Shown here: positions 1 through 44,625 of the stretch, piece after piece
How positions within the stretch are numbered: the first letter of the stretch is position 1
How the letters are laid out: each line of letters begins with the position of its first letter
DNA from: a virus
DNA length: 44,625 bases
Virus genome (UHGV): UHGV-0129366
Direction: 5' to 3' (one strand)
Program-made: the position numbers and the translations under genes
Notes under the pieces: model-generated
The model's input: only the letters and a program-made list of their open reading frames with translations
Databases searched by the model: none
What the model was told of the DNA's origin: nothing

Positions 1-49
1 GCCACTATTCTAGTTGTTCTTAACTGGCTGATATTGATTCAAATCGCGT

Positions 50-2782
50 TCAGGTTTTTCTTATTAACCATGCTTCCAGAGCGGCAACACTGCGTGTAAT
101 TTCTTCGTGTGGAAGGGGGGCAGATAATGGCTGCTGCTCCAGTTGTGCGCATTGCTGGCTGGCGCTACGCATTCCCAGACTCGAGCAACTGCTTTTTAGC
201 TGATGTGCGGCACGCTTTATTTTCTCGTTATCCTGACTGGCGCGGGCAATGTCGATTTCATCGAGAAGCGGCAGGGCATGTTGTTTAAATAATATCAGCC
301 ATTCGTGGATCTTCTCCGCCCCCATTAAATGAGCATCTTCATTGAGTTGCGATACATCCAGCGGTTGATCATTTTTGACTTGCAGTTGGAGATAGTGCGC
401 CAGTAATTGACCGAGCACTTCACGCGGCACCGGTTTAGGGATAATCCCGCGAAATAGCGAACTGGTACGCTGGCGCAGTGTTTCGTCGATGACATGAGCG
501 CTAAAGCCAATCAAAACCAGCGACGGATATTGCTGTGCCAGTTGCCGGGCAAGCGTAATGCCGTCGATATCCGGCAGATCAAAATCCACCAGTGCGACAG
601 CAAATGGTTCACTATTTTGCAGTGTCTCTAAAGCCTGCGCGGCATTTCCTACGGCAACGACCTGCGCCCCACTGCTGTTCAACATCTCAACGGTAATCCG
701 CTGGGTTAGCGGGTTATCTTCAATTAACAGCAAACGTAAACCGTCCAGACGCACCGCCTGATTGACTGTTTTTGGCACGGGTGCAGTGGCAATACGTAAC
801 GGCAAGCGTAAACAAAAACAGCTTCCAACCTCCGGCGTGCTGGTGGCGCTCAGTTCGCCACCCATCGCCTGGGCCAGACGGCTACTGATAGTCAGCCCCA
901 GCCCGGTGCCGCCGCGTTTGCCGCTAACCTGAACAAATGGCTGGAAGATTTCAGCCAGTTTCGCGGGATCAATACCGCAGCCGCTGTCTTCCACTTCGAC
1001 CAGCCATTGTTCGCCATCAGTGCGACTACGCAGAATAATGTGCCCTTCGTCGGTGAAACGCAGGGCGTTGCTCAACAGGTTGGTAATGACCTGACGAATA
1101 CGCCGCGGATCGCCCATTAACGCAGTCGGTACATCGTCGGCAATTTCTGTTGCCAGGCGAATCGGGCGACCTTTCACCCTTCCGCTCATTAATTGCAGGG
1201 TACTTTCCAGCAGCGGGCGCGGTTCAAAGGGTTCATCGCTGACCGAAACATTCTTGCCGCCTGCTTCGATAGCCGAATAATCGAGAATATCGTTGAGGAT
1301 GGTCAGCAACGATTCACCAGAGTCGGTAATCGCCCGCAAATCATCGCGCTGGGCGTTAAGTGCGGGGTTATCTGCCAGCAGTTGCGCGGTGCCGAGAATA
1401 CCGTACAGCGGTGTGCGGATCTCATGGCTCATCGCCGCCAGAAACGCCGATTTTGCCTGGCTGGCTTTTTCTGCTTCCGCCCGTGCCTGTCGGTGTTCTA
1501 TCACCAGTTCCTGCAATTCAGCTGTACGCGCTTTGACCTGCGCCGCCAGCTGTTCGCGGTGGCGATTCAGTGCATGAACACTGCTGCGAAACGCATCCAT
1601 CAGCCGCCCGATGGTATCCAGTTCCCGTACGCCAGCGGTTTCCGGGAAAGGGGAGTCGATATCACCATCCAGCAAGCGTTGCAGCGCCTGCGTTTGTTCT
1701 GCAAGAGGGCGCGTGACTGAGCGATAAACCACGCGCCAGAGGATCAGAATCAGTGCGCAAAGAGAAACTAATCCCAGCAATAACAGGCTGTATTGCCCGC
1801 GTGCACTGGCTTTTTCCAGATGTGCCAGCCCGTGCTGATTACGCAGCTCAATGGTGTCGACCAGCTGACTGACTTCGCTACTAAACTGCGCGAATTGGGC
1901 GATGTTATTTTGGGCGAGAGTTTGCAGGTGATTGCTGATTTCACTGTCCTGCTGATACAGCGCCAGCAAATCGCTATATTGGCTAACGGTAGTTAACGTT
2001 GTTGCTACCTGAGTACGAACACCCGGATCTTCAATGCGTATTTGCCGACGTTGCAGAATTTTCACCGCATTATTGAGCTGCTTTTCCAGCGTTGGCGCAT
2101 TTTTCTGGATCTGTTCCAGCCCCAGATTCATCACCATTTGCTGCACCCGCAGGGCGCTAAGGCGCAGTTCATTCATCTGGTTAACATACTCAAGATCGAT
2201 ATCAATCAGCCGATCGAGTGCACTTTCTGCGGCCTGACGCTGATGTTGTTCGATCAAATCGTAAATCCCGGCCTGGGTCGCTCCGGCGGAGGTTGCCGCA
2301 TTATTCGCCTGACCTTGCGCCAGGCGTGCGATTTCATCGGCGGCGGCGACTATCTGCTGACTGAGTTGCTGTTGTTGCTGGCGAAGTTGCAAACGCTGCC
2401 CCACCAGTTCCCCTTGCTGACGTAACGAACGGGAGATCTCCTGCTCCTGTTGTTCAATAGCGGTGGTGTCAAAACCTTGTTCCCGTAACGCTTGCAGCAA
2501 CGCATTAATCTTCAGGCTTTGTGCGGTGAGCATTCGCCCCTGCGCCTGCCACATCTTTTCGTTATCGGCACTGGTCAGGTTCTGCGCGGCGAAAAGTTCC
2601 CAGGCGCTGGCTTCGCTCAACTGGCGCGCCATATTCATGGTAGGAATCAATGCCTGAGTGTTGTCTTTTTCCACCTGGCTGATAAAGCGCAGGTTGTACC
2701 ATCCCACCAGGGTACTGGTCAGGGTTAACAGCGCCATCAGGGCAAAGCCCATCCAGAGTCTTCGGGTCAGGGTTAAATTCAC
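50..2782 (-). CDS. torS: TMAO-responsive hybrid sensor histidine kinase TorS
   Basis: 910-aa ORF beginning [21 protein letters not shown]; HisKA H-box (SHEIRTPL), HATPase motifs (GTGLGLTIS), receiver domain (LLLIEDNP) and C-terminal HPt; recalled as E. coli TorS. Confidence 0.93.
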
Positions 2783-2876
2783 GGTCGGTGCACTTTAGGT
2801 GAATAAGTTGTATATTTAAAATCTCTTTGACTATCAATGAATTAATATAAGCAGGTCATTATTAGTCAAAATAAAA
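2783..2876. other. attL: Candidate attL (core plus P-prime arm) between torS start and int 3' end
   Basis: AT-rich 94-bp junction; segment agtcaaaataaaatcatttgtcgatttcaattttgtccc resembles the lambda P-prime arm next to int; flanking core-side sequence differs from lambda. Confidence 0.45.
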
Positions 2877-3950
2877 TCATTTGTCGATTTCAATTTTGTC
2901 CCATTCCCGTCCACGGCTATCCCTATACCGCGCAGCCATTGAATCTGATTTATGCCCGAGAAGACGTTGAGCAAACTTATCGCCAATCTGGTTCCGGTAT
3001 AGCCTTGCTGACAGGCTACGCAGTTCATGGAATGTTGGCGGGTTTCCATCAAATGAGAGTCCAGATGCATTTCTCGCCTTTGTAAAATACTTTGATACTG
3101 TTTTCGGGGAAAGCGGATCGTGATGCTTTGATGCGATTATAGTTTCACTGCTGCTGGCCTCCCTGCATTTCTGTAGTGTATCAGCCAATGAGATATTGAG
3201 CGCGTCAATCGTTAGCATTAGCGGAATGGCGAGTTTAGCCCCTGTTTTACTCTGTTCAATGTGAAGATGGTTGTCGTTTATGTCTGACCATTTCATTCTG
3301 CATAAATCGCCCACTCTCTGCCCTGTAACGACAGCCAAATCCATCGCCAGCCTTAGCCAGATAGGGAGAGGTTCGGCTGCATGGTAAATCTCGACATACT
3401 CATTAGCTGTCAGCCTTGAGCGCCTTACTTCTGACTTTGCTGTACGGGTTGCTGTTACCGGATTCGTTGCCACATGCCCCTCGGCTATTGCTTCACGAAA
3501 AACGTCAACAAGGGTTGACCTGATTAATTTTGCGGAAGCTGCTTTACCTTCTGCTACGTAGGTGTTTAGCATTGCTGCCACATCTTTCGTTGATATGTCA
3601 GTGAGCGGTTTGTCCGGCAATTTTCTTCGGATTGCCCTGATTTTGCTGGCGTAGTCGAGTAGAGTTTTCGGCCTGATCCCCCTTTCGGTGAGGATTCTTT
3701 CATATCGGTCAAGCCACACATGAAGAGTGATTGCGTCACCGCCTTTAATTCTGTCTATCAGTGATTTGCGTCCGCTGTCTGAGAGTAACTCAATATTGGC
3801 CTGTATTGCTTCAGTGATTGCTATCCTCCTGTCTCGGCCTAATCCAAACTCTTTACCCGTCCTTGGGTCCCTGTAGCAGTAATATCCATTGTTTCTTATA
3901 TAAAGGTTAGGGGGTAAATCCCGGCGCTCATGACTTCGCCTTCTTCCCAT
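2877..3950 (-). CDS. int: Tyrosine integrase, lambda/HK022 Int family
   Basis: 357 aa, N-terminus MGRRRSHERRDLPPNLYIRNNGYYCYRDPRTGKEFGLGRDRRIAITEAIQAN and C-terminus near-collinear with lambda Int; catalytic R-K-H-R-H-Y context (HELRSLSARLY, LLGHKSD). Confidence 0.95.
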   Translation of the reverse strand: MGRRRSHERRDLPPNLYIRNNGYYCYRDPRTGKEFGLGRDRRIAITEAIQANIELLSDSGRKSLIDRIKGGDAITLHVWLDRYERILTERGIRPKTLLDYASKIRAIRRKLPDKPLTDISTKDVAAMLNTYVAEGKAASAKLIRSTLVDVFREAIAEGHVATNPVTATRTAKSEVRRSRLTANEYVEIYHAAEPLPIWLRLAMDLAVVTGQRVGDLCRMKWSDINDNHLHIEQSKTGAKLAIPLMLTIDALNISLADTLQKCREASSSETIIASKHHDPLSPKTVSKYFTKARNASGLSFDGNPPTFHELRSLSARLYRNQIGDKFAQRLLGHKSDSMAARYRDSRGREWDKIEIDK

Positions 3951-4146
3951 TTCTGATCCTCTTCAAAAGGCTACCTGTTACTGGTCGATTTAAGTCAACC
4001 TTTACCGCTGATTCGTGGAACAAATACTCTCTTCCATCCTTAACCGGAGGAGGGAATATCCTGCACTCGCGTACCCATCGACGAACTGTTTCAAGGCTTC
4101 TTGGACGTCGCTGGCGTGCGTTCCACTCCTGGAGTGTCAAGTACAT
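3928..4146 (-). CDS. xis: Excisionase Xis
   Basis: 72 aa, MYLTLQEWNARQRRPRSLETVRRWVRECRIFPPPVKDGREYLF..., one substitution from lambda Xis as recalled; overlaps int start as in lambda. Confidence 0.93.
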   Translation of the reverse strand: MYLTLQEWNARQRRPRSLETVRRWVRECRIFPPPVKDGREYLFHESAVKVDLNRPVTGSLLKRIRNGKKAKS

Positions 4147-4173
4147 CGCAAAGTCTCCGCAATTACACGCAAG

Positions 4174-4193
4174 AAAAAACCGCCATCAGGCGG
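4174..4193 (-). terminator. Putative rho-independent terminator upstream of xis
   Basis: Minus-strand hairpin ccgcc/tgat/ggcgg followed by a T-run (plus-strand A-run 4174-4179). Confidence 0.4.
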
Positions 4194-4353
4194 CTTGGTG
4201 TTCTTTCAGTTCTTCAATTCGAATATTGGTTACGTCTGCATGTGCTATCTGCGCCCACAGCATCCAGTGGTCATAGCAGTCATTGATGTTCTCTGCTTCG
4301 ATAACTCTGTTGAATGGTTCTCCATTCCATTCACCTGTGACTCGGAAGTGCAT
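4186..4353 (-). CDS. Small hypothetical protein (55 aa)
   Basis: ORF MHFRVTGEWNGEPFNRV... with GGAG Shine-Dalgarno 8 nt upstream; below the ORF-track cutoff; ends in the terminator hairpin. Confidence 0.3.
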   Translation of the reverse strand: MHFRVTGEWNGEPFNRVIEAENINDCYDHWMLWAQIAHADVTNIRIEELKEHQAA

Positions 4354-4425
4354 TTATCATCTCCATAAAACAAAACTCGCCGTAGCGAGTTCAGATAAAA
4401 GAAATCCCCGCGAGTGCGAGGATTG

Positions 4426-4710
4426 TTATTCATTGCCGATATTCACCTTTATCGCGAATACCTTTACCGGTTTATCGCCGAAGTGCGGATGTGTGATTGT
4501 CTTGATTTCATACCCTTCATACGGGACGTCTATTCTGCGACTGGAGTCGTCGCGCTTCGGATATCCCTTTGTGATAATCAGGCGGTCATATTCCCGGAAC
4601 ATAATTCGCTTATTCCAGTAGTCATTACACAGGCGATACTCTTCCGTTTTCTCTCCGCGAATCATGGCATCGAAGTATTCACCTTTGACGGCAAGTTGAA
4701 GGTTAGCCAC
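4426..4710 (-). CDS. ASCH/DUF3850-like (PUA-fold) protein
   Basis: 94 aa; motif KGEYFDAMIRGEKTEEYRLCNDY...REYDRLII matches the remembered DUF3850/ASCH pattern. Confidence 0.45.
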   Translation of the reverse strand: MANLQLAVKGEYFDAMIRGEKTEEYRLCNDYWNKRIMFREYDRLIITKGYPKRDDSSRRIDVPYEGYEIKTITHPHFGDKPVKVFAIKVNIGNE

Positions 4711-5326
4711 GGTTAACCTCCTGCGGCGGTTCTGGTAGCGGCATCCAGAACAAGGCGTTCCCTAACCACGATAAAGTGCCGTCGCTCAACTCCACGTATT
4801 CCCCTTGCACCTGTCCTGCCATATACTCACCGTGCTTTGAATAAATTAAAATCCAATCATCTTGAGCGGGCATTCGCTCACTACAGCTTATCCAACCACC
4901 CGGAGTTACCGGAGAGTTGCCGCGTTCTTTAATGTGCAAGCGAGGCTCACCATCTTTTGGTTCAGGCCACTGACGCTCCATGTTGATCTTCAATTTATCT
5001 TCCATAGCAGCGGTAATTTCAGCATCGCTGATGCCAGCACGGCGTTGTGCATCCCACAACAGAAACTGCATATCAGCCCACTCGCTAAGATCGTCTGGTT
5101 CGGCTGCGGCTTCCAGTGCCTCTTTTGAGAGGTGTTTCAGTGGACCAATGGGGCCAACGCAGCCAAATGTGGAGTCAGACCATTTGGCATGCTCGTGGCG
5201 AATCTGTTCGCGTTCCAGTGATGCCAGTGCAATTCGTGCCAGTTCCATTTGTTCGCCACGGGTAAGCCCGTTTTCAAGCGGGTATTTAATGAACAATTCA
5301 ATACGTTCTTTAGTAATAGTGGTCAT
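4703..5326 (-). CDS. MazG-like dNTP pyrophosphohydrolase N-domain with DUF551-like C-terminus
   Basis: 207 aa; acidic EexxE...EWAD motif block (LSKEALEAAAEPDDLSEWADMQFLL) typical of MazG-type NTP-PPases; Trp-rich C-terminal region. Confidence 0.45.
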   Translation of the reverse strand: MTTITKERIELFIKYPLENGLTRGEQMELARIALASLEREQIRHEHAKWSDSTFGCVGPIGPLKHLSKEALEAAAEPDDLSEWADMQFLLWDAQRRAGISDAEITAAMEDKLKINMERQWPEPKDGEPRLHIKERGNSPVTPGGWISCSERMPAQDDWILIYSKHGEYMAGQVQGEYVELSDGTLSWLGNALFWMPLPEPPQEVNRG

Positions 5327-5336
5327 TTGTTAGTCC

Positions 5337-6092
5337 TTAAACTGCTAGTTGCAATTGCATTTCAAAGCGGTCGCGTTGTTCACAATACGCAAGAGAACCA
5401 GGGCTATTGTGTGCCTCAATCCGTTCTACCATTAATGCTGCGCGTGTCTCTTTACTTGCAGGTGCATAAGCCCCAGACCAGGCTTTATCAATACCGATGT
5501 TTCGAGCGACGTTCGTACTATCTGCGCTGGCTAAGGGTAATTTTGTGAATATCAGCGGATTTAACATGCGCAATCCATGTAGTTTCGTAACCGGCTGACC
5601 ATGCCCATCAACAATGTGACGAATCAGGTCTTTCATTCTGGCTACCGCAAGAGTTGGGCGCTTTACGTCATAGTCGCCACAACTACCGATAGCCACTCGC
5701 GGAAACTCATTGCACAAATGAATAAATCGCTCGTCACTTTCATTCATGTGCCACACTGGAACGCCAGCTAGTTTTCCGTGAGGCCACTCATTCAGAAGCG
5801 CATCATTTTCCTCCTCTCCGCCATCAATAATATCCGGGATAATGGCAAAATCGAATCCTGGGTGATTCTTCCAGCGAGCAACAAACTCGTAGTAATCGCT
5901 CCAGTCGATTTTGTTTTTGCCAGCTGCTTTCCAGGCGGTGAATGCACCGTTGTCCAGCGCGAACGACTGACAGTATTCAGCCGCGAGATTGATCTGGCCT
6001 GAATGCGCAAAACTGATAAACGCATGTCGCCCTTTCCATGCTCTCATTGCGCACGTATCAGGAGTAATAGGCCCACCGTGGTAGTGAATCAT
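5337..6092 (-). CDS. tRNA-guanine transglycosylase-fold protein, DpdA-like candidate DNA transglycosylase
   Basis: Collinear motif matches to bacterial Tgt: LDNGAF vs LTDSGGFQ, AIIPDII vs MIFDEC, ADSTNVARNIG vs FDCVMPTRNARNG; no C-terminal zinc-binding CxCxxC...H region; start set at ATG 6092 with AAGGAG SD. Confidence 0.5.
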   Translation of the reverse strand: MIHYHGGPITPDTCAMRAWKGRHAFISFAHSGQINLAAEYCQSFALDNGAFTAWKAAGKNKIDWSDYYEFVARWKNHPGFDFAIIPDIIDGGEEENDALLNEWPHGKLAGVPVWHMNESDERFIHLCNEFPRVAIGSCGDYDVKRPTLAVARMKDLIRHIVDGHGQPVTKLHGLRMLNPLIFTKLPLASADSTNVARNIGIDKAWSGAYAPASKETRAALMVERIEAHNSPGSLAYCEQRDRFEMQLQLAV

Positions 6093-6093
6093 C

Positions 6094-6738
6094 TCACTCT
6101 CCTTTGATGCGAATGCCAGCGGCGCGGGAATCATTCCATCGCTTTACTTCTTCACGAATTACGTCAATGCATTCTTTCGAATCCATTAGGTAATCTTCAT
6201 CAAAAAGCCTTTCCTGTTCGTTTTCTATCGCAACAATGATTGCTTCAACTAACTTTTGTGCCTGAGAACCACTTTCTAACTCTGCAATGCGCTTCTCTGC
6301 GGCCTCTGCCCTGCATTGTTCCCGTTGGAACATTTTGTGGGTGCGGTCGAGCGCCTCAAGTCTGGCTGCTGATGTTTTCTCTTCTGCTTCAAGCTCAACG
6401 CGCAGCTTCCCTACCGTTAGCGCAATATCCTCGTTCTCCTTGTCGCGGGATTTTATGTATTGCTGGTTTCTTTCCCGTTCATCCAGTAGTGCCAGCGCAA
6501 CATTTGGATTAAAGGCAGCAATAAATTCAGCGTTTGCGTAAGCCTGAGCATCTGTTTCAACCAGGCAGTTAACATGACATTCTGCAATCACGCCACCGGG
6601 TTCTCCTTTCCATTTTTGACAAACAAAAACTCCTGTTAAATTGCCGTGCTGGTTAACAGATGTATGCCCTACGATGTAGCTTCCTTTAGTTGCTTTCTCT
6701 GCCTTTTCACGCAGTGCCTGATAGTTAATCTCGCTCAC
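6094..6738 (-). CDS. Ead/Ea22-like early protein
   Basis: 214 aa; N-terminus [19 protein letters not shown]...AEFIAAFNPNVALALLDERE typical of the Ea22-like family, followed by coiled-coil. Confidence 0.55.
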   Translation of the reverse strand: MSEINYQALREKAEKATKGSYIVGHTSVNQHGNLTGVFVCQKWKGEPGGVIAECHVNCLVETDAQAYANAEFIAAFNPNVALALLDERERNQQYIKSRDKENEDIALTVGKLRVELEAEEKTSAARLEALDRTHKMFQREQCRAEAAEKRIAELESGSQAQKLVEAIIVAIENEQERLFDEDYLMDSKECIDVIREEVKRWNDSRAAGIRIKGE

Positions 6739-6980
6739 TCTTCATCCTCCAAGTCGGCAACGGCGTCCATCACATCAGAACCGCGAATAACCTCAAAAGC
6801 ACGGCAGGCCATTTGAAATACCAGTTGCTCTTGCGGGTGAGGAGACTCCCAATATTTGAAGCCTGGGCGATGCGTGTACCCCATCATTGAATAAAAATCA
6901 CCAGCAAGCTTAATCGCGGCATCGACAAGCTCTCTGTTAGTCATTCTTTTTCCGCTCACTGGTTGCCTCCTTTGCGCCAC
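6735..6980 (-). CDS. Hypothetical early protein
   Basis: 81-aa ORF in the early-left operon, ATGA-coupled to the downstream gene. Confidence 0.4.
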
Positions 6981-7156
6981 ATCGCATTCAGATATTTGTT
7001 TTGATTCACTGACGGAAAAGAATTTCTCTTAAGCAATTCCTCTCTCGATGGCATTGGCTTTACGCGTTGGCGAATAATCATTTCTGCCGGAAGAATGCCG
7101 GGATTGTATGCAAGTCCTCTCATGGTAAATTCCTCAGTCATTACTGATAGCGCCAT
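6956..7156 (-). CDS. Hypothetical early protein
   Basis: 66-aa ORF in operon context; no recognisable motif. Confidence 0.3.
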
Positions 7157-7430
7157 AGCGTGAGCGGTAATTACGCAGGCGCGGGTCGATATATTCAGGG
7201 AATTTGTCTATTGTCGCTTTTCGCAACGGTCTCATTGCTGTTTCGTTTGTTCGGTCCTTCTCCTGTTTTAGCGCGAGTTGTATATCGCGTCGGTACATCC
7301 GTTCTGCTTTTGTTTCTGGTGTCAGAGCAAGAAACGCGTCGAAATTGTTTTTGATATTCTCCAGCACCTCCGCCTTGGAGCTACCGGAGCAGTTGCGCGG
7401 GTCATCCGCACCATACAGAGGCGCTGGCAT
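7134..7430 (-). CDS. Hypothetical early protein
   Basis: 98-aa ORF in operon context. Confidence 0.4.
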
Positions 7431-7453
7431 AATGGGAGCCTTATTTTCAGTAA

Positions 7454-8041
7454 TCAGAAAGCAGGGTAATCGTTCTGGCTGTAACCATAATCATCTGCAT
7501 GATTCTGGCTTACGTTTTTAGAGCGATTGTCTTTATCTTTGAGGCTGGCAACCATGTCGGCGATAGTTTCTGGTTGCTTGCCTTCTGCCTTTTCTTTAAG
7601 GGTTTGACCTGTTTGTGCAATAAACGGGATGCGTATTTCCATCTGGTAGCTGTCTGCGCCAGTCTTTTTGTTTGTGGTTAATACTTTCTGGAGCACTAAC
7701 CCGATTTTCTTTCCATGAAATTCAGGTGCAACAAATTTACTGGCGGAAACCATATGCTGCGTTAATTGTCCAATCCCGGCACACCCCATCATGGCGTGAA
7801 CGACATTTGCGCCAAATTTGTTTTCCGTTCCGTCATTTTTCTGAACACAAACGCTAAGATACTGGATTTTACGTCCGTCGTCGGATTCTCCAGAAAACTC
7901 AATAAATTTGGCTCCTTTTTCTGATTTCTTTAGTTCTGCTTCAGTAATGGTAATGATATGGGCGCCAGTTTCGTTAATAAAACCACCTTGCCCTGCGGTC
8001 AGTGCTGCTTCTTCGTTATAAGTAAAAATCACGTTGCTCAT
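7454..8041 (-). CDS. Phage SSB-like ssDNA-binding protein (Sak4 partner)
   Basis: 195 aa directly downstream of and overlapping the Sak4-like gene; acidic C-terminal tail ...DDYGYSQNDYPAF resembling SSB tails. Confidence 0.5.
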   Translation of the reverse strand: MSNVIFTYNEEAALTAGQGGFINETGAHIITITEAELKKSEKGAKFIEFSGESDDGRKIQYLSVCVQKNDGTENKFGANVVHAMMGCAGIGQLTQHMVSASKFVAPEFHGKKIGLVLQKVLTTNKKTGADSYQMEIRIPFIAQTGQTLKEKAEGKQPETIADMVASLKDKDNRSKNVSQNHADDYGYSQNDYPAF

Positions 8042-8718
8042 GCGGCGTTTTCCTTAATTTGATGAACATTATTGATGCCGTAGTAATCACAAACAGTGGC
8101 ATCGACGAAAGAGAGATCGTTATCAATCTCATTGGAATCAAACATTCCTATTGGGGATTTAACAGTGTCTGCACCGTTGTTTTTCGTGGTGAAAAAGAAC
8201 TGGTCATCGCGGGTAAGGGTGCGAAGAACTATAGTAAACATGCCTTCGACAGTGATTTTCTCGTCCAGCATTTTGCCGATAGTCTTCATTTTCACACGCC
8301 CCATAGGGGTTTCTTCGGTGTGTGCGAGAAAATAGACTCTCAGGTCATCAGGTGCATCCTGTGCAGCCTTAATCACCTCCCATGCGTGGCGGCCTATCTC
8401 AGTGAATTTATCAAACGATTTTTCTTCTGAGCGGCGCATAAACTCATTGCTCATCACATACTGGAAGTCATCAACAATAACGATTCTTTTCCCGTATTCG
8501 TGAGCACGCTTAATTACGGCAACTATTACGTCCCATTTGTCAGTGGTAACTACGGTTCCTTTTTTTGCTCTGGCATCCCATGCCAGCCAGTCTTTTGATT
8601 TAAATGGAAGCGGCTTGCCTATTGGTTTTATAAGTATTGCTTCCTCTGGATTGATATTTCTCATGCTGGTTGATTTTCCGGTGCCAGATTCACCGAGTAT
8701 TAATGTCGCAGTTCCCAT
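8038..8718 (-). CDS. Sak4-like RecA-fold single-strand annealing ATPase
   Basis: 226 aa; Walker A GESGTGKS near N-terminus and Walker B-like IVIVDD; position equivalent to lambda bet/exo. Confidence 0.7.
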   Translation of the reverse strand: MGTATLILGESGTGKSTSMRNINPEEAILIKPIGKPLPFKSKDWLAWDARAKKGTVVTTDKWDVIVAVIKRAHEYGKRIVIVDDFQYVMSNEFMRRSEEKSFDKFTEIGRHAWEVIKAAQDAPDDLRVYFLAHTEETPMGRVKMKTIGKMLDEKITVEGMFTIVLRTLTRDDQFFFTTKNNGADTVKSPIGMFDSNEIDNDLSFVDATVCDYYGINNVHQIKENAA

Positions 8719-8726
8719 AATTTGCC

Positions 8727-8927
8727 TCAGAATGGTAATTCGGATGGGGAGGAAAGAAACTCACGCTCATTCATGCGCTCTCTTTGTGCCTGCCATAAGC
8801 AAAGTTGTTTCTTTGATTTATCTCCCGCTTTACGCCAGTAACGAGCCTCAGCAATGTGATATTCTCTTTTTAATCGACTTAACTCTGGAGTTTTCGCCAG
8901 TTCTACCGGAATCATTTTGACCTCCAT
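8727..8927 (-). CDS. Hypothetical protein (gam-equivalent position)
   Basis: 66-aa ORF between kil and the Sak4 gene; no similarity to lambda Gam noticed. Confidence 0.35.
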   Translation of the reverse strand: MEVKMIPVELAKTPELSRLKREYHIAEARYWRKAGDKSKKQLCLWQAQRERMNEREFLSSPSELPF

Positions 8928-9025
8928 TTTCTGTAGGCTTCGACGGCCTCACGAAACATCTTTTCATCGCCAATAAAAGCGGCGATAGTGAATTTAGTCT
9001 GGATAGCCATAAGTGTTTTATCCAT
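8912..9025 (-). CDS. kil: Kil-like host cell division inhibitor
   Basis: MDKTLMAIQTKFTIAAFIGDEKMFREAVEAYRKW resembles lambda Kil as recalled; sits immediately downstream of cIII as in lambda. Confidence 0.55.
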   Translation of the reverse strand: MDKTLMAIQTKFTIAAFIGDEKMFREAVEAYRKWRSK

Positions 9026-9158
9026 TCTTTGGGACTCCTGGCTGATTAAGTATGTCGATAAGGCGTTTCCATCCGTCACGTAATTTACGGGTGATTCGTT
9101 CAAGTAAAGATTCGGAAGGGCAGCCAGCAACAGGCCACCCTGCAATGGCATATTGCAT
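9018..9158 (-). CDS. cIII: CIII, FtsH inhibitor
   Basis: MQYAIAGWPVAGCPSESLLERITRKLRDGWKRLIDILNQPGVPKNG matches lambda CIII; AAGGAG SD upstream. Confidence 0.85.
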   Translation of the reverse strand: MQYAIAGWPVAGCPSESLLERITRKLRDGWKRLIDILNQPGVPKNG

Positions 9159-9379
9159 GGTGTGCTCCTTATTTATACATAACGAAAAACGCCTCGAGTG
9201 AAGCGTTATTGGTATGCATATAAAAAGGCCCTCACACTGGAGGGCAAAGAAGATTTCCAATAATCAGAACAAGTCGGCTCCTGTTTGGTTACGAGCGACA
9301 TTGCTCCGTGTATTCACTCGTTGGAATGAATACACAGTGCAGTGTTTATTCTGTTGTTTATGCCAAAAATAAAGGACGA

Positions 9380-10003
9380 TTATGCGACCTCGGAAGGAAG
9401 TCCAATCATCTTATTCAAATCTTCTACCCGTAAAGCAGGAAGTGCTGTACTTGCTTTATCTGCTTCTTTTGGTAGCAACTCTTTGCTTTCAGGCCAAACT
9501 TCAATAAGTCGCTTAACTGTTGTGACTGAGTTCAAAGCAGCCCATACATTTGATTCGATATCCTTTTTCTTGGCTTCAAGTTTTTGTTGCAATGCGCAGA
9601 TTTCATCAAACCTTTTTGTTATTTCGTGTTCTGCGCTAAACATGCATTTATCTTTGGTCGGAGTAGGGAGCAATATATCTTCGCCGTTGCCGTCTTTCCC
9701 ATATGAATACCAGCCAACCCTTCTGCCAGATACAGTCAGATAAATTGAAGTTGAACGGGCATCGCATGAGTAAAATGAACATCCCAGCTTTTCAAGTTCT
9801 TCGCTTATAGCCATTAACTTGGATGATAACTGATCCACTTCCTCAGTTTTCTTTTTACCGCCAAACGCAACAACTCTGGCGTCAAGTGCAAGCTGGTTCT
9901 TTAACTTTGTTACTTCTTCAAGCTCAGTGAAAACCCCAGATTTAATTAAAGCGTTACGAGCGATTTTCTCTTTCATTCTCGTAGTTAAGCGGATTGATGA
10001 CAT
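9380..10003 (-). CDS. Hypothetical early protein (about 207 aa)
   Basis: Start moved to internal ATG 10003 (MSSIRLTT...) preceded by GAGG; lies between N and cIII where lambda carries ral/ea10. Confidence 0.45.
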   Translation of the reverse strand: MSSIRLTTRMKEKIARNALIKSGVFTELEEVTKLKNQLALDARVVAFGGKKKTEEVDQLSSKLMAISEELEKLGCSFYSCDARSTSIYLTVSGRRVGWYSYGKDGNGEDILLPTPTKDKCMFSAEHEITKRFDEICALQQKLEAKKKDIESNVWAALNSVTTVKRLIEVWPESKELLPKEADKASTALPALRVEDLNKMIGLPSEVA

Positions 10004-10064
10004 ATTAATTCCTCTCAAATAAGTGGTTTGCTGCCTAATTTCATTTTCTGGCGACCAACACAAG

Positions 10065-10337
10065 TCATCTTGCTGTCAGTTGTTTGGATTTCCGGTAGCC
10101 TGCCGCGTAAAGAGCTACATTTGGAAGACAAGTTGAGCCTTCATATTTTCTGGTCAACGTTGTCAGTGTTATTACTTCTGCTCTCATTGCTGGTTTGCGC
10201 TTGCATTGCAAGACCACTCGAGAGGGGGTTGGTCTGTGTAGCTTGTCGGAGCTAATCGCCTCCTGACTTTGCAGGTTTGCGCGACGAGCTCTACGACGAG
10301 AAGCTGAGGTGCCTTTAAATTCTGTTTTTCTGGACAT
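10065..10337 (-). CDS. N: Antiterminator N, P22 gene-24-like
   Basis: Arg-rich motif TSASRRRARRA near N-terminus; C-terminus LPNVALYAAGYRKSKQLTAR resembles P22 gp24; strong GGGAGGA SD; first gene after pL/nutL. Confidence 0.8.
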   Translation of the reverse strand: MSRKTEFKGTSASRRRARRANLQSQEAISSDKLHRPTPSRVVLQCKRKPAMRAEVITLTTLTRKYEGSTCLPNVALYAAGYRKSKQLTAR

Positions 10338-10362
10338 AGATTCCTCCCGAATAAACTTTGGT

Positions 10363-10410
10363 GATGCAATCTCGAAGCTCCTCCTGAGACGGTTGCTTCG
10401 GCATTGCATC
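10363..10410 (-). promoter_or_regulatory. Long imperfect inverted repeat in the N leader (candidate RNase III processing hairpin)
   Basis: 16-nt arms gatgcaatgccgaagc / gcttcgagattgcatc (2 mismatches) around a 16-nt loop, between nutL and the N SD. Confidence 0.35.
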
Positions 10411-10435
10411 CCACAGCTTATGTGGTTGGGTGATC

Positions 10436-10481
10436 TGGCTTTTCAGCCACGTAGTCGAGAGTCGACGTTGTTTAAAGAGCC
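10436..10481 (-). promoter_or_regulatory. nutL: Candidate nutL (boxA plus boxB)
   Basis: boxA-like GGCTCTTTAA and a boxB-like hairpin UGGCU-GAAA-AGCCA 22 nt downstream; same spacing and loop as the nutR candidate. Confidence 0.45.
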
Positions 10482-10526
10482 TGCCAGTCTGTTCCATTTA
10501 GCTTCCAGCGTCCTGCTGATGTGTTT

Positions 10527-10589
10527 AGTATCACCGCCGGAGGTATTTTCGTCAACACCGCTAGAGATAAAATATTACCGCAAATGGTT
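10527..10589 (-). promoter_or_regulatory. OL1-OL3 operators with pL promoter
   Basis: tatcaccgccggaggta, caacaccgctagagata and tattaccgcaaatggtt are close to lambda OL1/2/3; minus strand TTGACG-17nt-GATACT promoter overlaps OL2/OL1. Confidence 0.75.
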
Positions 10590-10736
10590 ATGTGCATGTT
10601 TTTACTATTGATTTATTTTTTTAAAGTTTTGCAGAGCTAGTCTGGATGTGTAGGAGCTGAATTGCGCAATGTGATAAGTGTGATTTATATTTATTCAATA
10701 AATACAATTCGTTAGGTGTGTTTTTGACGGGCTGAT

Positions 10737-10766
10737 GGTAAAAGAAAACCCGGCGCGGAGGCCGGG
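10737..10766 (-). terminator. Rho-independent terminator ending the cI operon
   Basis: GC hairpin cccggc/gcggag/gccggg followed on the minus strand by TTTTCTTTT, directly after the second rexAB-slot gene. Confidence 0.6.
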
Positions 10767-10781
10767 CTGAAGGGGCTCATT

Positions 10782-11711
10782 CTAATCGATTGATTTAATA
10801 TCCCATTGAGGTCGAGAAACCAGAGTGTATCTGGGCTTGCCCTTACCAACAGTTTTTTTCAGGAACGTGGCTGTTGCAACGCTTCCTAAGTGCTTGTTTA
10901 TAATATCTGGGTCATCTACAGCTTTGTCAATGCTAGCGGTTCTGATATCAGTGTTACCTAAAACTATAAATTCACATTGGCGCTTGTTAGGAAGAGTTCC
11001 CAAAAATATAACGTTCTCAATAATTTTTTCCTGCTGAATGTTATCATTGCTGAGATGTTGATATACAGCTTCAAGCTGTTTTGGCTCTCTAAAAACGATG
11101 CTAAAACCTTGGCTTTTAAGTGTAAAAACTGTTTTATTTTCATGCAGATAATGAATGAATGCTCTGATTTTATCTAAGGCCCGAGAGTCTAAGTTTTCTA
11201 TAGCATCAGACAATTCTTCATCATCATTATCCAAGCTTGCCTGAAATATTTTTCTGGCCTTATTAATAGCTTTTGCTACTGGGGTTTCTTCATCGAATTC
11301 AAGAGGAGCATCAGGTCTAAACTCTTCAAGTACGAATCCGAAAGAACCACGGGCTGACGCGGTAATCATGAGATGATTATTTTCTATGTTTGGTATCTTG
11401 CCTGATGCAGGAAGTGGGCCATTGAAAGAGGTTGCCAAGTAAGCTATTGCATCATTAAAACAAGATATAGCTTTTGTTCCAAATACTGCTGAAATGCCAT
11501 GCGTGCCAACTACTGTTGGGCCTCTAAAAGTTAACACAGCATGCGTAGGTTCATGTTCTCGAACGTCAGCTTGTGAAATTAATCGCTCAACTTTCTCCAG
11601 ACGGTCTTCTAAGCTTTTTCGGCTAATAGAATGACTTGTTGGCATATTTTTTAATAGATTACTTATTTGCTCGCGCTCACTGAGAGCGAAAACATAATCA
11701 TTACGATTCAT
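10782..11711 (-). CDS. Uncharacterised protein, second gene of the rexAB-slot operon (309 aa)
   Basis: Long ORF, start overlaps the upstream gene stop by 4 bp (ATGA); no family recognised; contains an R-x6-H stretch (RAFIHYLH) of unknown significance. Confidence 0.6.
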   Translation of the reverse strand: MNRNDYVFALSEREQISNLLKNMPTSHSISRKSLEDRLEKVERLISQADVREHEPTHAVLTFRGPTVVGTHGISAVFGTKAISCFNDAIAYLATSFNGPLPASGKIPNIENNHLMITASARGSFGFVLEEFRPDAPLEFDEETPVAKAINKARKIFQASLDNDDEELSDAIENLDSRALDKIRAFIHYLHENKTVFTLKSQGFSIVFREPKQLEAVYQHLSNDNIQQEKIIENVIFLGTLPNKRQCEFIVLGNTDIRTASIDKAVDDPDIINKHLGSVATATFLKKTVGKGKPRYTLVSRPQWDIKSID

Positions 11712-12286
11712 TGTTTGACCCCCTCAGTAGTAGCCGAATTAAGTATAGTCATTGCCACAACATCAAGTTGTGGGTTTAACGGGATTTGGATAAATCCCTT
11801 CCACGACAGATCGCGTCTATGTGCCCACATACTGTACCAATATACAGTCATTTCAACAAGCTCATGACTTGGTAGATTAAGTTCTTGGAAGTAGGAATCT
11901 ACGAAAAACTCCTTCTTAACAAAATCATGATCAAATAGCTCTGGCTTTCTACCGATTACGATTGCATCATTATCGCCATTACTGAATTGAAAAAAGGTCA
12001 CAACATCGACATCATTCGGTGGCCTTTTTTCAATAAGTTCAATATGTTCTGTGAAGCTTCCATCTACCCACTGAAAACCTTCAACTAGCCCTGCTTGAGT
12101 GAGTGAAACACGAAAGTTAAGAAAACCCTTAAGGATTTTAATCCTTGCAGGGCTAAGCGAAAAAGTACTAACAAAGCGTACTATATCCATTTTGTATGGG
12201 GAACGAGTATGGCTTGTAGGATCAGCCTCGTCTATTGGGGGGATTAACCCCATCTCATTCCATAGAGAGACAGTTGGTATACTCAA
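11708..12286 (-). CDS. Uncharacterised protein, first gene of the rexAB-slot operon (192 aa)
   Basis: Begins 86 bp downstream of cI on the same strand; segment VDGSFTEHIELIEKRPPNDVDVV loosely resembles a GS...DxD nucleotidyltransferase-fold signature. Confidence 0.6.
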   Translation of the reverse strand: MSIPTVSLWNEMGLIPPIDEADPTSHTRSPYKMDIVRFVSTFSLSPARIKILKGFLNFRVSLTQAGLVEGFQWVDGSFTEHIELIEKRPPNDVDVVTFFQFSNGDNDAIVIGRKPELFDHDFVKKEFFVDSYFQELNLPSHELVEMTVYWYSMWAHRRDLSWKGFIQIPLNPQLDVVAMTILNSATTEGVKQ

Positions 12287-12372
12287 TGCTTAACCTTTAT
12301 AACGAACTGAATATTCGGCAAAATATTGTTTTTAGGTATTGGCTGCTGTGCTTGTCGGACGTTTATTTCGTG

Positions 12373-13089
<717 letters not shown>

Positions 13090-13096
13090 TTAAATC

Positions 13097-13162
13097 TATC
13101 ACCGCAGGGGATAAATATCTAACACCGCAGATGTTGACTATTTTACCTCTGGCGGTGATAAT
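13097..13162. promoter_or_regulatory. OR3-OR2-OR1 operators with PR and PRM
   Basis: OR3 tatcaccgcaggggata 13097-13113, OR2 taacaccgcagatgttg 13120-13136, OR1 tacctctggcggtgata 13144-13160; PR -35 ttgact 13134-13139 and -10 gataat 13157-13162. Confidence 0.9.
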
Positions 13163-13177
13163 GACTGTATGTACTAA

Positions 13178-13387
<210 letters not shown>

Positions 13388-13394
13388 GTAACCC

Positions 13395-13440
13395 CGCTCT
13401 TTGTAACAACGGACATTCGTCCTACGTCGCTGAAAAGCGA
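13395..13440 (+). promoter_or_regulatory. nutR: Candidate nutR (boxA plus boxB)
   Basis: boxA CGCTCTTTG 13395-13403; boxB hairpin UCGCU-GAAA-AGCGA 13427-13440. Confidence 0.5.
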
Positions 13441-13525
13441 GCCCCAAGATATCTGACCAACTCAGGCCATATGCGTTTCCACGCATACCAGTCAACTAAC
13501 TATTCACTATTGGAAATCTTAAGAA

Positions 13526-13825
13526 ATGGAAAGAACAAGTTACAGCAAACTATCACAGCGCGACGTTGATCGCGCAGAAACAGATTTACTCATCAACCTG
13601 TCAGCGATTACCCAGCGCGGTCTGGCAAAGATGATTGGCTGTCATGAATCGAAGATAAGCAGAACGGACTGGAGATTTATTGCTTCGGTCTTGTGTGCTT
13701 TCGGAATGGCATCAGACATCAGTCCGATTAGCAGGGCTTTTAAGTATGCGCTTGATGGACTCACCAATAAAAAACGCCCGGTGTGCAAGACCGAGCGTTC
13801 TGAACAAATCCAGATGGAATTTTAA
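13526..13825 (+). CDS. cII: CII-like transcriptional activator
   Basis: 99 aa; C-terminus TNKKRPVCKTERSEQIQMEF matches lambda CII C-terminus; N-terminal HTH region divergent. Confidence 0.75.
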   Translation: MERTSYSKLSQRDVDRAETDLLINLSAITQRGLAKMIGCHESKISRTDWRFIASVLCAFGMASDISPISRAFKYALDGLTNKKRPVCKTERSEQIQMEF

Positions 13826-13847
13826 CAACATCCAGCGAGGTAATTAT

Positions 13848-13991
13848 ATGCGAAAAACGCAGGAAAATAAACGCGTTAATCACCGAAAAGATGTGCTACG
13901 TGACCAGTTTTATCAGGGGGTTAATCCAGCAATAGCTGTGCCACTGAGAGAAATACTTAACAGGTACAAAACTTCGGAGAAGTCAAAATGA
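13848..13991 (+). CDS. Small basic hypothetical protein (47 aa)
   Basis: ATG with GCGAGG SD 7 nt upstream; stop overlaps the O-like start (ATGA). Confidence 0.3.
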   Translation: MRKTQENKRVNHRKDVLRDQFYQGVNPAIAVPLREILNRYKTSEKSK

Positions 13992-14809
13992 GCATGAATC
14001 TTATGGCTAAGGCCATGAATATAAAGGTTGGCAACCCACTGAGAAAACTGGTTCTGATTAAACTTGCCGATAACGCCAATGATAATGGCGAATGCTGGCC
14101 TTCATATCAACATGTCGCTGACCAGTGTGAGGTGAGCAGATCGACAGTAAAAAGTCACATTAGGGCACTGGAAGAGATGGGGCTTTTGAAAAGGGAATTC
14201 AGAAGAAAAGGAGAGCTTAACCAGTCAAACGTTTTTTATCTGACGCTGGATAATGCACAACAAATCCAGCCAGAATCAGGTGGGGCAGGAGCTGCCCGGG
14301 GTGGGGCAGGAGCTGCCCGGGGTGGGGCAGGAGCTGCCCTAGGGGGTGGGGCAGGAGCTGCCCTAGGGGGTGGGGCAGGAGCTGCCCCCAGAACCTATCA
14401 CTCTTTTGAACCAGTCAATGAACCTAAAAACATTATGTTCGAACATGTCCGAACAGAGTGTGAAAAAACTCCTGACCGTCACGAAGAAACCGACAAGGCA
14501 TTCGAGGAAATATTCTGGTGTGCAGGCATGCGGAAAGCCGGGAAGAAAAACGCAGCTTCAGCATTCAGAACACAGTTCAGGGAATGGCGTAAAACTACCA
14601 GGGGTACGGCAAGCGAGTTTGCCACGATGCTGGCAGAAGACATCGCATGCAGGAATGGTAAGCAGTTCGGATTCGACAGGTTGTTACCATCGAGCTACCT
14701 GAACGGTCAACGCTGGAACGACGAGAAGCCAGAAACTATTCAACCACAATCCAAACCATCATCCGCAATCACCGTATCGAAAACTGGCTACGTGTTTTTC
14801 GACAGGTGA
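13988..14809 (+). CDS. Replication initiator, lambda O-like, with internal origin iterons
   Basis: 273 aa; N-terminal DNA-binding region; Gly/Ala-rich linker encoded by tandem DNA repeats; position after cII and before the helicase. Confidence 0.65.
   Translation: MSMNLMAKAMNIKVGNPLRKLVLIKLADNANDNGECWPSYQHVADQCEVSRSTVKSHIRALEEMGLLKREFRRKGELNQSNVFYLTLDNAQQIQPESGGAGAARGGAGAARGGAGAALGGGAGAALGGGAGAAPRTYHSFEPVNEPKNIMFEHVRTECEKTPDRHEETDKAFEEIFWCAGMRKAGKKNAASAFRTQFREWRKTTRGTASEFATMLAEDIACRNGKQFGFDRLLPSSYLNGQRWNDEKPETIQPQSKPSSAITVSKTGYVFFDR
14279..14389 (+). repeat. Five tandem iterons (candidate ori) inside the O-like gene
   Basis: tggggcaggagctgccc at 14281, 14302, 14323, 14347 and 14371 (periods 21, 21, 24, 24); each copy is internally palindromic (gggcag/ctgccc). 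Confidence 0.6.
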
Positions 14810-14812
14810 ACC

Positions 14813-14920
14813 ATGAAATCAAAAATCAAATCGTTACTGGTCGCTGGTTATAACCACGGCTGGTTAAGTATTTCGTTTGTCGATTTCTGGTTTAAAAATC
14901 TCAATCTGAGGGAATCATGA
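14813..14920 (+). CDS. Possible small hydrophobic protein (35 aa)
   Basis: ORF MKSKIKSLLVAGYNHGWLSISFVDFWFKNLNLRES between O-like and primase genes; stop overlaps the primase start; weak SD. Confidence 0.2.
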   Translation: MKSKIKSLLVAGYNHGWLSISFVDFWFKNLNLRES

Positions 14921-16797
14921 CTCCAAGTGAACTTAGCTACCTGCTTTGGGCGCAGGTTGACAGGGTGGCTCCACACCTGTTGCCAAACGGCAAGAAAGAG
15001 GGGCATGAGTGGGTTGCCGGTAACGTCAACGGTGACAAGGGAAACAGCCTTAAGGTCAACCTTAGCGGCAAGAAAAAATGGGCTGATTTCGCTGAGGGAG
15101 ACGGCGGTGACATGCTTGATTTGTGGATGGCATGTCGTGGAATTAACCTGCATCAGGCTATGCAGGAAGCGAAAGCATTTCTCGGTATCAAGGATGACGA
15201 TCACCATTTCGATGCCAGACGTGAGAAGAAATTCTCCAGACCTGATCGCAAGAAAATCGCCCGCTACGTTACCAGAACAGAATCCCATCTTGAGTACCTG
15301 CAATCGCGTGGCATATCGCCAGAAATCGTAAAGCGCTACGAGGTTGTCAGCGGCAAGGTGTGGAATGGAGAGCGGGAACTGGATGCTCTGGTGATTCCGT
15401 ACAAACGCGATGGTGAGTTGTTGCAGGTCAAGCGAATCAGCACTGAGCGCCAGGACGGGAAGAAAGTCATTATGGCAGAAGGTGATTGCGAACCTTGCCT
15501 GTTCGGATGGCAGGCTCTGGACGCTGGCGTGAGGGCGGTTGTGCTTTGCGAAGGCGAAATTGATTGTATGAGCTATGCGCAATACGGCATCTCGGCGTTA
15601 TCCGTGCCGTTTGGTGGCGGGAAAGGCGCTAAGCAACAGTGGATTGAGTTTGAGTATCACAACCTCGACAGGTTTGAGGAAATATTCATCTCGATGGACG
15701 TTGATGATGTTGGTCGTGAAGCCGCAAGGGAAATCGCAAGCCGACTCGGTGAACATCGTTGCCGTCTTGTTACTCTGCCGTACAAAGACATCAACGAATG
15801 CCTGATGAACGGTGTTACCGAGGATGAAATCTGGCAGTACATCGGCACGGCATCCTACTTCGATCCTGAAGAACTCTACAGCGCGCGAGAGTTTTACCAG
15901 GACACTATCAACGCTTTCTACGGCAAGCAGCAGTATCTGTTTAATCCACCGTGGGAATCTCTGGCAGATAAATTCCAGTTCCGTGAGGCAGAGTTGACGC
16001 TGGTCAATGGTGTGAACGGTCACGGAAAAACGGAGGTTGTCGGGCATATGGCACTTGAGGCAATGCGTCAGGGTGTGAAGACGTGCATCGCGTCACTTGA
16101 GCTGAAGCCTGGTATTCTCCTTAAGCGCCTTACCCGTCAGGCGACGTGCTGCAAGATGCCGCCAGTGCTGGAAATTGACTCTGCATTTAAATTTTATGAC
16201 GAAAGACTTTGGGTGTTTGGCCTGACCGGAACGGCGAAAGCCGACAGGCTGATCGAAATATTCGACTACGCTCGCCGCCGATACGGGATCCAGTTATTCA
16301 TCATCGACAGCCTGATGAAATGTGGCATAGGCGACGATGACTATAACGGGCAGAAGGCGTTTGTTGACTCGATTTGCGACTTCAAAAACAAAACAAACTC
16401 CCACGTCATTCTCGTTACTCACTCGCGAAAAGGAGACAGCGAAGAAAAACCAACCGGGAAAATGGACGTAAAAGGCTCTGGAGCGATAACAGACCTGACA
16501 GACAATCTTTTCATCATCTGGCGTAACAAGGCTCGCGAGAGAGCGTTACAGAGAGTTCAGAGTGGTGAAAAGATGTCAGAGAAGGACGAACAGCTACTGG
16601 CATCTCCGGCATCTGTTTTGATGCTTGAAAAACAACGTAACGGCGAAGGTTGGGAAGGTGGTGTCCCGTTGTTCCTTGACGAGCAATCGCACCAGTTCCT
16701 GCAACTTGAATCAGGATCGCCATATAGCTACATCGCTAATATGCCGAAATCGGAATATGACGAGGCGTGGCGACAGGAAAACGTGACGGAGTATTAA
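14917..16797 (+). CDS. Bifunctional DNA primase/replicative helicase
   Basis: 626 aa; TOPRIM-like motifs (VVLCEGEIDCMSY, FISMDVDDVGREAA) followed by Walker A NGVNGHGKT and Walker B LFIIDSLMK. Confidence 0.8.
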   Translation: MTPSELSYLLWAQVDRVAPHLLPNGKKEGHEWVAGNVNGDKGNSLKVNLSGKKKWADFAEGDGGDMLDLWMACRGINLHQAMQEAKAFLGIKDDDHHFDARREKKFSRPDRKKIARYVTRTESHLEYLQSRGISPEIVKRYEVVSGKVWNGERELDALVIPYKRDGELLQVKRISTERQDGKKVIMAEGDCEPCLFGWQALDAGVRAVVLCEGEIDCMSYAQYGISALSVPFGGGKGAKQQWIEFEYHNLDRFEEIFISMDVDDVGREAAREIASRLGEHRCRLVTLPYKDINECLMNGVTEDEIWQYIGTASYFDPEELYSAREFYQDTINAFYGKQQYLFNPPWESLADKFQFREAELTLVNGVNGHGKTEVVGHMALEAMRQGVKTCIASLELKPGILLKRLTRQATCCKMPPVLEIDSAFKFYDERLWVFGLTGTAKADRLIEIFDYARRRYGIQLFIIDSLMKCGIGDDDYNGQKAFVDSICDFKNKTNSHVILVTHSRKGDSEEKPTGKMDVKGSGAITDLTDNLFIIWRNKARERALQRVQSGEKMSEKDEQLLASPASVLMLEKQRNGEGWEGGVPLFLDEQSHQFLQLESGSPYSYIANMPKSEYDEAWRQENVTEY

Positions 16798-16968
16798 ATG
16801 ACCATCTACATCACTGAGCTAATAACAGGCCTGCTGGTAATCGTAGGCCTTTTGTTTGTATGTAAGCAAAATCGATTTTAAGCCACATAAATAAGCCTGT
16901 GGCGACCTAATCATAATTAGGTGGCGAGATGCAAAAGTTAGTCAGAATGCGATTCAGGAGGTTTAAGG

Positions 16969-17415
16969 GTGAGGCAAATATACATGCTTCGCAACGAAGC
17001 AATCAGAAATAACGCCATAGACGCAATACTCTCACTTCCCATCGACGACAAGTCACCCCACGAAGTCCACGTTAAAGAACCCAAGCGTAGCAAAGCGCAG
17101 AATGACCGTATGTGGCCGATGCTGAACGATGTTTCGCGTCAGGTGCTATGGCATGGTCAACGGCTGGCGCCGGAAGACTGGAAAGACCTGTTCACTGCCC
17201 TGTGGCTTAAGACCAAAAAACTGGAGCAACGAAGTGTGCCTGGTATCGACGGTGGCGTTGTCATGCTTGGCGTGCGTACCAGCAAAATGCGAAAGGCCAG
17301 CATGACTGAGCTTATCGAAATCATGTTTTGGTTCGGCTCAGAGCGCAACGTGCGGTGGAGTGATGACTCCCGGCGAGAGTATGAATGGTCACAACGAACA
17401 GGGAGGGAGGCATGA
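16969..17415 (+). CDS. ninB: NinB (Orf-family recombination mediator)
   Basis: 148 aa with DQNRKLW-like [21 protein letters not shown] block resembling lambda NinB. Confidence 0.85.
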
Positions 17416-17606
17416 GGCGACAGCGACGAAGTATCACCGACATCATCTGCGAAAACTGCAAATACCTTCCAACGAAACGCTCCAGAAATAAACGCAAGCC
17501 AATCCCCAAAGAATCTGACGTAAAAACCTTCAATTACACGGCTCACCTGTGGGATATCCGGTGGCTAAGACATCGTGCGAGGAATACAAGGGGATTGACG
17601 CGATGA
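17412..17606 (+). CDS. ninE: NinE
   Basis: [53 protein letters not shown] matches lambda NinE; ATGA overlap with ninB. Confidence 0.85.
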
Positions 17607-17685
17607 TTTATCCGGGGCTATATTCCTCACACGCCAGCAAAATCTGGCGTCGGGATTGGCGTCCCGGATAGAAACCGCGACAGAG

Positions 17686-17708
17686 ACACGCCGCGAGCGT
17701 GTTTTTTA
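17686..17708 (+). terminator. Putative intrinsic terminator in the ninE-roi intergenic region
   Basis: Hairpin acacg/ccgcgag/cgtgt followed by TTTTTATT. Confidence 0.4.
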
Positions 17709-17868
17709 TTGTCGTATGCACGCGCACATCTGAATTATGGTGGGCTGTGTGGGGGCGGAGAGATCCGCGCCGGTCGGTTTCCCGGTTACGCCAACCCTGC
17801 ACAGTTCACCGCCAGACGATTGGCGTCGTCGGTGGTGAGTCATTTAGAAACCACCGGAGAGCGTCACC

Positions 17869-18546
17869 ATGACAACTCAAATTTCTGTCGAAACTCTTTC
17901 CCCGATCACCCACAACCAGATCCCCGTTATTACAACTGAACTTCTTGCGCAGTTATACGGAACAAAAATCAAAAACATTTCGGATAACTTTCTTAACAAC
18001 ACGACGCGATTCGTGGTAGGGAAGCATTACTTTAAAATTGAAAGGAACGAATTACGCGAGTTTAAGAACAGACCCGAAACAATCGGGTTAGTTGGTAAAA
18101 ATGCCCGCTCCCTCATCCTCTGGACAGAACGCGGAGCAGCCCGTCACGCCAAAATGCTCGAAACCGATCAGGCGTGGGAAGTGTTCGAAAAACTGGAAGA
18201 CTGCTATTTCAGCCAGTGCGAGAAAAATACTGGCAAACAAGAGAAGAAGCCCAACGGGCTTTCCGCAAAAGAAACAGACAGCCTTGTTTGGCTGTGGGAT
18301 TATGCCAACCGCTCACAGGCATTGTTCCGTGAGTTGTATCCCGCATTAAAACTGATTCAGTCTGGCTATTCCGGCATATGCCACGACTACGGCTATGAGT
18401 TCTCGTATATCATCGGGAGGGCGAGGGGCGTTTTAATTAATCACACGCGGGATATAGATATTTATGAGCCTGACGGGCCGACGAACCTTCTGGCATGGGA
18501 AAGGCTTAAGAACAAAGAGTTGCCGCCTTCACTGCATCGCTACTGA
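17869..18546 (+). CDS. Roi/antirepressor-like DNA-binding protein
   Basis: 225 aa; N-terminal region [37 protein letters not shown] resembles the ORF6N/KilA-N-type fold; C-terminal 100 aa is about 85 percent identical to the C-terminus of the ant-like protein at 40656-41579. Confidence 0.6.
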
Positions 18547-18588
18547 CAATTGACAACTTAACAAACCCAGCTTCGGCTGGGTTTTTTA
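18232..18588 (+). repeat. Copy 1 of an approximately 360-bp dispersed direct repeat (partner at 41265-41621)
   Basis: By-eye alignment of the two gene 3' ends plus terminator, roughly 80 percent nucleotide identity. Confidence 0.6.
18565..18588 (+). terminator. Rho-independent terminator
   Basis: cccagc-ttcg-gctggg followed by TTTTTT; an identical hairpin follows ant at 41599-41621. Confidence 0.7.
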
Positions 18589-18614
18589 TTGCTGAATTTT
18601 CAATATGAGAGGAC

Positions 18615-19343
18615 ATGACAATGAATGAGCTGATAAATAGCAACGTCATCAAAATGACAAGCATTGAAATCGCTGAGTTGGTGGGAAGCCAACACGGTAA
18701 TGTCAGAATATCAATAGAACGTCTGGCAAAGCGTGGGGTGATTCAACTTCCTCCAATGCAAAAAGTTGAAAATAAACAAACAATTAGCCCTAACAAATTC
18801 ACAAGCGTGTATATATTCGAAGGCGAACAAGGTAAGCGAGACAGCATTATTGTCGTCGCTCAGTTGTCGCCGGAATTCACCGCTCGTCTTGTTGACCGTT
18901 GGCGAGAACTCGAAGGGGCAACCGCGAAAATACCACAAACCTTTTCTGAGGCATTGCGCCTTGCGGCCGACCTTGAAGACCAGAAGGCTGAACTGGAGAA
19001 ACAGCTTGCTCTCGCAGCACCTAAAGTTGAGTTTGCCGATCGCGTTGGCGAGGCCAGCGGAATTTTGATTGGAAACTTTGCAAAGGTTGTTGGAATTGGT
19101 CCAAACAAACTGTTTGCGTGGATGCGCGATCACAAAATCCTTATTGCTTCAGGTTCCCGGCGCAATGTGCCAATGCAGGAATATATGGATCGCGGCTATT
19201 TCACAGTGAAAGAAACAGCGGTCAACACAAATCACGGAATACAGATATCGTTCACCACAAAAATCACCGGGCGTGGTCAACAGTGGCTGACCAGAAAGCT
19301 GCTCGATAACGGAATGCTGAAAGTAACAGGGGAGGCTGCTTAA
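18615..19343 (+). CDS. Rha/KilAC-type phage regulatory (antirepressor-like) protein
   Basis: 242 aa; N-terminal Rha-like motif SIEIAELVGSQHGNVRISIERL. Confidence 0.6.
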   Translation: MTMNELINSNVIKMTSIEIAELVGSQHGNVRISIERLAKRGVIQLPPMQKVENKQTISPNKFTSVYIFEGEQGKRDSIIVVAQLSPEFTARLVDRWRELEGATAKIPQTFSEALRLAADLEDQKAELEKQLALAAPKVEFADRVGEASGILIGNFAKVVGIGPNKLFAWMRDHKILIASGSRRNVPMQEYMDRGYFTVKETAVNTNHGIQISFTTKITGRGQQWLTRKLLDNGMLKVTGEAA

Positions 19344-19633
19344 TGGCTAACCTACGCAAAGAAGCGCGCGGCAGAGAATGTCAGGTACGTATTTACGGCG
19401 TATGCAATGGCAATCCTGAAACTACAGTTCTGGCACATTACCGGATGGCTGGAATTTGCGGAACGGGAATGAAACCTGACGACCTGATCGGCGCATGGGC
19501 TTGTAGTGACTGCCACGCGGAGATCGACCGACGCACAAGGATTCTCGACAACAAAGACGCCAGACTTTACCACCTCGAAGGCGTGATCAGGACGCAGGCG
19601 ATACTGCTGAAGGAGGGGAAGATTAAGTCATGA
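19343..19633 (+). CDS. YbcO-like (DUF1364) putative nuclease
   Basis: 96 aa; ARGRECQVRI...CNGNPETTVLAH...CSDCHAEIDRR cysteine/histidine pattern as in DLP12 YbcO. Confidence 0.7.
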   Translation: MANLRKEARGRECQVRIYGVCNGNPETTVLAHYRMAGICGTGMKPDDLIGAWACSDCHAEIDRRTRILDNKDARLYHLEGVIRTQAILLKEGKIKS

Positions 19634-19992
19634 ACGAATATCAGTTTGTGCTTCCATACCCGCCGTCGGTGAACACCTACTGGCGAAGACGGGGAAGCCA
19701 ATACTACATCAGCGATAAAGGCCAGAAATACCGAAAAGACGTTCAGCAAATAATCCGCCAACTCAAGTTAGACATTTTCACCAAATCAAGACTCCGCATC
19801 AAAGTCATCGCAGACGTTCCAGACTCCCGCCGCCGCGACCTCGACAACATCCTGAAAGGTTTCCTCGACTCCCTTATCCACGCCGGATTTGCGGAAGACG
19901 ACGAGCAATTCGATGACATTCGCGTAATTCGTGGTGTGAAAGTACCAGGCGGACGGCTTGGAATAAAAATCACCGAACTGGAGAACGTATGA
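19630..19992 (+). CDS. rusA: Holliday junction resolvase RusA
   Basis: 120 aa; LPYPPSVNTYWRRRG...DSRRRDLDNILKGFLDSL...GGRLGIKITEL matches the RusA family. Confidence 0.9.
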   Translation: MNEYQFVLPYPPSVNTYWRRRGSQYYISDKGQKYRKDVQQIIRQLKLDIFTKSRLRIKVIADVPDSRRRDLDNILKGFLDSLIHAGFAEDDEQFDDIRVIRGVKVPGGRLGIKITELENV

Positions 19993-20132
19993 ACAAAGCA
20001 TTCGAACGATATATGCGCCAGCGTTATGGCAATCGCTATGACCTGACGCGAGATGTTGAAGGTTTCTACTGTAGTGAAATTGTGAAACGAATGTTTGAAG
20101 TTTGGTGTCATTGCAAAGGATGGGAGGTCTGA
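19989..20132 (+). CDS. Small hypothetical protein (47 aa)
   Basis: ATGA-coupled to the rusA stop; its stop overlaps the Q-like start (TGATG); contains CxxE...CHC residues. Confidence 0.3.
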   Translation: MNKAFERYMRQRYGNRYDLTRDVEGFYCSEIVKRMFEVWCHCKGWEV

Positions 20133-20746
20133 TGCGGCTAACTCCAGTATTCAGCATGGTTAACTTCATTAATGACGCGCACTTTCGCCGCGTATGGAGA
20201 CACCCGAAGAAAACCATCAACTCTAGCCAGAAAGCATGGGTTCATTACATGTTACAGGTATGGGGCAAGGTTAATACCGGAGATTGCTCTCCAGGTGGTG
20301 CAATTAACGTTATCGGTCGTCTGATGATTCGCAGTCAGTGGAGCGATGACAAGGCTAAGCAGATAGAGTCTGTCGTCATGCGCCTGTACGAAGAAGATGG
20401 GCTGCGCGGAGATGAGCTATACAAGAAAGCTCGCGAACTGGTCATTCCTCAATCATCGTTTAGCCACATCATCACTCTCGCCAAAGAATCAGATGATGCG
20501 GCTTTCGTTGAACGTGTGATGGTTAAAACGTTTCACCGTGAAAGCCCTGTCCGCGATGTAGCTATTAAGCGATATTGCAATCGCAATTGCACGCAAGATA
20601 TAGCCAGGATTATTTCTTATATAACAGGTGCTGATATTCAGTATTGTCGTAAGCGAGTGGTGTGGTGTGAGAAAGTGCTGGAGTCAGAAATGTTTTATGC
20701 AATGAAACGAGAATTGGAGAAAGAATTTCCATTAATAGCGGCCTGA
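20132..20746 (+). CDS. Putative late-gene antiterminator Q (family uncertain)
   Basis: 204 aa after rusA and before the late terminator and lysis genes; C-terminal Cys pairs (CNRNC, CRKRVVWC); no similarity to lambda Q noticed, so the call is positional. Confidence 0.5.
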   Translation: MRLTPVFSMVNFINDAHFRRVWRHPKKTINSSQKAWVHYMLQVWGKVNTGDCSPGGAINVIGRLMIRSQWSDDKAKQIESVVMRLYEEDGLRGDELYKKARELVIPQSSFSHIITLAKESDDAAFVERVMVKTFHRESPVRDVAIKRYCNRNCTQDIARIISYITGADIQYCRKRVVWCEKVLESEMFYAMKRELEKEFPLIAA

Positions 20747-20904
20747 ACTGAAATAATTTTGTAAATGCGTTGCTTCCGAGAAATGAAAGTGGTATTTTTT
20801 GTATATGCTCGGAGCAAAAGCGAACTGAGCAGTGAAATTGAAATCCTGATTTCCCCGGTCGTCGATAATATTTAGGGTCGACATACTGGCTAGATTAGGT
20901 AAGA

Positions 20905-20932
20905 GCCTCGGCAGAAACGTCGGGGCTTTTTT
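20905..20932 (+). terminator. tR-prime-like terminator of the short late leader transcript
   Basis: Hairpin gcctcggc/agaaac/gtcggggc (two G-U pairs) followed by TTTTTT, about 160 nt after the Q-like stop. Confidence 0.45.
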
Positions 20933-21262
20933 GTTTGCATAACAGGTAAGAGCATTGAACCCGCAGACCTCGCGGAATTGGTGAAAGGTGCCGCGCAGTG
21001 CTCTTATCGTTGTGGTGAATGCGCAGGCTGATGCGCGAAAGACATTGCAGCTATTGCGGAAAAGAGCTGTTCGGCGGGGCAATTAAACGCCCGTGAGAGT
21101 CTGAAATAACCGCAAGCCGGAGATCAGCACCGGTCGCCACAATCCAAACTGAGCCGTAGCCACTGGCTGTCCTGAATTCATCAGTGATAGTTACGCTGCG
21201 GCCTTCTTTTTTCCCTTCCCAATATAAGAACTACGCAATCCGTTACTGGCGGAGGCGTTGCT

Positions 21263-21478
21263 ATGAAATCAATGGACAAAATCTCAACTGGCATTGCCTA
21301 CGGCACCTCCGCAGGCAGTGCTGGCTACTGGTTTTTACAGTGGCTTGATCAGGTCAGTCCGTCACAGTGGGCTGCGATTGGTGTACTGGGGAGTCTGGTT
21401 CTGGGCTTCCTGACTTATCTGACAAATCTGTACTTCAAAATCAGAGAAGACAAGCGTAAGGCTGCACGGGGAGAGTAA
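21263..21478 (+). CDS. S: Phage-21-type pinholin/antiholin S (dual start)
   Basis: 71 aa [53 protein letters not shown]... matches S21/EssD; the MKSM dual-start motif is present. Confidence 0.9.
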
Positions 21479-21482
21479 TTCA

Positions 21483-21833
21483 ATGACTCAAAACTATGAA
21501 CTGATTGTGAAAGGGATCCGCAATTTTGAGAATAAAGTTACGGTAACTTTAGCGTTACGGGACAAAAAACGCTTTGACGGTGAAATTTTTGACCTGGACA
21601 TCTCGCTGGACCGTGTTGAAGGTGCCGCGCTGGAGTTTTATGAGGCAGCAGCCAGAAGGAGCATCAGACAGGTCTTCCTGGATGGCGCTGCCGGGTTATG
21701 TGAAGGGGATGAGCAGTCGCCGGAAAAGCGCCCCATAATTTTAGAGGCGCAGAATGTGTGGATAACCTACAAAGGAAAGCTACCAGGAAGAATTACTGGT
21801 TCTCTGAAGACTCCTCCGGAATCACAACCTTAA
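21483..21833 (+). CDS. Hypothetical protein inserted between holin and endolysin (116 aa)
   Basis: ORF with GGGGAGAG SD; no family recognised. Confidence 0.5.
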   Translation: MTQNYELIVKGIRNFENKVTVTLALRDKKRFDGEIFDLDISLDRVEGAALEFYEAAARRSIRQVFLDGAAGLCEGDEQSPEKRPIILEAQNVWITYKGKLPGRITGSLKTPPESQP

Positions 21834-21896
21834 GTCACTGACCGGAACAGATAAACCTGTCCGTGGGCAGAAACCGATAAATCCTGATAAATATCC

Positions 21897-22430
21897 ATGA
21901 ACGCAAAAATCAGATACGGCCTGTCGGCTGCCGTTCTGGCGCTGATTGCTGCAGGCTCGTCTGCTCCTCAAATACTTGACCAGTTTCTGGATGAAAAAGA
22001 GGGTAACCACACTACGGCATACCGCGATGGTTCCGGTATATGGACCATCTGTCGTGGTGCCACAATGGTGGATGGTAAGCCCGTCATACCGGGAATGAAG
22101 CTGTCGAAGGAAAAATGCGACCAGGTTAACGCTATTGAACGTGATAAGGCGCTGGCATGGGTGGAGCGCAATATTAAAGTACCACTGACCGAACCACAGA
22201 AAGCGGGTATAGCGTCATTTTGTCCCTATAACATTGGCCCCGGTAAGTGTTTCCCGTCGACGTTTTATAAGCGGCTGAATGCCGGTGATCGTAAGAGTGC
22301 ATGTGAGGCGATTCGCTGGTGGATAAAAGATGGTGGGCGCGATTGCCGCATACGTTCAAATAACTGCTATGGACAGGTTATTCGTCGTGACCAGGAAAGC
22401 GCATTAGCCTGTTGGGGGATAGATCAGTGA
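21897..22430 (+). CDS. R: SAR endolysin (T4-lysozyme fold)
   Basis: 177 aa; N-terminal SAR segment [18 protein letters not shown]; catalytic E-x8-D-x5-T ([16 protein letters not shown]). Confidence 0.9.
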
Positions 22431-22894
22431 GCAGAGTCGCCGCGATTATTTATGCTCTGGTTATCTGCATCATCGTCTGCCTGTCGTGGGCGGTCAATCA
22501 TTACCGTGATAACGCCATCGCCTACAAAGAACAGCGTGATAAAAAAGTCAGTGAGCTGAAGCAGGCGACCGCCACCATTACTGACATGCAGCAACGCCAG
22601 CGTGCTGCTGATGTACTCGATGCTAAATACACGAAGGAGTTGGCTGATGCGAAAGCTGAAAATGATGCTCTTCGGCGCAAGCTTGATAATGGTGGTCGGG
22701 TGCTCGTCAAAGGAAAATGCTCTGTGCCATCCTCAGCCGAAACCTCCAGCGCCTCCGGCATGGGCAATGATGCCACCGTCGAACTCTCTCCAGTTGCTGG
22801 ACGAAACGTTCTCGGTATCCGGGACGGAATCATCAGAGACCAGACAGCACTGAGAACGCTTCAGGAATATATCAGGACGCAATGCCTTCGATGA
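22412..22894 (+). CDS. Rz: Rz i-spanin
   Basis: N-terminal TM segment [17 protein letters not shown] then coiled-coil; overlaps endolysin end; the start may be the GTG at 22427. Confidence 0.8.
22647..22853 (+). CDS. Rz1: Rz1 o-spanin lipoprotein embedded in Rz
   Basis: +1 frame inside Rz; [22 protein letters not shown] lipobox signal then Pro-rich PKPPAPPAW. Confidence 0.75.
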
Positions 22895-23115
22895 TAGAGA
22901 TAATTTTACTCATCATCCTTCACATCTGGCTCTGTAGACAGGGTGGTGATCACTTCTGGAGTGAATCCAGATTAAACATCTCATTGCTGATGCTTGATAT
23001 TGAGCATCTGGCGCGCGGTAAGGGGCTGCGTTGAGATAAGAGTCAGTCATTACAAATACCAGGATTTAGCCTCGCATTCGCGGGGCTTTTTATTCCCAAC
23101 TCTATAGGTAATTTT

Positions 23116-23595
23116 ATGACCCAGCATATTGGCGTAAAGCTGATTAACGCCTTTCCGATGACGAGACAGGCATATAACGATTTTCGTGGCTGGCAGCTTC
23201 CTGCCGGAGAAAACGGCGAGGACGAAGGCTATCTGGTTGAATATCTGGATGGCGGAAAACCTAACACCGATCGCTTTGATGGCTACGTTAGCTGGAGTCC
23301 AAAAGAAGTATTCGAAAAGGCTTATCGTCCGGTATCAGGGCTAAGTTTCGGCCTTGCCATGGAAGCGTTAAAACAGGGCAAAAGTTTGCAGCGGGCAGGA
23401 TGGAATGGGAAAGACCAGTTTGTTTATCTCGTGAAAGGGGAAAAATTAGCGTCTGCGTTGGGTTATGGCTTTGGCGAATATGTTGGCGAGCCAACTTTCA
23501 ATGACACGCTTGTATTGAAAAACTCACAGAACCGCCTTGCTACATGGGTTCCATCCATTGGCGACCTGATGGCTGAAGACTGGCAAATCATTTAA
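23116..23595 (+). CDS. DUF2829-domain protein (Tad2-like candidate anti-defence protein) with an unknown N-terminal domain
   Basis: C-terminal half FGLAMEALKQGKSLQRAGWNGKDQFVYLV...DLMAEDWQII matches the remembered DUF2829 pattern; flanked by terminator-like hairpins. Confidence 0.5.
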   Translation: MTQHIGVKLINAFPMTRQAYNDFRGWQLPAGENGEDEGYLVEYLDGGKPNTDRFDGYVSWSPKEVFEKAYRPVSGLSFGLAMEALKQGKSLQRAGWNGKDQFVYLVKGEKLASALGYGFGEYVGEPTFNDTLVLKNSQNRLATWVPSIGDLMAEDWQII

Positions 23596-23832
23596 CCATG
23601 TAGGCATTACAAAGCCTATCTACGGGTGGGCTTGATAATGAAACCGGAGTTAATTTCTGGTCACTAATTAACGGCAGTACAGCGAAACAACCCAAGCCAG
23701 TAAGTGGGGAAATAACACTGGCAGCCACTGAAAGATGAACCTCCAGCCTTATGGCAAAAAAGATTCTTTGTGGTGGCGGACTGATGGAAAGACATCCGCT
23801 GAATCGATGATGAACAAGTGGAAGAGGTTGTG

Positions 23833-24003
23833 ATGGTTTCCGTGAACAAAGATCCGAAGGAAGGCGTTGAATACATCACTGGTGCTGATGGTGTGAAAAG
23901 GCCAATGGCTTATTACAAAGCGGCCGAAGAGAGGGCAAGAATGGAAAATCCCCCTAAATGCGGATCATTTTTCGACATGCTGGACCTTCAATGGAAGTTG
24001 TGA
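23833..24003 (+). CDS. Small hypothetical protein (56 aa)
   Basis: ATG with GAAGAGG SD; followed by a hairpin plus T-run near 24013-24040. Confidence 0.35.
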   Translation: MVSVNKDPKEGVEYITGADGVKRPMAYYKAAEERARMENPPKCGSFFDMLDLQWKL

Positions 24004-24142
24004 ACAACTAACAGGTCGCTCAGGCGGCCTTTTTTATTGCCATCACAAAAGCCATTCCTTACTGAGTGGCTTTGATAATGGCTTATACCCTACACGGGAT
24101 AACTTAACTGATATCCCTTTTAACGGATAAACGGAGCCAACA

Positions 24143-24385
24143 ATGGCAGAGATTATTCCCATGACTGAAGAACAGAAATTCCAGTTAGAGATTTACAAAC
24201 TGGTCATGAACCAGAACGCAGCCGCAGAAGAAGCATTTCAATTCATTGGAACTGACGAGCTGAAGCTTGAACTATTCAAAATTCACTTCCAGTCAGGCGG
24301 CGCTAATTCGGATATCACGATCCGCACATTTGAAGCGGTGCGTAAATCGAAGGAAGCGTTAGACCTGTTCACTACCGGAGCATAA
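24143..24385 (+). CDS. Hypothetical protein upstream of terminase
   Basis: 80-aa ORF with ACGGAG SD. Confidence 0.4.
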   Translation: MAEIIPMTEEQKFQLEIYKLVMNQNAAAEEAFQFIGTDELKLELFKIHFQSGGANSDITIRTFEAVRKSKEALDLFTTGA

Positions 24386-24387
24386 AC

Positions 24388-24828
24388 ATGGCGCGCCCAA
24401 CAAAGTATCAAGAGGCGTACGCCGAACAGGCACGCAAACTGTGCTTGCTGGGCTACACCGATGCAGAGCTTGCTGATTTCTTCGAAGTCAGTGAGTCAAC
24501 TATTAACAAGTGGAAGCTTGATTATCCTGAGTTTTCGGAGTCCATAAAAAAGGGTAAGGCCGTCGCTGATGCAGAAGTTAGTGATCGTCTTTATCAACGC
24601 GCTATGGGCTTCGTGGCTCCAGATATCGATATTCGTGTTATTGAAAACAGAATTGTCGAAACTCCGCTTGAGAAGTATTACCCGCCTGATACAACCGCTG
24701 CCATTTTCTGGCTTAAGAACCGACAGAAGGATAAATGGCGCGACAAGGTTGATCACGAGCTAACAGGCAAAGACGGCGGCGCAATTCAGATTGAAACATC
24801 ACCGATGAGCACTCTATTCGGAAAATGA
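24388..24828 (+). CDS. terS: Terminase small subunit (Sf6 gp1-like)
   Basis: 146 aa; N-terminal HTH region; C-terminus ...GKDGGAIQIETSPMSTLFGK as in Sf6-type TerS; overlaps terL start. Confidence 0.85.
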   Translation: MARPTKYQEAYAEQARKLCLLGYTDAELADFFEVSESTINKWKLDYPEFSESIKKGKAVADAEVSDRLYQRAMGFVAPDIDIRVIENRIVETPLEKYYPPDTTAAIFWLKNRQKDKWRDKVDHELTGKDGGAIQIETSPMSTLFGK

Positions 24829-26240
24829 CCTCGATTAATCCTATCTTTGAACCGTTCATTGAGGCGCATCGCTACAAAGTTGCCAAAGGCGGTCGAGGTA
24901 GCGGTAAATCATGGGCAATTGCGAGGCTGCTTGTTGAAGCGGCGCGTCGGCAGCCTGTGCGCATACTCTGCGCTCGTGAACTGCAAAACAGTATCAGCGA
25001 TTCGGTAATCCGGTTGCTTGAAGATACCATTGAGCGGGAAGGGTATTCGGCTGAGTTTGAAATTCAGCGTTCCATGATTCGTCATCTTGGAACGAATGCT
25101 GAATTCATGTTCTACGGCATCAAAAACAACCCGACGAAGATTAAATCGCTCGAAGGCATTGATATCTGCTGGGTGGAAGAAGCGGAAGCGGTAACGAAGG
25201 AATCATGGGATATCCTGATACCAACCATCCGTAAGCCATTTTCCGAAATATGGGTGAGCTTTAACCCAAAGAACATCCTCGACGATACCTATCAGCGATT
25301 CGTCGTAAATCCTCCCGATGATATTTGCCTGCTGACGGTGAACTACACCGACAACCCGCACTTTCCTGAAGTTCTCCGTCTGGAGATGGAAGAGTGCAAA
25401 CGCAGAAATCCGACACTGTATCGTCACATCTGGCTTGGTGAGCCAGTAAGCGCAAGTGATATGGCAATCATCAAACGTGAATGGCTTGAAGCCGCAACCG
25501 ATGCGCACAAGAAACTCGGATGGAAAGCGAAAGGCGCGGTTGTTTCTGCGCATGACCCATCAGATACAGGGCCGGATGCCAAAGGTTATGCATCGCGTCA
25601 CGGTTCGGTAGTTAAGCGTATTGCCGAAGGTCTGCTGATGGACATCAACGAGGGCGCTGACTGGGCTACTTCGCTGGCGATTGAAGACGGCGCTGACCAT
25701 TACCTGTGGGATGGTGATGGTGTTGGTGCCGGGCTACGCAGACAGACAACGGAAGCGTTCTCCGGCAAGAAAATCACCGCCACGATGTTCAAGGGCAGTG
25801 AATCGCCATTCGATGAAGATGCGCCGTATCAGGCCGGAGCATGGGCTGATGAAGTCGTACAGGGTGACAACGTTCGCACTATTGGCGATGTGTTCCGCAA
25901 TAAGCGAGCACAATTCTATTACGCGCTGGCTGACAGGCTGTATCTGACATATCGGGCGGTTGTTCACGGTGAGTATGCAGACCCAGACGACATGCTGAGT
26001 TTCGACAAAGAAGCGATAGGCGAGAAGATGCTGGAGAAGCTGTTTGCAGAACTGACGCAGATTCAGCGCAAATTCAATAACAACGGGAAGCTGGAGCTTA
26101 TGACTAAGGTCGAAATGAAGCAGAAGCTCGGTATTCCATCTCCTAACCTGGCTGATGCGTTGATGATGTGTATGCATTGTCCGGAGTCGGCTGCGCAACC
26201 CGACTATTCCAGTTACTCAATTCCTTGTGGTGTAGGTTGA
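24825..26240 (+). CDS. terL: Terminase large subunit
   Basis: 471 aa; Walker A KGGRGSGKS, Walker B DICWVEEAE, C-terminal nuclease domain. Confidence 0.92.
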   Translation: MTSINPIFEPFIEAHRYKVAKGGRGSGKSWAIARLLVEAARRQPVRILCARELQNSISDSVIRLLEDTIEREGYSAEFEIQRSMIRHLGTNAEFMFYGIKNNPTKIKSLEGIDICWVEEAEAVTKESWDILIPTIRKPFSEIWVSFNPKNILDDTYQRFVVNPPDDICLLTVNYTDNPHFPEVLRLEMEECKRRNPTLYRHIWLGEPVSASDMAIIKREWLEAATDAHKKLGWKAKGAVVSAHDPSDTGPDAKGYASRHGSVVKRIAEGLLMDINEGADWATSLAIEDGADHYLWDGDGVGAGLRRQTTEAFSGKKITATMFKGSESPFDEDAPYQAGAWADEVVQGDNVRTIGDVFRNKRAQFYYALADRLYLTYRAVVHGEYADPDDMLSFDKEAIGEKMLEKLFAELTQIQRKFNNNGKLELMTKVEMKQKLGIPSPNLADALMMCMHCPESAAQPDYSSYSIPCGVG

Positions 26241-26241
26241 T

Positions 26242-28440
26242 ATGGCAGAAAAAAAGATGACTGACTGGCATCGCAAGGTGCTGTGCAACTTTGATAATGC
26301 CTGGTCAGCAACGCAGGATATGCGTGAGCAGATTATTGAGGCTCAACGTTTCGTCCGGGTGTCCGGCGCACAGTGGGAAGGCAGCACAAACGCTGGTTAC
26401 TCATTTGATGAAGGCAGGTTTGAGCATTACCCGCGCTTTGAACTGAATAAGATTGCCCGTGAATGTGATCGCATCATTGGCGAGTATCGACAGAATCGCA
26501 TCAGCGTTAAATTCAGGCCGAAGGATGACAAGGCATCGGAAGCGTTAGCCGAAAAGATGAACGGCAAATTCCGCGCTGATTATCAGGAAACATCCGGTGG
26601 CGAAGCGTGTGATAACGCATTTGATGATGCTGTAACGGGCGGATTCGGTTGTTTCCGCATGTGTGCTGATTACGAAGATGAAATGGATCCGAGTAACGAG
26701 CAGCGACGCATCAGCCTTCTTCCTGTTTACGACCCGGCGACATGCGTCTTCTTCGATCAGGACAGCAAGCAATATGACCGCTCTGATGCTATGTGGGCTA
26801 TGGAAATGTTCTCCATGACGCCTAAAGCGTTCGAGGCTGAATACCCTGATTCCATCGCGGCAAGCCTTTCTCGTGATGACACTGGTACTCAGTATGACTG
26901 GTCAACGCCTGACGCCATCTATGTTGGACGCTACTACGAAGTCCGCATAGAGAAGGTGAAGCTCACAGCATGGCGTAACCCTGTCAGCGGAGAAACGGCA
27001 ATCTATGATGAAGAGCAAATCAAAGATATTGTCGACGAGCTGACCGATGGTGCATTCGAACTGATTGGCGAGCGAACGGTGAAGAAACGCCGAGTTTATT
27101 GCGGTCTTCTGTCTGGCGCTGAATGGCTGGAAGAACCGAAGCGTATTCCGGGCGAACATATTCCTCTCATCCCGGTATATGGGCGTCGTTCATTTGTTGA
27201 TAATCAGGAGCGAATCGAAGGCCACGCAGCAAAAGCGATGGATGCACAGCGTCTTGAGAACCTGATGGTTTCCATGATTGCAGATAACGCCACTCAGGCT
27301 GGCGGTGATGGCATTCCTATCGTGGATGTTGATTTCATTCCCGGCCCATTAATGAACCACTGGGCAGAGAGGAATAAGAAAAGACCTGCAGTTCTTCCTA
27401 TGACCAGCAAGAAGGACAAAAACGGAACGGTCATTTCAGAGGCTCAGGTTGCTGGCTGGACACCTCCGACACAAATGCCTCCAGCTCTTGCAGGGCTATT
27501 GCAGTACACCGGAACGGCTATTCAGCAAATTACAGGTGCGTCGCAGCTTGAGAACATGCCGAGCAACGTCGCTACCGATACCGTTGATAGCATCTTTAAC
27601 CGGATGGACACGCAGTCCTATATCTACATGGACAACATGGCTAAATCCATGCGCCGTGCTGGCGTCGTGTGGCTTTCTATGGCTCGTGAAGTCTATGGCA
27701 GCGATACGCCAATGCGCATCGTTAATGAGGATGACAGCGATGACGTGGCGCTGATGACTGGTGAAGTGGTTGACCGTCAGACAGGGCAGGTTATCGCGCT
27801 TAACGACCTTTCGCAGGGTAACTATGAAGTGACTGTCGATGTCGGTCAGTCGTTCGCTACTCGCCGTGATGCAACGGTTAAGTCGTTACTTTCCATGCTG
27901 GCACTTATCCCGCCAGGAACGCCGAAGCATGACCTTGTATCGTCGATGATTCTCGACAATATGGACGGCGAAGGGATGGACGACCTGAAAGAATACAACC
28001 GCAATCAGTTGCTTCTGTCTGGCGTTATCAAGCCGAGAACGCCTGAAGAACAGCAAATGGTTGAGCAGGCGAAACAACAACAGGCCAGTCAGCCAGATCC
28101 GGCTATGGTTGCAGCGCAAGGTCAGCTTCTGGCTGGTCAGGCTGAATTGCAGAAAGCGCAGAACGAACAGGCAGCCATTCAGGTTAAAGCATTCCAGGCA
28201 CAGACTGATGCTCAGGTTGCAGCGGCAAATGTTGTGAAAATCCTCGCATCTGCCGATAGCCAGCAGAAATCTGATATCCGCGAGGCTCTGAAACTGCTCG
28301 GACAGTTCCAGCAACAGCAAGGAGACAATGCCCGTGCTGATGCAGAGCTTGTCCTGAAAAGTCAGGCACAGGGCCATGCGCAGCGCATGGACATCAGCAG
28401 CATCCTGCAAAAATCAACTCAGCAACAACCACAGCAGTAA
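26242..28440 (+). CDS. Portal protein (P22 gp1-like)
   Basis: 732 aa; C-terminal Gln-rich barrel PETPEEQQMVEQAKQQQ...ADAELVLKSQAQGHAQRMDI parallels P22 gp1. Confidence 0.92.
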   Translation: MAEKKMTDWHRKVLCNFDNAWSATQDMREQIIEAQRFVRVSGAQWEGSTNAGYSFDEGRFEHYPRFELNKIARECDRIIGEYRQNRISVKFRPKDDKASEALAEKMNGKFRADYQETSGGEACDNAFDDAVTGGFGCFRMCADYEDEMDPSNEQRRISLLPVYDPATCVFFDQDSKQYDRSDAMWAMEMFSMTPKAFEAEYPDSIAASLSRDDTGTQYDWSTPDAIYVGRYYEVRIEKVKLTAWRNPVSGETAIYDEEQIKDIVDELTDGAFELIGERTVKKRRVYCGLLSGAEWLEEPKRIPGEHIPLIPVYGRRSFVDNQERIEGHAAKAMDAQRLENLMVSMIADNATQAGGDGIPIVDVDFIPGPLMNHWAERNKKRPAVLPMTSKKDKNGTVISEAQVAGWTPPTQMPPALAGLLQYTGTAIQQITGASQLENMPSNVATDTVDSIFNRMDTQSYIYMDNMAKSMRRAGVVWLSMAREVYGSDTPMRIVNEDDSDDVALMTGEVVDRQTGQVIALNDLSQGNYEVTVDVGQSFATRRDATVKSLLSMLALIPPGTPKHDLVSSMILDNMDGEGMDDLKEYNRNQLLLSGVIKPRTPEEQQMVEQAKQQQASQPDPAMVAAQGQLLAGQAELQKAQNEQAAIQVKAFQAQTDAQVAAANVVKILASADSQQKSDIREALKLLGQFQQQQGDNARADAELVLKSQAQGHAQRMDISSILQKSTQQQPQQ

Positions 28441-28530
28441 TTAACCCATAACGTGCAATGGCTGTCTTTATGAGGCCTGGCACCCTATTGCCTTCCGATG
28501 GGCTGAACATCGAGTAAACAGGGGTAACAA

Positions 28531-29427
28531 ATGGACCAGATGGCAGAAAACACACCAGAAGTTGAAATCGAAACCGACGCGTCAGAGCAGATTCCTGATG
28601 ATGTCGAACTGGCTGAAGAAGTCGAAACAGCAGATGGCAGTGAGTCCTCAGGAAATGATGCAGAGGAAGCTACTGACACTGATGACGACGAATCAGAACA
28701 GGAATTCTACTTTGGTGACGAAAAGCTGGATTCGCCAACCAGCGAAGATGGCGCAGAGCATGGACTGGTAAAACACCTGCGCAAGACGATTAAAGAGAAA
28801 GACCGTGAGCTGAAAGAGCTGATGCGTCAGTCTCAGAAACCCGTCGAGCAGCAGCCGGTAATCACTCAACCACCGCGAATGCCAAAACTGGATGATGAGG
28901 ACATCGGTTTCGATGAAGAAATCTATCAGCAACGCATGGCTAAGTGGGCAGAGGATAACGGCAAATACCAGGAGCAAGTACGAGAGCGGAAACGAGAGGA
29001 AGAGGCGCGTACCGCAACGCTTCAGCAGAAAGCAGCCAATTACATGCATAGAGTAAAAGCACTGAAAGTGGCTGGTTACCAGGATGCAGAGCAGGCTGTA
29101 CGCGAAGATGTTCCTGTTCACATTCAGGACATGATCCTTCTTGAGTCAGAGAAGCCGGAAATCGTTGTTCTGGCACTCGGTCGCAACGCTGAACTGCGCA
29201 AGCAACTGGCAGAAGCTACCAACCCCGTAGCAATTGGTCGTCTGCTGGAACGTATCGAATCGAAGGCCAGAATCATGCCAAAAGCAAAAACCACGGCAGC
29301 CACAACCCCGACAGTTAAGGGGAGCAACGGCGCAGTAATCAATAACCTCGACAAACTTCTCGAAAAAGCGCGCGACACCGGTGATTACACCGAATACCGG
29401 GCGGCGAAGAACAAAGCTAAAAAATAA
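28531..29427 (+). CDS. Scaffolding protein (P22 gp8-like)
   Basis: 298 aa, highly acidic N-terminus, helical/charged, between portal and coat. Confidence 0.8.
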   Translation: MDQMAENTPEVEIETDASEQIPDDVELAEEVETADGSESSGNDAEEATDTDDDESEQEFYFGDEKLDSPTSEDGAEHGLVKHLRKTIKEKDRELKELMRQSQKPVEQQPVITQPPRMPKLDDEDIGFDEEIYQQRMAKWAEDNGKYQEQVRERKREEEARTATLQQKAANYMHRVKALKVAGYQDAEQAVREDVPVHIQDMILLESEKPEIVVLALGRNAELRKQLAEATNPVAIGRLLERIESKARIMPKAKTTAATTPTVKGSNGAVINNLDKLLEKARDTGDYTEYRAAKNKAKK

Positions 29428-29447
29428 TCCATCGGAGCTAAATACCT

Positions 29448-30707
29448 ATGTCTAACCAGTTAACAAAAGACCTCGAAATCCTCTTTGAGAGCGTCATTGA
29501 TAGTTTTGAGGCGTCCAATGTCGTTTCCCGCGAGTGCAGCAAGTTCCGACCGGGCGACATTGAAATGCAGCGCGCTGGCGACGTTGTTTATCGCCCTCAG
29601 GGCTACCACCTGAAAACCGTGAGCGGACTTGATCTGACTTCGGCCACTGCAAACTCACTCGTTCAGCGTCAGGTGCCTGCTCGCTTCCGCGAGCCAGAGA
29701 ACGTCATCTACGAACTGGACGCAAAAGAAATGCGCGATCCGTGGCACAAAGAGCAGGCTGGCAAGGCGGCGGGTCGCCAGTTGGCGGCGTGGGTTGATAA
29801 CATGATCGTCGATGAGGTGGTCGCTCGCTCCACCAACGTGGTCACCATTAAATCGGCGTCCACCGGTAGCACTCTCGGCGAAGAACTCTGGAACGCATCG
29901 GCTGACGTTGATGCAATGATGCTGTCCATTGGTGTGCCTCAGGGTGGTCAGCGCAAGGCGTTCTACAACCCGTTCAACTACAAAGACCTGGCTAAGGAGC
30001 TTGGCTCTCGCGCATATGCGGTCGGTGCAACTCTGACAGCCTATGAGAAAGCTCAGATTCCACCTGTGGCATCCTTCGACAGTTTCCGCGTTGATTATGC
30101 TGGCGCAATGAAGGCTGGTTCAGCTACCGCTGTAACTCTCGGCGGCGCAGTAAAACACAAAGTTACCGCGATGGATTCCAACGGCGCGCCTACCGATAAC
30201 CGCCAGGGTGACATCACCGTATCCACTGCTGGCGTACTGGCTGTCGGCGATGCATTCACTATCGCAGGCGTTAACAGTGTCCACATGATCAAGAAGGTGG
30301 ATACAGGTAAGCCGCAGGTATTCCGCGTCCTGGCAGTAAATGGCACTACCGTTACCATCAGCCCGAAAATTCTGCCACCAGACAACGCGGATAAGGCGTC
30401 TATTCCTTACCAGAACGTTACCGCCAATCCGGTGGCAAACGCGGCGATCACCATCCTCAACAAGAAGGCTGCGGCTTCCAACATCTTCTTCGCTGAGGGT
30501 TCTGTTGAGCTGATGTATGGCAAGTTGGCATTCCCTACCGGCCAGGGTCCGCAGGTTATGACCGCAAGGACCGAGCAGGGTGCGACCATCATCATGGCTT
30601 ACCAGTTCGACGCTAAATCTGGCAAAACGTGGACTCGCTTCACCACGCTGGCTGGCGCAAGCGTACTGGTCCCGGAATTCACCGGCCTGGTACTGGCTAA
30701 CCAGTAA
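29448..30707 (+). CDS. Major coat protein (P22 gp5-like)
   Basis: 419 aa after the scaffold gene; followed by a strong terminator. Confidence 0.85.
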   Translation: MSNQLTKDLEILFESVIDSFEASNVVSRECSKFRPGDIEMQRAGDVVYRPQGYHLKTVSGLDLTSATANSLVQRQVPARFREPENVIYELDAKEMRDPWHKEQAGKAAGRQLAAWVDNMIVDEVVARSTNVVTIKSASTGSTLGEELWNASADVDAMMLSIGVPQGGQRKAFYNPFNYKDLAKELGSRAYAVGATLTAYEKAQIPPVASFDSFRVDYAGAMKAGSATAVTLGGAVKHKVTAMDSNGAPTDNRQGDITVSTAGVLAVGDAFTIAGVNSVHMIKKVDTGKPQVFRVLAVNGTTVTISPKILPPDNADKASIPYQNVTANPVANAAITILNKKAAASNIFFAEGSVELMYGKLAFPTGQGPQVMTARTEQGATIIMAYQFDAKSGKTWTRFTTLAGASVLVPEFTGLVLANQ

Positions 30708-30712
30708 TCCAA

Positions 30713-30737
30713 GGGGCTTCGGCCCCTCTTTTTTTTT
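30713..30737 (+). terminator. Rho-independent terminator after the coat gene
   Basis: ggggc-ttcg-gcccc followed by an 11-nt T-run. Confidence 0.7.
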
Positions 30738-30747
30738 GGAGATCGAA

Positions 30748-30936
30748 ATGTCTCAAATCATGCTTTATAAGCCGGGATCGATGATCACCTGCGGCCCCCA
30801 CTCGCTGGATTACATCATCGTTGATGACGAAGAAGTTAAATCTCACCTGAAAAAAGGCTGGGTAAAAACTCCTGAAGAAACCGCAACGAAGCAAAAAGTG
30901 GCTAAGGCGGAAGAAGATGGCGAAAACGAAGGGTGA
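30748..30936 (+). CDS. Small hypothetical protein (62 aa) between coat and gp4-like genes
   Basis: ATG with GGAG SD right after the terminator; 3' end overlaps the gp4-like start in another frame. Confidence 0.4.
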   Translation: MSQIMLYKPGSMITCGPHSLDYIIVDDEEVKSHLKKGWVKTPEETATKQKVAKAEEDGENEG

Positions 30937-31378
30937 TCTCGTTCTAAAGGCTTTACGAAAAGCCGGGCTGTATTCCAATGCCACGTTGACAGATGCTGAC
31001 CCTCAGGCAATTGAAGATGCCATTAATGACCTCGAAGACATGATGGCAGCATGGCAGGCTAAAGGTATCGAGCTTGGATATCAGTTTGCTGATACAGAAA
31101 ACGGCATCATGCCGTTACCTGACGATGATTCAGGTATCCCTGCATGGGCAAATGATGGCGTCGCTTTGAAACTCGCTGTGCAAGTGTGCATGGATAACGT
31201 CATTCAGCCGTCAGACGCTCTCCTTACCGCTGCTGACAGTGCATATCAAACAATCTGTATCGCTTTAACCAAAATACCACCACTTGAGCGACGAAATGAC
31301 ATGCCTCGCGGGGCGGGGTTAAAAAGCGCGTTTACGTGGAATCGGTTTTACATCGAGAAAGATGATCCGAGTACGTGA
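30917..31378 (+). CDS. Head completion/tail adaptor protein (P22 gp4-like)
   Basis: 153 aa; KTKGDLVLKALRKAGLYSNATLTDADPQAIEDAINDLEDMMAAW parallels P22 gp4. Confidence 0.8.
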   Translation: MAKTKGDLVLKALRKAGLYSNATLTDADPQAIEDAINDLEDMMAAWQAKGIELGYQFADTENGIMPLPDDDSGIPAWANDGVALKLAVQVCMDNVIQPSDALLTAADSAYQTICIALTKIPPLERRNDMPRGAGLKSAFTWNRFYIEKDDPST

Positions 31379-31387
31379 GGTGAATAA

Positions 31388-32806
31388 ATGCCGATTCAGC
31401 AACTTCCGCTTATGAAAGGTGTCGGCAAAGACTTTCGAAACGCCGACTATATCGACTATCTGCCAGTGAATATGCTGGCTACGCCCAAAGAAATACTCAA
31501 CAGCAGCGGATATCTTCGCTCATTCCCGGGCATTGCCAAACGTTCTGATGTGAACGGCGTATCGCGGGGCGTCGAGTACAACATGGCGCAGAATGCTGTT
31601 TATCGCGTATGTGGTGGTAAGCTGTACAAAGGAGAAAGTGAAGTCGGTGACGTCGCCGGAAGTGGTCGCGTATCAATGGCGCATGGTCGAACATCACAGG
31701 CGGTAGGCGTTAATGGTCAACTGGTCGAATACCGCTATGATGGCACGGTTAAAACCGTCTCAAACTGGCCTACAGACAGCGGATTCACGCAGTATGAGTT
31801 AGGCTCAGTCCGCGACATTACGCGCTTGCGTGGGCGTTATGCGTGGTCAAAAGACGGCACTGATTCATGGTTTATCACTGACCCTGAAGACGAATCGCAT
31901 CCTGACCGTTACAGCGCACAATATCGCGCAGAATCTCAGCCGGACGGCATCATCGGCATCGGAACATGGCGAGACTTCATCGTCTGCTTTGGCTCATCGA
32001 CGATTGAATATTTCTCCCTGACGGGCGCAACCACTGTTGGTGCCGCTTTGTATGTCGCCCAGCCATCGTTGATGGTGCAAAAAGGAATCGCCGGAACCTA
32101 CTGCAAAACGCCGTTTGCTGATTCGTATGCGTTCATCAGCAATCCGGCAACAGGTGCGCCGTCTGTGTACATCATCGGCTCCGGTCAGGTGTCACCAATC
32201 GCCAGCGCGAGCATTGAGAAAATCCTCCGCTCCTACACTGCTGATGAACTGGCTGATGGCGTGATGGAGTCTCTGCGCTTTGATGCTCATGAGTTGCTGA
32301 TTATCCACCTTCCGCGCCATGTTCTCGTGTACGACGCATCTTCAAGCGCCAATGGTCCGCAATGGTGTGTGCTGAAAACAGGCTTGTATGACGATGTGTA
32401 CCGCGCTATCGACTTCATTTACGAAGGCAATCAGATAACGTGCGGAGATAAGCTGGAATCGGTTATCGGCAAATTGCAGTTCGATATCAGCAGCCAGTAT
32501 GGGCTACAGCAAGAACACCTGTTGTTTACACCACTCTTCAAAGCTGAGAACGCCAGATGTTTTGATCTGGAAGTTGAATCATCGACTGGTGTCGCTCAGT
32601 ACGCTGACCGCCTGTTCCTCTCTGCAACCACTGACGGCATCAATTACGGACGTGAGCAGATGATTGAGCAGAATGAACCGTTCGTTTACGACAAACGCGT
32701 TTTGTGGAAGCGAGTAGGGCGCATCAGGAAAAATGTCGGCTTCAAATTGCGCGTTATCACGAAGTCACCTGTCACTCTGTCTGGCGCTCAGATAAGGATC
32801 GAGTAA
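31388..32806 (+). CDS. Tail hub protein (P22 gp10-like)
   Basis: 472 aa, the P22 gp10 length, in the conserved position. Confidence 0.8.
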
Positions 32807-33507
32807 TGGCTGATTCGAATCTCAACACCCCTGTTATTGTGCAGGCGACGCGGCTCGATACATCAATCCTTCCACGCAATATATTCAGCCAGTCTTACCT
32901 GCTGTATGTCATTAATCAGGGGGCTGATGTCGGCGCAATTGCCGGGAAGGCAAATCAGGCTGGTCAGGGCGCTTACGATGCTCAGGTGAAAAACGATGAA
33001 CAGGACGTCGAACTGGCAGATCACGATTCAAGAATCACCGCAAACACAAAAGCGATAAATCTCCTTGAGGTCAGGTTAACAACCGCCGAAGGGAAGATAG
33101 TCGTACTGCGTAGCGATGTTGATTACTTGCTGGATGAGGTTATCGATATTCAGGCGCATCTGGTCACTGTTGACAAAAGACTGGATGACGTAGAAAACGA
33201 TGTCTCTGGCATTAAGAGTGATTACGTATCGAAAACCGTAACAGAATCGCAGTCTCTTGCGTCACCGCTGGATGTAAAAACATCATATTCAGTTGATGGA
33301 ATTCAGGTTGTTGGAGCAAGAAATACCGGATGGACTGCAGCCACAGGTACGCCACTTCTTGGCTCATTCAACGCTAACCAGTCATACACTGTCGGCACTA
33401 CGTACACACAATCCGAAGTCGCAGCTCTCGCTACAGGTTTGCAGCAGGCGCGGCAGCGTATTCTGGCGCTTGAAACAGCACTTAGATTACATGGGCTGAT
33501 TGACTGA
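32806..33507 (+). CDS. Tail needle protein (P22 gp26-like)
   Basis: [25 protein letters not shown]...[21 protein letters not shown]... and C-terminus [15 protein letters not shown] match P22 gp26; start at 32806 (TAATG overlap). Confidence 0.88.
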
Positions 33508-33962
33508 TGATTACATTCAAACCAACGCGAAACATCGACCTGATAGAAGCAGTAGGAAATCACCCTGACATTATTGCTGGAAGCAACAACGGTGATGGAT
33601 ACGACTACAAGCCTGAATGCCGTTACTTTGAGGTTAACGTGCACGGTCAGTTTGGCGGCATTGTTTACTACCAGGAGATTCAGCCGCTTACATTCGATTG
33701 CCACGCCATGTACCTGCCAGAGGTTCGCGGATTCAGCAAGGAAATCGGGCTGGCGTTCTGGCGATACATTCTGACTAACACCACCGTTCAGTGCGTCACA
33801 TCGTTCGCTGCACGCAAATTCCGCCACGGGCAGATGTACTGCGCAATTATTGGCCTTAAGCGTGTAGGAACCATCAAGAAATACTTCAAAGGCGTGGATG
33901 ACGTGACTTTTTACAGCGCCACACGCGAAGAACTAATCGACTTCCTGAATCACGGGAGATAG
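33507..33962 (+). CDS. gp14-position head assembly/ejection-associated protein
   Basis: 151 aa; call is positional (between needle and gp7-like genes). Confidence 0.5.
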   Translation: MITFKPTRNIDLIEAVGNHPDIIAGSNNGDGYDYKPECRYFEVNVHGQFGGIVYYQEIQPLTFDCHAMYLPEVRGFSKEIGLAFWRYILTNTTVQCVTSFAARKFRHGQMYCAIIGLKRVGTIKKYFKGVDDVTFYSATREELIDFLNHGR

Positions 33963-33964
33963 CC

Positions 33965-34657
33965 ATGTTATATGCATTTAAGCTGGGCAGAAAACTGCGC
34001 GGCGAGGAACCTTATTGCCCTGAAAAAGGCGGGAAAGGTGGCAGTTCTGATAAAAGTGCAAAGTATGCCGCAGAAGCTCAGAAGTATGCCGCAGACCTGC
34101 AAAATAAGCAGTTCAACACCATCATGAACAACCTGAAGCCGTTTACTCCTCTGGCTGGGAAGTATGTCGGCAGCCTTGAGAACTTATCGTCTCTGGAAGG
34201 GCAAGGTCAGGCACTTAACCAGTATTACAACTCTCAGCAGTACAAAGATCTTGCTGGTCAGGCTCGCTATCAGAGTCTGGCTGCAGCGGAAGCAACAGGT
34301 GGATTGGGTTCCACCGCAACCAGTAATCAGTTAGCAACAATCGCACCAACGCTTGGTCAGCAATGGCTATCTGGACAAATGAACAATTACAACAACCTGG
34401 CAAATATCGGTCTTGGCGCTCTTCAGGGACAGGCAAACGCCGGGCAAACATATGCCAACAACATGAGTCAGATTTCACAGCAAAGCGCGGCGCTGGCGGC
34501 GGCAAACGCCAACCGACCGTCAGCATTGCGGCAGGGTGTTAGTGGTGCTGCATCCGGTGCGCTTTTGGGTGGTGGTATAGCCAGTGCTCTCGAGCTATCA
34601 ACTCCGTGGGGTGCTGGTATCGGTGCTGGTCTTGGTCTGCTTGGTTCGCTGTTTTAA
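33965..34657 (+). CDS. Ejection protein (P22 gp7-like)
   Basis: 230 aa, Gly/Ala/Gln-rich with hydrophobic C-terminus; position and size as P22 gp7. Confidence 0.7.
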   Translation: MLYAFKLGRKLRGEEPYCPEKGGKGGSSDKSAKYAAEAQKYAADLQNKQFNTIMNNLKPFTPLAGKYVGSLENLSSLEGQGQALNQYYNSQQYKDLAGQARYQSLAAAEATGGLGSTATSNQLATIAPTLGQQWLSGQMNNYNNLANIGLGALQGQANAGQTYANNMSQISQQSAALAAANANRPSALRQGVSGAASGALLGGGIASALELSTPWGAGIGAGLGLLGSLF

Positions 34658-34667
34658 GGGGTAATCA

Positions 34668-36083
34668 ATGGCTGCTTGGCAACAGGGTATTAATTCTGGT
34701 GGTTTTCTGGCTGGCATCGGTACGCAAAATGAGAATGCGCCAAAGGCAAGCGACATTAACGCAACGCTTGGTCTGATCCGCGAAAACAATGAACTGGCTC
34801 GCTCAGGTACAAATAACGTTGGTCTGACCGCGTTACGTGGTCTGGCTGGAGTTGCTGATATTTACAATCAGGAACAGCAACAGAAAGCGATTAGTGCGTT
34901 CAATAAGGTTCATGCTGATGCATGGGCTTCTGGTGATCCATCGGGACTATTTAAGTTTGCCCAGGAAAATCCAGCGTTTGTTGCACAGGCACAACAGGCG
35001 TTTTCAGGTCTTAATGATCAGCAACGCAACGATATGGGCGATTTAGCCATGAGAGCTAACGTCGCTCTTTCTCAGGGACCGGAAGCCTACAGTAAATTCA
35101 TTACTGACAACAAGGACAGGTTAAATCGCGTGGGGGCGAATGCTGACTGGATGATTCAGACAGGTATCCAGAATCCAGAGCAGCTATCACACATGCTGAC
35201 TACTATGTCTCTCGGTGCGCTTGGACCAGAAAAGGCGTTTGCTGTTCAGGACAAGATGGCTGGTCGTGAAATTGACCGAGGCAGACTGGCAGAGACAATC
35301 CGCAGCAATCAGGCTGGAGAAGCACTTCAGGCGAGAGGGCAAAACCTTTCCTATCAGTCAGCAATGACTGGGCACAATATCGCAGCACAACGCTTGGCTC
35401 TGGATCAGCAAGAGTTTGGGTTTAAGATGCAGCAAGCGCAGGAAAAGGCTCAGCAGTTGATTAGCGAAGCACCTAAGCTGTCAGTAAACATGGAAAAAGG
35501 CATCGAGACGGCTGTAAACAATGCCACAGCATCATCAAACTCAGCCAATTCCATGAGTGCGCTTGCTCAACAGTTCAGAGCAGAAAAACCAACGACAGGT
35601 TTGTTCGGTAACGCACAGAACATGTTCGCAAAACTTACCGGAAGCGATACGACATTGCGTGATTTGCGCATTCGCCAAAATGCCCTTGTTAACAGTCAGG
35701 TTCTTAAATTCCTACCTCCCGGCCCAGCAACGGATAAAGACGTTGAGATCGTTCGACAGGGTGCGCCAACTGACATGGATAACCCTGAGACGGTCGCAAG
35801 ATGGCTTGATGCAATGGCAAACCTTGAGCGACGAAACGCGCAGTTTAATGAGTTTAAAGCCGAGTGGATGAGCGCGAATGGCAACCCTGGACAATCGCGT
35901 AATGGCGGTCAGATATTGGGGTTGGATGTTAAAAAAGGTGAATCATTGGGGAGTGCCGTTAAGCGGTATATGTCATTGAATACTGACGCAGCGCCAGCAC
36001 AAGATTCGACACCTTCAGGAGAACCACGGAATCAGGTTGGATCATATACCTCAAAATCAGGCATTCAATTTACGGTGGAATGA
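34668..36083 (+). CDS. Ejection protein (P22 gp20-like)
   Basis: 471 aa; position and size as P22 gp20. Confidence 0.75.
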
Positions 36084-37921
36084 TGAAAGTTACTGCAAAC
36101 GGTAAGACATTTACCTTTCCTGATGGTACGAGCACGGAAGATATTGGCACCGCCATTGATGAGTATTTTGCTGGTCAGGCTGTTCAGCAACAAACAGTTA
36201 ATCAGGCCAATAATGCACCAACACGGGAAGAACCATCATTGATGCAACAAGCTGGCGATTGGCTCACTGGTGGTCAAAGTGCAGGGCAAATTGCGGAACA
36301 GGCTGGTCGTGGTCTGGTAAACATACCATTTGACGTATTGCAGGGCGGCGCAAGTCTGATTAATGCAATCAGCCAGGGGCTTGGTGGCCCCAAGGTTTTG
36401 GACGATGTCTATCGTCCAGTCGATCGACCAACAGACCCTTATGCGCAAGCTGGAGAAACAATTGGCGGGTATTTAGTTCCAGGAGTTGGAACGGCAGGAA
36501 GCATGGCTATTGGATCACTGGCAGAGGCCGCAAATCAGAAAGGCGATTTCGCACAAAATGCAGCTAAAAATGCCGGAGTTAACCTTGCCGCTCAGGGGGT
36601 TCTTTCCGCAGCAGCAAAGGGAATAGGGCGTGGAATAACGGCTATAAAAGGTGATATTGCGCCAGAAGTGGCGAAGAAAATTGCCACATCAGAATCGATG
36701 GGCGTGACACCAATGACATCTGATGTTATCCCGCCGAAAAATGCTTTCACTCGCGGCCTAACTCAGGATGCCGAGGGGGCTTTGCTCGGGACAGGCTCAA
36801 AGCGAGCGGAGCAATATGCAACGCGTAGTAAGCTGGTAAGTAATTATTTTGACCGTTTTGGTGAGTACAACCCTGATGATGTGGTGAAATCTCTTACCAC
36901 CACGTTAAGGGGGCGGAAGGATGCCGCTGGCGCTGTTATCAATGACGTCACCAATAAAATGGGTAATGCCGCAGTTGATACCACAAATACCATGAATGCT
37001 CTGAATACAGCGATCGCAAGACAGGAACGACTTGGGACGTCTGCCAATCAAAGCCTGCTTACATCCTTGCGTAACCTACGTGAAGAATTAGCAAACCCTG
37101 CAACTGATTTGGATGTTACGTTTGATCTCTTGCGTCAGCACAGAACAGCATTTAGATCTAATGTTCAGGGAGATGCTATGGTCTTCCCCAACCAGGCAAA
37201 AGCAGCTACCAATATGGTAGAGAATGCAATGTCAAAAGACCTTCGTAACGCAGTTGCTAAAAACCTCGGTGCATCAGACGCAGCAAAATACCTTAAAGCA
37301 AATTCCGATTATGCAAACGTTTATAATAAGGTGCTTAATAAAAACATTGCTAACAAACTCAACAAGGCAAGCAGTGAAGCCAGTCCTGAACTTATAAATA
37401 CCGTTGTATTAAGCAGAAAACCATCTGACGTGAAACGAATCTGGAGCGCATTGGATAATAAAGGGAAAGATGCTATGCGTGCAGCTTATGTCAGCAAAAT
37501 AGCGGAAAAGGCCGGTGACTCTCCAGCCAAGTTCATCACTGAAGTTAATAAGCTGAAATCTCAGTCAGGCGGTGAAATTTACAACACTATTTTTTCTGGA
37601 AAGCACATGAAAGAGCTTGATTCTCTTCATGAAGTTCTACAGCAAACAGCAAGGTCAGACACCGCAAATGTAGTAACTCAGACGGGGCAATCGCAAGCCA
37701 ACAGGATAAGGACGATTGGCGCAACTGCGACTCTTGGCGTATCAATGGGGCTTGAGGCTGGTTTCGGTGCAATGATGCGCTTGTATGAGTCCAAAGCAGC
37801 AAGGAATGCTCTCTTACGTTTGGCAAACACCAAAGCAGGAACACCAGCCTATGAAAGAGCGTTGAGTAACGCTGCAAATGCCATCAGACCGCTGCTTGCC
37901 ACTGAGGCAACACAGCAGTAA
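36080..37921 (+). CDS. Ejection protein (P22 gp16-like)
   Basis: 613 aa; position and size as P22 gp16; overlaps the preceding gene. Confidence 0.75.
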
Positions 37922-37945
37922 CGTATGGGGAATTGGATTCAATCG

Positions 37946-38335
37946 TTAACATTTTCTTTTTACTTTTCCAACAAAAGCTTTGGTTGAATCCATATTCCCA
38001 TAACCAGAAATGGTTTTCGACATTAAAACTGTTCCATTAGGATGTATTACCCATGAGTCGATAACTCGTTGAGTTTCGCCATTCGCGCCGATTCCAATGA
38101 TGGAGTTTTTAGACAATGCTTTGTAAGCCATGCCGCCCGCATCTGTCCCAGAATATGTGATGCTGGCATCTTCACTGCTTGTCTTAATGATGAATGTTCC
38201 ACTAAAACCATCTTCTTCCGGATGGAAATTATTTCGTTCTGAATAGCTTATTCCGCGCATATCTCCAACGACCCAGCACTCTGCTGTAGCCCCAAAAGAT
38301 ATGAATAAGAACATAGCAGCAAGAAATTGCTTCAC
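37946..38335 (-). CDS. Secreted (signal-peptide) hypothetical protein
   Basis: GTG start 5 nt after AAGGAGG; predicted signal peptide MKQFLAAMFLFISFGATA then mature protein; in the sieA-equivalent variable slot. Confidence 0.5.
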   Translation of the reverse strand: MKQFLAAMFLFISFGATAECWVVGDMRGISYSERNNFHPEEDGFSGTFIIKTSSEDASITYSGTDAGGMAYKALSKNSIIGIGANGETQRVIDSWVIHPNGTVLMSKTISGYGNMDSTKAFVGKVKRKC

Positions 38336-38365
38336 ACCAACCTCCTTAGTTTTGAGCAGGATACC

Positions 38366-38731
38366 ATGAAAAAAGTTAACATTGGAAACGTACCAAAGAT
38401 GCTCGTTCCGCTCTTTGAGAGCGGTACAATTGTGTTTTGTAGAGACTTTCCAGAATGGCAACGCCTGCATCAAAAACTTGGCGTTGACGTGCATGACTCG
38501 GACGCCAACGGAGCGTCTCATACAATGAGCAGCGAGAATGGTGTTTTGCATGTGATAGGCGTGTTCAATGGCAAACTATCTACTATTGCCCATGAGTGCG
38601 CTCACATGGCATTCGATATCTGCTCAAGGGTCGGTGTTGATGTTGAACCAGGAAGAGCCAATGAGACTTACTGCTACTTAATGAGCAGGCTTGTTGAGTT
38701 CTGCGAGCGACATATCAAAAAGCCGGAGTGA
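38366..38731 (+). CDS. Small HExxH-motif protein (putative zinc metallopeptidase-like)
   Basis: 121 aa from ATG 38366; HECAH motif; divergent from the secreted-protein gene. Confidence 0.4.
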   Translation: MKKVNIGNVPKMLVPLFESGTIVFCRDFPEWQRLHQKLGVDVHDSDANGASHTMSSENGVLHVIGVFNGKLSTIAHECAHMAFDICSRVGVDVEPGRANETYCYLMSRLVEFCERHIKKPE

Positions 38732-38744
38732 CCCGGCTTGAGTA

Positions 38745-38924
38745 TTACTTTTTGCTGTCTGGAGTTCGCTTATCCAATACCCAGCCATGACCTGGCTTTG
38801 TTGTTGGTGGAAGCCTTTCGTTGTCCTTGACGGTTGCAAAATTGTCTTTCTTACCGCCGCGTGGGCCAACTTCTTGGTATATTCCGCCGTTTTTTCCTGT
38901 GTTTTCACCTGGTTTTTTCGCCAT
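38745..38924 (-). CDS. Small Gly/Lys-rich hypothetical protein (59 aa)
   Basis: MAKKPGENTGKNGGIYQEVGPRGG... with GAGG SD; start moved to internal ATG 38924. Confidence 0.4.
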   Translation of the reverse strand: MAKKPGENTGKNGGIYQEVGPRGGKKDNFATVKDNERLPPTTKPGHGWVLDKRTPDSKK

Positions 38925-39016
38925 GATATACCTCAACATATACCCGTTATTGGGCGATTAAATATTGATCTCATTTTATAAGTAGTCAATATGGCCCAGG
39001 TAAATGCAAAAATTAA

Positions 39017-39039
39017 CCCACCGTCAGGTGGGTTTTTTT
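39017..39039 (+). terminator. Rho-independent terminator (possibly bidirectional)
   Basis: cccacc-gtca-ggtggg followed by TTTTTTT. Confidence 0.55.
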
Positions 39040-39071
39040 ATCTTCTCTACTTTAAAGATTAAGGAAATACC

Positions 39072-39257
39072 ATGACCATAGAAGAACGTCTGAACAACAT
39101 TGAGTTGAATCAAACCCTGCTTGACCAGCGACTTTCAGATCTTGAGCTTAAAGATCTAGATGTGCAAATATCAGAAGCAGAAGCCAAGCTCTCCAGCTTA
39201 AACCACCGCAGGAAGCAAATCCGCGACAGAATTACTCGTGGACGCGGAGGCTGTTAA
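39072..39257 (+). CDS. Small coiled-coil hypothetical protein (61 aa)
   Basis: AAGGAA SD; heptad-like sequence; begins just after the terminator. Confidence 0.4.
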   Translation: MTIEERLNNIELNQTLLDQRLSDLELKDLDVQISEAEAKLSSLNHRRKQIRDRITRGRGGC

Positions 39258-39334
39258 GGTGTGATGGTAATCCTTGCTCACTAAATTTAAGGATGCGAAT
39301 CTTTCCGGCCATAGGAGTAATCATGATTTACCCA

Positions 39335-39871
39335 TCAAACAACCCACCAGTTTGCCTGATTGGATACCAGCCTTGCAGTTTTTATGGAATTAATTATGCC
39401 ATGCTCAAGAGCCTTGTTAGCATCCAAAATGGTCGAGTCTGCTATCAGGGATGCCCACCTAATATGGGTTCCGATGTCGATATTGAACGTCTCAACGAAG
39501 CGATCAAGATCGTTATCGAGGCATTTCCCGTACTCTCTCAATCTGGCATGGTCGGCGGCTGGGGAGGCAAAGCACCATAATAGAGGATGTAACAGGAATC
39601 TTGATAATGGGTTTGCGAAACGTTCTGAGCCAGCCAGGAAAACGATATTAGCTATGGATTCAACATTGCTTATGTTGTGAGTTCTAACGGTAACAGGGAG
39701 TGACTTAAGAAAGTTATACGCAGTAAAGCCAGCGGCAGTTTCCCCTCCCTGACTTGATATATGGATATTTAATTCAGTTGCGCCTTGAGATAATGCGGTG
39801 AGACAGTGGTTCTGAAGTTGCCCAACAGTGGCAGTGTTAACGGGGCATAAGAAATGAATTGTGTGCAGCAT
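39335..39871 (-). CDS. ClpP/crotonase-fold serine protease-like protein, translationally coupled to mnt
   Basis: 178 aa; HISSQGGETAAGFTAYNFL parallels the ClpP YINSPGG...AG block; Ser (VESIAN), His (LLHPLL) and Asp candidates in ClpP order; start ATG overlaps the mnt stop. Confidence 0.5.
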   Translation of the reverse strand: MLHTIHFLCPVNTATVGQLQNHCLTALSQGATELNIHISSQGGETAAGFTAYNFLKSLPVTVRTHNISNVESIANIVFLAGSERFANPLSRFLLHPLLWCFASPAADHARLREYGKCLDNDLDRFVETFNIDIGTHIRWASLIADSTILDANKALEHGIINSIKTARLVSNQANWWVV

Positions 39872-40125
39872 TATTTATCATCCTTGCCATAAATCTTTTT
39901 AAGTGTCTCAAACACAACGGCCTTGAACTGCTCTGCTTGCTGATCAGCCAAGCGTTCAGCTTCGTCTCGATAGCCTGCAATCGGTGATGGCTTTGAGAGA
40001 GCATCCTGAACGATTTGTAATAACTCAGAGTTCATTGACCTTCCGTTAGCCTCTGCTCTTAATTTCAATTTTTCTCTTACTTCCAAAGGCATACGGAAGT
40101 TAAAGTGCGGATCGTTTCTAGCCAT
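39871..40125 (-). CDS. mnt: Mnt repressor (ribbon-helix-helix)
   Basis: 84 aa MARNDPHFNFRMPLEVREKLKLRAEANGRSMNSELLQIVQDALS... closely resembles P22 Mnt. Confidence 0.9.
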   Translation of the reverse strand: MARNDPHFNFRMPLEVREKLKLRAEANGRSMNSELLQIVQDALSKPSPIAGYRDEAERLADQQAEQFKAVVFETLKKIYGKDDK

Positions 40126-40147
40126 GCCATCACCCCAAGTTAGTGTA

Positions 40148-40200
40148 TTGACATGATAGAAGCACTCTACTATATTCTCAATAGGTCCACAGTGGACCTA
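40148..40200. promoter_or_regulatory. immI control region: Pant with Oarc and Omnt operators
   Basis: -35 ttgaca 40148-40153, -10 tatatt 40171-40176; Oarc atgatagaagcactctactat 40153-40173; Omnt palindrome taggtccacagtggaccta 40182-40200. Confidence 0.8.
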
Positions 40201-40215
40201 TATTGTGAGGTAAAT

Positions 40216-40374
40216 ATGAAAGGAATGAGCAAAATGCCGCAGTTCAATTTGCGGTGGCCTAAAGAAGTATTGGATTTGGTGCGTAAGGTGGCGGAAGAGA
40301 ACGGGCGATCTGTTAACTCTGAGATTTACAAGCGAGTGTTGGACAGCCTGAAGAGAGAGGGGATAACGGTATGA
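40216..40374 (+). CDS. arc: Arc repressor
   Basis: MKGMSKMPQFNLRWPKEVLDLVRKVAEENGRSVNSEIYKRVLDSLKREG matches P22 Arc; GTGAGG SD. Confidence 0.92.
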   Translation: MKGMSKMPQFNLRWPKEVLDLVRKVAEENGRSVNSEIYKRVLDSLKREGITV

Positions 40375-40592
40375 GGTTTATTGAGGTTGATGAGATTGGC
40401 TATGAGAATGCACTTGGTAGAGGTAAATCTTTAGTTAACATTGATGGCATTGAATCGATAAGGAGTGGTGAATTTACGGAGATCAGAATGATGTCAGGCG
40501 GAATCATTCCTTGCCGTGATTCAGTAGAGTCAATCAAATCAAAAATGAGTGGTCAGTGGCTTTATAGCTACAGTGACTTACAAAAACAGTGA
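40371..40592 (+). CDS. Hypothetical 73-aa protein inserted between arc and ant
   Basis: ATGA-coupled to the arc stop; no family recognised. Confidence 0.45.
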   Translation: MRFIEVDEIGYENALGRGKSLVNIDGIESIRSGEFTEIRMMSGGIIPCRDSVESIKSKMSGQWLYSYSDLQKQ

Positions 40593-40655
40593 AGCCCCAA
40601 CTGCGGGAACAGTCAGGGCTTCGGTATCGTAAAACCACGCATAGGAATTAACGAC

Positions 40656-41579
40656 ATGACGAGTGTAGCAATTGCAGAACATACAATCAACGTTCCATTC
40701 CACGGAACAAATCTCTTTTTGGTCAGCATTAACAATGAACCTTACGTTCCTATGAAACCCGTTGTAGAAGGCATGGGTATGGTTTGGGCTGCTCAATTTG
40801 TTAAATTAAAACAGAGATTTGTCAAAGGTATTTCGGAAATCGAAATACCTTCTGCTGGCGGTAAACAGTTAATGATATGCCTTGCCTTTCGTAAGTTTGC
40901 GGCTTGGCTTTCAAGCATTCAGCCAAACAAAGTCCGCCCTGAAATCCGCGACAAGGTAATCCAGTATCAGGAAGAGTGTGACGATGTGCTCTACGAGTAC
41001 TGGACTAAAGGTCATGTAGTTAACCCACGCAAAGCTAAAAAGGCGTTGCCGAGTAAAATTACCACTGAACAGCAGGAAGCCATTAAACAACTCGTCATGA
41101 GTCGCGGTCAGTCTCTGCCAAAAGAAAAACAGGCGAAGGCAATGATTACCATGTGGTCGTCACTGAAATCTCATTTTGGGTGTTCATACAAAGAAATCAG
41201 CGAGGAGCAGTTTACCGAAGCTCTGTCACTTGCAGCTCGCGTTCCGCTTGAAGGTGAGTTTATCGGCAAACAAGAGAAGAAAACCAACGAGCTTTCTGCA
41301 AAAGAAGCAAACAGCCTTGTATGGTTATGGGATTATGCCAACCGTTCACAGGCATTATTCCGCGAACTGTATCCGGCGCTAAAACAAATTCAATCGAACT
41401 ATTCCGGCAGATGCTACGACTACGGTCATGAGTTCTCGTATGTTATCGGAATGGCGAGAGACGTTTTAATCAATCACACACGAGATGTTGATATTAATGA
41501 GCCAGACGGACCAACGAATCTTTCCGCATGGATGAGACTTAAGAATAAAGAATTACCTCCTTCAGTACATAACTACTGA
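40656..41579 (+). CDS. ant: Antirepressor-like protein
   Basis: 307 aa downstream of arc in the Pant operon; not similar to P22 Ant as recalled; C-terminal 100 aa shared with the Roi-like protein at 17869-18546. Confidence 0.6.
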
Positions 41580-41621
41580 CAGATAACCAACGCAACGACC
41601 CAGCTTCGGCTGGGTTTTTTT
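41265..41621 (+). repeat. Copy 2 of the dispersed direct repeat
   Basis: See copy 1. Confidence 0.6.
41599..41621 (+). terminator. Rho-independent terminator after ant
   Basis: cccagc-ttcg-gctggg followed by TTTTTTT; duplicate of the terminator at 18565-18588. Confidence 0.7.
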
Positions 41622-41679
41622 ATGCCCAAAATTCACCGTAGCCATGCTGCGGCGATTCCTTGTATCTGGAGCAAATTAA

Positions 41680-44625
41680 ATGACAGATATCACCGCAAAT
41701 GTTGTGGTAAGCATGCCTTCGCAACTCTTCACTATGGCGCGTTCTTTTAAAGCAGTAGCTAATGGCAAAATTTATATCGGTAAAATTGACACTGACCCTG
41801 TAAATCCTGAAAACCAGATTCAGGCTTATGTGGAGAACGAAGACGGTTCTCACGTTCCTGTTTCGCAACCAATAATCATTAACGCTGCCGGATATCCGGT
41901 ATATAACGGACAGATTGCCAAGTTTGTAACTGTGCAAGGCCATTCCATGGCTGTATATGATGCGTATGGTTCGCAGCAGTTCTATTTTCCCAATGTGCTG
42001 AAGTATGATCCTGATCAGTTACGGCAGCAATTAGAAGACCCAGATGGAGCGAATAAATACCCAAAACTTCAGATAGCAAGATGGAGAGACAGTTATGATG
42101 TAAGAGGTTGGGGGGCTATTGGTGATGGTGTTCATGATGATACATCAGCTCTATCAGAATTACTTTCTGTTGCAACAGGTGGTGAAAAGATAGATGGGCG
42201 AGGGCTTACTTTTAAAGTATCAACTCTTCCAGATGTCAGTCGATTTAAAAATGCTCGTTTTTTATTTGAGAGAATACCGGGTCAGCCTCTTTTTTATGTT
42301 TCTGAAGATTTTATCCAGGGAGAGTTATTTAAAATTACAGATACACCGTGGTACAACGCCTGGACGCAGGATAAAACGTTTGTATATGACAATGTCATCT
42401 ATGCGCCTTTTATGGCTGGAGACCGCCATGGTGTAAATAACCTCCATGTTGCATGGGTTCGCTCAGGAGATGACGGGAAGACCTGGACAACGCCGGAATG
42501 GCTTACAGATTTACATGAAAACTATCCCACAGTTAACTATCACTGCATGAGTATGGGGGTTGTCAGAAATCGCCTTTTTGCTGTAATTGAGACGCGGACC
42601 GTGAGCGGAAATAAACTGCAGGTTGCAGAGTTGTGGGATCGCCCAATGAGTCGCAGCCTTCGCGTTTATGGTGGTATAACGAAAGCAGCAAATCAGCAAG
42701 TCGCTTATATTCGCATTACTGATCACGGATTATTTGCTGGTGATTTTGTCAACTTCTCAAACTCTGGTGTTACAGGTGTTACCGGGAATATGACGGTGAC
42801 TACTGTTATTGATAAAAATACTTTTACAGTTACGACGCAAAATACCCAGGATGTGGATCAGAATAACGAGGGTAGATACTGGAGTTTTGGTACATCATTT
42901 CACTCGTCACCATGGAGAAAAACCAGTCTTGGAACTATTCCTTCTTTTGTTGACGGAAGCACTCCTGTTACTGAGATTCACAGTTTTGCGACGATTAGCG
43001 ATAACAGTTTTGCTGTTGGCTACCATAATGGTGATATTGGTCCACGCGAGCTTGGGATACTCTATTTCTCTGATGCTTTCGGTTCTCCTGGTAGCTTTGT
43101 TCGCAGACGCATACCTGCAGAATATGAGGCGAATGCATCTGAGCCATGTGTAAAATATTATGATGGCATTCTGTATCTGACGACCAGGGGGACATTAAGT
43201 ACTCAACCCGGTAGTTCATTGCACAGAAGCTCTGATTTAGGTACATCATGGAATTCTCTTCGCTTCCCAAATAATGTTCATCACTCAAACCTTCCTTTTG
43301 CCAAAGTTGGCGATGAGCTGATTATTTTTGGCAGTGAGCGCGCATTTGGTGAGTGGGAAGGAGGAGAACCTGATAACCGTTATGCAGGAAACTATCCAAG
43401 AACATTTATGACCAGAGTTAACGTCAATGAGTGGAGTCTGGATAATGTAGAGTGGGTTAATGTTACTGATCAGATTTATCAGGGCGGAATAGTTAACTCT
43501 GCGGTTGGTGTTGGTTCAGTTTGTATCAAAGACAACTGGCTGTACTACATTTTCGGTGGGGAAGACTTTCTAAACCCATGGAGCATAGGGGATAACAACA
43601 GAAAATATCCTTATGTTCACGATGGTCACCCGGCTGATTTGTATTGTTTCAGGGTGAAAATTAAACAGGAAGAATTTGTTTCAAGGGATTTTGTCTACGG
43701 AGCCACTCCTAACAGAACGCTTCCTACTTTTATGTCGACGTCAGGCGTGAGGACGGTTCCTGTACCCGTTGATTTCACAGATGATGTTGCCGTCCAGTCA
43801 CTGACTGTCCATGCAGGTACATCAGGACAAGTTCGCGCGGAAGTCAAACTTGAGGGTAATTACGCCATTATTGCGAAGAAAGTACCGTCTGATGATGTTA
43901 CCGCTCAGAGATTAATCGTTAGCGGCGGTGAAACAACGTCTTCAGCAGATGGTGCAATGATAACGTTGCATGGTTCCAGAAGCAGTACTCCACGTCGCGC
44001 GGTATATAACGCACTCGAACATCTTTTTGAGAACGGAGATGTTAAACCTTATCTTGATAATGTAAATGCTCTTGGTGGTCCGGGAAACAGGTTCTCGATA
44101 GTTTATCTTGGCTCCAATCCTGTGGTTACCAGTGACGGAACATTAAAGACAGAGCCGGTCTCTCCTGACGAAGCATTGCTGGATGCTTGGGGTGACGTCA
44201 GGTATATCGCTTATAAATGGCTGAACGCTGTCGCTATAAAGGGGGAAGAAGGGGCGAGGATACATCATGGTGTAATCGCGCAGCAACTTCGTGATGTTCT
44301 TATTTCTCACGGACTCATGGAAGAAGAAAGCACAACATGCCGCTATGCCTTTCTTTGCTATGACGATTATCCCGCAGTATATGATGACGTCATTACTGGC
44401 CAAAGGGAAATGCCGCTGACTGATAATGACGGGAGCATCATTGTTGATGAGGATGATAATCCAGTGATGGTAATAGAAGACATCATTGAGCGCGTTGAAA
44501 TAACGCCAGCAGGATCTAGATGGGGGGTCAGACCTGATCTCTTATTCTATATCGAGGCGGCATGGCAGCGCAGAGAAATGGATAAGATAAAAGCTAGGTT
44601 AGACTTAATAGAAGGGAAGCACTAA
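41680..44625 (+). CDS. Tailspike: P22-type head-binding domain fused to an endosialidase-like beta-propeller and a C-terminal self-cleaving chaperone domain
   Basis: 981 aa; N-terminal 110 aa [48 protein letters not shown]... as in P22 gp9; Asp-box motifs SGDDGKTW and SSDLGTSW; C-terminal region [11 protein letters not shown]... typical of intramolecular chaperone domains. Confidence 0.8.

Follow-up and report, generated by a model that had tools for sequence, protein, structure and literature searches.

The closest described system is the attL of phage HK022 in lysogens of Escherichia coli K-12. The attB of HK022 is the 82-bp torS-torT intergenic region of K-12 (PMC6814406), and Carey et al. 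(2019, eLife 8:e49081; PMC6814406) found that HK022 lysogens of MG1655 have higher torS-lacZ expression and unchanged torT expression. Insertion of an omega terminator at attL abolishes torS transcription in these lysogens (PMC6814406). An HK022 fragment with end points -231 and +28 (counted from the torS ATG) yields a single sigma70 transcript in vitro, whose start maps inside the prophage at a position without a clear -10 or -35 (PMC6814406). TorS in excess over TorT dephosphorylates TorR, with the result that aerobic torCAD expression and its bet hedging are lost and anaerobic induction is kept; extra TorT brings back aerobic torCAD expression (PMC6814406). The phenotype of HK022 lysogens is also seen in the natural lysogen NRG 857C, and approximately 5% of complete E. 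coli genomes are occupied at torS-torT. The same authors caution that prophages at this site need not all behave alike (PMC6814406).

Here we analysed a 44,625-nt stretch of DNA (UHGV virus genome UHGV-0129366, hereafter the window), which carries torS, int, xis and a prophage body (Table 1). The first-pass annotation had put the torS start at 2782 and the 3′ end of int at 2877, with the phage junction inside the 94-bp gap between them, and these coordinates are borne out by the list of open reading frames and by our alignments. Taken as a whole, the locus is very probably the attL of a lambdoid/P22-like mosaic prophage that integrated in the HK022 manner, with loss of the native torS promoters and takeover of torS by a phage promoter. 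The initial finding is correct but already known, Carey et al. having described the same takeover, including a strain with an identical junction. The window is one more instance of a mechanism that has been published for HK022 and natural isolates, and it adds no new biology.

Table 1. Coordinates of torS, the attachment site and the prophage features in the window.
Feature	Position	Strand	Basis or remark
torS, TMAO sensor kinase	50..2782	-	mechanical ORF with the annotated GTG start; torS in the AR_0017 annotation
P2torS remnant	2785..2797	-	TSS 2785 (A)/2786 (G), -10 TAAAGT 2797..2792; -35 and spacer now phage DNA
B core-type half-site GCACTTT	2790..2796	+	bacterial origin; same in K-12 attB and other unoccupied strains
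Overlap (O) AGGTGAA, strand-exchange segment	2797..2803	+	common to attB, HK022 attP, window attL and AR_0017 attR
Prophage body	2804..44625	.	P22/HK620-like mosaic; AR_0017 annotation and alignment
P′ arm, 73 bp	2804..2876	+	colinear with the HK022 attP P′ arm
C′ half-site TAAGTTG	2804-2810	+	identical to lambda C′
Phage-derived segment corresponding to that in the HK022 -231..+28 fragment	2804..2983	-	construct limits from PMC6814406
Putative IHF H′-like site TATCAATGAATTA	2832-2844	+	aligns with lambda
Putative P′1 arm-type Int site AGGTCATTAT	2853-2862	+	aligns with lambda P′ arm
Putative P′2 arm-type Int site TAGTCAAAAT	2863-2872	+	aligns with lambda P′ arm
Putative P′3 arm-type Int site AAAATCATTT	2873-2882	+	overlaps int stop codon
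Candidate sigma70-like site TCGACA-18 nt-AATAAT, toward torS	2858..2887	-	one match on the right strand; spans int stop and arm sites
int, HK022-type tyrosine integrase, 357 aa	2877..3950	-	reads outward to torS; tyrosine recombinase in the AR_0017 annotation
xis, excisionase, 72 aa	3928..4146	-	ORF list; excisionase in the AR_0017 and HK022 annotations

The junction upstream of torS

On the plus strand, the gap between the torS start and the 3′ end of int (2783-2876) reads ggtcggt GCACTTT AGGTGAA TAAGTTG tatatttaaaatctctttgactatcaatgaattaatataagcaggtcattattagtcaaaataaaa and holds the phage/host junction. The unoccupied torS-torT region of K-12 reads ggtcggt GCACTTT AGGTGAA AAAGGTT gagtcgc..., on to the torT ATG, and the HK022 attP reads ...tttgtc ATCCTTT AGGTGAA TAAGTTG tatatttaaaatctcttt...; the respective cores are GCACTTTAGGTGAAAAAGGTT (K-12 attB) and ATCCTTTAGGTGAATAAGTTG (HK022 attP). 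Direct reading divides the 21-bp core of the window, 2790-2810 (GCACTTT-AGGTGAA-TAAGTTG), into a bacterial half-site, the 7-bp HK022 overlap and the phage C′/P′ arm, such that B and O match K-12 attB and O and C′ match HK022 attP. Because the window has the order B-O-C′, its junction is attL (BOP′), with AGGTGAA at 2797-2803 as the exchange segment, rather than the attR proposed in the first-pass annotation. On its sequence-defined features, all of which are present, the interval is a canonical HK022-type attL at the torS-torT attB, and annotations of the locus should label 2790-2810 in this way. Such a junction would have been formed by site-specific recombination of an HK022-type Int into attB(HK022), the 82-bp torS-torT interval. 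Measured from the two torS starts, the crossover is 15-21 bp upstream of the annotated GTG (2782) and 45-51 bp upstream of the ATG at 2752. The alignment of HK022 attP with the window starts at 2793, and a string search of the whole window found CTTTAGGTGAA once, at 2793-2803 (chance expectation 0.03).

The comparison with an unoccupied torS upstream region, which the first-pass annotation had suggested, defined this core: B and O are shared with K-12 and the match breaks at about 2810. Likewise, in four unoccupied strains that were aligned, colinearity on the torS side breaks at the core. Among 5426 complete E. coli genomes, 5415 matched a 901-bp probe spanning the junction, and almost all of these (>5000) align only to probe position 411, equivalent to window position 2810. 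The alignment runs on into int in 191/5426 genomes (3.5%), which have the same torS-int junction.

The base directly left of AGGTGAA (2796) is T/A polymorphic among phage attP alleles (the AR_0017 attR has ATCCTTA, and many STEC attL have GCACTTA). Unoccupied host attB alleles vary at this base too, an example being O157:H7 LSU61 (GCACTTAAGGTGAAAAATGTT). Since it varies in both attP and attB, this base is uninformative on the cut position. A non-canonical crossover, as might be read from CTTT at attL versus CTTA at attR in AR_0017, was rejected because the same T/A polymorphism occurs among unoccupied attB alleles.

The attR is absent from the window, where the core string occurs in one copy only. 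The window extends no further than the tailspike stop codon and so reaches neither attR nor torT. The far junction was instead examined in the sibling prophage of E. coli AR_0017, where it reads ...ttttgtc ATCCTTA AGGTGAA AAAGGTT gagtcgcaaagc..., 61 bp before the torT ATG; this is a proper attR (POB′). The attR beside torT in the window's own genome would be expected to read ATCCTT[T/A]AGGTGAAAAAGGTT. AR_0017 (HK620-like, phylogroup B2) is listed in Supplementary files 1 and 2 of Carey et al. (PMC6814406), and the AR_0017 attL row of their alignment is the window sequence, text extraction from the PDF doubling one base.

Integrase and arm sites

The first-pass annotation had described int and xis as lambda/HK022-like and had put the HK022 attB in this chromosomal neighbourhood. 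Both points can be made more precise: the genes are of the HK022 type, and the attB is exactly the 82-bp torS-torT intergenic region of K-12 (PMC6814406). Int shares 96% amino acid identity with HK022 Int and 75% with lambda Int, and the nucleotide match to HK022 across int and xis is 95%. Within the phage collection, 2793-4200 is matched at 95-98% by HK022, mEp235, mEp506, Gally, H19J and Stx1a-converting phages, whereas lambda-type phages match from 2852 onward only, at ~77%.

The HK022 attL of K-12 lysogens and the window junction share the attB, the 21-bp B-O-C′ core, the 73-bp distance from int stop to junction and the order torS<-int<-xis. Their promoter-bearing fragments share 96% identity, although the P′ arm of the window carries six substitutions (67/73 positions identical) and its prophage body is a P22/HK620-like mosaic instead. 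Gally of the AIEC strain LF82 and the NRG 857C prophage are also P22-like (Lederbergvirus), with HK022-type int/att at the same torS-torT site, but have other mosaic content elsewhere; Gally has 2 differences in the P′ arm and 7/180 in the junction-proximal fragment. Stx1a-converting phages and H19J have the same int-att module, with 98% nucleotide identity across 2783-4200. These phages carry stx1, whereas the annotation of the near-identical AR_0017 prophage shows no toxin genes.

The first-pass observation that the int-proximal arm resembles the lambda P′ arm while the core differs also holds. The attL of lambda on the gal side (BOP′) has the same architecture, with an identical C′ TAAGTTG, an aligned H′-like IHF site and int reading outward. 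In a five-way alignment the block AGGTCATTAT-TAGTCAAAAT-AAAATCATTT (2853-2882) lines up with lambda P′1-P′3, so that C′ and three arm sites align. For the arm-site names and the IHF H′-like label we rely on established knowledge of lambda att, which we take to apply to these putative sites. In lambda, however, the overlap is TTTATAC rather than AGGTGAA, the B/C half-sites differ and attB lies between gal and bio rather than between torS and torT. A lambda att proper was rejected on the grounds of the overlap, the site and an Int that is only 75% identical.

Native promoters and the torS gene

The coordinates of the native promoters were taken from PMC6814406 and PMC13644379 and transferred onto K-12 and the window. 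For P2torS, the sequence displayed in PMC13644379 stops at the ATG, at +36 counted from the P2 TSS; the resulting position agrees with the published distance of no more than 3 bp between TSS2 and the torS GTG (PMC6814406). The P1torS TSS falls 42 bp upstream of the P2 TSS, 24 nt past the overlap on the torT side. The -10 region of P1torS is shared with PtorT, and the IscR operator lies in the same stretch (PMC13644379). The mapping puts P1torS A-11 and PtorT T-7 on one base pair and makes PtorT -36 TTG -34 coincide with the B′-boundary TTG, both in agreement with that 2026 paper (PMC13644379).

Upstream of torS, all sequence beyond 2803 is phage DNA. The insertion was claimed to replace sequence upstream of torS, and it does so for everything beyond about 21 bp from the annotated start. 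About 42 kb now separates torS from P1torS, the IscR operator and an intact PtorT, all of which remain at attR beside torT. When mapped onto K-12 and the window, the torS promoter is not intact at the junction, P1torS being displaced and P2torS being without its -35. Integration severed torS from its main promoter, P1torS, and the shared IscR operator, and stripped the -35 from the minor promoter P2torS. The P1torS left at attR now faces inward, across the P arm and right end of the prophage in the direction of the tailspike; judging from the promoter mapping, any transcription from it would run antisense to the prophage or enter it from outside.

The torS gene has 96.5% nucleotide identity to that of K-12. 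Carey et al. (2019, PMC6814406) showed with lacZ translational fusions that the only active torS start is an ATG 30 nt downstream of the GTG, which maps to 2752..2750 in the window. The start at 2782 given in the first-pass annotation is thus right as the GTG of the databases but is not the functional start. Annotations should place the start of torS at the ATG at 2752, and should not call the gene promoterless or inactivated.

Compared to K-12, torS has a 1-bp indel at ~60-66, in its 3′ end, and TorS ends ...EAWLIRKT here and ...EAWLHKKDLNAI in K-12, each followed by the stop. PGAP calls torS 'frameshifted' both in AR_0017 and in the prophage-free B2 strain APEC E16002. As the indel is present without a prophage, it is an allele of the lineage that has nothing to do with the prophage, and it is probably not inactivating. 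A prophage beside a dead torS was considered and rejected, since the indel alters the last few C-terminal residues only and occurs in a prophage-free B2 strain.

Probable takeover of torS by the prophage

The segment that corresponds to the phage part of the HK022 promoter fragment (2804-2983) is identical to HK022 at 172/180 positions (96%), to Gally at 173/180 and to AR_0017 at 180/180. Six of the 8 differences from HK022 lie within the P′ arm. By analogy, the position equivalent to the HK022-borne torS TSS could only be bounded to 2804-2983. A pattern scan predicted no terminator-like site between int and torS on the minus strand (2783-3500). Given the conserved fragment, the lack of a terminator in that scan and the HK022 precedent, torS in this strain is likely driven by a phage promoter. 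By homology to HK022, this would be a constitutive, outward-reading promoter in the P′ arm or the 3′ end of int. The sigma70-like candidate in this segment (TCGACA-18-AATAAT) is also present in HK022, but it may not be the published promoter because the TSS mapped by those authors has no clear -10 or -35.

If torS is transcribed in this way, TorS in excess over TorT would act as a TorR phosphatase, and aerobic torCAD expression and bet hedging would be lost with anaerobic induction kept. The first-pass annotation had suggested that torS expression could change; for HK022 such a change has been demonstrated, and it has been extended by inference to natural prophages at the site (PMC6814406). 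The identity of the junction, the type of integrase, the lost promoter elements and the conservation of the fragment are read from the window itself, and from these, together with HK022, we infer the expression phenotype of this strain. A prophage would here rewire a host two-component system through the position of its integration alone: very weak, IscR-repressed torS promoters would be swapped for a constitutive phage promoter, and aerobic bet hedging of TMAO respiration would be removed.

Other outcomes of the same junction were weighed against takeover by a phage promoter. Loss of the native promoters might simply silence torS and produce a Tor-negative lysogen, as the displaced P1torS and IscR site and the replaced -35 of P2torS would suggest; this was the simplest first guess of Carey et al. 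(PMC6814406). HK022 lysogens, however, induce torCAD anaerobically and have higher, not lower, torS-lacZ expression, and the natural lysogen NRG 857C behaves like them (PMC6814406). As the promoter-bearing phage fragment is 96% conserved here, silencing is very improbable, and by analogy with HK022 lysogens, which raise torS transcription from a phage-borne promoter, the insertion would not silence torS. Alternatively, torS may be expressed mainly by read-through of int (from pI, or from pL on induction), with no dedicated promoter near attL. Read-through is favoured by the arrangement of the two genes, which share a strand and are separated by 94 bp in which no terminator is predicted. It is also favoured by lambda biology, since lambda-type phages that integrate lose the int terminator/sib, which spans att. 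Moreover, an omega insertion at attL cannot separate both sources in vivo (PMC6814406). Yet the -231..+28 fragment, in which int is represented by no more than its final ~105 bp, yields a discrete in vitro transcript with sigma70 holoenzyme, and int is repressed in lysogens (PMC6814406), making read-through as the main source quite unlikely.

Integration could also have built a hybrid promoter across the junction, in which a phage TTTAAA (2820..2815) is separated by a 17-nt spacer from the host -10 TAAAGT (2797..2792) and the old P2 TSS at 2785 is used. Read directly from the sequence, both hexamers are 4/6 to consensus. We regard this arrangement as extremely improbable: in vitro, an HK022 lysogen template gave no TSS2 transcript and a single TSS inside the prophage (PMC6814406), and even a transcript from 2785 would depend on the ATG at 2752. 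A phage-borne promoter that acts as in HK022 is preferred over all of these. It is rather unlikely that the strength of the outward promoter, and with it the TorS:TorT ratio and the aerobic torCAD pattern, departs from that of HK022 lysogens on account of the six P′-arm substitutions or the different body of the prophage; tuning of the effect to something different by P′-arm variants is given a low probability. Were this so, the att-proximal arm would be a tunable module of host regulation across the ~3.5-5% of E. coli with prophages at this site.

The prophage body

The body carries lambdoid early genes together with P22-type portal, scaffold, capsid, ejection proteins and tailspike. E. coli AR_0017 (NZ_CP024886, phylogroup B2) shares 99.94% identity with the first 13.8 kb of the window; past that point the two are mosaic. 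In the right half, no complete E. coli genome exceeds 94% identity at 84% coverage, which marks the window as a mosaic relative of, and not the same as, the AR_0017 prophage.

Several genes of the body stand out. A two-gene cassette (10782-12286, minus strand) lies directly left of the gene for a LexA-family (cI-like) repressor (12373-13086). It encodes a 309-aa protein without a Pfam match and a DUF6932 protein that weakly matches PDC-M63A (2e-10), a candidate defence family of PADLOC. Judging from its location and gene content, the cassette may be a moron expressed in the lysogen or an anti-phage module. The early-left region encodes an Nmad5-family protein ('nucleotide modification associated domain 5', 6e-71; 9380-10063, minus strand). 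A gene for a ClpP-like protease (PF00574, 2e-11; 39335-39871, minus strand), an unusual passenger for a P22 immI-like region, sits beside Arc-family repressor genes, upstream of ant. Lastly, the nin region (17869-19343, plus strand) contains tandem antirepressor-type genes, ORF6N+P22_AR_C followed by Rha+KilAC/ANT. AR_0017 has only the second of these (KilAC) there, which is one of several mosaic differences between the two prophages.

Follow-up and report, generated by a model that had tools for sequence, protein, structure and literature searches.

A DUF550–DUF551 gene and an ASCH-like gene next to a DpdA-like gene in the exo-xis region of an E. coli lambdoid prophage

In lambdoid phages the exo-xis region is driven by pL, is dispensable and is mosaic, and effects of its genes on host physiology and on the lysis–lysogeny decision have been reported; DUF551, a domain found there, has been described as portable (PMC10834534). 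Hydrolysis of dATP and dGTP by DUF550-type enzymes is known only for the protein of Acinetobacter phage SH-Ab 15497 and for MazZ (PMC12884076, PMC8342488). Published DpdA enzymes exchange bases after replication, and in E. coli their expression on their own leads to preQ0 insertion (PMC6884629, PMC10516641). The modification was absent or very low in the tested cases of the 'DpdA-only' phages of Hutinet et al. 2019 (PMC6884629), and in phage phiST a MazG/dUTPase-like gene lies three genes from DpdA3 (PMC10516641). The literature search found no specific functional work on lambdoid DUF550, DUF551 or ASCH proteins or on the genes of Salmonella phage BTP1.

The window discussed here is the whole 44,625-nucleotide stretch of UHGV virus genome UHGV-0129366. 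It represents a lambdoid prophage of E. coli, located at torS and 100% identical to that of strain CE10. Two of its genes, one encoding a DUF550–DUF551 protein of 207 residues and the other an ASCH-like protein of 94 residues, lie next to a DpdA-like gene, and it was originally predicted that the three form a nucleotide- or DNA-modification module. Both genes are correctly named in RefSeq and the gene order has been published in the BTP1 genome. The evidence reviewed below argues that the two are probably independent accessory genes of the prophage, and that they came to lie beside DpdA through mosaic recombination and not through a conserved functional partnership.

The early-left operon of the prophage

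Both genes belong to the pL (early-left) operon and lie in its hypervariable exo-xis stretch. A cI-like S24 repressor gene is found at 12373–13086, and a promoter scan places a pL-like promoter (TTGACG-17-GATACT) on the minus strand at 10527–10555. This promoter lies 5' of the N gene (10065–10337, minus strand; N peptide PF25694, E 1e-31) and heads the operon that holds the two genes. The minus strand carries all genes from the pL-like promoter region down to int, and early expression from pL, as first proposed, is therefore plausible. The content of the region is that of a lambdoid early-left operon: cI-like repressor, pL-like promoter, N, cIII, kil, Sak4, SSB, abc2, Ea22, DpdA, EaA, ASCH, terminators, xis and int.

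The order on the minus strand is an Ead/Ea22-like gene (6094–6738; PF13935, E 3e-35), the DpdA-like gene (5337–6092), the gene for the 207-residue protein (4703–5326), the ASCH gene (4426–4710), two tandem hairpins resembling intrinsic terminators directly after the ASCH stop codon (4373–4424), orf55, xis and int. In HK022 the segment homologous to these hairpins is annotated as the 'tL4 terminator'. The two open reading frames were correctly located by the original prediction, but they do not flank the DpdA-like gene, as it had described them, since it has both of them on its downstream side. The genes in this part of the operon are closely packed or overlapping, which points against their independence.

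The DpdA-like assignment itself holds. The 251-residue TGT-fold protein matches phrog_887 with an E value of 7e-103 and is 35% identical to DpdA of phage 7-11 and 38% identical to MED16 DpdA (tblastn), while a search against Pfam, the TGT family included, returned no match. Translation best begins at 6092 and not at 6134; the former has an AAGGAG Shine–Dalgarno sequence and the homologues start with MIHYHGGP. The RefSeq annotation of the whole prophage lists no genes of the preQ0/G+ pathway (FolE, QueD, QueE, QueC or derivatives), and for this reason the prophage is grouped with the 'DpdA-only' phages. The DpdA-like gene is treated here as neighbouring context and is not a proven part of any module.

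Domains of the two proteins

The 207-residue protein is an EaA-type modular protein with an ATG start, and the proposal of a MazG-type domain fused to DUF551 was borne out by profile searches, in which both domains score above the Pfam cut-offs. The first domain, PF04447 (dATP/dGTP pyrophosphohydrolase, formerly DUF550, of the MazG-like all-alpha NTP-PPase class; 4907–5227, minus strand), matches residues 42–137 with an E value of 6e-42 (142.3 bits, cut-off 23) over profile positions 1–96 of 97, and precomputed assignments give PF04447 to all 120 homologues listed for the protein. The second, PF04448 or DUF551 (4721–4897, minus strand), is a portable C-terminal domain that matches residues 144–202 (E 1e-10; 42.8 bits, cut-off 22). 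Alignment to MazZ (PDB 7ODY; ligands listed in PMC8342488) places E69, E72, E82 and D85, in the pattern ExxE...ExxD, at the MazZ metal ligands E35, E38, E50 and D53, and D92 at D60, which contacts guanine N2. MazZ E34 corresponds to K68, at a position that is not strictly kept among MazZ-1 homologues. The AF2 model of the protein is poor (pLDDT 54.8, below 50 in the DUF550 part) and the alignment is shallow (72–98% identity), so the fold search was left unused for the MazG-like part. The same low-pLDDT model predicts only helices for residues 23–118, and the DUF551 part of this low-confidence model gave Sm/Tudor-like fold matches with E values of 0.2–0.6, which are a hint only. From its homology to the DUF550 protein of Acinetobacter phage SH-Ab 15497 and to MazZ we infer that the protein may hydrolyse dGTP and/or dATP to dNMP and pyrophosphate early after infection or induction; the nucleotide pool would be altered as a result.

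The architecture of this protein varies in a way that is important for the interpretation of the locus. Residues 1–33 (5228–5326, minus strand) form a swappable junction module that ends in ...ARIALASLE, and the linker between DUF550 and DUF551 reads GNSPVTPGGW. Aligned homologues share an invariant core, to which at least five unrelated N-termini are joined at IALASLE. The linker N[SY]PV[TI]PDGW likewise precedes at least three different downstream modules. The 33-residue module follows DpdA in 40 of 80 loci anchored on DpdA, with or without DUF550 next to it, and the slot after DpdA holds 65 distinct proteins in 84 loci, with many domain combinations. Because the ASCH gene begins within the 3' end of the DUF551-coding gene, 62 of 80 loci anchored on ASCH have a DUF551 domain upstream.

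Could the 207-codon frame instead be a recombination scar, in which an N-terminal pseudogene fragment is fused in frame to a DUF550 protein of 174 residues that starts internally? RefSeq/PGAP splits the frame in this manner in CE10, into an 'incomplete' fragment of 42 codons and a 174-residue CDS, and the first 33 residues do assort as a separate module. Yet the frame is unbroken; its ATG, 10 nt past the DpdA stop codon, is preceded by AAGGA. The full-length architecture of 205–207 residues is shared by a large number of protein clusters from E. coli, Salmonella and Shigella, where it is named DUF550 domain-containing protein, and more than 100 clusters of 202–215 residues have DUF550 together with DUF551. 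All N-terminal variants join in frame at one residue, which indicates modular proteins and not decay. The pseudogene reading was rejected on account of these widespread clusters and in-frame swaps, and a scar is very improbable.

The gene for the 94-residue protein starts at a GTG and has an 8-nt overlap with the end of the gene before it, and its Shine–Dalgarno sequence sits inside the sequence that codes for DUF551. The original prediction of a PUA-fold ASCH/DUF3850 domain stood in part. DUF3850 was not matched, at E values up to 1, by the protein or by any of 30 aligned homologues. The Pfam ASCH profile (PF04266) gave 14.2 bits against a cut-off of 21.2, over the first 23 profile positions only, and sub-threshold matches for 18 of 31 homologues, with a best E value of 0.029. 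The assignment to a stand-alone ASCH-like protein is instead carried by a signature and by the fold. The motif GxKxxExR, by which Iyer et al. 2006 reportedly defined ASCH, is present as G19, K21, E24 and R26, and all four are invariant in the 31 homologues. The best structural matches are ASCH proteins with a beta-barrel PUA-like fold; EVE, YTH and SRA-like domains are among the structural neighbours. Searches of solved structures with the single sequence and with a profile gave chance-level matches only. RefSeq names the protein 'ASCH domain-containing protein'. It is probably a small protein that binds or hydrolyses RNA, nucleosides or nucleotides.

Association with DpdA and the competing explanations

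The idea of a joint modification module fails the co-occurrence check. Among 80 species-representative genomes with a DpdA-like homologue (47–90% identity), DUF550 lies within 5 kb of DpdA in 3 and adjacent to it in none, DUF551 is nearby in 3, and the ASCH family of the 94-residue protein was found in 0 of 80. Clustering of the neighbours without regard to family revealed none conserved beside DpdA in these loci, and the commonest real neighbour family was a cluster of integrase-like ORFs (10/80). In these distant loci ASCH and DUF550 were sought with HMMs made from close relatives, which very divergent neighbours could escape, but the family-blind clustering makes missed ASCH or MazG-like neighbours less likely.

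Closer to the prophage the genes re-assort freely. Three sets of 80 loci each were built on near-identical copies of each gene. Loci anchored on DpdA have DUF550 in 26 cases and ASCH in 9; those anchored on ASCH have DpdA in 5 cases by HMM or 6 by tblastn, which also counts a locus (L140) with a 67% DpdA allele, and DUF550 in 2; those anchored on DUF550 have DpdA in 13, ASCH in 11 and both in none. The overlap across reciprocal sets is thus 2.5–33%. Three DpdA alleles near ASCH were considered as a sign of association and rejected, as ASCH accompanies 11% of the DpdA-anchored loci and 14% of the DUF550-anchored ones. An Nmad5 ('nucleotide modification associated') gene in the same operon was considered as a link to a modification system, and this too was rejected because the gene is absent from all 160 of 160 DpdA-anchored loci. 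Across 5,426 complete E. coli genomes the DpdA allele is present in 204, DUF550 in 512 (9%) and ASCH in 1,609 (30%), and the trio occurs together in only about 7. Each of the three is much commoner without the others: DpdA is missing from 374 of the 512 genomes with DUF550 and from most with ASCH, and phages HK106, SfI and Eeyore have DpdA-like genes with neither DUF550 nor ASCH.

The sole positive signal is the adjacency of DpdA and DUF550, seen only in E. coli and Salmonella. DUF550 comes right after the DpdA allele in 138 of about 204 E. coli genomes, far above its frequency in the other anchored sets, and BTP1 repeats the order Ea22–DpdA–EaA(DUF550)–ASCH with diverged sequences (DpdA 93%, DUF550 76%, ASCH 83%). 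In phage SPN3UB the DpdA and Eaa pair is relocated to the nin region, which counts against independence. The E. coli copies are nearly identical DNA, so that shared descent of a mosaic block would explain the adjacency.

A cassette of two or three genes would account for the same block in functional terms. DpdA would insert a 7-deazaguanine derived from host preQ0, DUF550 would help, for example by lowering dGTP or by hydrolysing a by-product of the 7-deaza-dGTP type, and ASCH would read or process the modified base. The 138 adjacent pairs, the trio kept in BTP1 despite divergence and the tight spacing or overlap of the genes are all consistent with this. MazG-like enzymes are known in phage base-replacement clusters (MazZ and DUF550 with PurZ; phiST near DpdA3, PMC10516641), and PUA-like folds, including the EVE, YTH and SRA-like neighbours noted above, often read modified bases. 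However, the association is not kept beyond one recent lineage, as the species-level loci have neither DUF550 nor ASCH adjacent to DpdA, and no partner family of any kind is conserved there. Most copies of DUF550 and ASCH occur without DpdA, and DpdA with ASCH (9/80) is no commoner than DUF550 with ASCH (11/80). The often-used joint IALASLE falls between DpdA and the DUF550 domain, and published DpdA enzymes need no dNTP hydrolase (PMC6884629, PMC10516641). A cassette is accordingly improbable. A narrower form, in which DpdA and DUF550 are a real unit within the E. coli/Salmonella lambdoid and P22-like lineage that tunes the (deaza)guanine pool for modification with host preQ0, with ASCH as an occasional third member that recognises the modified base, would be a surprise as well. 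Were DUF550 a helper of DpdA after all, it would offer a way into the question of how the DpdA-only temperate phages, which are numerous and unexplained, bring about or control 7-deazaguanine modification.

It has also to be considered that one or both genes act in counter-defence or host takeover, independently of DpdA. The pyrophosphohydrolase might change dNTP pools or clear a nucleotide signal used in defence, while a host RNA might be the target that the ASCH protein binds or cleaves. The early operon is shared with the host-takeover genes abc2 (anti-RecBCD), kil and cIII, the effects of exo-xis genes on host physiology and the lysis–lysogeny decision are on record (PMC10834534), and DUF550 and ASCH are each very common in prophages, whether or not the other is present. 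On the other side, PADLOC found nothing for the ASCH, DUF550–DUF551 or DpdA proteins and NCBIfam nothing for the five proteins tested; this reading moreover overlaps the preferred one. It is possible but rather unlikely.

The reading of two independent accessory genes fits these observations best. Recombination at conserved joints, within genes and between them, would have put DUF550–DUF551 and ASCH beside DpdA, and the 207-codon gene would be one member of a combinatorial family of EaA-type proteins. The useful outcome is a negative one: in the exo-xis region of lambdoid prophages whole genes and even single domains change places at conserved joints, so that being neighbours there says little about a common function.

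Comparison with described systems

The 207-residue protein resembles the DUF550 protein of SH-Ab 15497 and cyanophage S-2L MazZ in its strong profile match, its acidic metal-binding residues and the Asp placed at the guanine-N2 contact of MazZ, and all are phage-encoded early genes. A pairwise comparison with MazZ shows only weak similarity (E 0.59), and the fusion partners differ: DUF5664 in SH-Ab 15497, DUF551 and a swappable N-terminal module here. The RefSeq annotation of the prophage contains no PurZ, DatZ or DpoZ, which puts it outside the Z-genome pathway. With the phage 7-deazaguanine systems, in which DpdA occurs with FolE/QueD/QueE/QueC and with or without Gat-QueC, QueF or DpdM, the prophage has a DpdA-family homologue in common. 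None of DUF550, DUF551 and ASCH has been described as a component of such systems, whose biosynthesis genes are missing here.

The ASCH superfamily includes the ac4C amidohydrolase YqfB of E. coli, Zymomonas ZmASCH, PH0355 and the EF protein 3IUW. The 94-residue protein has GxKxxExR at the same positions and shares the PUA-like fold with the solved members, although its sequence identity to them is only 12–23%.

The exo-xis genes of lambda (ea22, orf61, orf63, orf60a and orf55) occupy the same slot, between the recombination genes and xis, and are likewise pL-driven and mosaic. An Ea22-like gene and orf55 are found in both, while the lambda slot itself is without DpdA, DUF550 and ASCH. The gene order recurs in BTP1, in which an Ea22-like gene, a DpdA-like gene labelled 'queuine tRNA-ribosyltransferase', eaA with DUF550 (gp22), ASCH (gp21), xis and int follow one another as they do here. 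BTP1 EaA is longer (321 residues), with a longer N-terminal part and another C-terminal module in place of DUF551, and the 'Eaa' proteins of P22 and lambdoid phages stand with it among the nearest described counterparts.

Operon position of the two genes

The predicted range, 4426-5326, coincides exactly with two ORFs, a 207-aa gene (4703-5326) and a 94-aa gene (4426-4710). Across bases 2800-7000 the window is 100% identical to a prophage that three strains, E. coli O7:K1 CE10 among them, carry beside torS. The RefSeq annotation of the CE10 prophage, profile scans and a promoter/terminator scan reveal a classical lambdoid early-left operon, wholly on the minus strand. A cI-like S24/HTH repressor (12373-13086) is followed by a two-gene cassette in the rexAB position (10782-12286), a terminator-like hairpin (10768-10747), a pL-like promoter from the promoter scan (TTGACG-17-GATACT, 10555-10527), N (PF25694, 10065-10337), a gene for a full-length Nmad5 protein ('nucleotide modification associated domain 5', PF18757, E 4e-71, 9380-10003), which belongs to the pL operon between N and cIII, then cIII and kil, a Sak4-like annealase, SSB and abc2. 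An Ead/Ea22-like gene (6094-6738), the DpdA-like gene (5337-6092, start at 6092), the 207-aa gene and the 94-aa gene come next. Two tandem terminator-like hairpins (4424-4373) lie directly 3' of the stop codon of the 94-aa gene, orf55, xis and int are located beyond them, and a further such hairpin (4177-4196) follows orf55.

[quoted passage not shown] The two genes do not flank the DpdA-like gene as described; both are downstream of it. The HK022 segment homologous to the tandem hairpins is annotated 'tL4 terminator', and antitermination would be needed for transcription to pass the hairpins and reach xis-int. The cassette downstream of the repressor encodes a 309-aa protein, for which no family match was found, and a DUF6932 protein with a weak match to PDC-M63A, a candidate-defence model of PADLOC (E 2e-10); the cassette may be a prophage-encoded defence system. 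Nmad5 is found in 0/160 DpdA-anchored and 3/80 ASCH-anchored loci and is therefore unlinked to DpdA.

The DUF550-DUF551 and ASCH proteins

Profile searches bear out a MazG-type family with a DUF551-like C-terminus, as the 207-aa protein matches PF04447 (formerly DUF550, now dATP/dGTP pyrophosphohydrolase; 142 bits, E 6e-42) and PF04448 (DUF551; 42.8 bits). In Acinetobacter phage SH-Ab 15497 the DUF550 protein, described as a MazZ-like (MazG-type) enzyme, converts dGTP and dATP to monophosphates (PMC12884076, PMC8342488). This protein is apparently the source of the Pfam name; the activity papers are silent on naming. The sole solved relative by sequence is MazZ (7ODY, E 0.59). An alignment to 7ODY and a separate profile-sequence alignment place the MazZ metal ligands E35, E38, E50 and D53 at E69, E72, E82 and D85, and the guanine-N2 contact D60 at D92. 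With these ligands kept, the DUF550 domain looks catalytically competent, and the protein would act soon after infection or induction, hydrolysing dGTP and/or dATP to dNMP and PPi. An AlphaFold model of the whole protein was too poor for use (pLDDT 54.8). When the DUF551 part of a low-confidence model (4721-4897, minus strand; about 60-80 local pLDDT) was compared by Foldseek, Hfq, which has the Sm fold, and Tudor domains came up as weak matches (E 0.2-0.6, target TM about 0.5-0.6), an unreliable hint of an SH3-like small beta-barrel.

The 94-aa protein has the ASCH signature and fold, and it may bind or hydrolyse an RNA, nucleoside or nucleotide ligand. Searches of solved structures with the ASCH sequence gave no match, NCBIfam and PADLOC searches gave none for either protein, and literature searches brought up no specific functional study of these lambdoid proteins. 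The 207-aa gene ends in codons that overlap the ASCH start codon, and the ASCH Shine-Dalgarno sequence, AGGAGG, falls within DUF551-encoding sequence. Because the ASCH start is embedded in this way, a DUF551 domain is found upstream of ASCH in 62/80 loci.

Modularity of the gene after DpdA and DpdA-like alleles

The gene that comes after DpdA is modular and of the EaA type, with 65 different proteins across 84 loci; Pfam sees DUF550, DUF551 or both in a subset of the 65. Among full-length relatives of the 207-aa protein the DUF550-DUF551 core is nearly invariant and is joined to at least five unrelated N-termini, always at ...IALASLE (...ARIALASLE). A 55-aa insert in the alignment is flanked by the repeated linker PV[TI]PDG, and at least three different modules occur downstream of N[SY]PV[TI]PDGW. 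The alternative C-terminal modules include DUF551, VMVPKxxT... and a zinc-finger-like CxxC...CxxCxGxG. The family looks like a product of domain shuffling at linker sequences, its modules meeting at two conserved joints, ...ARIALASLE and N[SY]PV[TI]PDGW. The window's N-terminal 33 aa accompany DpdA in 40/80 loci, with or without DUF550 next, which places a recombination joint that is in use between DpdA and the DUF550 domain. RefSeq/PGAP treats the first 42 codons (NC_017646.1 1091007-1091132, window 5201-5326) as a separate 'incomplete' pseudogene and annotates a 174-aa CDS that starts at internal codon 34. This split was rejected since the ORF is intact and the 205-207-aa architecture is abundant among relatives; it is probably an annotation artefact of the swappable module.

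At 251 aa the DpdA-like protein is short, and no Pfam TGT match was found for it. Its family, with more than 7,700 members that carry no annotation beyond 'hypothetical', is a large DpdA-like subfamily without a name. D47 (DNGAF) and D191 (SADSTN) are among the invariant residues and are candidates for the catalytic Asp pair; no Cys/His zinc cluster was seen in the C-terminal part. At least three alleles (100%, 67% and 36% types) occupy the exo-xis slot. The most divergent (about 36% identity, HK106 gp29 type) lies 52 nt downstream of ASCH in four IMG/VR loci (L114, L122, L131, L148; about 5334-6080), and in HK106 itself (L163, 3495-4295) it occurs without ASCH. Salmonella phage SPN3UB (L245, 4001-5789) carries a DpdA-like gene and an adjoining 340-aa Eaa-type gene, lacking DUF550 and DUF551, outside exo-xis, in the nin region that follows the replication genes; the junction of DpdA with the Eaa N-terminus has therefore moved between operons as a unit. 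GenBank OR850331.1 ('Staphylococcus phage SA 1298 Kay', 1,719 bp) is probably mislabelled or contaminated, the DpdA-like protein in it having 92.8% identity to its enterobacterial counterpart.

Association with DpdA

The original prediction joined the two genes and DpdA in a nucleotide or DNA-modification module. This is not supported, and missing co-occurrence, which it had itself named as refuting, is what was found. One genome per species was taken for 80 loci with a DpdA-like homologue of 47-90% identity, from Enterobacterales to Burkholderiales and Acidobacteriota, and all ORFs within 5 kb of DpdA were scanned by iterative local HMM searches. DUF550 occurred in 3/80 loci (none adjacent), DUF551 in 3/80 and the ASCH family in 0/80. 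Because the HMMs were built from close relatives, family-blind clustering of all neighbour ORFs was added, and no family was conserved beside DpdA in these loci; the commonest real neighbour family was an integrase-like ORF cluster, read from the translated ORF (10/80).

Near-identical copies were used to anchor IMG/VR loci, 80 per anchor. DpdA loci contained DUF550 in 26 and ASCH in 9, with all three in 2, both BTP1-type. ASCH loci contained DpdA in 5 by HMM (6 by tblastn) and DUF550 in 2, and DUF550 loci contained DpdA in 13 and ASCH in 11; neither set had all three. A count over 5,426 complete E. coli genomes gave 204 with the window's DpdA allele, 512 with the DUF550 segment, 1,609 with the ASCH gene and about 7 with a block of all three. 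DUF550 is directly 3' of this DpdA allele in 138 genomes; the linkage is not reciprocal, since 374 of the 512 DUF550-bearing genomes lack the adjacency, and it disappears at the species level. HK106, SfI and Eeyore carry a DpdA-like gene without DUF550 or ASCH. The DpdA-DUF550 adjacency, which recurs in Salmonella phage BTP1, is the single positive signal; it is linkage in one recent lineage of near-identical DNA. ASCH is indifferent to the presence of DpdA.

A functional link of the DUF550 and ASCH genes with DpdA seems improbable to us. The best arguments for it are the MazG/dUTPase-like gene near DpdA3 in phage phiST (PMC10516641) and the presence of MazZ/DUF550 in Z-genome clusters. Against it, published DpdA enzymes act by post-replication base exchange, and their expression alone in E. 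coli leads to preQ0 insertion into DNA (PMC6884629, PMC10516641). The RefSeq annotation of the prophage has no preQ0 pathway genes, which places it in the "DpdA-only" group, whose tested members have absent or trace modification (PMC6884629). Family membership and operon position are established for the two genes, as are the intact metal-binding motif of the 207-aa protein and the ASCH signature and fold of the 94-aa protein. Both proteins are already correctly named in RefSeq, and the gene arrangement is already in the published genome of Salmonella phage BTP1, which has the same order as the window, Ea22-DpdA-EaA(DUF550)-ASCH, with identities of 93% for DpdA, 76% for DUF550 and 83% for ASCH.

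Follow-up and report, generated by a model that had tools for sequence, protein, structure and literature searches.

Introduction

DpdA proteins, which replace guanines in DNA with 7-deazaguanine bases, are encoded by phages and by bacteria, and the phage members validated by experiment include those of CAjan and 9g. The deletion of dpdA from CAjan led to the loss of all dPreQ0 from the phage DNA, and the 9g dpdA expressed alone in E. coli gave dPreQ0 in plasmid DNA at 0.03-0.3% of G (Hutinet et al., 2019, Nat Commun 10:5442; PMC6884629). The supplement of the same study also listed the proteins of SPN3UB, SfI, HK106, 7-11, BTP1, SEN1, and PEAT2 as DpdA in phages with "only DpdA". These singleton DpdAs formed a cluster of their own, specific to gamma-proteobacterial phages, which may have diverged in function, and it was proposed that the DpdA-only phages could depend on host preQ0 or on uptake (PMC6884629). 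The DNA of phage 7-11 contained 50 dADG per 10^6 nt, which was about 0.02% of G, and no dPreQ0. Moreover, no modification was found in the DpdA-only mycobacteriophage Orion, whose host lacks preQ0 synthesis (PMC6884629).

The roles of the active-site residues were described for the bacterial DpdA (bDpdA), in which Asp95 acts as the general acid/base, Asp256 as the nucleophile, and Phe99 stacks on the base (PMC10164549). Alanine substitutions at the general acid/base and the nucleophile abolished the exchange. Asp130 and His181 read the base, and the loop G206-G207-M208-V209 reads the 7-substituent. The Val of this loop keeps the pocket specific to preQ0; eukaryotic tRNA-guanine transglycosylase (TGT) lacks it and thereby has space for queuine (PMC10164549).

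The family and the hypothesis treated here, including the dependence on the host pathway, were thus already published in 2019. In the literature after 2019, we found no paper that tested the lambdoid/temperate singleton DpdA clade. Here, we analyzed one member of this clade, which is encoded by the UHGV virus genome UHGV-0129366; the whole stretch of DNA, 44,625 nucleotides in length, is called the window below. The original prediction, made from the sequence, had read this gene as a TGT-fold, DpdA-like protein in the early-left operon and as a candidate enzyme of 7-deazaguanine DNA modification.

Results

The Gene and Its Position in the Prophage

The open reading frame at 5337-6092 on the minus strand is a real gene, which encodes a protein of 251 aa with the N-terminus MIHYHGGP. 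The ORF list, the sequence, and RefSeq (WP_000582230.1, named "hypothetical protein") agreed on these coordinates, which were also those of the original prediction. An alternative longer ORF extends to 6134 in the same frame. We placed the start at 6092 because all homologues of the 251-aa protein begin with MIHYHG, a strong ribosome-binding site (AAGGAG, read from the sequence at 6099-6104, minus strand) precedes the ATG at 6092-6090 by 6 nt, and the upstream Ea22-like ORF ends with a TGA at 6096-6094, 1 nt before the start. Since the two genes are spaced so closely, the translation of the DpdA-like gene is probably coupled to that of the Ea22-like ORF.

Over the tested part of the window (4500-7500), the sequence matched the E. 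coli O7:K1 CE10 chromosome at 100% identity, and the counterpart of the window in CE10 is a lambdoid prophage inserted beside torS. The DpdA-like gene is flanked by xis/int (2877-4146) and kil/cIII (8912-9158), all on the minus strand. The repressor gene cI is located at 12373-13086, also on the minus strand, with cro on the opposite strand. This arrangement bears out the predicted location in the early-left operon. Among 5,426 complete E. coli genomes, 204 carried the gene, some copies being in Stx-converting phages, and the identity reached at least 99% in 190 of these genomes. Every full-length RefSeq E. coli entry listed was named "hypothetical protein".

Assignment to the Phage DpdA Family

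The family of the 251-aa protein comprised more than 7,700 proteins in a word-index search and 1,508 clusters at 50% identity in an exhaustive profile search. None of the family proteins listed had a precomputed Pfam domain or functional name. The profile of 66 family sequences was aligned by hhalign with the genetically validated CAjan DpdA at 98.9% probability (E 1.9e-17, 173 columns), and the comparison of the 251-aa protein with CAjan DpdA by BLASTP was also significant (E 4e-9). A further BLASTP match was gp87 of Arthrobacter phage Sonali (E 9e-16), whose gene adjoins a ParB-like gene and those of QueC, QueD, QueE, and FolE. In addition, the 251-aa protein and CAjan DpdA matched the same group, phrog_887, annotated as "queuine tRNA-ribosyltransferase", with E-values of 7e-103 and 8e-96, respectively. 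This group also takes in Sonali gp87 and the homologues of phages 7-11, HK106, and PEAT2.

These comparisons uphold the DpdA-like reading of the original prediction, and the alignment with DpdA that it had proposed as a check was significant. The sequence evidence supports the gene as a member of the phage DpdA family, belonging to the "DpdA-only" branch of gamma-proteobacterial phages. The link of the 251-aa protein to the validated DpdA1 proteins was strong, and the link of DpdA1 to the bacterial DpdA was weak in the present searches.

Fold and Conserved Residues

The AlphaFold model built on the 66-sequence alignment reached a pLDDT of 93.3 and a pTM of 0.90; it replaced a run with close homologues only, which had a pLDDT of 62. 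In this model, the strands at residues 2-6, 23-27, 43-47, 80-84, 113-115, 132-136, 170-174, and 189-192 alternated with helices, and the protein is predicted to fold as an eight-stranded TIM barrel. The active sites of TIM-barrel enzymes are located at the C-terminal ends of the strands, and the conserved residues of the modeled protein were found at or just past the C-terminal ends of strands 3 to 8. Among predicted viral proteins, the best structural neighbors were phage proteins named "queuine tRNA-ribosyltransferase". The weaker viral matches (E about 3e-3 to 4e-3) included DpdA2 of Vibrio phage nt-1 and a protein of Cellulophaga phage phiST. In the PDB, the top Foldseek matches were generic TIM barrels such as tryptophan synthase alpha and dehydroquinase (E about 2e-3), and a TGT entry was found at rank 37 with an E-value of 0.039.

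The three motifs named by the original prediction were all present on the minus strand and contain the most conserved positions of the family. LDNGAF (residues 46-51, 5940-5957) is located at the C-terminal end of β-strand 3 and aligns with LDSGAF of CAjan DpdA, and AIIPDII (residues 83-89, 5826-5846) follows β-strand 4. ADSTNVARNIG (residues 190-200, 5493-5525) is located at the end of β-strand 8; its codons were checked, and its D191 and S192 align with CDSS of CAjan DpdA. Two conserved histidines are encoded on the same strand, namely H115 in PVWH at the end of β-strand 5 (5748-5750) and H172 of the conserved KLHGL motif just upstream of ADSTNVARNIG (5577-5579).

In the 66-sequence alignment, whose members were 31-94% identical to the query, D47, H172, D191, and S192 were invariant, and the nearly invariant residues included H5, A50, P86, D87, G91, H115, E118, and G136. 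The pattern was repeated in 116 full-length representatives of the 50%-identity clusters, where D47 was found in 113, D87 in 114, H115 in 113, H172 in 103, and D191 in 98 (the misses being mostly gaps). Furthermore, the joint alignment of the lone-gene clade and DpdA1 had D47, G49, A50, H115, E118, G136, H172, G173, D191, and S192 in common, and both catalytic Asp positions (LDxGAF and xDS) were invariant across the two groups; H115 was found in 15 of 15 DpdA1 sequences. Because D47, H172, D191, and S192 were invariant in the 66-sequence alignment, the motif matches are not due to chance. The catalytic Asp residues, on whose presence the original prediction depended, were retained.

Residue roles were carried over from bDpdA (PMC10164549) by their order along the barrel. 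On this basis, D47 would be the general acid/base, the counterpart of Asp95 in bDpdA and Asp102 in TGT, and F51, at +4 from D47, would match Phe99 of bDpdA. D191 is the putative catalytic nucleophile, corresponding to Asp256 in bDpdA and Asp280 in TGT. By strand order, H115 possibly corresponds to His181 of bDpdA. D87 is a candidate for the Asp that recognizes the base (Asp130 in bDpdA and Asp156 in TGT); this assignment is uncertain because DpdA1 has Ser in the D87 column and a conserved Asp 3 residues later, at the equivalent of D90.

The only cysteines of the 251-aa protein are at positions 14, 41, 127, 138, and 237, with no cluster after D191, and the zinc subdomain is therefore absent. 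The CxCxxC...H site is missing and the five cysteines are scattered, in agreement with the original prediction that the C-terminal zinc-binding part was lacking.

Comparison With Canonical TGT

The 251-aa protein had no match to Pfam PF01702 or to NCBIfam at E-values up to 1, and the Pfam scans of 66 family members were also without a match. Searches of the PDB sequences by phmmer and hmmsearch, using the protein and three profiles, returned no TGT or DpdA, and the same was true of the DpdA1 profile. The hhalign comparisons with E. coli Tgt alone and with an alignment of nine TGT sequences, built from tgt genes in "phage" records, gave a probability below 1%. The PADLOC DpdA model did not match the 251-aa protein and matched CAjan DpdA weakly (E 1.3e-3).

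The validated CAjan DpdA likewise had no Pfam or PDB-sequence match, which indicates that the TGT link of the phage DpdAs is visible only at the level of HHpred or structure, as published. A weak and non-significant hhalign alignment put the motifs in register, pairing LDNGAF with TDSGGFQ, AIGS with AVGG, KLHGL with YLMGVG, and SADSTNVARN with FDCVMPTRNARN. The original prediction had compared the motifs directly with TGT. In the alignment with Tgt, the order of the motifs stood and its significance did not, since there was no PF01702 match, the hhalign probability stayed below 1%, and Foldseek ranked the TGT entry as low as stated above.

The Substrate Loop

The loop after β-strand 6 distinguishes the lone-gene clade from DpdA1. 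The 251-aa protein has G136-S137-C138-G139 (5676-5687, minus strand) where DpdA1 has GGMV in the alignment, so that the glycine-rich strand-6 loop of DpdA (GGhs..) is not found in this protein. GSSG was present in 66 of 116 clade representatives, in contrast to GGMV in 15 of 15 DpdA1 sequences. The GGMV of DpdA1 is identical in sequence to G206-V209 of bDpdA, and the position of the Val that restricts the pocket is a Gly in the lone-gene clade, with the loop mapped by sequence alignment. A second difference was found after strand 4, where the lone-gene clade has IPD and DpdA1 has ASxLDG, which shifts the conserved Asp by 3 residues.

Because of the altered loop GS(S/C)G, the base inserted by the lone-gene clade may differ from preQ0. 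The IPD/GS(S/C)G clade is widespread in temperate phages that infect Enterobacterales, Vibrio, Shewanella, and Pseudomonas. It might be a functionally distinct group of DNA transglycosylases whose inserted base is not preQ0 but, for example, preQ1, a queuine-like base, or some other salvaged base that the host provides or VUT transporters bring in; we consider this proposal rather doubtful. If it were true, temperate phages would carry a DNA mark not yet described.

Substrate Supply and Gene Neighborhood

Homologues of the CAjan proteins FolE, QueD, QueE, QueC, and YhhQ were not found by tblastn in the whole window, and none were annotated; the same five were also missing from 80 related viral loci. 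This confirmed the statement of the original prediction that the window contains no genes of preQ0 synthesis. Of the 5,426 complete E. coli genomes, 5,425 contained queC, which means that the host is able to supply preQ0. With no preQ0 genes of its own, the phage must obtain the base from the host queuosine pathway (FolE, QueD, QueE, and QueC), and the predicted need for a host-supplied substrate is consistent with both findings. Because QueF reduces preQ0, the pools of this base in E. coli are probably small.

The close loci were mosaic and lambdoid, with an Ea22-like gene upstream in 52 of 81 and a gene family with the N-terminus MTTITKERIELF downstream in 52 of 81. In some other loci, the gene was located in different modules, beside a DnaB-like or a RusA-like gene. 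Apart from these mosaic lambdoid neighbors, no conserved partner gene was found in the 80 related viral loci. The mosaic neighbors and varied modules show that the gene behaves as a single-gene cassette with no obligatory partner. The link of the gene to Nmad5, encoded in the same prophage, was weak, with Nmad5 in 0 of 80 close loci and in 1 of 12 diverse loci.

Some more distant relatives (38-45% identity) have a gene of the VUT/YhhQ family of preQ0 transporters directly upstream, namely those of Pectobacterium phage PEAT2, Flyfo siphovirus Tbat1_6, and Escherichia phage Opt-719. A C5 DNA methylase adjoins the relative's gene in Pseudomonas phage Epa33 and in a Shewanella P2-like prophage, and a SAM-dependent methyltransferase is located 1.5 kb upstream in Vibrio phage 1.100.O. 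The contexts of the distant relatives fit the salvage of 7-deazaguanine bases and a role in DNA modification.

Discussion

The gene probably encodes a DNA guanine transglycosylase of the phage DpdA family, which would exchange guanine in phage DNA after replication, during lytic growth, for a host-derived 7-deazaguanine at low density. The parts of this proposal that we infer are the action on DNA, which base is inserted, how much of the DNA is modified, and the role against restriction. After prophage induction, the leftward early operon would be transcribed and the enzyme produced, which would then act on double-stranded phage DNA after replication. [quoted passage not shown] A free 7-deazaguanine base from the host queuosine pathway would resolve the intermediate and take the place of guanine. 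A small fraction of the guanines would be modified, probably within a sequence motif, and this low-level modification may shield the DNA in part from the restriction systems of the next host.

Some observations stand against the proposed mechanism. The sole published modification in the clade is the trace of dADG in phage 7-11, which had no dPreQ0 and whose protein is only 35% identical. The loop is GS(S/C)G instead of GGMV, and the strand-4 Asp is 3 residues away from its DpdA1 position. Moreover, no significant match was obtained to the Pfam TGT family, the PADLOC DpdA model, the TGT sequences of the PDB, or the TGT profile.

The loop and the dADG of 7-11 would be accounted for if the enzyme were a DpdA-family base exchanger with a shifted specificity, accepting preQ1, a queuine-like base, or another salvaged purine analogue, or if it placed a rare-site signal or anti-defence mark and gave no bulk protection. 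We regard this as unlikely, yet as the alternative that most deserves weight. The clade has a conserved loop of its own, with GSSG in 66 of the 116 representatives and Gly at the pocket-restricting position, and TGTs that lose the side chain of this Val take bulkier substrates (PMC10164549). The displaced strand-4 Asp points in the same direction, as does the 7-11 DNA, where dADG and not dPreQ0 was found, at just 0.02% of G. Hutinet et al. had also raised a possible functional divergence of the singleton clusters, and the VUT transporter partners of the relatives suggest the salvage of free bases. However, the loop rule is imperfect even for CAjan DpdA, which has GGMVGR and inserts preQ0, and the loop itself was mapped from aligned sequences alone.

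A tRNA role and a loss of activity are both unlikely. An enzyme acting on host or phage tRNA, and altering wobble modification during infection instead of modifying DNA, would suit the name "queuine tRNA-ribosyltransferase" used by PHROGs and several GenBank records, and the chemistry of tRNA and DNA transglycosylases is identical. However, this name goes back to remote homology and not to a test, no significant similarity of the protein to canonical TGT was found, and the zinc subdomain that is kept in TGTs and bDpdA is missing from it. Its demonstrable relatives are DNA-modifying DpdAs, the neighbors of the relatives are DNA methylases and not tRNA genes, and E. coli already has tgt, all of which make the action on tRNA very improbable. 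We give scarcely any more credit, and if anything slightly less, to a TIM-barrel protein of unrelated or lost activity, be it a decayed DpdA, a base-removing DNA glycosylase, or another sugar or nucleotide enzyme. The generic TIM barrels at the top of the PDB search (E about 2e-3) and the DpdA-only phage Orion, which had no modification, could be read in this way. However, the strong conservation of the catalytic residues across the 1,508 clusters speaks against decay, the E. coli copies reach at least 99% identity in 190 of 204 genomes, and the negative result of Orion is explained by a host without preQ0 synthesis. The exchange of guanine in phage DNA by a DpdA-family enzyme is the reading that we retain.

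To our knowledge, deazaguanine DNA modification is an established means of restriction resistance in phages, and nearly all of the tested cases are virulent phages with the whole preQ0 pathway. The lone-gene clade is common, and it occurs in temperate phages that must borrow the substrate of the host. If the enzyme is active, many prophages of pathogens would release partly modified DNA, with effects on horizontal transfer, restriction barriers, methylome calls based on sequencing, and defence systems that recognize modified DNA. Of the features described, only the altered substrate loop could make the outcome of an experiment unexpected. The practical gain is small, in that a "hypothetical protein" could be given a name.

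Comparison With Known Systems

[quoted passage not shown] The bacterial DpdA of the Salmonella Montevideo Dpd island (PDB 7UI4) has the same proposed chemistry, with two catalytic Asp residues, a covalent intermediate, and a TIM barrel. In contrast to the 251-aa protein, bDpdA has a structural zinc site and the large Ins8 insertion, and the prophage annotation contained no ParB-like DpdB ATPase or other dpd genes (dpdB-K).

The DpdA1 proteins of the Queuovirinae (CAjan and 9g), which are validated and insert preQ0, share the LDxGAF, PxxH..E, KxHG, and xDS motifs and, as far as can be judged, the barrel. CAjan DpdA also lacks the zinc motif. The identity to DpdA1 is 24% or less, and the protein has 251 aa compared with 306 aa in CAjan DpdA, without the C-terminal extension of DpdA1. 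Furthermore, DpdA1 belongs to virulent phages, whereas the present gene is carried by a temperate phage and has no folE, queD, queE, queC, or yhhQ beside it.

The closest described systems are the "DpdA-only" phages, which have a protein of the same family, phrog_887, and, like the present prophage, a lone gene without preQ0 synthesis genes. They include the Salmonella phages SPN3UB, BTP1, SEN1, and 7-11 and the Enterobacteria phages SfI and HK106. The 251-aa protein shares 93% identity with that of SPN3UB, 68% with that of SfI, and about 35% with those of HK106 and 7-11. The dpdA of HK106 occupies the same location as the present gene, with the recombination genes on one side and xis/int on the other. 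Compared with these phages, nothing of substance is different; the present copy is that of the E. coli O7:K1 CE10 prophage, which RefSeq names "hypothetical protein".

Genes Flanking the DpdA-Like Gene

The DpdA-like gene of the prophage lies between two open reading frames on the minus strand, and both of them are intact in the window. Upstream, an Ea22-like ORF of 214 aa (window 6094-6738) ends with its stop codon 1 nt before the DpdA-like start. It was labelled by RefSeq as an incomplete pseudogene (6196-6738). Directly downstream, there is a 207-aa ORF with a dATP/dGTP pyrophosphohydrolase domain (window 4703-5326), in which PF04447 was matched completely (E 6e-42) and which also carries DUF551. 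RefSeq divides this frame between a CDS of reduced length and a fragment marked as a pseudogene. Homologues of the pyrophosphohydrolase were found in 26 of the 80 related viral loci. That a gene for a nucleotide pyrophosphohydrolase adjoins one for a guanine-exchange enzyme may be a coincidence in this mosaic region.

Possible DNA Modification and Defence Genes in DpdA-Like Phages

In Pseudomonas phage Epa33 (L107 3240-5330) and in a Shewanella prophage (L109 3200-4813), a large C5 cytosine DNA methylase adjoins the DpdA-like gene. These two phage backgrounds are unrelated. The pairing suggests that the two genes form a shared DNA-modification or anti-restriction module.

The E. coli prophage of the window carries a gene for a "nucleotide modification associated domain 5" (Nmad5) protein (window 9380-10003, minus strand; Pfam PF18757, E 4e-71). 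This gene is located between cIII and the immunity region, and is separated from the DpdA-like gene by 3.3 kb. In Vibrio phage Athena1, an Nmad5 gene (L112 6693-7322) is also found, 1 kb away from the DpdA-like gene. Nmad5 was not found in any of the 80 close DpdA-like loci, nor in the 11 other diverse loci. In Dhillonvirus, mutations of nmad5 led to phage escape from the Tmn defence (PMC11846954). There were 341 phage records with Nmad5.

Two genes adjoin the repressor gene on the minus strand (window 10782-12286), at the site that rexAB occupies in lambda. The product of one is a DUF6932 protein (PF22014, E 2e-26), which also matched PDC-M63A, a candidate defence model of PADLOC (E 2e-10). 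The other gene, an ORF of 309 aa, matched no family. The two may form a defence pair encoded by the prophage.

Comparison With Tgt and DpdA1

Ordinary bacterial tgt genes, with 36-98% identity to E. coli Tgt, were present in several "UNVERIFIED" records of the phage collection (L094-L101). These records seem to be bacterial DNA that was entered under phage, and their tgt genes were used here only for building the TGT alignment.

The clade of lone-gene DpdA-like proteins, which includes the window protein, differs from the validated DpdA1 of Queuovirinae phages at two sites. In the strand-6 loop (residues 136-139, window 5676-5687, minus strand), the clade has GS(S/C)G where DpdA1 has GGMV. Moreover, the conserved Asp of the clade belongs to IPD (within residues 83-89, window 5826-5846, minus strand), whereas that of DpdA1 stands 3 residues further on, in LDG.

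Follow-up and report, generated by a model that had tools for sequence, protein, structure and literature searches.

In an Escherichia coli prophage with lambda-type immunity (UHGV virus genome UHGV-0129366; the window referred to below is the whole stretch analysed, 44,625 nucleotides), the place of rexA-rexB is taken by a 1.6-kb cassette of two other genes, here called A and B. A and B are an obligate pair, and the whole cassette is exchanged between prophages that differ in repressor and immunity type. The explanation that we favour, with slightly less than even confidence, is a mobile, lysogen-expressed cassette composed of a nucleotidyltransferase (A) and an OB-fold partner (B), most likely an anti-phage module in which A controls B. 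Here, we report the sequence, structure model and literature comparisons on which this explanation rests, together with the alternatives that were weighed against it. The coordinates of the features are collected in Table 1.

Exclusion functions encoded by prophages have historically had their place between cI and OL in lambdoid phages. The cI-N interval is a documented mosaic hotspot, occupied by rexAB in lambda and by bstA in BTP1 (PMC8585504). A preliminary description of the window, made from the letters and open reading frames, had called cI, OR, OL and cro lambda-type, and comparison with lambda agreed: the cI protein was 94.5% identical to lambda cI, cI-cro DNA was 91.5% identical (window 12373-13401 against lambda 37227-38255; BLASTN), OR1 (TACCTCTGGCGGTGATA, 13144-13160) was an exact match to lambda OR1, and an OL1-like operator with 1 mismatch was located at 10529-10545, within a block of 75.8% identity (window 10508-10766 against lambda 35570-35824; BLASTN). 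Between these blocks, lambda homology ends at the cI stop codon and returns 1 nt before the rexB stop codon, with window 10767-12372 standing in place of lambda 35825-37226 (rexB-rexA); the cassette therefore replaces rexA-rexB exactly. The BLASTN breakpoints and the stem of the terminator thus uphold the earlier statement that an unrelated pair on the cI strand occupies the rexAB slot and ends in a terminator before OL, and the gene lengths (192 and 309 aa), the ATGA overlap and the 86-bp distance from cI were likewise found as described. The terminator is located at the border of the lambda-homologous block and belongs to the part of the cassette that is common to two other loci, L020 and L022. 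A terminator-like or promoter-like site was sought on the minus strand of the cI-A spacer, and none was found, which is consistent with read-through from cI; cI is the presumed source of cassette transcription (PRM/PRE read-through).

Table 1. Features of the cassette and of the surrounding immunity region, in window coordinates
Feature	Coordinates	Strand	Description
OL/pL region	10508..10746	-	Homologous to lambda
Horizontally exchanged unit (spacer, A, B, terminator)	10737..12378	-	Homology to prophages with other repressors is limited to this block
Intrinsic terminator closing the cI-A-B unit	10747..10768	-	Stem of 8 pairs (6 G-C) and a T run after it
Gene B, 309 aa	10782..11711	-	Soluble partner of A
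Gene A, DUF6932 protein, 192 aa	11708..12286	-	TTG start preceded by AAGG
cI-A spacer, 86 bp	12287..12372	-	AAGG ribosome-binding site 7 nt before the TTG start
cI repressor, lambda type	12373..13086	-	237 aa; domains HTH_3 and Peptidase_S24
OR3-OR2-OR1 operators with PRM/PR	13097..13160		Direct sequence reading; inside the lambda-homologous block

Pairing was examined in 48 loci (Enterobacterales, Burkholderiales, alphaproteobacterial plasmids and one planctomycete), and in all 48 A lay directly upstream of B on the same strand. The 4-nt overlap at the junction (tcat on the plus strand at 11708-11711, hence ATGA) was kept in most called gene pairs, and the amino-acid identities of the two proteins moved in step (A/B, 0.92/0.94, 0.83/0.83 and 0.70/0.71). 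Given homologue matches down to E values of 1e-200 for B and 1e-125 for A, and dN/dS ratios of 0.04-0.16 (purifying selection), both are real genes and not chance open reading frames. At one locus (L036), a 1-nt deletion splits B and leaves A intact; a homopolymer sequencing error may account for it.

Mobility was evident from the flanks. L020 and L022 are prophage contigs whose repressors differ from that of the window; homology to L020 (92.2%) covered window 12378-10737 and homology to L022 (78.5%) covered window 12306-10737, with unrelated flanks in both, and the block in strain CE10 was 100% identical to that of the window. The GC content of the cassette was 36-41%, against 43-53% in the flanks. 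The preliminary description had proposed a search for the cassette downstream of cI in related prophages. In at least 24 of 41 loci the gene immediately before the pair was a prophage repressor, and these repressors were of several unrelated types; at other loci the pair followed the lysis cassette. Some copies outside phages adjoin SLFN/AlbA_2, HATPase_c_4 or multiubiquitin-ThiF-DUF6527 genes. Among 50,697 isolated phage genomes, neither the cassette (megablast) nor A or B (tblastn) was found, and scans with Rfam and for tandem repeats turned up no RNA partner of the type III style.

Gene A matched Pfam PF22014 (DUF6932; 2e-26), phrog_9194 (2.7e-38) and, in PADLOC, PDC-M63A (PDLC04744, 2.2e-10; PDLC04745, 1.5e-4), and a conserved N-terminal "IPxWN" in its family supports the long form with the TTG start. 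A loose nucleotidyltransferase-like signature, GS...DxD within DGSF-x13-DVDVV, had been pointed out in this protein; it is present and proved genuine, being the best-conserved feature of the family, with G76, S77, D92, D94 and D130 all 100% conserved across 34 unique locus sequences and G76-S77 also invariant in an alignment of 39. The structure model (pLDDT, 91.2) places G76-S77 directly after strand 70-75 (beta1/loop), as fits an hG[GS] motif, D92-V-D94 at the start of strand 93-99 (beta2) and the third carboxylate, D130, on strand 129-135 (beta3). Foldseek returned 2rff, a putative nucleotidyltransferase, as best match (probability, 0.92; E, 0.04), and seven of the best 50 entries had a nucleotidyltransferase fold (among them 2rff, 7ae9_H [MNT], 1wot, CdnC and FAM46C), none at E ≤ 1e-3. 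The motifs thus fall on the strands where they are expected, in a model of high confidence, and A is predicted to be a small, probably minimal, nucleotidyltransferase of the Pol-beta type. Sequence-based searches gave less: the A profile met only designer-PPR repeat artefacts and no real match among PDB sequences, hhalign of the family against an approximate kanamycin nucleotidyltransferase sequence gave no similarity, and a Pfam scan of all 39 family members at lax thresholds gave no recurring second family. The DefensePredictor tables list for A a remote HHblits match to a CBASS SMODS nucleotidyltransferase (probability, 77.7; coverage, 18%). The protein also has a conserved aromatic/basic C-terminal patch (Y149, W150, H156, R158, W162 and K163) and is soluble, with no hydrophobic segment (maximum KD19, 1.13).

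Gene B matched phrog_18731 (3.6e-53) and gave no match to Pfam or NCBIfam, nor to any PADLOC model at E ≤ 1. Its family comprises 1468 cluster representatives at 50% identity, a range of more than 1,400 sequence clusters across Proteobacteria and Planctomycetota. The structure model (pLDDT, 86.6; pTM, 0.74) consists of a helical hairpin (residues 3-46), an alpha/beta domain with an invariant G122-S123-F-G (GSFG) hairpin, a three-helix segment and a C-terminal OB fold (225-297). In the model, the C terminus has OB-like topology, its strand order (b1-b2-b3-helix-b4-b5) being that of an OB fold, and structure searches returned recurrent weak OB-fold matches (probability, 0.75-0.96; none at E ≤ 1e-3). 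Conserved polar residues are few in the family (mainly S123, R37, R177 and E247). No recognisable effector domain, membrane segment or nuclease motif was seen in B (maximum KD19, 1.16, versus 2.39 for RexB); the B profile met only BAG or ribosomal-protein noise among PDB sequences, and a Pfam scan of 70 family members at lax thresholds gave no recurring second family and no HD domain. An R-x6-H stretch in B had been read as a possible HEPN motif. The stretch exists (R183-x6-H190), but the fold is not all-helical, no HEPN profile matched, and among 70 diverse members position 190 varies to F, Y, S, I, K and V, with no invariant R...H pair anywhere; for want of a conserved H190, the HEPN reading is rejected.

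The pair is a catalogued candidate defence cassette, flagged by two computational screens as probable phage defence. In PADLOC, the link for B is indirect: two relatives, L007 and L046, match PDC-M63B (6.7e-7 and, over the full 309-position profile, 1e-9), and these in turn are tied to B (L007 against B's family, hhalign probability 100; L046 against the B profile, E 5e-36). Since B of the window has no PADLOC match of its own, it belongs to PDC-M63 only by this transitive link. DefensePredictor (Science 2026, Tables S5 and S10) lists WP_001081279.1 and WP_000522969.1, from an ECOR-collection assembly, as predicted novel defense genes, with log-odds of 6.68 for the B entry and 5.74 for the A entry against a strict cutoff of 4. 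Its 309-aa accession is the RefSeq accession of B in strain CE10, and its 181-aa accession belongs to the gene next to it on the upstream side, which by position is taken as a shorter-start form of A. The A-B unit is neither in that study's table of 94 cloned units nor among its 42 validated systems, and the overall validation rate was 45% (Science 2026). In E. coli NILS69, deletion of a prophage-borne pair that PADLOC calls PDC-M63AB had no effect on 10 virulent phages (bioRxiv 10.1101/2024.12.20.629700). Our literature search found no papers on DUF6932 and no study characterising the A-B pair. The view that neither protein matches a nameable family accordingly did not hold for A (DUF6932, PDC-M63A and phrog_9194) or for B (phrog_18731, with relatives in PDC-M63B), and it stood insofar as B has no Pfam family.

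Known systems resemble the pair in parts. Lambda RexA-RexB shares the slot (from the cI stop to the terminator before OL), the strand, the number of genes and the expected expression from the repressor promoters in the lysogen. Homology of A and B to RexA and RexB was sought and rejected (BLASTP, E > 1), and the interval has no DNA homology; RexB crosses the membrane several times, in contrast to A and B, which are soluble by the KD19 maxima given above, and the Rex system has no counterpart to the nucleotidyltransferase. BstA of Salmonella prophage BTP1 is encoded by a prophage defence gene downstream of cI, presumably on the cI promoter (PMC8585504), but it is a single protein without similarity to A or B, and A-B has no PADLOC match beyond PDC-M63A. 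The two-gene order, protein sizes and A profile match are those of PDC-M63, itself an unvalidated candidate from guilt-by-embedding; the cassette differs in the missing PADLOC match of B, so that a PADLOC system call would miss this branch, a divergent lineage of enterobacterial prophages. In Hailong (HalB with the HalA channel) and Clover (CloB with the CloA dGTPase), the effector is restrained by a nucleotide or DNA signal, which a nucleotidyltransferase produces and for which its DxD site is needed. Both share with A-B a layout of two genes and a small nucleotidyltransferase with DxD, and the OB fold of B would suit such a ligand; B, however, is neither a HalA-type membrane channel nor a CloA-type HD dNTPase, and no HalB or CloB structure was among the top Foldseek matches of A. 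With MNT-HEPN and other minimal nucleotidyltransferases, the pair shares a catalytic core resembling 2rff, 1wot and 7ae9_H and an enzyme gene that comes first, but the partner is not HEPN, and A has conserved extensions (residues 5-45 and 140-170) that are missing from MNTs of about 100 aa.

Several other readings were weighed. A cargo without any part in defence, acting in host physiology, in nucleic-acid or nucleotide metabolism or in prophage regulation or maintenance and merely sitting in a permissive, lysogenically expressed slot, is in our estimate unlikely, if a serious contender. It would fit the lack of a phenotype when PDC-M63AB was deleted in its native host, the lack of a known effector domain in B and the several copies in ordinary chromosome without defence neighbours (L006 by ilvC-type genes and L046 by ABC transporters). 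It sits less well with the flagging of the pair by two independent defence predictors and with a patchy, mobile, low-GC distribution in prophage cargo slots and occasional defence neighbourhoods, which is the profile of known defence genes. A counter-defence module, in which a phage nucleotidyltransferase and a binder neutralise host immune nucleotides or modify a host defence factor, could likewise draw on a phage-borne pair, nucleotide chemistry and an OB-type binder. We judge it very improbable, since the pair lies on the presumed lysogenic transcript downstream of the repressor and not among early lytic genes, occurs on plasmids and chromosomes outside prophages and is missing from the isolated phage genomes.

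The roles of the two proteins might also be reversed, with A a toxic nucleotidyltransferase effector that blocks tRNA or other RNA in the manner of MenT or AbiEii and B an antitoxin or phage sensor restraining it until infection. An intact and invariant active site, a C-terminal patch in A that could bind a nucleic-acid acceptor, a helical hairpin and OB fold in B suited to sensing protein or single-stranded nucleic acid, and the constant pairing of the genes would all agree with such an arrangement, yet we find it decidedly unlikely: the split B and intact A of L036 would be lethal were B an essential antitoxin (homopolymer error again permitting), no MenT or AbiEii structure was among the best 50 Foldseek matches of A, the PADLOC AbiE and MenT models gave no match, and the enzyme is encoded by the first gene, where an antitoxin usually sits. 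In a type VII MNT-HEPN toxin-antitoxin, an MNT-like enzyme AMPylates a HEPN RNase; here the closest structural analogues of A are minimal nucleotidyltransferases, including the MNT antitoxin 7ae9_H, and A is upstream of its partner. Motif and fold nonetheless effectively refute this reading, which we consider hardly credible: the R183-x6-H190 stretch lacks conservation, B combines an alpha/beta domain with an OB fold and is not a helical bundle, and no HEPN match in Pfam or PADLOC was obtained for any of the 70 family members.

The reading that we prefer, an anti-phage module in which A controls B, would run as follows. A, B and the terminator form a self-contained accessory cassette of 1.6 kb that is mobile and has been swapped in for rexA-rexB base for base; by its arrangement it is most probably co-transcribed with cI in lysogens. 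There it would act against phages by exclusion or abortive infection. Nucleotidyl transfer by A would control B in one of two ways: A may make a nucleotide or oligonucleotide ligand that is held by the OB fold of B, or it may nucleotidylate B itself, for which the invariant Ser123 is a candidate site. The state set in this way would be upset by infection. Counted for this explanation were the exact replacement of the slot, the pairing, the mobility, the nucleotidyltransferase motifs, the OB fold of B, the two independent predictors and the precedent of Hailong and Clover. Counted against this explanation were the PDC-M63AB deletion without effect on 10 virulent phages and the 45% validation rate of DefensePredictor; so were the structure searches without a match at E ≤ 1e-3, a B protein without an effector domain and the pair's absence from the 50,697 isolated phage genomes. 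A bolder form of the explanation is possible, though somewhat unlikely, namely that the pair is the first to be studied from a new class of immune modules gated by a nucleotidyltransferase, in which A loads the soluble OB-fold protein B with a nucleotide-derived ligand or links a nucleotide covalently to its invariant Ser123 hairpin, and infection releases or triggers the effector activity of a fold without a solved relative.

The classic rex slot of an otherwise lambda-like immunity region thus holds a different pair, from a large family in which B has no Pfam entry and no solved relative and which two independent predictors call defensive. The region around the cassette is lambda-like, so decades of lambda genetics are directly applicable to it (cI857 induction, rex-swap constructs and heteroimmune challenge). 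Finding what A transfers, and to what, would yield either a new effector type for nucleotidyltransferase-signalled immunity or a false-positive benchmark for defence predictors. The family travels in cargo slots of prophages, of which the classic rex slot is one.

Two genes, A and B, form a cassette at the position of rexA and rexB in phage lambda. By BLASTN, lambda 37227-38255 corresponds to window 12373-13401, with the match starting at the cI stop codon, and lambda 35570-35824 corresponds to window 10508-10766, with the match stopping one base before the rexB stop; window 10767-12372 thus replaces rexB-rexA exactly. The lambda and window cI proteins are 94.5% identical, the cI-cro DNA is 91.5% identical, and OR1 is the same in both. 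The stop of A and the start of B share an ATGA (plus strand tcat, 11708-11711). Gene positions, overlap, terminator and lambda breakpoints bear out the two-gene operon of the preliminary description, coordinates included. The cI-N interval is a known mosaic hotspot, home of rexAB and bstA (PMC8585504).

Features of the cassette and its surroundings in the window
Feature	Position	Strand	Remarks
cI	12373-13086	-	237 aa, HTH_3 + Peptidase_S24
Spacer between cI and A			86 bp, downstream of cI
Gene A	11708-12286	-	192 aa, TTG start, AAGG ahead of start
Gene B	10782-11711	-	309 aa
G+C-rich hairpin + T run	10768-10747	-	3' of B
OL1-like operator	10529-10545		one mismatch

Judged by sequence comparison, both genes are real: best homologue E-values were 1e-125 (A) and 1e-200 (B), and dN/dS was 0.16 (A) and 0.10 (B) against the cassette of locus L020, and 0.08 and 0.04 against that of locus L022. 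Cassette DNA was found at 100% identity in 8 of 5426 complete E. coli genomes, among them meningitis strain CE10, in which the prophage adjoins torS and the RefSeq labels for A and B are "DUF6932 family protein" and "hypothetical protein." A second allele (67% DNA identity for A, 50% protein identity for B) occupies the same position in 26 further genomes, behind a different cI (44% identity).

In a closely related prophage contig (L018; 96.5% over cI-A-B), the cassette terminator and the OL-homologous region are ~385 bp apart, with sequence between them that the window lacks (L018:4967-5353, versus window 10745-10770). An ORF of the pL operon near the cassette (9380-10063, minus strand) is a second nucleotide-related accessory gene; its CE10 counterpart is annotated "Nmad5 family putative nucleotide modification protein." The replication-initiator-like ORF 13988-14809 (plus strand) contains a tandem repeat (14279-14387; ~22-24 bp, ~4.9 copies, 96% matches) that encodes GGAGAA(R/L) peptide repeats and probably represents origin iterons. 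This gene is 822 nt long in the window versus 777 nt annotated for its CE10 homologue, suggesting repeat copy-number variation.

Contrary to the earlier statement that neither protein matches a nameable family, A matched Pfam DUF6932 (2e-26), PADLOC PDC-M63A (2.2e-10) and phrog_9194, and B matched phrog_18731, a family without assigned function. The AlphaFold model of A was confident (pLDDT 91.2, pTM 0.87) and, with the alignment, placed G76-S77 after strand 70-75, D92xD94 at the start of strand 93-99, and D130 on strand 129-135. Conservation of these residues is 100% over 34 unique sequences from widely differing taxa, and the set is that of a Pol-beta-type nucleotidyltransferase; the loosely recognized GS...DxD signature is invariant and on the expected strands. 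Foldseek against the PDB gave no match at E 1e-3; the top match was 2rff, a minimal nucleotidyltransferase (probability 0.92, E 0.04), and the top 50 also held MNT (7ae9_H), 1wot, CdnC and FAM46C. Sequence profiles of A reached no solved nucleotidyltransferase. We consider A probably a nucleotidyltransferase. Conserved extensions flank its core at the N terminus (IPxWNxxGVxPP...RSPY) and the C terminus (YW149-150, H156, R158, WKG162-164).

The phrog family was the sole match of B, with none in Pfam, NCBIfam or PADLOC. A B profile run against 1.84 billion representatives recovered 1468 relatives at E <= 1e-3 (609 at <= 1e-30), nearly all 300-315 aa and aligned end to end. Among 70 diverse members, no Pfam match recurred, G64, F77, G122 and S123 were invariant, and R37, R177, P241 and E247 were nearly so. 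No hydrophobic segment was found in B. The model was good (pLDDT 86.6, pTM 0.74), with a helical hairpin (3-46) and a beta-alpha-beta-beta unit (57-130), whose beta2-beta3 hairpin bears the family signature R-G122-S123-F-G-F; after these come three helices, then a small hairpin and, at the C terminus, a barrel (225-297; b1-b2-b3-helix-b4-b5). Foldseek returned no significant match for B; weak OB-fold matches recurred (80-100 columns, probability 0.75-0.96), to eIF5A, LysRS N-domain, SSB/Rim1, RPA, CusF/SilF and ExoVII. The R-x6-H stretch that had hinted at HEPN exists (R183-x6-H190), but a HEPN identity was rejected because H190 is not conserved.

A-B is an obligate, mobile unit. A lay directly upstream of B on the same strand in 48/48 loci examined (33 IMG/VR contigs found via B, 12 genome or metagenome loci found via A, and 3 plasmid loci), usually with a 4-nt overlap where genes were called, and their divergence runs in lock-step across related cassettes. 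Carriers included enterobacteria (E. coli, Salmonella, Klebsiella, Serratia, Proteus) as well as Burkholderia, Collimonas, Pseudomonas, Methylobacterium, Bradyrhizobium and the planctomycete Bremerella. The pair stood directly behind a prophage repressor in at least 24 of 41 loci; these repressors were lambda-like, other S24 repressors, or short HTH_3/Phage_CI_repr proteins. At some loci, the pair followed the lysis cassette. Homology was confined to window 10737-12378 for L020 (92%) and 10737-12306 for L022 (78.5%), with unrelated flanks and different repressors, so the exchange unit comprises spacer, A, B and terminator, almost exactly the 10737-12372 delimited originally. GC content was 36-41% in the cassette versus 43-53% in its surroundings. 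The pair was present in 33 IMG/VR prophage-derived contigs, whereas tblastn of A and B against 50,697 isolated GenBank phage genomes gave no match, suggesting that carrier prophages are seldom isolated as free phages.

Some nonphage copies adjoin SLFN/AlbA_2 and HATPase_c_4 genes or a multiubiquitin-ThiF-DUF6527 operon; others have ordinary genes as neighbors. On Bradyrhizobium plasmid pBs5S5b (L050:5539-8371), A-B abuts a DUF6527/ThiF-family adenylyltransferase/multiubiquitin-domain operon, with a VPA1262-family gene and an SOS-response-associated peptidase (SRAP) gene in the vicinity, and the neighborhood looks like a conflict-system island. The SRAP neighbor recurs in high-GC loci and on this plasmid (L037:2289-3221, L035, L050:1332-2072). 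In Proteus mirabilis prophages (L002-L005:5614-5949), an extra DUF3024 gene lies between cI and A-B.

Two prediction efforts already flag the cassette as candidate defense. PADLOC lists PDC-M63 (A plus B) as a "phage defence candidate"; its candidates are guilt-by-embedding products, most unvalidated (PMC12988326). The window's B matched no PDC-M63B model, whereas clear homologues did (L007, 6.7e-7; L046, 1e-9 over the full 309-position profile), so on sequence grounds the cassette is a divergent PDC-M63 branch that PADLOC would miss. Deletion of a prophage PDC-M63AB pair from E. coli NILS69 left infection by 10 virulent phages unchanged (bioRxiv 10.1101/2024.12.20.629700). The supplementary tables of DefensePredictor (Science 2026; strict cutoff, 4; 45% of cloned predictions validated) include WP_001081279.1, the RefSeq accession of B (log-odds 6.68), and the adjacent upstream 181-aa WP_000522969.1 (log-odds 5.74), taken to be a shorter-start form of A. 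The two entries, from an ECOR-collection assembly, carry the label "Predicted novel defense gene," and A has a remote match to a CBASS SMODS nucleotidyltransferase. The tested-units table omits this unit, and the newly validated domains do not include DUF6932.

On the best-supported reading, the locus is a putative accessory module expressed in the lysogen by read-through from cI. The spacer between cI and A showed neither terminator nor promoter, and a strong terminator follows B. The cI transcript would express A and B in the lysogen, where A, as an active small nucleotidyltransferase, may act on B, its OB-fold partner, or serve it. Either B would hold a product made by A, or A would nucleotidylate B, most obviously at the invariant Ser123 hairpin; infection would then disturb the A/B state. 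Analogy favors such a model, since HalB-made DNA restrains the HalA channel in Hailong and CloB-made p3diT restrains the CloA dGTPase in Clover.

Two main alternatives compete with this model: A could be a MenT-like toxin whose sensor or antitoxin is B, or the pair could play no part in defense. Bearing on the former, B is broken into two ORFs by the loss of 1 nt from an A8 run in a Proteus-type prophage (L036:3992-4890; IMG/VR UViG 2838864276_000009); A is intact there, and outside this deletion the region matches L002 at 99.93% identity. The split argues mildly against B as an essential antitoxin, although it could reflect either true pseudogene formation or an error in sequencing the homopolymer.

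We conclude that A-B is a genuine candidate defense module, widespread and uncharacterized. Specialists will find nothing unexpected in other cargo at the rex position; what makes the case valuable is a large nucleotidyltransferase-plus-OB-fold candidate family set in the genetic background that is easiest to work with.

Follow-up and report, generated by a model that had tools for sequence, protein, structure and literature searches.

A YdfR/DUF1327-family gene between the holin and lysozyme genes of a lambdoid prophage: an optional, probably late-expressed gene with a possible RNase E connection

The window analysed here is a stretch of 44,625 nucleotides, UHGV virus genome UHGV-0129366. It contains a lysis cassette in which a holin gene of the pinholin type (S) and a lysozyme gene (R) are separated by a third gene, here named ydfR, and are followed by the spanin genes Rz and Rz1 (Table 1). 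The start of ydfR lies 4 nt past the stop codon of S. RefSeq homologues differ from the frames listed at two of the neighbouring genes: the start of the Q-like gene is placed further in, corresponding to position 20132 of the window, and Rz begins at a GTG at position 22427. The hydrophobic segment at the N terminus of R is a putative SAR or signal-like sequence, and the frame nested within Rz is assigned to Rz1 by analogy with the Rz1 of phage 933W.

Table 1. Features of the late region and lysis cassette of the window, with the basis for each assignment
Feature	Position	Strand	Basis
Q-like late antiterminator gene, heading the late region	20102–20746	+	phrog_753 'anti-termination protein Q-like', E 2.3e-67
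Terminator-like hairpin and T-run upstream of S	20901–20930	+	Pattern scan: 12-bp stem, 6 G-C pairs, T-rich tail
Holin S, S21-type class II (pinholin type), 71 aa, MKSM dual-start motif	21263–21478	+	PF04971 Phage_holin_2_1 ('Bacteriophage P21 holin S'), E 1.4e-35; phrog_9876/phrog_20
Shine-Dalgarno element GGGGAGAG for ydfR, lying inside the last codons of S, 7 nt upstream of the ydfR ATG	21468–21475	+	Sequence; alignment with 933W, K-12 Qin, and mEp460
ydfR, whole open reading frame	21483–21833	+	ATG start, TAA stop, 116 aa
ydfR core domain, aa 1–74	21483–21704	+	PF07041; 80% identity to K-12; AF2; column counts; dN/dS 0.15–0.44 (codons 1–72, pairwise, against diverged homologues)
ydfR C-terminal module, aa 75–116 and stop	21705–21833	+	Alignments; AF2 pLDDT about 40; dN/dS 0–0.43 (codons 75–112, pairwise, against diverged homologues)
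ydfR–R spacer, 63 nt, A/U-rich	21834–21896	+	Sequence
Lysozyme R, 177 aa, RrrQ/933W-R type	21897–22430	+	PF00959, E 2.2e-24; 92% identical to 933W R
Rz i-spanin	22412–22894	+	PF03245, E 9e-29; phrog_13
Putative Rz1 o-spanin lipoprotein, inside Rz in the +1 frame, lipobox ...MVVGC	22647–22853	+	ORF translation; AAGGAG Shine-Dalgarno element 8 nt upstream
Terminator-like hairpin past the lysis cassette (after Rz)	23068–23087	+	Pattern scan

The hairpin upstream of S would, from its position, correspond to the tR′ terminator of lambdoid late operons. A pattern scan of the plus strand from S to R found no promoter-like or terminator-like sites, and an Rfam scan of positions 20000–24000 returned only a sub-threshold chance match. 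Given the Q-like gene and the tR′-like terminator upstream, the lack of any promoter or terminator between S and R, and a strong Shine-Dalgarno element, ydfR would thus be co-expressed late, as the second gene of a Q-dependent transcript shared with S, R, and Rz/Rz1 and with no expression signals of its own beyond the Shine-Dalgarno element. A preliminary description of the locus had proposed, as one option, a cargo gene expressed with the late genes; these signals fit that proposal, as does the optional nature of ydfR, which is absent from 933W.

The physical account given in that description was also right: an intact 116-aa open reading frame runs from ATG to TAA between S and R, its good ribosome-binding site is borne out by GGGGAGAG 7 nt upstream of the ATG, and its product has no transmembrane segment, the highest 19-residue Kyte-Doolittle mean being 0.68. 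Hydropathy and sequence checks revealed no signal-like N terminus, and no amphipathic membrane segment was seen in the YdfR-family protein of the window. The product is a soluble, mildly acidic protein (GRAVY −0.43, pI 5.6) comprising a conserved core of 72–74 residues and a variable C-terminal module. Pairwise dN/dS values are low in both parts (Table 1), and the frame is a genuine protein-coding sequence under purifying selection.

It is practically certain that this protein belongs to the YdfR/DUF1327 family. A profile search, a check that the preliminary description had recommended, matched Pfam entry PF07041 (DUF1327) with 139.6 bits (cut-off 25; E 3.8e-41), over positions 1–92 of the 93 in the model; the PHROG matches were phrog_406 and phrog_2091, and residues 1–74 share 80% identity with YdfR of Escherichia coli K-12. 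No NCBIfam model matches the 116-aa protein. In RefSeq, copies of the gene that are 99.9%–100% identical carry the name 'YdfR family protein'. The statements that the gene was unannotated and of no recognisable family therefore both fail, and the family itself is already known, having a Pfam entry, a K-12 gene name, and routine annotation by pipelines.

The K-12 namesake (b1555, P76160) lies in the cryptic prophage Qin and has the same synteny, essQ (holin)–ydfR–rrrQ (lysozyme)–rzpQ/rzoQ. It differs from the gene described here in two respects. The K-12 protein has 103 aa as against 116 aa, and the C-terminal modules of the two are unrelated after residue 74; moreover, the stop codon of ydfR overlaps the start of rrrQ in K-12, whereas a 63-nt spacer separates the two genes in the window.

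This pattern of a shared core with exchangeable ends extends to the whole family. The core is found alone in phage Evi (72 aa) and in distant relatives of 72–76 aa, which are 24%–39% identical and align over its whole length; elsewhere it carries differing C-terminal extensions, giving proteins of 103, 104, 114, 116, 169, 176, 183, 211, 263, and 268 aa. The 42-residue C-terminal module that follows the core in the window protein is common to many E. coli variants, is missing from the 72–76-aa relatives, and is replaced in K-12. YdfR-family proteins, at 72 to 268 aa, are strongly modular and mosaic at the C terminus. Two C-terminal sequence blocks, '...TALRSEKDDIES..' and '..KRRDEQFAAFYDYCIEVTRRNF..', recur in various combinations (window 21705–21830 and comparison loci L004, L005, L009, L010, and L011).

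For the core, an AF2 model of residues 1–75, built on an alignment that included distant relatives, has a mean pLDDT of 87.3 and predicts antiparallel strands at residues 5–14, 18–27, and 34–43 followed by a long helix at residues 50–70. When AlphaFold was supplied with a shallow alignment of E. coli sequences only, the N-terminal domain was usable, and the pLDDT was about 40 past residue 69. Tyrosine 53 and glutamate 54 are invariant in 29 sequences with identities down to 24%, and R44, G47, and A57 are the majority residues of their alignment columns; the family motif (D/E)(R/K)xEGxxLE(F/Y)YE is present in the 116-aa protein as DRVEGAALEFYE. Residues 58–62 read RRSIR here as against KKQAK in relatives, and the family column counts for these positions, [I/K/R][K/R][K/Q]A[K/R], were set, by sequence alone, beside the basic KKxAK-type motif with which the C-terminal helix of dsRBDs begins.

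Membership of the dsRBD fold was rejected. The predicted strand–strand–strand–helix core lacks the first (N-terminal) helix of the helix–strand–strand–strand–helix arrangement; on sequence, there is no Pfam dsRBD match, and alignment of the family profile with the dsRBD of E. coli RNase III by hhalign gave a probability of 0.2%. A Foldseek search of the BFVD viral models returned nothing at E ≤ 1e-3, a PDB sequence search with the single sequence gave no match, and a PDB profile search gave only a chance match to eL18 (E 0.35) and no dsRBD. No fold similarity to phiKZ Dip (PDB 5ft0) was found. The conserved core is thus without a confident structural relative.

The family is not confined to the interval between S and R. 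At L015 4001–4219, L017 511–741, and L018 449–667, a relative of 72–76 aa separates two lambda-like minor tail genes, M (PF05939) and L (PF05100); another follows tail gene I (L014 1636–1866). In a Pantoea prophage (L020 4001–4219), a relative sits between Q and an unrelated holin/endolysin pair, this being a single locus from a related-locus search with a narrow alignment. The family occupies at least three slots in late operons: Q/holin, holin/endolysin, and tail. Because all of its positions are insertion slots of late operons, ydfR behaves like a mobile, 'moron-like' accessory gene of the late region. Morons of the classical kind come with a promoter and a terminator of their own and are expressed in lysogens. 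The lambdoid morons (bor and lom of lambda, and stx between Q and S) are like ydfR in being optional, in lying between essential late genes, in their mosaic distribution, and in their use of alternative slots; the difference from classical morons is that neither a promoter nor a terminator was detected for ydfR by pattern scan.

Many YdfR relatives are also followed by a small convergent open reading frame of 70–104 aa. One group of these partners, of about 100 aa, belongs to phrog_25324 (L012 1744–2040, L013 693–992, L018 696–1001, and L020 4240–4542, all on the minus strand) and turns up in different genera and in the S–R slot (phage Evi), the tail slot (L018), and the Q–holin slot (L020), as well as in L013; three of these partners, compared by BLASTP, share 61%–75% identity. 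Beside further DUF1327 genes, the convergent frame is of an unrelated kind (phrog_2572, 1853, 2411, and 10490). A single conserved partner family was rejected, as BLASTP joins only some of the frames, which fall into at least five PHROGs or into none. The copy in the window has no convergent partner.

These observations bear on the reading that survives best among the alternatives, namely that ydfR is cargo of the moron type directed at some other target, such as host defence, superinfection exclusion, or host takeover, and that it is perhaps the orphan half of a two-gene module. The three different insertion slots would be expected of such cargo, as would the highly mosaic C-terminal modules and the convergent partners, with phrog_25324 recurring across slots; an anti-defence-type, Tad2-like gene also lies just past the lysis cassette. 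Several results, however, count against it. PADLOC gave no match for the 116-aa protein at E ≤ 1, the lack of a detectable promoter of its own makes expression in the lysogen unlikely, and a gene expressed late is poorly placed to counter defences acting at entry. That the partner frames belong to at least five families unlinked by BLASTP also makes a fixed two-component system doubtful. Overall, such a role is conceivable but rather improbable.

Comparison of S–R junctions, which had been recommended as a check on the preliminary description, addresses the relation of ydfR to lysis more directly. It gave a divided result: S and R are adjacent in 933W and in Lambda_ev203, and ydfR stands between them in K-12 Qin and in mEp460. 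In 933W, S (76% identical) and R (92% identical) are 4 nt apart without ydfR, and in Lambda_ev203, S (96% identical) is directly followed by a lysozyme of the phage 21 type (R21 type), again without ydfR. The gene is therefore optional within the S–R cassette and, with 933W and Lambda_ev203 serving as natural 'deletions', is not needed for carriage of the cassette by viable phages.

The junctions also show where the gene entered. In an alignment of 933W, K-12 Qin, and mEp460, ydfR starts at the exact position at which R starts in 933W, and the 4-nt gap and the Shine-Dalgarno element are identical. R of 933W uses the GGAGAG element (L007 2217–2223) that is used here by ydfR. No Shine-Dalgarno element precedes the start of R in the window (..CCTGATAAATATCCATG, window 21834–21899), and in the cassettes that bear ydfR the leader of R is conserved, A/U-rich, and devoid of one; RNA structure in the spacer between ydfR and R is no more stable than that of shuffled sequence (z −0.13). 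By these alignments, ydfR has captured the ribosome-binding site used by R in cassettes that lack ydfR, and its insertion may have changed the translation of R.

Cassettes with ydfR are common. A search of 5426 complete E. coli genomes located DNA homologous to the gene in 4349 of them (about 80%), with up to 10 copies per genome, and with the S–ydfR–R segment as query, at least 2850 of the 5426 have a place that covers at least 80% of it. The gene lies directly after a class II holin also in mEp460, PhiR63_1, PhiR5_1, Chlobot, Stx2-86, PhiR12_2, Stx1_499, and Evi. S–ydfR–R is hence itself a standard arrangement. The earlier view that holin and endolysin genes are normally adjacent holds only in part: it fits 933W, in which S and R are 4 nt apart, and does not hold for these E. 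coli genomes or for K-12 Qin. Among phage records, 101 have a YdfR homologue as against 438 with an S21-type holin; the former include many Stx1a, Stx2c, and other Stx phages, mEp460, and H-19B-like phages. When 1.84 billion cluster representatives were searched exhaustively with HMMER, no more than 87 relatives came to light, and the family is consequently a small one.

The second alternative, already raised in the preliminary description, is that ydfR regulates lysis, either as a cytoplasmic factor that adjusts the activity of the pinholin or of the lysozyme (by binding the charged C-terminal tail of S, for instance) or because its presence lowers translation of R, which has lost its Shine-Dalgarno element to ydfR. 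In every E. coli phage locus examined, ydfR begins 3–4 nt past the stop of S and precedes the same 177-aa lysozyme, and this nearly constant position leaves room for a role in lysis. The Keio ydfR mutant is, furthermore, among the hits of a CPRG screen for envelope permeability (PMC3879167, supplementary files 2 and 5), a paper that names ydfR only in its supplementary hit lists; this phenotype could, however, equally stem from polarity of the resistance cassette on the downstream lysozyme gene rrrQ.

The remaining evidence speaks against regulation of lysis. The protein of the window has neither a transmembrane nor an amphipathic membrane segment; the same S and R types work together without ydfR in the 933W cassette; relatives sit in tail clusters and beside, or upstream of, unrelated holins and endolysins; and overexpression of K-12 ydfR causes no strong growth defect (PMC13232886). 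Membrane-bound lysis regulators (antiholins and releasins) were rejected as candidates in particular, as YdfR has no transmembrane segment or anchor and is not obligately linked to the holin, given 933W, Lambda_ev203, and the relatives in tail clusters. The suggestion of a lysis regulator is accordingly not supported and is considered unlikely; that ydfR is an accessory gene and not a lysis effector is, conversely, quite probable.

The weakest alternative, a non-functional remnant or chance open reading frame, draws on the K-12 copy, which belongs to a cryptic prophage and is hardly expressed under standard conditions (PMC13232886), and on the many database entries of the family that are frameshifted or fused, but it is extremely improbable in view of dN/dS values well under 1 in both halves, residues that are invariant across relatives at 24%–39% identity, a confidently predicted core fold, the strong Shine-Dalgarno element, and intact copies in phages that can be induced and form plaques, mEp460 and Stx phages among them.

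The preferred reading, in which the YdfR core acts on RNase E and/or RNA, takes its lead from the sole experimental functional data found for YdfR, a study of the K-12 protein (PMC13232886; RNA Biology 2026). When a library was screened by two-hybrid assay against RNase G, a fragment comprising codons 1–72 of K-12 ydfR came up three times, and this fragment gave stronger two-hybrid signals with RNase E constructs (PMC13232886). Residues 1–72 are thus reported to bind the catalytic N-terminal half of RNase E; full-length K-12 YdfR interacted with Rne(1–597), and Strep-tagged YdfR co-eluted with FLAG-tagged Rne(1–598) (PMC13232886). Nucleic acid resistant to DNase, reported as RNA, co-purified with the K-12 protein, which the authors note a contaminant could account for; few transcripts changed upon overexpression of K-12 ydfR, no strong growth defect followed, and the cryptic prophage copy is itself almost silent under standard conditions (PMC13232886). 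The contact between K-12 YdfR and Rne could be bridged by RNA.

Since the interacting part of the K-12 protein is the conserved core, 80% identical here, the RNase E/RNA reading can be carried over to the 116-aa protein. This link comes from one paper on overproduced, tagged K-12 YdfR, and the C-terminal 42 residues of the window protein differ; by analogy with K-12, the mechanism is thus a possible one for the 116-aa protein, although it must be regarded as doubtful. According to the preferred reading, ydfR would be an optional accessory gene that lambdoid prophages of E. coli and related bacteria carry in their late operon. Its product would most likely act in the cytoplasm late in infection, with the core binding RNA and/or RNase E of the host, the latter at its catalytic N-terminal half, and thereby modulating RNA decay during expression of the long late transcript. 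Taken as a whole, this statement—a YdfR/DUF1327 accessory late gene with late RNase E/RNA binding that modulates RNA decay—has a little under an even chance of being correct.

A broader version can be formulated for the family. YdfR proteins might be late phage modulators of host RNase E and/or RNA-binding proteins, with a dsRBD-like strand–strand–strand–helix core, that move between three slots (Q/holin, holin/endolysin, and tail M/L), often together with a convergent partner, and that shield or reshape late mRNA in many E. coli prophages, including Stx phages; in this extended form, the proposal is speculative and on balance rather unlikely. Phage proteins acting on RNase E are known from other systems, among them T4 Srd, T7 gp0.7, and phiKZ Dip. 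These are likewise small phage-encoded modulators of host RNA decay, and T4 Srd reportedly contacts RNase E within its N-terminal half, as K-12 YdfR is reported to do; none of the three is known to be related to YdfR in sequence.

The comparative data narrow the options to an optional gene that is tied to no single lysis system and whose conserved part is the core of 72 aa. Genes for YdfR are present in about four-fifths of complete E. coli genomes and in many Stx-converting phages; hence, if binding to RNase E or RNA is physiologically relevant, manipulation of host RNA decay by temperate phages during the late expression phase would be widespread, and late expression and release of Stx phages might be affected.

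Elsewhere in the window, a 159-aa open reading frame at 23116–23595 (plus strand), just past Rz/Rz1 and the hairpin that follows them, encodes a domain like Thoeris anti-defence 2 (PF11195 Tad2-like, E 6.4e-22; phrog_872), making this a candidate anti-defence cargo gene adjoining the lysis cassette. From 24825 to 44625, also on the plus strand, lies a P22-like morphogenesis module (P22_portal PF16510; P22 coat PF11651). In the tailspike, a P22 head-binding domain is joined to a complete endosialidase (a K1 capsule depolymerase) that has its chaperone domain; a K1-specific prophage resembling CUS-3 is suggested. The closest match to the lysis region is in W224N, a cerebrospinal-fluid isolate, but there it is accompanied by lambda-like tail genes, so that the prophage is a mosaic. 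At the left end of the window (50–3950, minus strand) lies torS, a host gene for a sensor kinase (PF21689 and related domains), and since a lambda-type integrase gene adjoins torS, the attachment site of the prophage would lie beside it.

Follow-up and report, generated by a model that had tools for sequence, protein, structure and literature searches.

The 159-residue open reading frame at positions 23116..23595 (+ strand) of the window, by which we mean the whole 44,625-nt stretch of UHGV virus genome UHGV-0129366, very probably encodes a Tad2-family immune-signal sponge carried by a P22-like Escherichia coli prophage. The coordinates proposed for this gene in the first-pass annotation are exact in the list of open reading frames: the frame opens with ATG and closes with a stop codon at 23593-23595, and an AGG Shine-Dalgarno-like motif lies a few bases 5' of the start. 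The protein consists of a conserved N-terminal module, predicted to be a small beta-barrel (aa 1-72; 23116..23331, + strand), followed by a Tad2 (DUF2829) domain (aa 75-159; 23338..23592, + strand). PHROG 872 covers the full protein (E = 1.9e-69), and the other matching PHROGs cover either the first ~74 or the last ~85 residues only; because the PHROG and Pfam matches split at about aa 74, we treat the protein as two modules. Proteins that are 99 to 100% identical are encoded by E. coli prophages and by phage HZ41, and 45 of 5426 complete E. coli genomes carry the gene, on the chromosome every time, with the product named "DUF2829 domain-containing protein" by PGAP. A PADLOC scan of the 159-aa protein and of the N-terminal module gave no match, as expected for an anti-defense gene. 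The anti-Thoeris function is not new, as experiment has already shown it for a protein that differs by one residue; interest remains in the N-terminal module and in how the slot occupied by the gene is built from cassettes.

The C-terminal half had been assigned to DUF2829 in the first-pass annotation, and a Pfam profile search agrees far beyond chance. PF11195, the "Thoeris anti-defense 2-like domain" (Tad2-like), matches aa 77-159 (E = 6.4e-22; 78.3 bits, where the curated cutoff is 25), and the match spans profile positions 2-73 of 73. When all PDB chain sequences were searched with phmmer, the best match was SPO1 Tad2 (Gp34.65; 8SME, 8WJE), which aligned to aa 75-159 with E = 3e-26. It was accompanied by ModTad2 from a Myroides prophage (9EIB; E = 1.6e-18) and by 8V3E, whose chain is named Tad2 (E = 1.9e-18), while the matches to SptTad2, HgmTad2/AcrIIA7, and pdAcrIIA7 span just ~35-38 residues, those to 8kbi and 8wjd ending after ~38. 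Tad2 of Bacillus phage SPO1, whose PDB entries also include 8SMF and 8SMG, is an 89-aa single-domain protein that lacks the N-terminal module found here; over the Tad2 domain, 41 of 85 residues are identical (48%) and no gaps are needed. In SPO1 Tad2 the main contacts to 1''-3' gcADPR are W25, N26, W73, and D79, the adenine side is lined by T78, I63, and T65, and the water-coordinating residues are N26, D67, H71, W73, S76, and D79 (10.1101/2023.05.01.538930). The four main contacts correspond here to W96, N97, W144, and D150, and S76 is kept as S147 (codons on the + strand at 23401-23406 for W96-N97, 23545-23547 for W144, 23554-23556 for S147, and 23563-23565 for D150). All five are kept in 40 or 41 of the 41 aligned family members. 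By profile, sequence, fold, and core pocket residues, aa 75-159 are a Tad2 domain.

Experimental support comes from a close relative of the protein. Supplementary Table 12 of Yirmiya et al. (10.1101/2023.05.01.538930) lists a 159-aa product of E. coli AIEC_UM149 (IMG gene 2729517083) as "Experimentally verified: Yes," an entry also given to the Maridesulfovibrio bastinii and Ruminococcus callidus rows, with the Myroides odoratus row reading "Tested, not active." Five Tad2 homologs were cloned into Thoeris-expressing Bacillus subtilis in that study, and four of the five inhibited Thoeris (10.1101/2023.05.01.538930). The AIEC_UM149 record, which is a phenotype flag in a supplementary table and stems from a heterologous assay of Bacillus Thoeris in B. 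subtilis, belongs to a protein that is identical to the one described here at 158 of 159 positions. The sole change, A94V, adjoins the GWNG pocket loop, and the alanine found here at position 94 is the family consensus. The IMG/VR contig of the AIEC_UM149 genome (L015) encodes exactly the tested sequence, with the same two-domain architecture and in the same slot of a P22-like prophage. The Tad2-like anti-Thoeris function first suggested from family membership is thus backed by a flagged relative, and this experimental record, one residue away, justifies annotating the prophage gene as a sponge of the Tad2 anti-Thoeris type. Because the tested construct comprised the full 159 aa, the N-terminal module is no bar to anti-Thoeris activity, in contrast to the case of pdAcrIIA7, whose helical head domain of 48 aa blocks its anti-CRISPR activity (PMC13133391).

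By analogy with the SPO1 Tad2 and HgmTad2 crystals, the Tad2 domain would form a homotetramer with two pockets at the protomer interfaces, and these pockets would sequester 1''-3' gcADPR (3'cADPR) made by the TIR protein. With the signal sequestered, the ThsA effector would never be activated and abortive infection would fail. AcrIIA7 provides a precedent for an extra N-terminal domain that is compatible with the tetramer (PMC13133391).

It is possible, although in our view rather unlikely, that the protein is a Tad2-fold sponge whose relevant ligand in E. coli, besides or instead of 3'cADPR, is His-ADPR (type II Thoeris), N7-cADPR (type IV Thoeris), a Pycsar cyclic mononucleotide, or a CBASS dinucleotide. 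Tad2 homologs are functionally diverse, and several block two or more systems (10.1101/2025.08.24.671296). Ligands of ModTad2 are His-ADPR and cUMP, and this homolog was inactive against type I Thoeris. T65, D67, H71, and T78 of SPO1 Tad2 are replaced here by N136, Q138, A142, and G149, a combination that marks a minority subtype of the family. Since these adenine-side residues differ from those of SPO1 Tad2, affinity or specificity could differ as well and could shift, for example, toward His-ADPR or N7-cADPR, ligands reported for other members of the family. However, the near-identical AIEC_UM149 homolog is on record as inhibiting type I Thoeris, and at 24 residues the beta2-beta3 insertion is as short as in SPO1 Tad2. 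The cyclic-dinucleotide pocket of HgmTad2 and SptTad2 is formed by a 35-41-residue insertion between beta2 and beta5, which HgmTad2/AcrIIA7 (8KBI) carries and the 159-aa protein does not; the absence follows from the alignment to SPO1 Tad2, which is ungapped. The suggestion in the first-pass annotation that CBASS might also be a target finds no support, because this HgmTad2-type insertion is missing.

The DUF2829 family also includes AcrIIA7, which binds tracrRNA when it is without its head domain (PMC13133391), and the homolog of the 159-aa protein in phage Huey (CDS0064) is annotated as an anti-CRISPR. That the 159-aa protein is itself an AcrIIA7-type tracrRNA-binding anti-CRISPR, as the automatic Huey label would have it, is nevertheless very improbable. 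The matches to 8kbi and 9kzr that could be cited for it are weak and cover just aa 76-111 (E = 4e-6 and 1.6e-5), whereas SPO1 Tad2 matches over the full domain, and the protein lacks the AcrIIA7 insertion that bears the basic-groove residues K93 and R101. AcrIIA7 at full length, N-terminal head domain included, was, moreover, inactive as an anti-CRISPR (PMC13133391). The neighboring Huey gene of the Acb4 family bears the same "anti-CRISPR protein" label, which points to generic annotation transfer. E. coli carries type I CRISPR systems and is not known to have Cas9 and tracrRNA or type II-A CRISPR. The anti-CRISPR identity was rejected in favor of the Tad2 sponge.

The N-terminal ~70 aa had been described in the first-pass annotation as an extra domain without assigned function, and a Pfam search of the N-terminal ~72-74 aa indeed returned no match. 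A profile of the module run against PDB sequences that did not include the RyR-Tad crystal gave chance integrin FnIII matches only (E ~1). The structure prediction proposed for this extension was carried out with an alignment that left out the CB1 gp68 row; the AF2 monomer has strands at residues 2-5, 9-16, 37-43, and 57-62, a short bridge at 71-72, and two helices. The module carries the motif IG.K..A.PM.R..YN..RGW.LP..E...D.GYLVEY.DGG..N.....GY[IV]SWSP...F...Y. It is more conserved than the domain it precedes: across the two-domain family the mean identity to the query is 75% for the module versus 52% for the Tad2 half, and the mean column entropy is 0.91 versus 1.31.

A full HMMER scan with aa 1-74 of 1.84 billion representative proteins matched 1566 clusters at E <= 1e-3, of which 838 reached E <= 1e-10, with the module placed N-terminally, internally, or C-terminally in proteins of 72-370 aa. 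Partners were counted with Pfam and jackhmmer, and among the best 149 representatives Pfam identified Tad2 in 51, PF21825 in 38, and PF13876 in 22, while 44 of the 149 have no recognized domain. PF21825 corresponds to Sequestin, which soaks up 3'cADPR and itself came to light through its fusions to Tad2 and Acb4 (10.1101/2025.07.12.664507); PF13876 is the Acb4 family of cGAMP sponges (10.1101/2024.12.30.630793). Triple fusions occur as well: 11 representatives join Acb4, the module, and Sequestin in that order, and 4 join the module, Tad2, and Sequestin. Two Lockin homologs from Table S4 of the paper on Sequestin and Lockin carry a divergent module that scores 33 bits with the HMM, equivalent to E ~1e-7 for a notional million sequences. 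Judged by sequence matches, then, the module is fused to five unrelated sponge families, namely, Tad2, Sequestin, Acb4, RyR-Tad, and Lockin. Modules with the same class of partner have a mean pairwise identity of 0.58-0.60, and those with different classes have 0.578; partners agree between a module and its nearest neighbor in 49 of 90 cases, compared with a chance expectation of 42%. Because its sequence is independent of the partner, the module behaves as an autonomous, freely shuffled, and strongly constrained unit. The possibility that it is Lockin or Acb5 was considered and rejected, as the sequences and key residues of Lockin and Acb5 differ. A match to a "virion RNA polymerase" of Klebsiella phage K17alpha62 proved to be a mis-spanning pseudogene annotation, under which the open reading frame is a fusion of the module to Sequestin.

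RyR Tad (gp68 of Pectobacterium phage vB_PatP_CB1) shares the architecture of an N-terminal module followed by a sponge domain and differs in that the sponge at its C terminus is made of RyR repeats, all helical, rather than being Tad2. Its N-domain is 34% identical to the module over 67 aa (E = 7e-6 by BLASTP), shares the PMT, GYLV.Y, and SWSP motifs, and scores 22.8 bits with the module HMM. In addition, a Foldseek search of BFVD with the predicted structure matched the N terminus of a Yersinia phage TG1 protein that has a RyR domain (E = 1.5e-4; TM, 0.78). The gp68 N-domain is a divergent copy that lacks R17, R24, W26, and the DGG loop, several of these residues being invariant in the main family. 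In the available part of the preprint by Fedorova et al. (2026; 10.64898/2026.06.04.730250), the RyR Tad crystal is described as a dimer in which beta1 is swapped and completes a five-stranded sheet, and the N-domain alone is described as having no activity against type I Thoeris. By analogy with that N-domain, the module described here probably forms strand-swapped dimers, and it could act as a dimerizing scaffold that cross-links or stabilizes sponge oligomers. This scaffold fits because the RyR-Tad crystal is a dimer and the gp68 N-domain is inactive by itself.

A different reading makes the module the more important part of the protein. The gene would then encode a two-headed inhibitor whose N-terminal half is an independent anti-defense domain, either a sponge or a binder of a host or defense protein. 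The conservation of the module above that of the Tad2 half suits this reading, as do its partner-independent sequence, its occurrence as a stand-alone protein, and its fusion to five validated sponge families, the same logic of fusion that revealed Sequestin. The conserved residues K8, R17, Y20, R24, W26, Y43, Y57, W60, and Y70 would also suit a nucleotide pocket. On the other hand, the module is net acidic, and no protein with an "SWSP" sequence is found among the candidates in Table S2 of a pocket-prediction screen of 84 sponges. The inactivity of the gp68 N-domain against type I Thoeris, as given in the available part of the preprint, counts against it as well, but weakly, since that copy is divergent and the result concerns type I Thoeris alone. 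We regard the two-headed protein as a tentative proposal. Comparable small phage proteins that join autonomous modules are the sponge-sponge fusions, such as Acb4-Tad2 of Pasteurella phage Pm86, Tad2-Sequestin, and Acb4-Sequestin (gp59) of phage Ab09, which likewise sit at anti-signaling hotspots next to Acb4 or Sequestin genes. Both halves of those fusions are proven sponges, whereas a ligand for the N-terminal half of the 159-aa protein would be hypothetical. We hypothesize, with similar reserve, that the module may be a sixth anti-defense module rather than a passive scaffold, serving as a sponge for a new immune signal or as a binder that neutralizes a host sensor of sponges or another defense protein. 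The module could also be used as bait, in which case the ~30% of module partners without a recognizable domain would hold further new sponge families. Once resolved, the role of the module could reveal either a general principle of phage sponge assembly or a new anti-defense activity.

The window belongs to an E. coli phage or prophage of the P22-like (Lederbergvirus) type whose kin include CUS-3, phiv205-1, and Kapi1. The lysis region lies to the left of the gene and comprises a holin (21263-21478), a DUF1327 gene (21483-21833), an endolysin (21897-22430), and Rz (22412-22894). A terminator-like hairpin had been placed directly after Rz in the first-pass annotation, but a conserved 50-aa open reading frame lies between them (22882-23034, + strand; phrog_11822, E = 4e-37). 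This frame resembles Sf6 gp65, has a hydrophobic N terminus, and has annotated counterparts in Sf6, Kapi1, Huey, and Gally. The hairpin itself occupies 23068-23087 on the + strand, with a T-tract extending to 23097, and ends 19 nt 5' of the start codon of the 159-aa gene; RNA folding gives it -16.4 kcal/mol and z = -4.57. On the other side of the gene, a second small frame of 59 aa (23824..24003, + strand; phrog_5425, E = 1e-40) is followed by a terminator-like hairpin at 24013-24030 with a T-tract to 24040 (+ strand; -11.6 kcal/mol, z = -2.79 by RNA folding), which closes the cargo region; by the hairpin pattern scan alone, such sites are no more common than in shuffled sequence. The 59-aa frame, for which an identical copy was found in phage Gally only, corresponds to the small neighboring gene of the first-pass annotation and forms a second cargo cassette. 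A DUF2560 gene of the P22 gp71/Sf6 gp67 type (24143..24385, + strand; PF10834, E = 2.6e-42), annotated in Sf6 and Gally, forms the conserved right border of the slot and is followed by terS, terL, and the portal gene from 24388 onward.

Whether the 159-aa gene is a moron was part of the original description. Its position in a variable, hairpin-flanked slot and its presence or absence among related phages agree with that view, but a promoter of its own was not found: no sigma-70-like promoter was detected on the + strand between 22400 and 24500. Because of this it is not a classical moron, and it looks like a cargo passenger of the late operon rather than an autonomous unit of promoter, gene, and terminator. 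From its position, the gene would be transcribed with the Q-antiterminated late operon alongside the structural proteins, and late transcription would read through the flanking hairpins.

Different P22-like phages fill the slot between the lysis genes and DUF2560/terS with genes for Rha, Acb4-family, GIY-YIG, or Tad2 proteins. Kapi1 carries a gene in which the N-terminal module is joined to Tad2, and in Huey such a gene adjoins the Acb4-family gene, both having been automatically labeled "anti-CRISPR protein." The slot of Sf6 holds gp66, a PF13876 member (E = 3.6e-35), and that of Gally holds a gene annotated as "Rha transcriptional regulator, similar to P22 Rha." On relatives of the gene, annotation as "anti-CRISPR" or as "transcriptional regulator" deserves distrust. 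Of the 80 viral contigs nearest to the query, 77 encode proteins combining the module with Tad2, and an Acb4-family or Sequestin gene lies within 4 kb in 31 of the 80 closest loci, often starting 234 nt past the stop codon. The Rz-to-terS slot is thus an anti-signaling cargo site in which Tad2 and Acb4 cassettes are exchanged between conserved boundary elements, and it should be useful for mining new inhibitors.

An Acb4-family gene stands at the position of the 59-aa frame in L008, L014, L016, L017, L019, L023, and L027. L014 aligns at ~99% identity across the Tad2 gene and the ~200 nt that follow; the alignment is then interrupted by a clean swap of the Acb4-family gene there for the 59-aa frame and its hairpin here, and it resumes at ~24044. 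One copy of the boundary element, CATTACAAAGCC...GGGCTTGATAATG, lies directly 3' of the Tad2 gene (23604..23640, + strand), and a related copy, CATCACAAAAGCC...GGCTTTGATAATG (24040..24080, + strand), lies where identity to L014 resumes past the swapped cassette. The two are related elements of ~40 nt with the pattern CAT[TC]ACAAA..GCC...GG[GC][CT]TTGATAATG, one after each cassette.

A clean cassette swap was evident downstream of the Tad2-domain gene when positions 23796-24043 of the window were aligned with positions 4680-5300 of a sister prophage (L014). The flanks of the swapped cassette are ~99% identical between the window and the sister prophages on both sides, and the sister prophages carry an Acb4-family (PF13876) sponge gene at the exact site occupied in the window by a 59-aa open reading frame (23824-24003; phrog_5425) and a hairpin. 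Within the phage collection, this open reading frame was matched in phage Gally only. Its position makes it a guilt-by-position candidate for a further anti-defense gene. Two related elements of ~40 nt (23604-23640 and 24040-24080; CAT[TC]ACAAA(A)GCC...GG[GC][CT]TTGATAATG), each holding a small AAGCC/GGCTT stem-loop, are placed directly 3' of each cargo gene, and the second marks the point at which homology to L014 picks up again. Both elements resemble the features designated "boundary sequences" in the annotation of phage Sf6, and cassette exchange may be guided by them.

Within the Tad2 domain itself, the segment at 23521-23565 (amino acids 136 to 150) represents a minority pocket subtype, with N136, Q138, A142, and G149, that is shared by roughly 10 of the 41 family members; in the majority of relatives, the SPO1-like residues T, D, V, and T are kept there. 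Type I Thoeris is inhibited by the near-identical tested protein, and the adenine-side positions therefore tolerate change. It is possible that these four positions tune specificity.

No partner domain was recognized in 44 of the 149 best representatives from the N-terminal module profile scan. Truncated Tad2 fragments account for part of this group, and its other members have unrelated extensions, as in P0237, P0165, P0243, P0226, and P0138; a WDGH domain is present in P0241, and P0134 resembles RyR. By the fusion logic that led to Sequestin, the unrelated extensions are candidates for new sponge or anti-defense domains.

Several annotations in related records appear doubtful. In phage Huey (locus L001), the gene encoding the N-terminal module fused to Tad2 (L001 positions 2737-3237) and the Acb4-family gene (L001 positions 3472-3852) are each labeled "anti-CRISPR protein." PHROG 643, a weak match to the Tad2 domain, is labeled "transcriptional regulator." These labels look like annotation transfers without support from the current literature. 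In Klebsiella phage K17alpha62 (locus L006), the open reading frame for a fusion of the module to Sequestin (L006 positions 2926-3411) is overlain by a 10-kb feature annotated as a "virion RNA polymerase" pseudogene, which is probably an annotation artifact of that record.

Two small genes were also observed in and after the lysis cassette of the window. A DUF1327 gene (21483-21833; 116 aa; PF07041, E = 3.8e-41) is inserted within the cassette and is flanked by the holin gene (21263-21478) and the endolysin gene (21897-22430). A conserved 50-aa open reading frame resembling Sf6 gp65 (22882-23034; phrog_11822) overlaps the end of Rz and has a hydrophobic N terminus, and its Kapi1 counterpart is annotated with a signal peptide.

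Follow-up and report, generated by a model that had tools for sequence, protein, structure and literature searches.

The virus genome UHGV-0129366 carries four small open reading frames (ORFs A to D) between its gene 16 and mnt, and the question that they raise is whether they form a single cargo cluster that took the place of the P22 superinfection-exclusion gene sieA and its neighbours, as an earlier note on this DNA had proposed. We analysed them within the window, that is, the whole stretch of 44,625 nucleotides. All four ORFs were found as described, with their coordinates, orientations and ribosome-binding sites (Table 1). The region that they span (37,946–39,257) corresponds to the left half of the 'ant moron' in a P22-like phage (Lederbergvirus), a variable segment described in section 15 of PMC2629481 (Villafane, Casjens et al. 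2008). In that account the order is sieA–hkcC–orf59a–mnt–arc–ant in P22 and hkcB–hkcC–HkcD in HK620. The window shares with it the position between genes 16 and 9, hkcC, orf59a, the hairpins, mnt, arc, sar, ant and a high gene flux; it differs in that a Hex-family gene replaces sieA or hkcB and in an extra insertion, with orf61 and a ClpP-like gene, before mnt. The names hkcB, hkcC, HkcD/orf59a and sieA are taken from the HK620 and P22 annotations.

The features by which a moron is recognized are present: orf59a has its own promoter-like site and terminator, ORF A has a GC content of 40.5% against 47.7% for the window, and the region is variable or missing in relatives (81 loci surveyed here; section 15 of PMC2629481). 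Since, according to PMC2629481 (section 15) and PMC10883804 (section 24), the whole region is missing from the viable phages Sf6 and L, the proposal that it is non-virion cargo is supported. Profile searches matched ORFs A, C and D to PHROG families (phrog_2651, phrog_3202 and phrog_7586, respectively), whereas nothing usable came from Pfam or NCBIfam for any of the four, and PADLOC gave no convincing model, its sole match being PbeC to ORF D (E = 0.001). Sequence searches of the PDB returned sub-threshold matches only. ORFs A, B and C are true genes (protein conserved at 27–80% identity across genera); coding by ORF D is unproven.

We conclude that the region consists of three modules that assort independently: the slot gene (ORF A), a cassette of hkcC and orf59a (ORFs B and C), and, between the tMNT hairpin and mnt, an inserted segment that contains ORF D. 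DNA alignment shows that the block common to P22 and the window runs from the Shine–Dalgarno (SD) sequence and GTG of the slot gene through hkcC and orf59a to the tMNT hairpin, its right-hand end. Thus ORF A alone occupies the sieA slot; hkcC and orf59a are P22's own neighbours of sieA, intact there with DNA identities of 98.6% and 97.2%, and the notion of one unit that replaced them all has to be given up. The cluster as first drawn also omitted the ClpP-like gene, which shares an insertion with ORF D and lies beyond the coordinates first given. Hairpins were said to flank the genes. A strong one, placed at 39,017–39,039, does exist, with its stem-loop predicted at 39,015–39,034 (dG -15.5 kcal/mol), and a second overlaps the end of hkcC, but we found none between gene 16 and the end of ORF A, so that the description holds in part only.

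Table 1 Features of the region and its right-hand neighbours
Feature	Coordinates	Strand	Description
ORF A, slot gene	37946–38335	-	129 aa; Hex family, phrog_2651; AAGGAGG, 5 nt, GTG; sieA slot
Slot-gene expression platform	38336–38396	-	SD AAGGAGG plus sequence annotated in P22 as sieA promoter
sieA promoter (PsieA)	38366–38396	-	Overlaps first 31 nt of hkcC
ORF B, hkcC	38366–38731	+	121 aa, HECAH; candidate minimal zincin-type metallopeptidase, late-operon strand; HK620 hkcC annotation
Hairpin over hkcC stop codon	38720–38739	.	Terminator of orf59a transcript; P22 'mnt terminator', HK620 bidirectional terminator 'tORF59A'
ORF C, P22 orf59a / HK620 HkcD	38745–38924	-	59 aa, Gly/Lys/Pro-rich; phrog_3202 at 7e-31; convergent with hkcC
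orf59a promoter-like site	38961–38989	-	TTGACT, 17 nt, AATATT
Hairpin 'tMNT' (HK620)	39015–39041	.	dG -15.5 kcal/mol, z -4.9, U-run on + strand
ORF D, phage Emek 'orf61'	39072–39257	+	61 aa, predicted coiled coil, phrog_7586; doubtful gene
ClpP-like serine peptidase homologue	39335–39871	-	178 aa; CLP_protease 2.2e-11
mnt	39871–40125	-	Arc 3.4e-27, Repressor_Mnt 3.8e-12; Arc/Mnt repressor, anchor of immI region
sar RNA	40588–40654		

An interchangeable slot behind the sieA promoter

ORF A is preceded by the expression signals of sieA. The promoter in the window is identical to the annotated P22 PsieA at 31 of 31 positions, and the upstream 85 bp match at 84 positions the P22 fragment that drove functional sieA; that fragment sufficed for sieA function, in a construct that also had a gal promoter, so read-through is possible (PMC10883804, section 5). 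PsieA was missed by a consensus promoter scan. Between phages, homology ends precisely at the SD sequence or the GTG, and 12 unrelated gene families stand behind the same platform in the 81 loci. The slot product has a signal peptide, a lipobox or a transmembrane segment in all but one of these loci (80/81), SieA itself included. To our knowledge, the ant moron account of PMC2629481 covers neither the loss of homology at this point nor the envelope bias of the slot products.

P22 SieA (Leavitt et al. 2024, PMC10883804) and ORF A are alike in slot, promoter, ribosome-binding site, GTG start and envelope location, the last being predicted for ORF A, and both adjoin genes for ejection proteins, which SieA is thought to target. 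The two proteins share no sequence similarity, nor did ORF A resemble the SieA cluster from our slot survey. SieA crosses the inner membrane several times and carries the motif FxRYPxEAxxFNK (PMC10883804, section 13), whereas ORF A lacks this motif and, its signal peptide apart, any membrane segment.

The slot gene is a homologue of 434 Hex

ORF A is homologous over its full length to Hex of phage 434 (27% identity), with bridging homologues that link the two, and both match phrog_2651 with E values of about 1e-58 to 1e-60. The first gene had been read as encoding a signal-peptide protein, and this extends to the whole family: the N-terminus fits the −3/−1 signal-peptidase rule in 35 of 35 members, ORF A included, where cleavage is predicted after ATA18. 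The mature part of ORF A is a β-rich domain of about 111 residues with conserved Cys20 and Cys129. In the same 35 members it starts with x-C-W, has exactly two cysteines and lacks a hydrophobic segment (no hydrophobic 15-mer above 0.85 in ORF A). 434 Hex and Sf6 gp38 (phrog_2651) further share with ORF A a C-terminal STK.FVG...C and a prophage-expressed position (predicted for ORF A). The structure model of ORF A is of medium confidence, one of five models exceeding a pLDDT of 50. For most members of the family we rejected a lipoprotein assignment, as residue −1 before the cysteine is E, D, N or Q.

Genomic position varies within the Hex family. 434 hex follows cI within the PRM operon, whereas ORF A sits on the sieA platform in the sieA slot, with gene 16 and hkcC as its neighbours, and the slot after the window's lambda-type cI holds other genes. 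Hex-like genes elsewhere occupy the sieA slot in Pectobacterium, stand beside cI in Enterobacter and form an intact tandem pair at a phage-free Serratia locus.

Hex is required for the exclusion of P22 by lambda-imm434 lysogens of Salmonella (Susskind and Botstein 1980, cited in PMC3564112, section 3); on that citation, exclusion of P22 is known for 434 Hex from genetics, and ORF A is a candidate. Its homology to Hex, its sieA promoter, ribosome-binding site and start codon, and its secretion signal make it a good candidate, so that the exclusion role first suggested for all four genes is plausible for this one, in a region that is prophage cargo of a kind already known. We propose that the product would be exported by way of its cleavable signal peptide and fold into a small soluble β-barrel closed by one disulfide. 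In a lysogen it would most likely block superinfecting P22-like phages at the envelope, the Hex-family protein acting from the periplasm as SieA does from the inner membrane.

The hkcC–orf59a cassette and the insertion before mnt

The HExxH motif noticed earlier in ORF B is HECAH, and the protein belongs to a family of 514 clusters (E ≤ 1e-3), mostly of 100–140 residues among the matches listed. Across 50 members, with identity down to 22%, the only invariant columns are H76, E77, H80 and E100, which gives HExxH plus a family-conserved Glu at +20. In gluzincins such as thermolysin (H142/E143/H146/E166), likewise, HExxH lies on one helix and the Glu 20 residues on, on the next helix; the hkcC model (pLDDT 89.3) has helices at 71–88 and 100–116, with a β-hairpin before HExxH, and the protein aligns in ungapped register with thermolysin residues 132–179. 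Structural comparison of the model gave weak matches only. Besides thermolysin-type gluzincins, the nearest known counterparts are minimal zincins (minigluzincins, SprT/Spartan and ImmA/IrrE).

hkcC is unannotated in the P22 reference record BK000583. In the literature we found nothing on it beyond the epsilon34 paper; the P22 deletion study (PMC11016777) did not separate hkcC and orf59a, and the equivalent genes are absent from the BTP1 transcriptome paper. We could rule out that ORF B is the P22 ORFan pid, which sits between orf25 and orf80. Paralogues of hkcC follow the lysis genes in late operons and occur, too, in a lytic N4-like phage. Because hkcC is on the late-operon strand and its family extends to lytic phages, it is more likely a lytic-cycle gene than lysogenic-conversion-type cargo. 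The gene would be read together with the late operon and encode a mini zinc peptidase of the cytoplasm.

orf59a gave weak tblastn matches to a Clostridium phage 'YjzC family protein' (E = 4e-4) and scored 19.4 bits against YjzC (PF14168), below the Pfam cut-off of 25. The −35 and −10 blocks of its promoter-like site are kept, as judged by eye, upstream of homologues in loci L018 and L019. It would form a self-contained unit of promoter, gene and terminator, which lies on the other strand and whose expression would not depend on the late operon. The stop codons of hkcC and orf59a are separated by 12–13 nt in 71 of the 81 loci, and hkcC occurs without orf59a in the other 10. Klebsiella and Rosenbergiella prophages of siphovirus type have the pair, as does a metagenome contig (60–63% and 76–81% amino acid identity); these are the loci whose surroundings were inspected for phage type. 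Xenorhabdus and Proteus genomes carry it, too. We conclude that hkcC and orf59a are a convergent two-gene cassette conserved across genera and phage types.

Beyond the tMNT hairpin, the start of the ClpP-like gene overlaps the stop codon of mnt (TAATG), which predicts translational coupling. The ClpP-like gene is present in 7 of the 81 loci, the window included, and orf61 in 20, in several architectures. The insertion would accordingly combine a doubtful 61-residue ORF with a ClpP-like gene co-translated with mnt. We excluded ORF D from the XhlA family (PF10779), as its score of 15.5 bits is below the Pfam threshold of 34.7; no hydrophobic segment is visible in its 61 residues.

Alternative readings

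The sole biochemical paper on Hex (PMC3564112) gives it a cytoplasmic role, and on this model ORF A would be a 'repressor protection protein': it would stabilize lysogeny by inhibiting the autocleavage that RecA stimulates in the prophage repressor. That paper reports more frequent induction of hex- lysogens when the host is recA+, and in vitro a fragment of Hex prevented the 434 and P22 repressors from being cleaved; the GenBank annotation of 434 Hex agrees. Against it, the family-wide signal peptide and single cysteine pair favour export; PMC3564112 used a 158-residue ORF and never considered a signal peptide, yet E43, the N-terminus of its 'sHex', is the exact predicted signal-peptidase site. 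The window's repressor is a lambda cI, about 95% identical to 3bdn, and lambda repressor is, according to the same paper, reportedly not protected by Hex; moreover, the Serratia locus keeps its two intact Hex-like genes where there is no prophage repressor. We therefore consider a cytoplasmic repressor-protecting role of ORF A quite unlikely.

It is far less probable still that the four ORFs co-operate in a single system of defence or anti-defence. They sit close together and side by side, and one IMG/VR contig (L038) has the same combination at 99.7% identity. However, the 12 slot families beside a constant hkcC, the scattered distribution of orf61 and the ClpP-like gene, and the PADLOC result all speak against it, and none of the complete E. 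coli genomes or phage records searched covers 80% or more of the queried region. A narrower partnership, of hkcC with orf59a, is unlikely but deserves more credit: an orf59a product made in the lysogen could be removed or counteracted by late HkcC, or could restrain the peptidase, and the resident phage would thereby escape its own factor. The narrow convergent gap with its shared terminator and the independent promoter-like site of orf59a fit this, as does retention of the pair in five of six distant hkcC loci examined; these come from other genera and, wherever the surroundings were inspected, lie in siphovirus-type prophages. Serratia has an intact orf59a beside a decayed, truncated peptidase (HKCDH), which is what one would expect if the host gained from orf59a alone. 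Linkage by itself, however, shows no interaction between HkcC and Orf59a, and peptidases without orf59a exist, in the 10 loci above and as the ST64T/L orf129 paralogues. For ORF D, there is a substantial chance, if somewhat short of even, that it encodes no protein and is untranslated sequence, either closing the mnt operon or within a late read-through region. Its relatives are confined to four phage records, all at ≥92% amino acid identity, and differ by 2–5 synonymous against 5 non-synonymous substitutions with no third-position bias, so coding is not demonstrated; the other two frames behave alike, and the ORF directly follows a strong plus-strand terminator, with no promoter-like site. 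On the other side, it is intact with a good SD sequence in all copies, belongs to a PHROG family and shows conservative amino acid changes.

Implications

Our overall reading, which we hold to be probably right, is an ant moron of three modules: an exported Hex-family slot gene that probably blocks P22-like phages, a late hkcC with a self-contained orf59a, and an orf61/ClpP-like insertion. Of this, the identities and homologies of the genes, their motifs, the mosaic boundaries and the co-occurrence are observed, and the timing of expression, the periplasmic location and the exclusion and peptidase activities are predicted. New are the slot gene as a full-length 434 Hex homologue on the sieA platform, the 12-family slot, hkcC as a candidate minimal zinc peptidase and the convergent cassette. 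A broader generalization is decidedly tentative: that Hex-family proteins are disulfide-bonded mini-barrels of the periplasm, which keep P22-like phages from delivering their DNA, and not cytoplasmic RecA antagonists; that the sieA promoter, ribosome-binding site and GTG are a fixed platform for at least 12 unrelated envelope-targeted exclusion genes swapped at the start codon; and that hkcC–orf59a is a cassette of late peptidase and lysogen factor moving between structural operons of unrelated phages.

For hex, which genetics defined in 1980 as a superinfection-exclusion function, the slot gene offers a molecular lead; the sole biochemical description of Hex conflicts with the conserved export signal. 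The hkcC family comprises more than 500 clusters of HExxH proteins of roughly 110–130 residues, for which there is neither a Pfam family nor a solved structure, and the fixed pairing with orf59a is a clue to the substrate of the candidate peptidase. Our results suggest that a periplasmic protein may stand in for inner-membrane SieA, beside the genes for the ejection proteins, the presumed targets of SieA, and the 12 interchangeable envelope proteins on one platform provide a list of candidate exclusion factors in P22-like phages of E. coli and Salmonella.

Layout of the ant moron

The window derives from a P22-like phage or prophage. Its homologues of the P22 ejection-protein genes 20 and 16 extend to 37921; next come four small ORFs, the ClpP-like gene, mnt, arc, a 73-aa ORF, sar RNA and ant. 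The term ant moron, introduced in 2008 (PMC2629481), denotes the stretch from gene 16 to gene 9 in P22-like phages, which that study described as more fluid than any other part of the late operon. The HK620 record lists, in order, hkcB, hkcC (121 aa), the bidirectional terminator tORF59A, HkcD (similar to P22 orf59a) and the terminator tMNT.

An earlier note had read the four ORFs as one non-virion cluster replacing sieA and its neighbours, an observation that is confirmed in part. The ORFs are present as described, the terminator-like hairpin between ORF C and ORF D is real, and the reading as non-virion cargo is right. The single cluster did not stand. P22 itself carries an intact hkcC (P22 sequence L001, 2534–2899; unannotated in the reference record BK000583) with 98.6% DNA identity to ORF B, and its orf59a has 97.2% DNA identity to ORF C, so neither gene is part of a sieA replacement. 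In a four-way DNA alignment, the block common to P22 and others has its left edge exactly at the SD/GTG of the leftward gene and its right edge at hairpin 1; therefore, ORF A alone occupies the sieA slot. A separate insertion between hairpin 1 and mnt accounts for ORF D and the ClpP-like gene. The identical combination recurs in one IMG/VR contig (L038, 99.7% identity), and coverage of the queried region stays below 80% in all complete E. coli genomes and phage records searched. No hairpin was found between gene 16 and the 3′ end of ORF A.

Features of the ant moron and of other window regions considered here
Feature	Position	Strand	Description
ORF A	37946–38335	-	129 aa; AAGGAGG, 5 nt, GTG start
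ORF B (hkcC)	38366–38731	+	121 aa; contains HECAH
Hairpin 2	38720–38739		overlaps ORF B stop codon
ORF C (orf59a)	38745–38924	-	59 aa
Hairpin 1	39015–39034	+	U-run on this strand; dG -15.5 kcal/mol, z -4.9
ORF D	39072–39257	+	61 aa
ClpP-like gene	39335–39871	-	178 aa; ATG overlaps mnt stop (TAATG)
73-aa ORF	40371–40592	+	between arc and ant; also annotated in Emek (orf73) and E. coli prophages; absent from P22
cIII element	9113–9171		Lambda cIII thermoregulator element
Nmad5 protein	9380–10063	-	early-left region; 227 aa; Nmad5 'nucleotide modification associated' domain (Pfam 5.9e-71)
Gene pair at rexAB position	10782–12286	-	downstream of lambda-type cI (12373–13086)
Adjacent Rfam matches	17618–17816	+	isrK, 78 bits; C4 antisense RNA, 64 bits; its a1/b1 target, 51 bits

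The sieA slot as an expression platform

Immediately ahead of its start codon, ORF A has 85 bp that match, at 84 of 85 positions, the P22 fragment that, together with sieA alone, gave exclusion of at least 10^7-fold (PMC10883804). The annotated PsieA, which lies inside the first hkcC codons, is 31/31 identical in the window. We surveyed the slot in the window and in 80 IMG/VR contigs whose hkcC is at least 99% identical. Across these 81 loci, 12 unrelated families are represented among the genes read leftwards from the conserved SD: a 161-aa lipoprotein (18 loci); Hex-like proteins (13, counting the window); SieA (13); proteins with an N-terminal hydrophobic segment, comprising two 109-aa families (8 and 6) and families of 106 aa (5), 68 aa (2) and 99 aa (1); a 75-aa protein with three hydrophobic segments (8); a 62-aa protein with two (4); a 149-aa protein with a hydrophobic segment from residue 16 (2); and a 140-aa protein without one (1). 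The start codon at the platform site is GTG in 62 loci, and 80 of the 81 slot products carry a signal peptide, lipobox or membrane segment at the N-terminus. In Kapi1, too, the slot is occupied by proteins for which signal peptides are predicted. We read the slot as a platform for expression.

ORF A belongs to the Hex family

In phage genomes, tblastn detected close copies of ORF A in Emek and ST-35, and full-length matches at 27–28% identity to the gene directly downstream of cI in 434, Sf6 (gp38), HK446, HK633 and Sf101; the similarity to Sf6 gp38 is already recorded in the Emek GenBank note. ORF A and 434 Hex align end to end (E 3e-12), and both match phrog_2651 (2.7e-60 and 1.4e-58, respectively). 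A profile search retrieved 106 clusters, among them intermediates at 60, 57, 50, 45, 39 and 30–35% identity that span Enterobacterales and Aeromonas. In a Pectobacterium prophage a Hex-like gene (57% identity) fills the same slot, in Enterobacter one (50%) is convergent with the gene of a cI-like repressor, and Serratia fonticola has two intact tandem copies (39% and 30%) at a chromosomal locus devoid of phage genes. The Pectobacterium P22-like prophage also encodes, on the late strand between gp16 and the Hex-like gene (L008, 5409–5762), a 117-aa predicted lipoprotein (…FLSAC), a further envelope protein in the same region.

We scored export features in 35 diverse Hex-family members. The first 17–27 residues (17–22 in 34 members) are variable in sequence and have a hydrophobic core, with a net positive N-terminus in 33 members. 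All 35 have A/S/G/V at position -3 and A/S at -1, a mature part beginning x-C-W, exactly two cysteines (one at +2, the other close to the C-terminus) and no hydrophobic segment in the mature part. A lipobox is excluded for most members, because Cys is preceded in most cases by E, D, N or Q. The family thus looks exported.

The name hex of 434 stands for 'heterologous exclusion'. According to PMC3564112, P22 is excluded by Salmonella lambda-imm434 lysogens but not by hex- ones (Susskind and Botstein 1980, cited therein). The same paper reports that RecA-stimulated cleavage is inhibited by a Hex fragment when the repressor is that of 434 or P22, but not when it is that of lambda. The repressor of the window is lambda cI (~95% identical to PDB 3bdn), that is, the type that Hex reportedly does not protect. 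The published 'sHex' starts at E43 of a 158-aa reading (phage 434 sequence L005, 2423–2899) that has 24 extra N-terminal codons overlapping cI; E43 is therefore E19 of the 134-aa Hex, which is exactly the predicted signal-peptidase site. Signal peptide, membrane and periplasm all go unmentioned in that study, which never considers export. Taken together, Hex homology, the export signature and the platform suggest, as the most likely reading, that ORF A is expressed from the prophage, resides in the periplasm and excludes P22-like phages, and the earlier proposal of the slot gene as an exclusion candidate holds.

hkcC and the hkcC–orf59a cassette

An exhaustive profile search with hkcC gave 514 clusters at E ≤ 1e-3, mostly of 100–140 aa among the matches listed. 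Across 50 members with identities as low as 22%, full invariance is confined to H76, E77, H80 and E100; C103, Y104 and L105 are nearly invariant. Residues 66–113 align without gaps to thermolysin 132–179 by phmmer, a match that is not significant (E 0.09–0.7), in a register that places H76/E77/H80/E100 on H142/E143/H146/E166, the residues with which thermolysin binds zinc and which include its catalytic Glu. The structural model is confident (pLDDT 89.3) and has a β-hairpin followed by helices 71–88 and 100–116. Pfam has no family for hkcC, and 1 of the 50 members touches SprT-like. The gene shares the strand of the late operon, and no promoter-like site was found ahead of it; paralogues at 35–38% identity lie in late operons directly after the lysis genes (orf129 of ST64T and L; mEp554), and a homologue occurs in a lytic N4-like Pseudomonas phage. 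We therefore read hkcC as a lytic-cycle gene, encoding a putative cytoplasmic mini-peptidase. P22 late transcripts are thought to run through the ant moron as far as gene 9 (PMC2629481).

The stop codons of hkcC and orf59a lie 12–13 nt apart in 71 of the 81 P22-like loci, and hkcC occurs without orf59a in 10 of the 81. The convergent pair is also found in siphovirus-type prophages of Klebsiella oxytoca, Rosenbergiella and a metagenome contig (60–63% and 76–81% amino-acid identity), between the tail-tube/YdaY and tape-measure genes, and in Xenorhabdus and Proteus genomes. Upstream of orf59a a promoter-like site is kept (TTGAC(T/C), 17 nt, AATATT), and the gene has a terminator; its resemblance to YjzC is below threshold. 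A phage-free remnant of the module lies between usp and a CxxCxxCC gene in Serratia fonticola (L009/L010, 4428–5795), where orf59a is intact (78% identity), hkcC is decayed (truncated, HKCDH) and on the opposite strand, and the two tandem Hex-like genes are intact. The survival of orf59a beside a decayed hkcC fits a role of orf59a useful to the host and of hkcC useful to the phage only. HkcC and Orf59a are possibly peptidase and target, a candidate relationship.

ORF D, the ClpP-like gene and other cargo

ORF D occurs in four phage records only, all at 92% amino-acid identity or more, and its substitutions do not tell coding from non-coding. PGAP labels a longer version of the ORF as XhlA, a match below the Pfam threshold. 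ORF D may not be a gene. The ClpP-like gene, present in 7 of the 81 loci including the window, apparently retains the Ser and His motifs, as judged by eye, and has no PADLOC match. Since its ATG overlaps the mnt stop, the protein is probably made together with Mnt in the lysogen.

Elsewhere, the pair at the rexAB position encodes a 192-aa DUF6932 protein (Pfam 2e-26; PADLOC candidate PDC-M63A, 2e-10) and a 309-aa protein without family, a possible two-gene defence cargo.

Relation to known exclusion cargo

The region is of a kind already known, the ant moron with its superinfection-exclusion cargo. New here are the link of the slot gene to Hex and its export signature, a platform that is precise to the start codon and whose cargo is biased towards the envelope, the zincin signature of hkcC and the hkcC–orf59a cassette.

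Follow-up and report, generated by a model that had tools for sequence, protein, structure and literature searches.

The stretch of DNA analysed here (the window; UHGV virus genome UHGV-0129366, 44,625 nucleotides) is made up of a P22-like prophage and a host flank. A complete P22-type immunity-I (immI) region lies between gene 16 and the tailspike gene, and it contains, besides mnt, arc, a 73-aa ORF, ant and the sar RNA (Table 1). The original prediction had named the 84-aa ORF as Mnt, and it is a true Mnt: the product scored 94.5 bits against Pfam Arc and 46.1 bits against Repressor_Mnt, and is 76% identical to P22 Mnt. Alignment of the control region to the annotated P22 record gave 4 mismatches in 108 columns. 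Two substitutions fall within the annotated Mnt operator, one of them at the central base of the palindrome. Mnt bound at Omnt switches Pant off and favours Pmnt, and Arc switches off both promoters. Pmnt is the predicted source of a transcript that covers mnt and a second minus-strand gene of 178 codons, referred to below as ORF178.

Table 1. Features of the window that bear on ORF178 and the immI region (positions are those of the whole window)
Feature	Position	Strand	Basis or remark
Sensor-kinase-like ORF and integrase	left end of window		
Portal	26242-28440	+	contiguous with scaffold
Scaffold	28531-29427	+	contiguous with portal and coat
Coat	29448-30707	+	contiguous with scaffold
Bidirectional hairpin terminator	39015-39034	.	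terminator scan; nearest minus-strand site downstream of ORF178
ORF178	39335-39871	-	short ClpP paralogue (PpClpP1 type) with a truncated N-terminus, 178 aa
Ser146 codon	39434-39436	-	non-acidic; aligns with E. coli ClpP Asp171 and PpClpP1 Pro151
His95 codon (LLHPL)	39587-39589	-	predicted general base; aligns with E. coli ClpP His122 and PpClpP1 His96
Ser72 codon (VESIA)	39656-39658	-	predicted nucleophile; aligns with E. coli ClpP Ser97 and PpClpP1 Ser73
Coupling junction GGCAAGGATGATAAATAATG	39869-39888	-	read from sequence
mnt	39871-40125	-	maintenance repressor of immunity region I, 84 aa; Pfam Arc and Repressor_Mnt
Pant promoter, TTGACA-17-TATATT	40148-40176	+	promoter scan and P22 alignment; divergent from and overlapping Pmnt
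Pmnt promoter, TTGAGA-17-TATCAT	40153-40181	-	promoter scan; position matches Pmnt annotated in the aligned P22 record
Arc operator (Oarc)	40153-40173	.	same as P22 Oarc, no mismatch
Mnt operator (Omnt), core AGGTCCACAGTGGACCT	40177-40199	.	alignment to the annotated P22 region
arc	40216-40374	+	Pfam Arc 92.2 bits; start set by P22 alignment; other arm of the immI switch
sar antisense RNA	40588-40654	-	Rfam RF00262, 76.6 bits (gathering score 43)
ant (antirepressor)	40656-41579	+	Pfam P22_AR_N 136.8 bits, P22_AR_C 103.6 bits
Tailspike	start 41680		

The mnt stop codon was predicted to overlap the ATG of the 178-aa ORF, and this is what the sequence contains: base 39871 is common to the mnt TAA and the ORF178 ATG in a TAATG overlap. 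A Shine-Dalgarno sequence, AAGGA (39885-39881), lies within the final mnt codons, 9 nt upstream of the ORF178 ATG, and a terminator scan from Pmnt to the end of ORF178 detected no terminator-like site. The junction AAGGAT(G/A)A(T/A)AAATAATGCT is common to five Mnt alleles whose mutual identity is only 40-78%; they come from E. coli P22-like prophages, lambda-like PhiR12 phages and one Pectobacterium prophage. All five end in YGKDxK, whereas P22 Mnt, which is not followed by a ClpP-like gene, has a different C-terminal end. Since the same junction occurs with five Mnt alleles, the predicted translational coupling of ORF178 to mnt is a conserved feature and no accident of a single genome. We concluded that the mnt operon has ORF178 as its second, distal cistron, with a conserved SD-TAATG junction linking the two genes. 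The homology block around it extends from 39313, 22 nt beyond the ORF178 stop codon, to 39909 or 39958, 40-90 nt into mnt; its identity is 95-98%, and the flanks have diverged.

The description of P22 mnt as a stand-alone gene beside sieA has to be revised. In the P22 record, orf59a separates mnt from the mnt terminator, and sieA, next to orf59a, has a separate promoter, whereas ORF178 is predicted to be read from Pmnt. The lysogen-expressed genes orf59a and sieA occupy the genomic slot of ORF178 downstream of mnt, and neither is related to it in sequence; orf59a lies ∼99 nt from mnt, whereas ORF178 overlaps it. SieA is a membrane exclusion protein.

To identify the family of ORF178, the profile and structure comparison proposed with the original prediction (ClpP, SDH and S49 peptidases) was carried out. 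Pfam CLP_protease (PF00574) was matched at 44.4 bits against a cut-off of 20.2, with ORF178 residues 24-165 corresponding to profile positions 37-180 of 182; matches to the ClpP equivalogs were weaker and below threshold. At E <= 1 the Pfam scan returned CLP_protease and one chance match. SDH (SDH_sah) and S49 (SppA-like) membership was ruled out, as the corresponding Pfam matches were absent. The AlphaFold (AF2) monomer model had a pLDDT of 90.7, and in Foldseek it superimposed on canonical ClpPs from E. coli, S. aureus and M. tuberculosis with TM scores of 0.76-0.80 at 20-23% identity. The predicted ClpP fold was thus well supported. The closest solved structure by far was 9uxt_A: a profile of 39 relatives matched it with an E value of 1.8e-48, against ∼1e-10 or weaker for canonical ClpPs, and the ORF178 model aligned to it over 180 columns with an rmsd of 1.9 Å (TM 0.91/0.89). 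This structure is PpClpP1 of Pseudomonas plecoglossicida (PLoS Pathog 2026, PMC12900304), to which ORF178 is 38-40% identical. By sequence and model, ORF178 is a clear PpClpP1 homologue and a prophage-borne member of a short ClpP family. Comparison with the Pectobacterium orthologue (79% identity) gave a dN/dS of 0.08, indicating that ORF178 is under purifying selection.

The catalytic residues were examined next to those of ClpP. The motif SSQGGETAAGFTAYNFL (residues 39-55), a Ser and the His in LLHPLL had been proposed to follow the order of the ClpP catalytic core, and Ser72 (VESIA) and His95 (LLHPL) do align with the ClpP nucleophile and general base. Both columns are invariant in 39 relatives, and across the wider short-ClpP family 137 of the 139 representatives keep the Ser and the His. 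The same proposal included a "later Asp", which did not hold up. The position of Asp171 is occupied by Ser146, and the column holds G, A, R, P, S or Q, and never an acidic residue, across the 139 representatives; the "later Asp" is therefore no catalytic equivalent of Asp171. Asp145, which lies beside Ser146, is not conserved across the family. The ClpP catalytic core is accordingly present as far as the Ser and His are concerned, both of which the solved homologue needs, and a complete Ser-His-Asp triad is not.

ORF178 is also short at its N-terminus. Met1 aligns to residue 24 of mature E. coli ClpP, so that the first ∼23 residues of mature ClpP, which form the axial loops and gate, are missing. 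At the positions that we take to form the hydrophobic ClpX/ClpA (IGF/ADEP) docking pocket, 8 of the 10 alignable residues are polar or small in ORF178, and the differences from E. coli ClpP include Y60N, Y62H, F82S, I90H, L114N and L189K; L23 falls within the missing N-terminus. ORF178 thus probably lacks the features for ClpX/ClpA docking, both the N-terminal axial loops and the hydrophobic pocket.

These properties are shared with PpClpP1, which is of the same length class (183 vs. 178 aa), is truncated by more than 15 residues at the N-terminus, and likewise has the conserved Ser and His, a non-acidic third position (Pro151 in PpClpP1, Ser146 in ORF178) and no ClpX-docking N-terminus. PpClpP1 was found by cryo-EM and AUC to be a homotetradecamer in which the N-terminal axial region is missing and the pore is 42.7 Å wide (PMC12900304). 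In its 'Ser-His-Pro' active site the Ser and His are essential and the third residue is dispensable (PMC12900304). Alone, PpClpP1 shows measurable peptidase activity, 13-fold below that of its canonical paralogue, and does not bind ClpX; with the canonical ClpP (ClpP2) it forms a heterotetradecamer whose activity is raised both alone and with ClpX (PMC12900304). The paper never mentions phage. ORF178 differs from it in setting, being carried on a P22-like prophage and coupled to mnt, whereas the Pseudomonas family members stand alone among ordinary chromosomal genes. We considered whether the PpClpP1 gene is itself prophage-borne, and it is not, as the Pseudomonas loci have ordinary chromosomal neighbours.

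One name that databases attach to such genes is head maturation protease. PHROG_94, so labelled, was the best PHROG match of ORF178 (E 7e-21), and the GenBank annotation of phage phiv205-1 agrees with it. S14 prohead proteases are also phage-borne and have the ClpP fold with a short N-terminus. However, the NCBIfam model Clp_rel_HeadMat (NF045542) was matched at only 49.3 bits against a cut-off of 120, and ORF178, unlike the S14 prohead proteases, lies outside the head cluster and is neither fused nor adjacent to scaffold or capsid genes. It is ∼9 kb from the head module and on the minus strand, opposite to the late operon; portal, scaffold and coat are contiguous and leave no slot for a protease. 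Homologues also occur in non-phage chromosomal contexts. To our knowledge, P22-type capsids mature without proteolysis. A fold search of BFVD found no viral predicted structure nearer to ORF178 than canonical ClpP (TM 0.74-0.85 for the viral structures). A role in head maturation is therefore extremely improbable, and the original view that ORF178 is not a morphogenetic protease agrees with the arrangement of the head genes and with its strand.

Among 5,426 complete E. coli genomes, 128 (∼2.4%) carry the ORF178 gene, 127 of them at nucleotide identities of at least 99%; the carriers include the type strain, APEC O1 and UPEC isolates. An Arc-family gene adjoined ORF178 wherever the latter was intact, among the matches listed. 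Six phage records also contain the gene, and in one of these it is labelled 'head maturation protease'. It is absent from P22 and most of its relatives, including most prophages that match the mnt allele of the window. With its sharp mosaic boundaries, ORF178 thus appears to be a dispensable prophage moron. As is typical of morons, it would be transcribed apart from the lytic operons, here from Pmnt. A profile search of the whole library matched 63 clusters when the limit was set at E <= 1e-30 and 2,169 when it was relaxed to 1e-10.

Stand-alone antisense homologues were found in seven other prophage contexts. In Klebsiella, Leclercia, Serratia and other Enterobacterales prophages the homologue lies antisense between the lysis cassette and the terminase; in a Proteus prophage it adjoins an N-like antiterminator gene, in a Chromobacterium prophage it lies between tail-fibre and lysis genes, in a Pantoea dispersa prophage it is within a Mu-like tail module, and in a betaproteobacterial MAG it adjoins terminase gpA. 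Homologues in Pseudomonas, Telluria and Methylotenera are chromosomal with ordinary neighbours. At high-GC Massilia loci naive ORF calling was unreliable, and for this reason only selected neighbours were scanned there. In a rough NJ tree the two mnt-coupled proteins together formed one terminal branch nested within the stand-alone prophage clade, whose sister was the Pseudomonas clade. This placement suggests that mnt coupling arose late, through the capture of a cargo gene that is mobile, and indicates that the coupling is derived within the E. coli/Pectobacterium sub-branch.

A type II toxin-antitoxin pair, made of the RHH protein Mnt and the overlapping gene, was considered and rejected because most homologues have no upstream RHH gene. 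PpClpP1 was also reportedly over-produced in E. coli on its own (PMC12900304), which likewise speaks against a toxin-antitoxin reading.

The coupling to mnt had been taken to suit a regulatory protease, with Ant and Arc as the proteins whose stability should be tested. Such an immI-specific protease would be made together with Mnt and would destroy leaky Ant (or Arc), locking the phage in lysogeny. The retention of the coupling junction with five different Mnt alleles favours this, as do the PhiR12 phages, in which ant, an Arc-like gene, mnt and ORF178 lie together between tail genes; both observations could mean that ORF178 is functionally closer to immI than would be expected of a moron. In some immI variants, moreover, a ClpX zinc-finger ORF is found between arc and ant. 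Linkage of this ORF to the ClpP-like gene was not detected: one genome has both, another has the zinc finger only, and the two assort independently. Relatives at 52-74% identity are stand-alone prophage genes at sites away from any immI region, and those in Pseudomonas are chromosomal. The nearest relatives that do not belong to the E. coli/Pectobacterium sub-branch (74 and 72%) stand alone, flanked by lysis genes and terminase genes, and their neighbourhoods lack mnt, arc and ant, which disfavours an immI-specific role. The tree makes mnt coupling a derived, terminal state, and P22 and most prophages with the matching mnt allele function without ORF178. The protein has no evident substrate-recognition domain, and judging from its residues unfoldase docking would not be possible. 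We consider a dedicated immI protease distinctly unlikely, and this part of the original prediction was not borne out.

The other role suggested at the outset was exclusion. A free-standing exclusion or defence protease would form an open-pore tetradecamer that acts alone in the lysogen and, without host ClpP, breaks down proteins of superinfecting phages that are unfolded or injected (ejection proteins, scaffolds). In P22 the gp16-mnt interval is the site of sieA, and in relatives it contains a Panacea-domain gene, which fits exclusion or fitness cargo; homologues of ORF178 lie at sites typical of morons or defence genes, on the strand opposite to late genes; and PpClpP1 by itself has measurable peptidase activity and a wide pore. 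That activity is weak, however, and the Pseudomonas, Telluria and Methylotenera members are ordinary chromosomal genes, both of which make a free-standing protease less likely. A search of PADLOC-DB 2.0 at E <= 0.1 gave no match for ORF178 or Mnt, and for the four neighbouring ORFs none except one weak, chance-level match of a 61-aa ORF, and the neighbourhood has no conserved partner or sensor gene. A known anti-phage defence system was ruled out, as no PADLOC component was matched. We regard an independently acting protease as rather unlikely.

The solved close homologue points instead to co-assembly with host ClpP. We propose, with a probability of about 0.6, that ORF178 is a moron whose product modifies Clp proteolysis of the host in lysogens, and that it is neither a head protease nor an integral part of immI. 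By the logic of the P22 switch, in which Mnt favours Pmnt, ORF178 would be made together with Mnt. From P22 genetics, it would be transcribed from Pmnt and hence be present in established lysogens while Mnt keeps Pant shut, and its output would fall when Arc appears early in infection. The LF82 'Gally' prophage, in which the mnt operon is induced 50-fold in macrophages, was considered as evidence of expression and set aside, as it has mnt alone and no ClpP-like gene. If ORF178 behaves as PpClpP1 does, it would assemble into heptameric rings with a wide, ungated pore that recruit no unfoldase alone. Such a ring could pair with a ring of host ClpP into mixed tetradecamers, by analogy with a protein of 38-40% identity from another genus. 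These mixed particles would bind ClpX or ClpA through the host ClpP ring, and their proteolytic output would be altered and probably raised. Among the many regulators and several phage proteins under ClpXP control are lambda O, the Mu repressor, the Mu transposase, sigma-S and SOS proteins. Candidate benefits for the prophage are the exclusion of superinfecting phages that have Clp-substrate proteins, or altered regulation of stress responses or virulence in the host; superinfection exclusion by ORF178 is possible.

A mixed particle might also have the opposite effect. In that case ORF178 would be a dominant-negative ClpP 'poison', a weak ring that caps host ClpP, lowers ClpXP and ClpAP activity and stabilises some phage or host proteins in the lysogen. 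The missing acidic third residue, the non-conserved docking pocket and the low intrinsic activity of the homologue are consistent with it. The heterocomplex of PpClpP1 with ClpP2 is nevertheless more active, alone and with ClpX, and the Ser and His are strongly conserved, which a pure scaffold would not need. We therefore think this very unlikely. A more elaborate version of co-assembly, which is unlikely and offered as speculation, joins both arms of immI. The gate-less second ring would cap host ClpP and reprogram ClpXP and ClpAP turnover only while the phage is dormant, being wired to the Mnt arm, and would give phage-resistance or host-fitness phenotypes; a ClpX zinc-finger decoy on the Pant arm of some immI variants would push host Clp proteolysis in a different direction.

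Accessory rings of the kind proposed for ORF178 have been described in bacteria. P. aeruginosa ClpP2, Listeria ClpP1 and Mycobacterium ClpP1P2 provide rings that tune ClpXP, and atypical ClpP isoforms function only or mainly with a canonical ClpP ring (PMC13056064). The ORF178 model matched PaClpP2 (7m1l) with an E value of 6e-12 and a TM score of 0.76. At only 19-23% identity to the atypical second ClpP isoforms, ORF178 falls outside those clades, and its family, unlike them, lacks an acidic third catalytic residue. The atypical isoforms are core chromosomal genes of their hosts, whereas ORF178 is supplied by a prophage.

The protein family itself is already known, having been characterised in 2026, and RefSeq names the gene Clp proteolytic subunit. 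In the literature searched on prophage or moron ClpP homologues, P22-like phages, mnt and anti-phage defence, we found no description of the ORF178 gene, and the phiv205-1 and E212 papers contain nothing on it. Nor did the same literature yield its prophage carriage, the conserved coupling to mnt or the family-wide non-acidic third residue.

The results correct the database label 'head maturation protease'. They also correct 'ATP-dependent Clp protease proteolytic subunit', as ORF178 probably docks no ATPase by itself. The PpClpP1 family is re-framed as well: part of it is phage cargo that moves between Enterobacterales, an aspect absent from the structural paper. E. coli normally has one ClpP, and the donation of a second ClpP ring by a prophage to such a host is a testable idea. 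If true, a second type of ClpP ring supplied by a prophage would give a dormant virus a compact means of adjusting E. coli proteolysis.

We aligned 139 representatives of the short-ClpP family and numbered residues as in ORF178, the 178-aa protein of the window. None of the 139 carries an acidic residue at the position of the canonical ClpP Asp. The handle helix contains two acidic residues that are widely kept, Glu113 (117/139) and Asp121 (104/139), neither of which is conserved in E. coli ClpP. Another acidic residue may conceivably serve as the partner of His95, the predicted general base. The database labels of the ClpP-like gene look misleading. In phage phiv205-1 (MN340231.1, 10718-11254) it is labeled in GenBank as 'head maturation protease', and in E. 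coli genomes the RefSeq label is 'ATP-dependent Clp protease proteolytic subunit'. Contrary to the latter, the protein lacks the N-terminus and pocket used for unfoldase docking.

In some P22-like immI (immunity) regions, the slot between arc and ant, which lies in the Pant operon, contains a 60-aa ORF with a ClpX C4 zinc finger (Pfam zf-C4_ClpX, 40.9 bits; cut-off 27). This ORF was found in 10 of the 5,426 E. coli genomes, some with the ClpP-like gene and others without it. In the window, this slot is occupied by an unrelated 73-aa ORF, and in the Pectobacterium locus by a 75-aa CxxC...CxxC ORF to which Pfam gave no match. It is curious that one small regulatory region has two Clp-related accessory genes.

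The end of the sar antisense RNA lies directly upstream of ant, whose start codon is at 40656. The window immI region is therefore fully P22-like, with the exception of its cargo. The interval from gene 16 to ORF178 (37946-39257), where sieA is found in P22, contains nothing but unassigned ORFs in the window (see the table), and the 201-aa and 134-aa ORFs overlap on opposite strands. The 61-aa ORF is convergent with ORF178 and is placed between it and the terminator, so the predicted Pmnt transcript would cross it in antisense. The left end of the window (50-3950) is host DNA: a sensor-kinase-like ORF of 910 aa, after which comes the phage integrase. A junction of this type is also described for Gally, a prophage of E. 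coli LF82 that is inserted at the tor locus (LF82 preprint).

Coordinates of features in the window and the comparison loci
Feature	Location	Strand	Remark
ClpX zinc-finger ORF	L050 2506-2688	-	
ClpX zinc-finger ORF	L053 (E. coli APEC20/16) 3001-3183		
ClpX zinc-finger ORF	L052 (E. coli 14EC047) 3001-3183		
arc-ant slot	window 40371-40592		
75-aa ORF with CxxC...CxxC, arc-ant slot	Pectobacterium L009 4277-4504		
sar antisense RNA	window 40588-40654	-	Rfam RF00262, 76.6 bits
201-aa ORF	window 37946-38551	-	
134-aa ORF	window 38327-38731	+	
YjzC-like ORF, 64 aa	window 38745-38939	-	match below Pfam cut-off
Coiled-coil-looking ORF, 61 aa	window 39072-39257	+	
Block of ant, Arc-like ORF, mnt and ClpP-like gene	L002 (Escherichia phage PhiR12_5) 2525-4537		

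The block in phage PhiR12_5 has tail gene K on one side and tail gene L on the other, and the ClpP-like gene is outermost, 57 nt from gene L. Since PhiR12_5 is a lambda-like siphophage, the set of ant, Arc-like ORF, mnt and ClpP-like gene also co-occurs beyond the P22-like phages.
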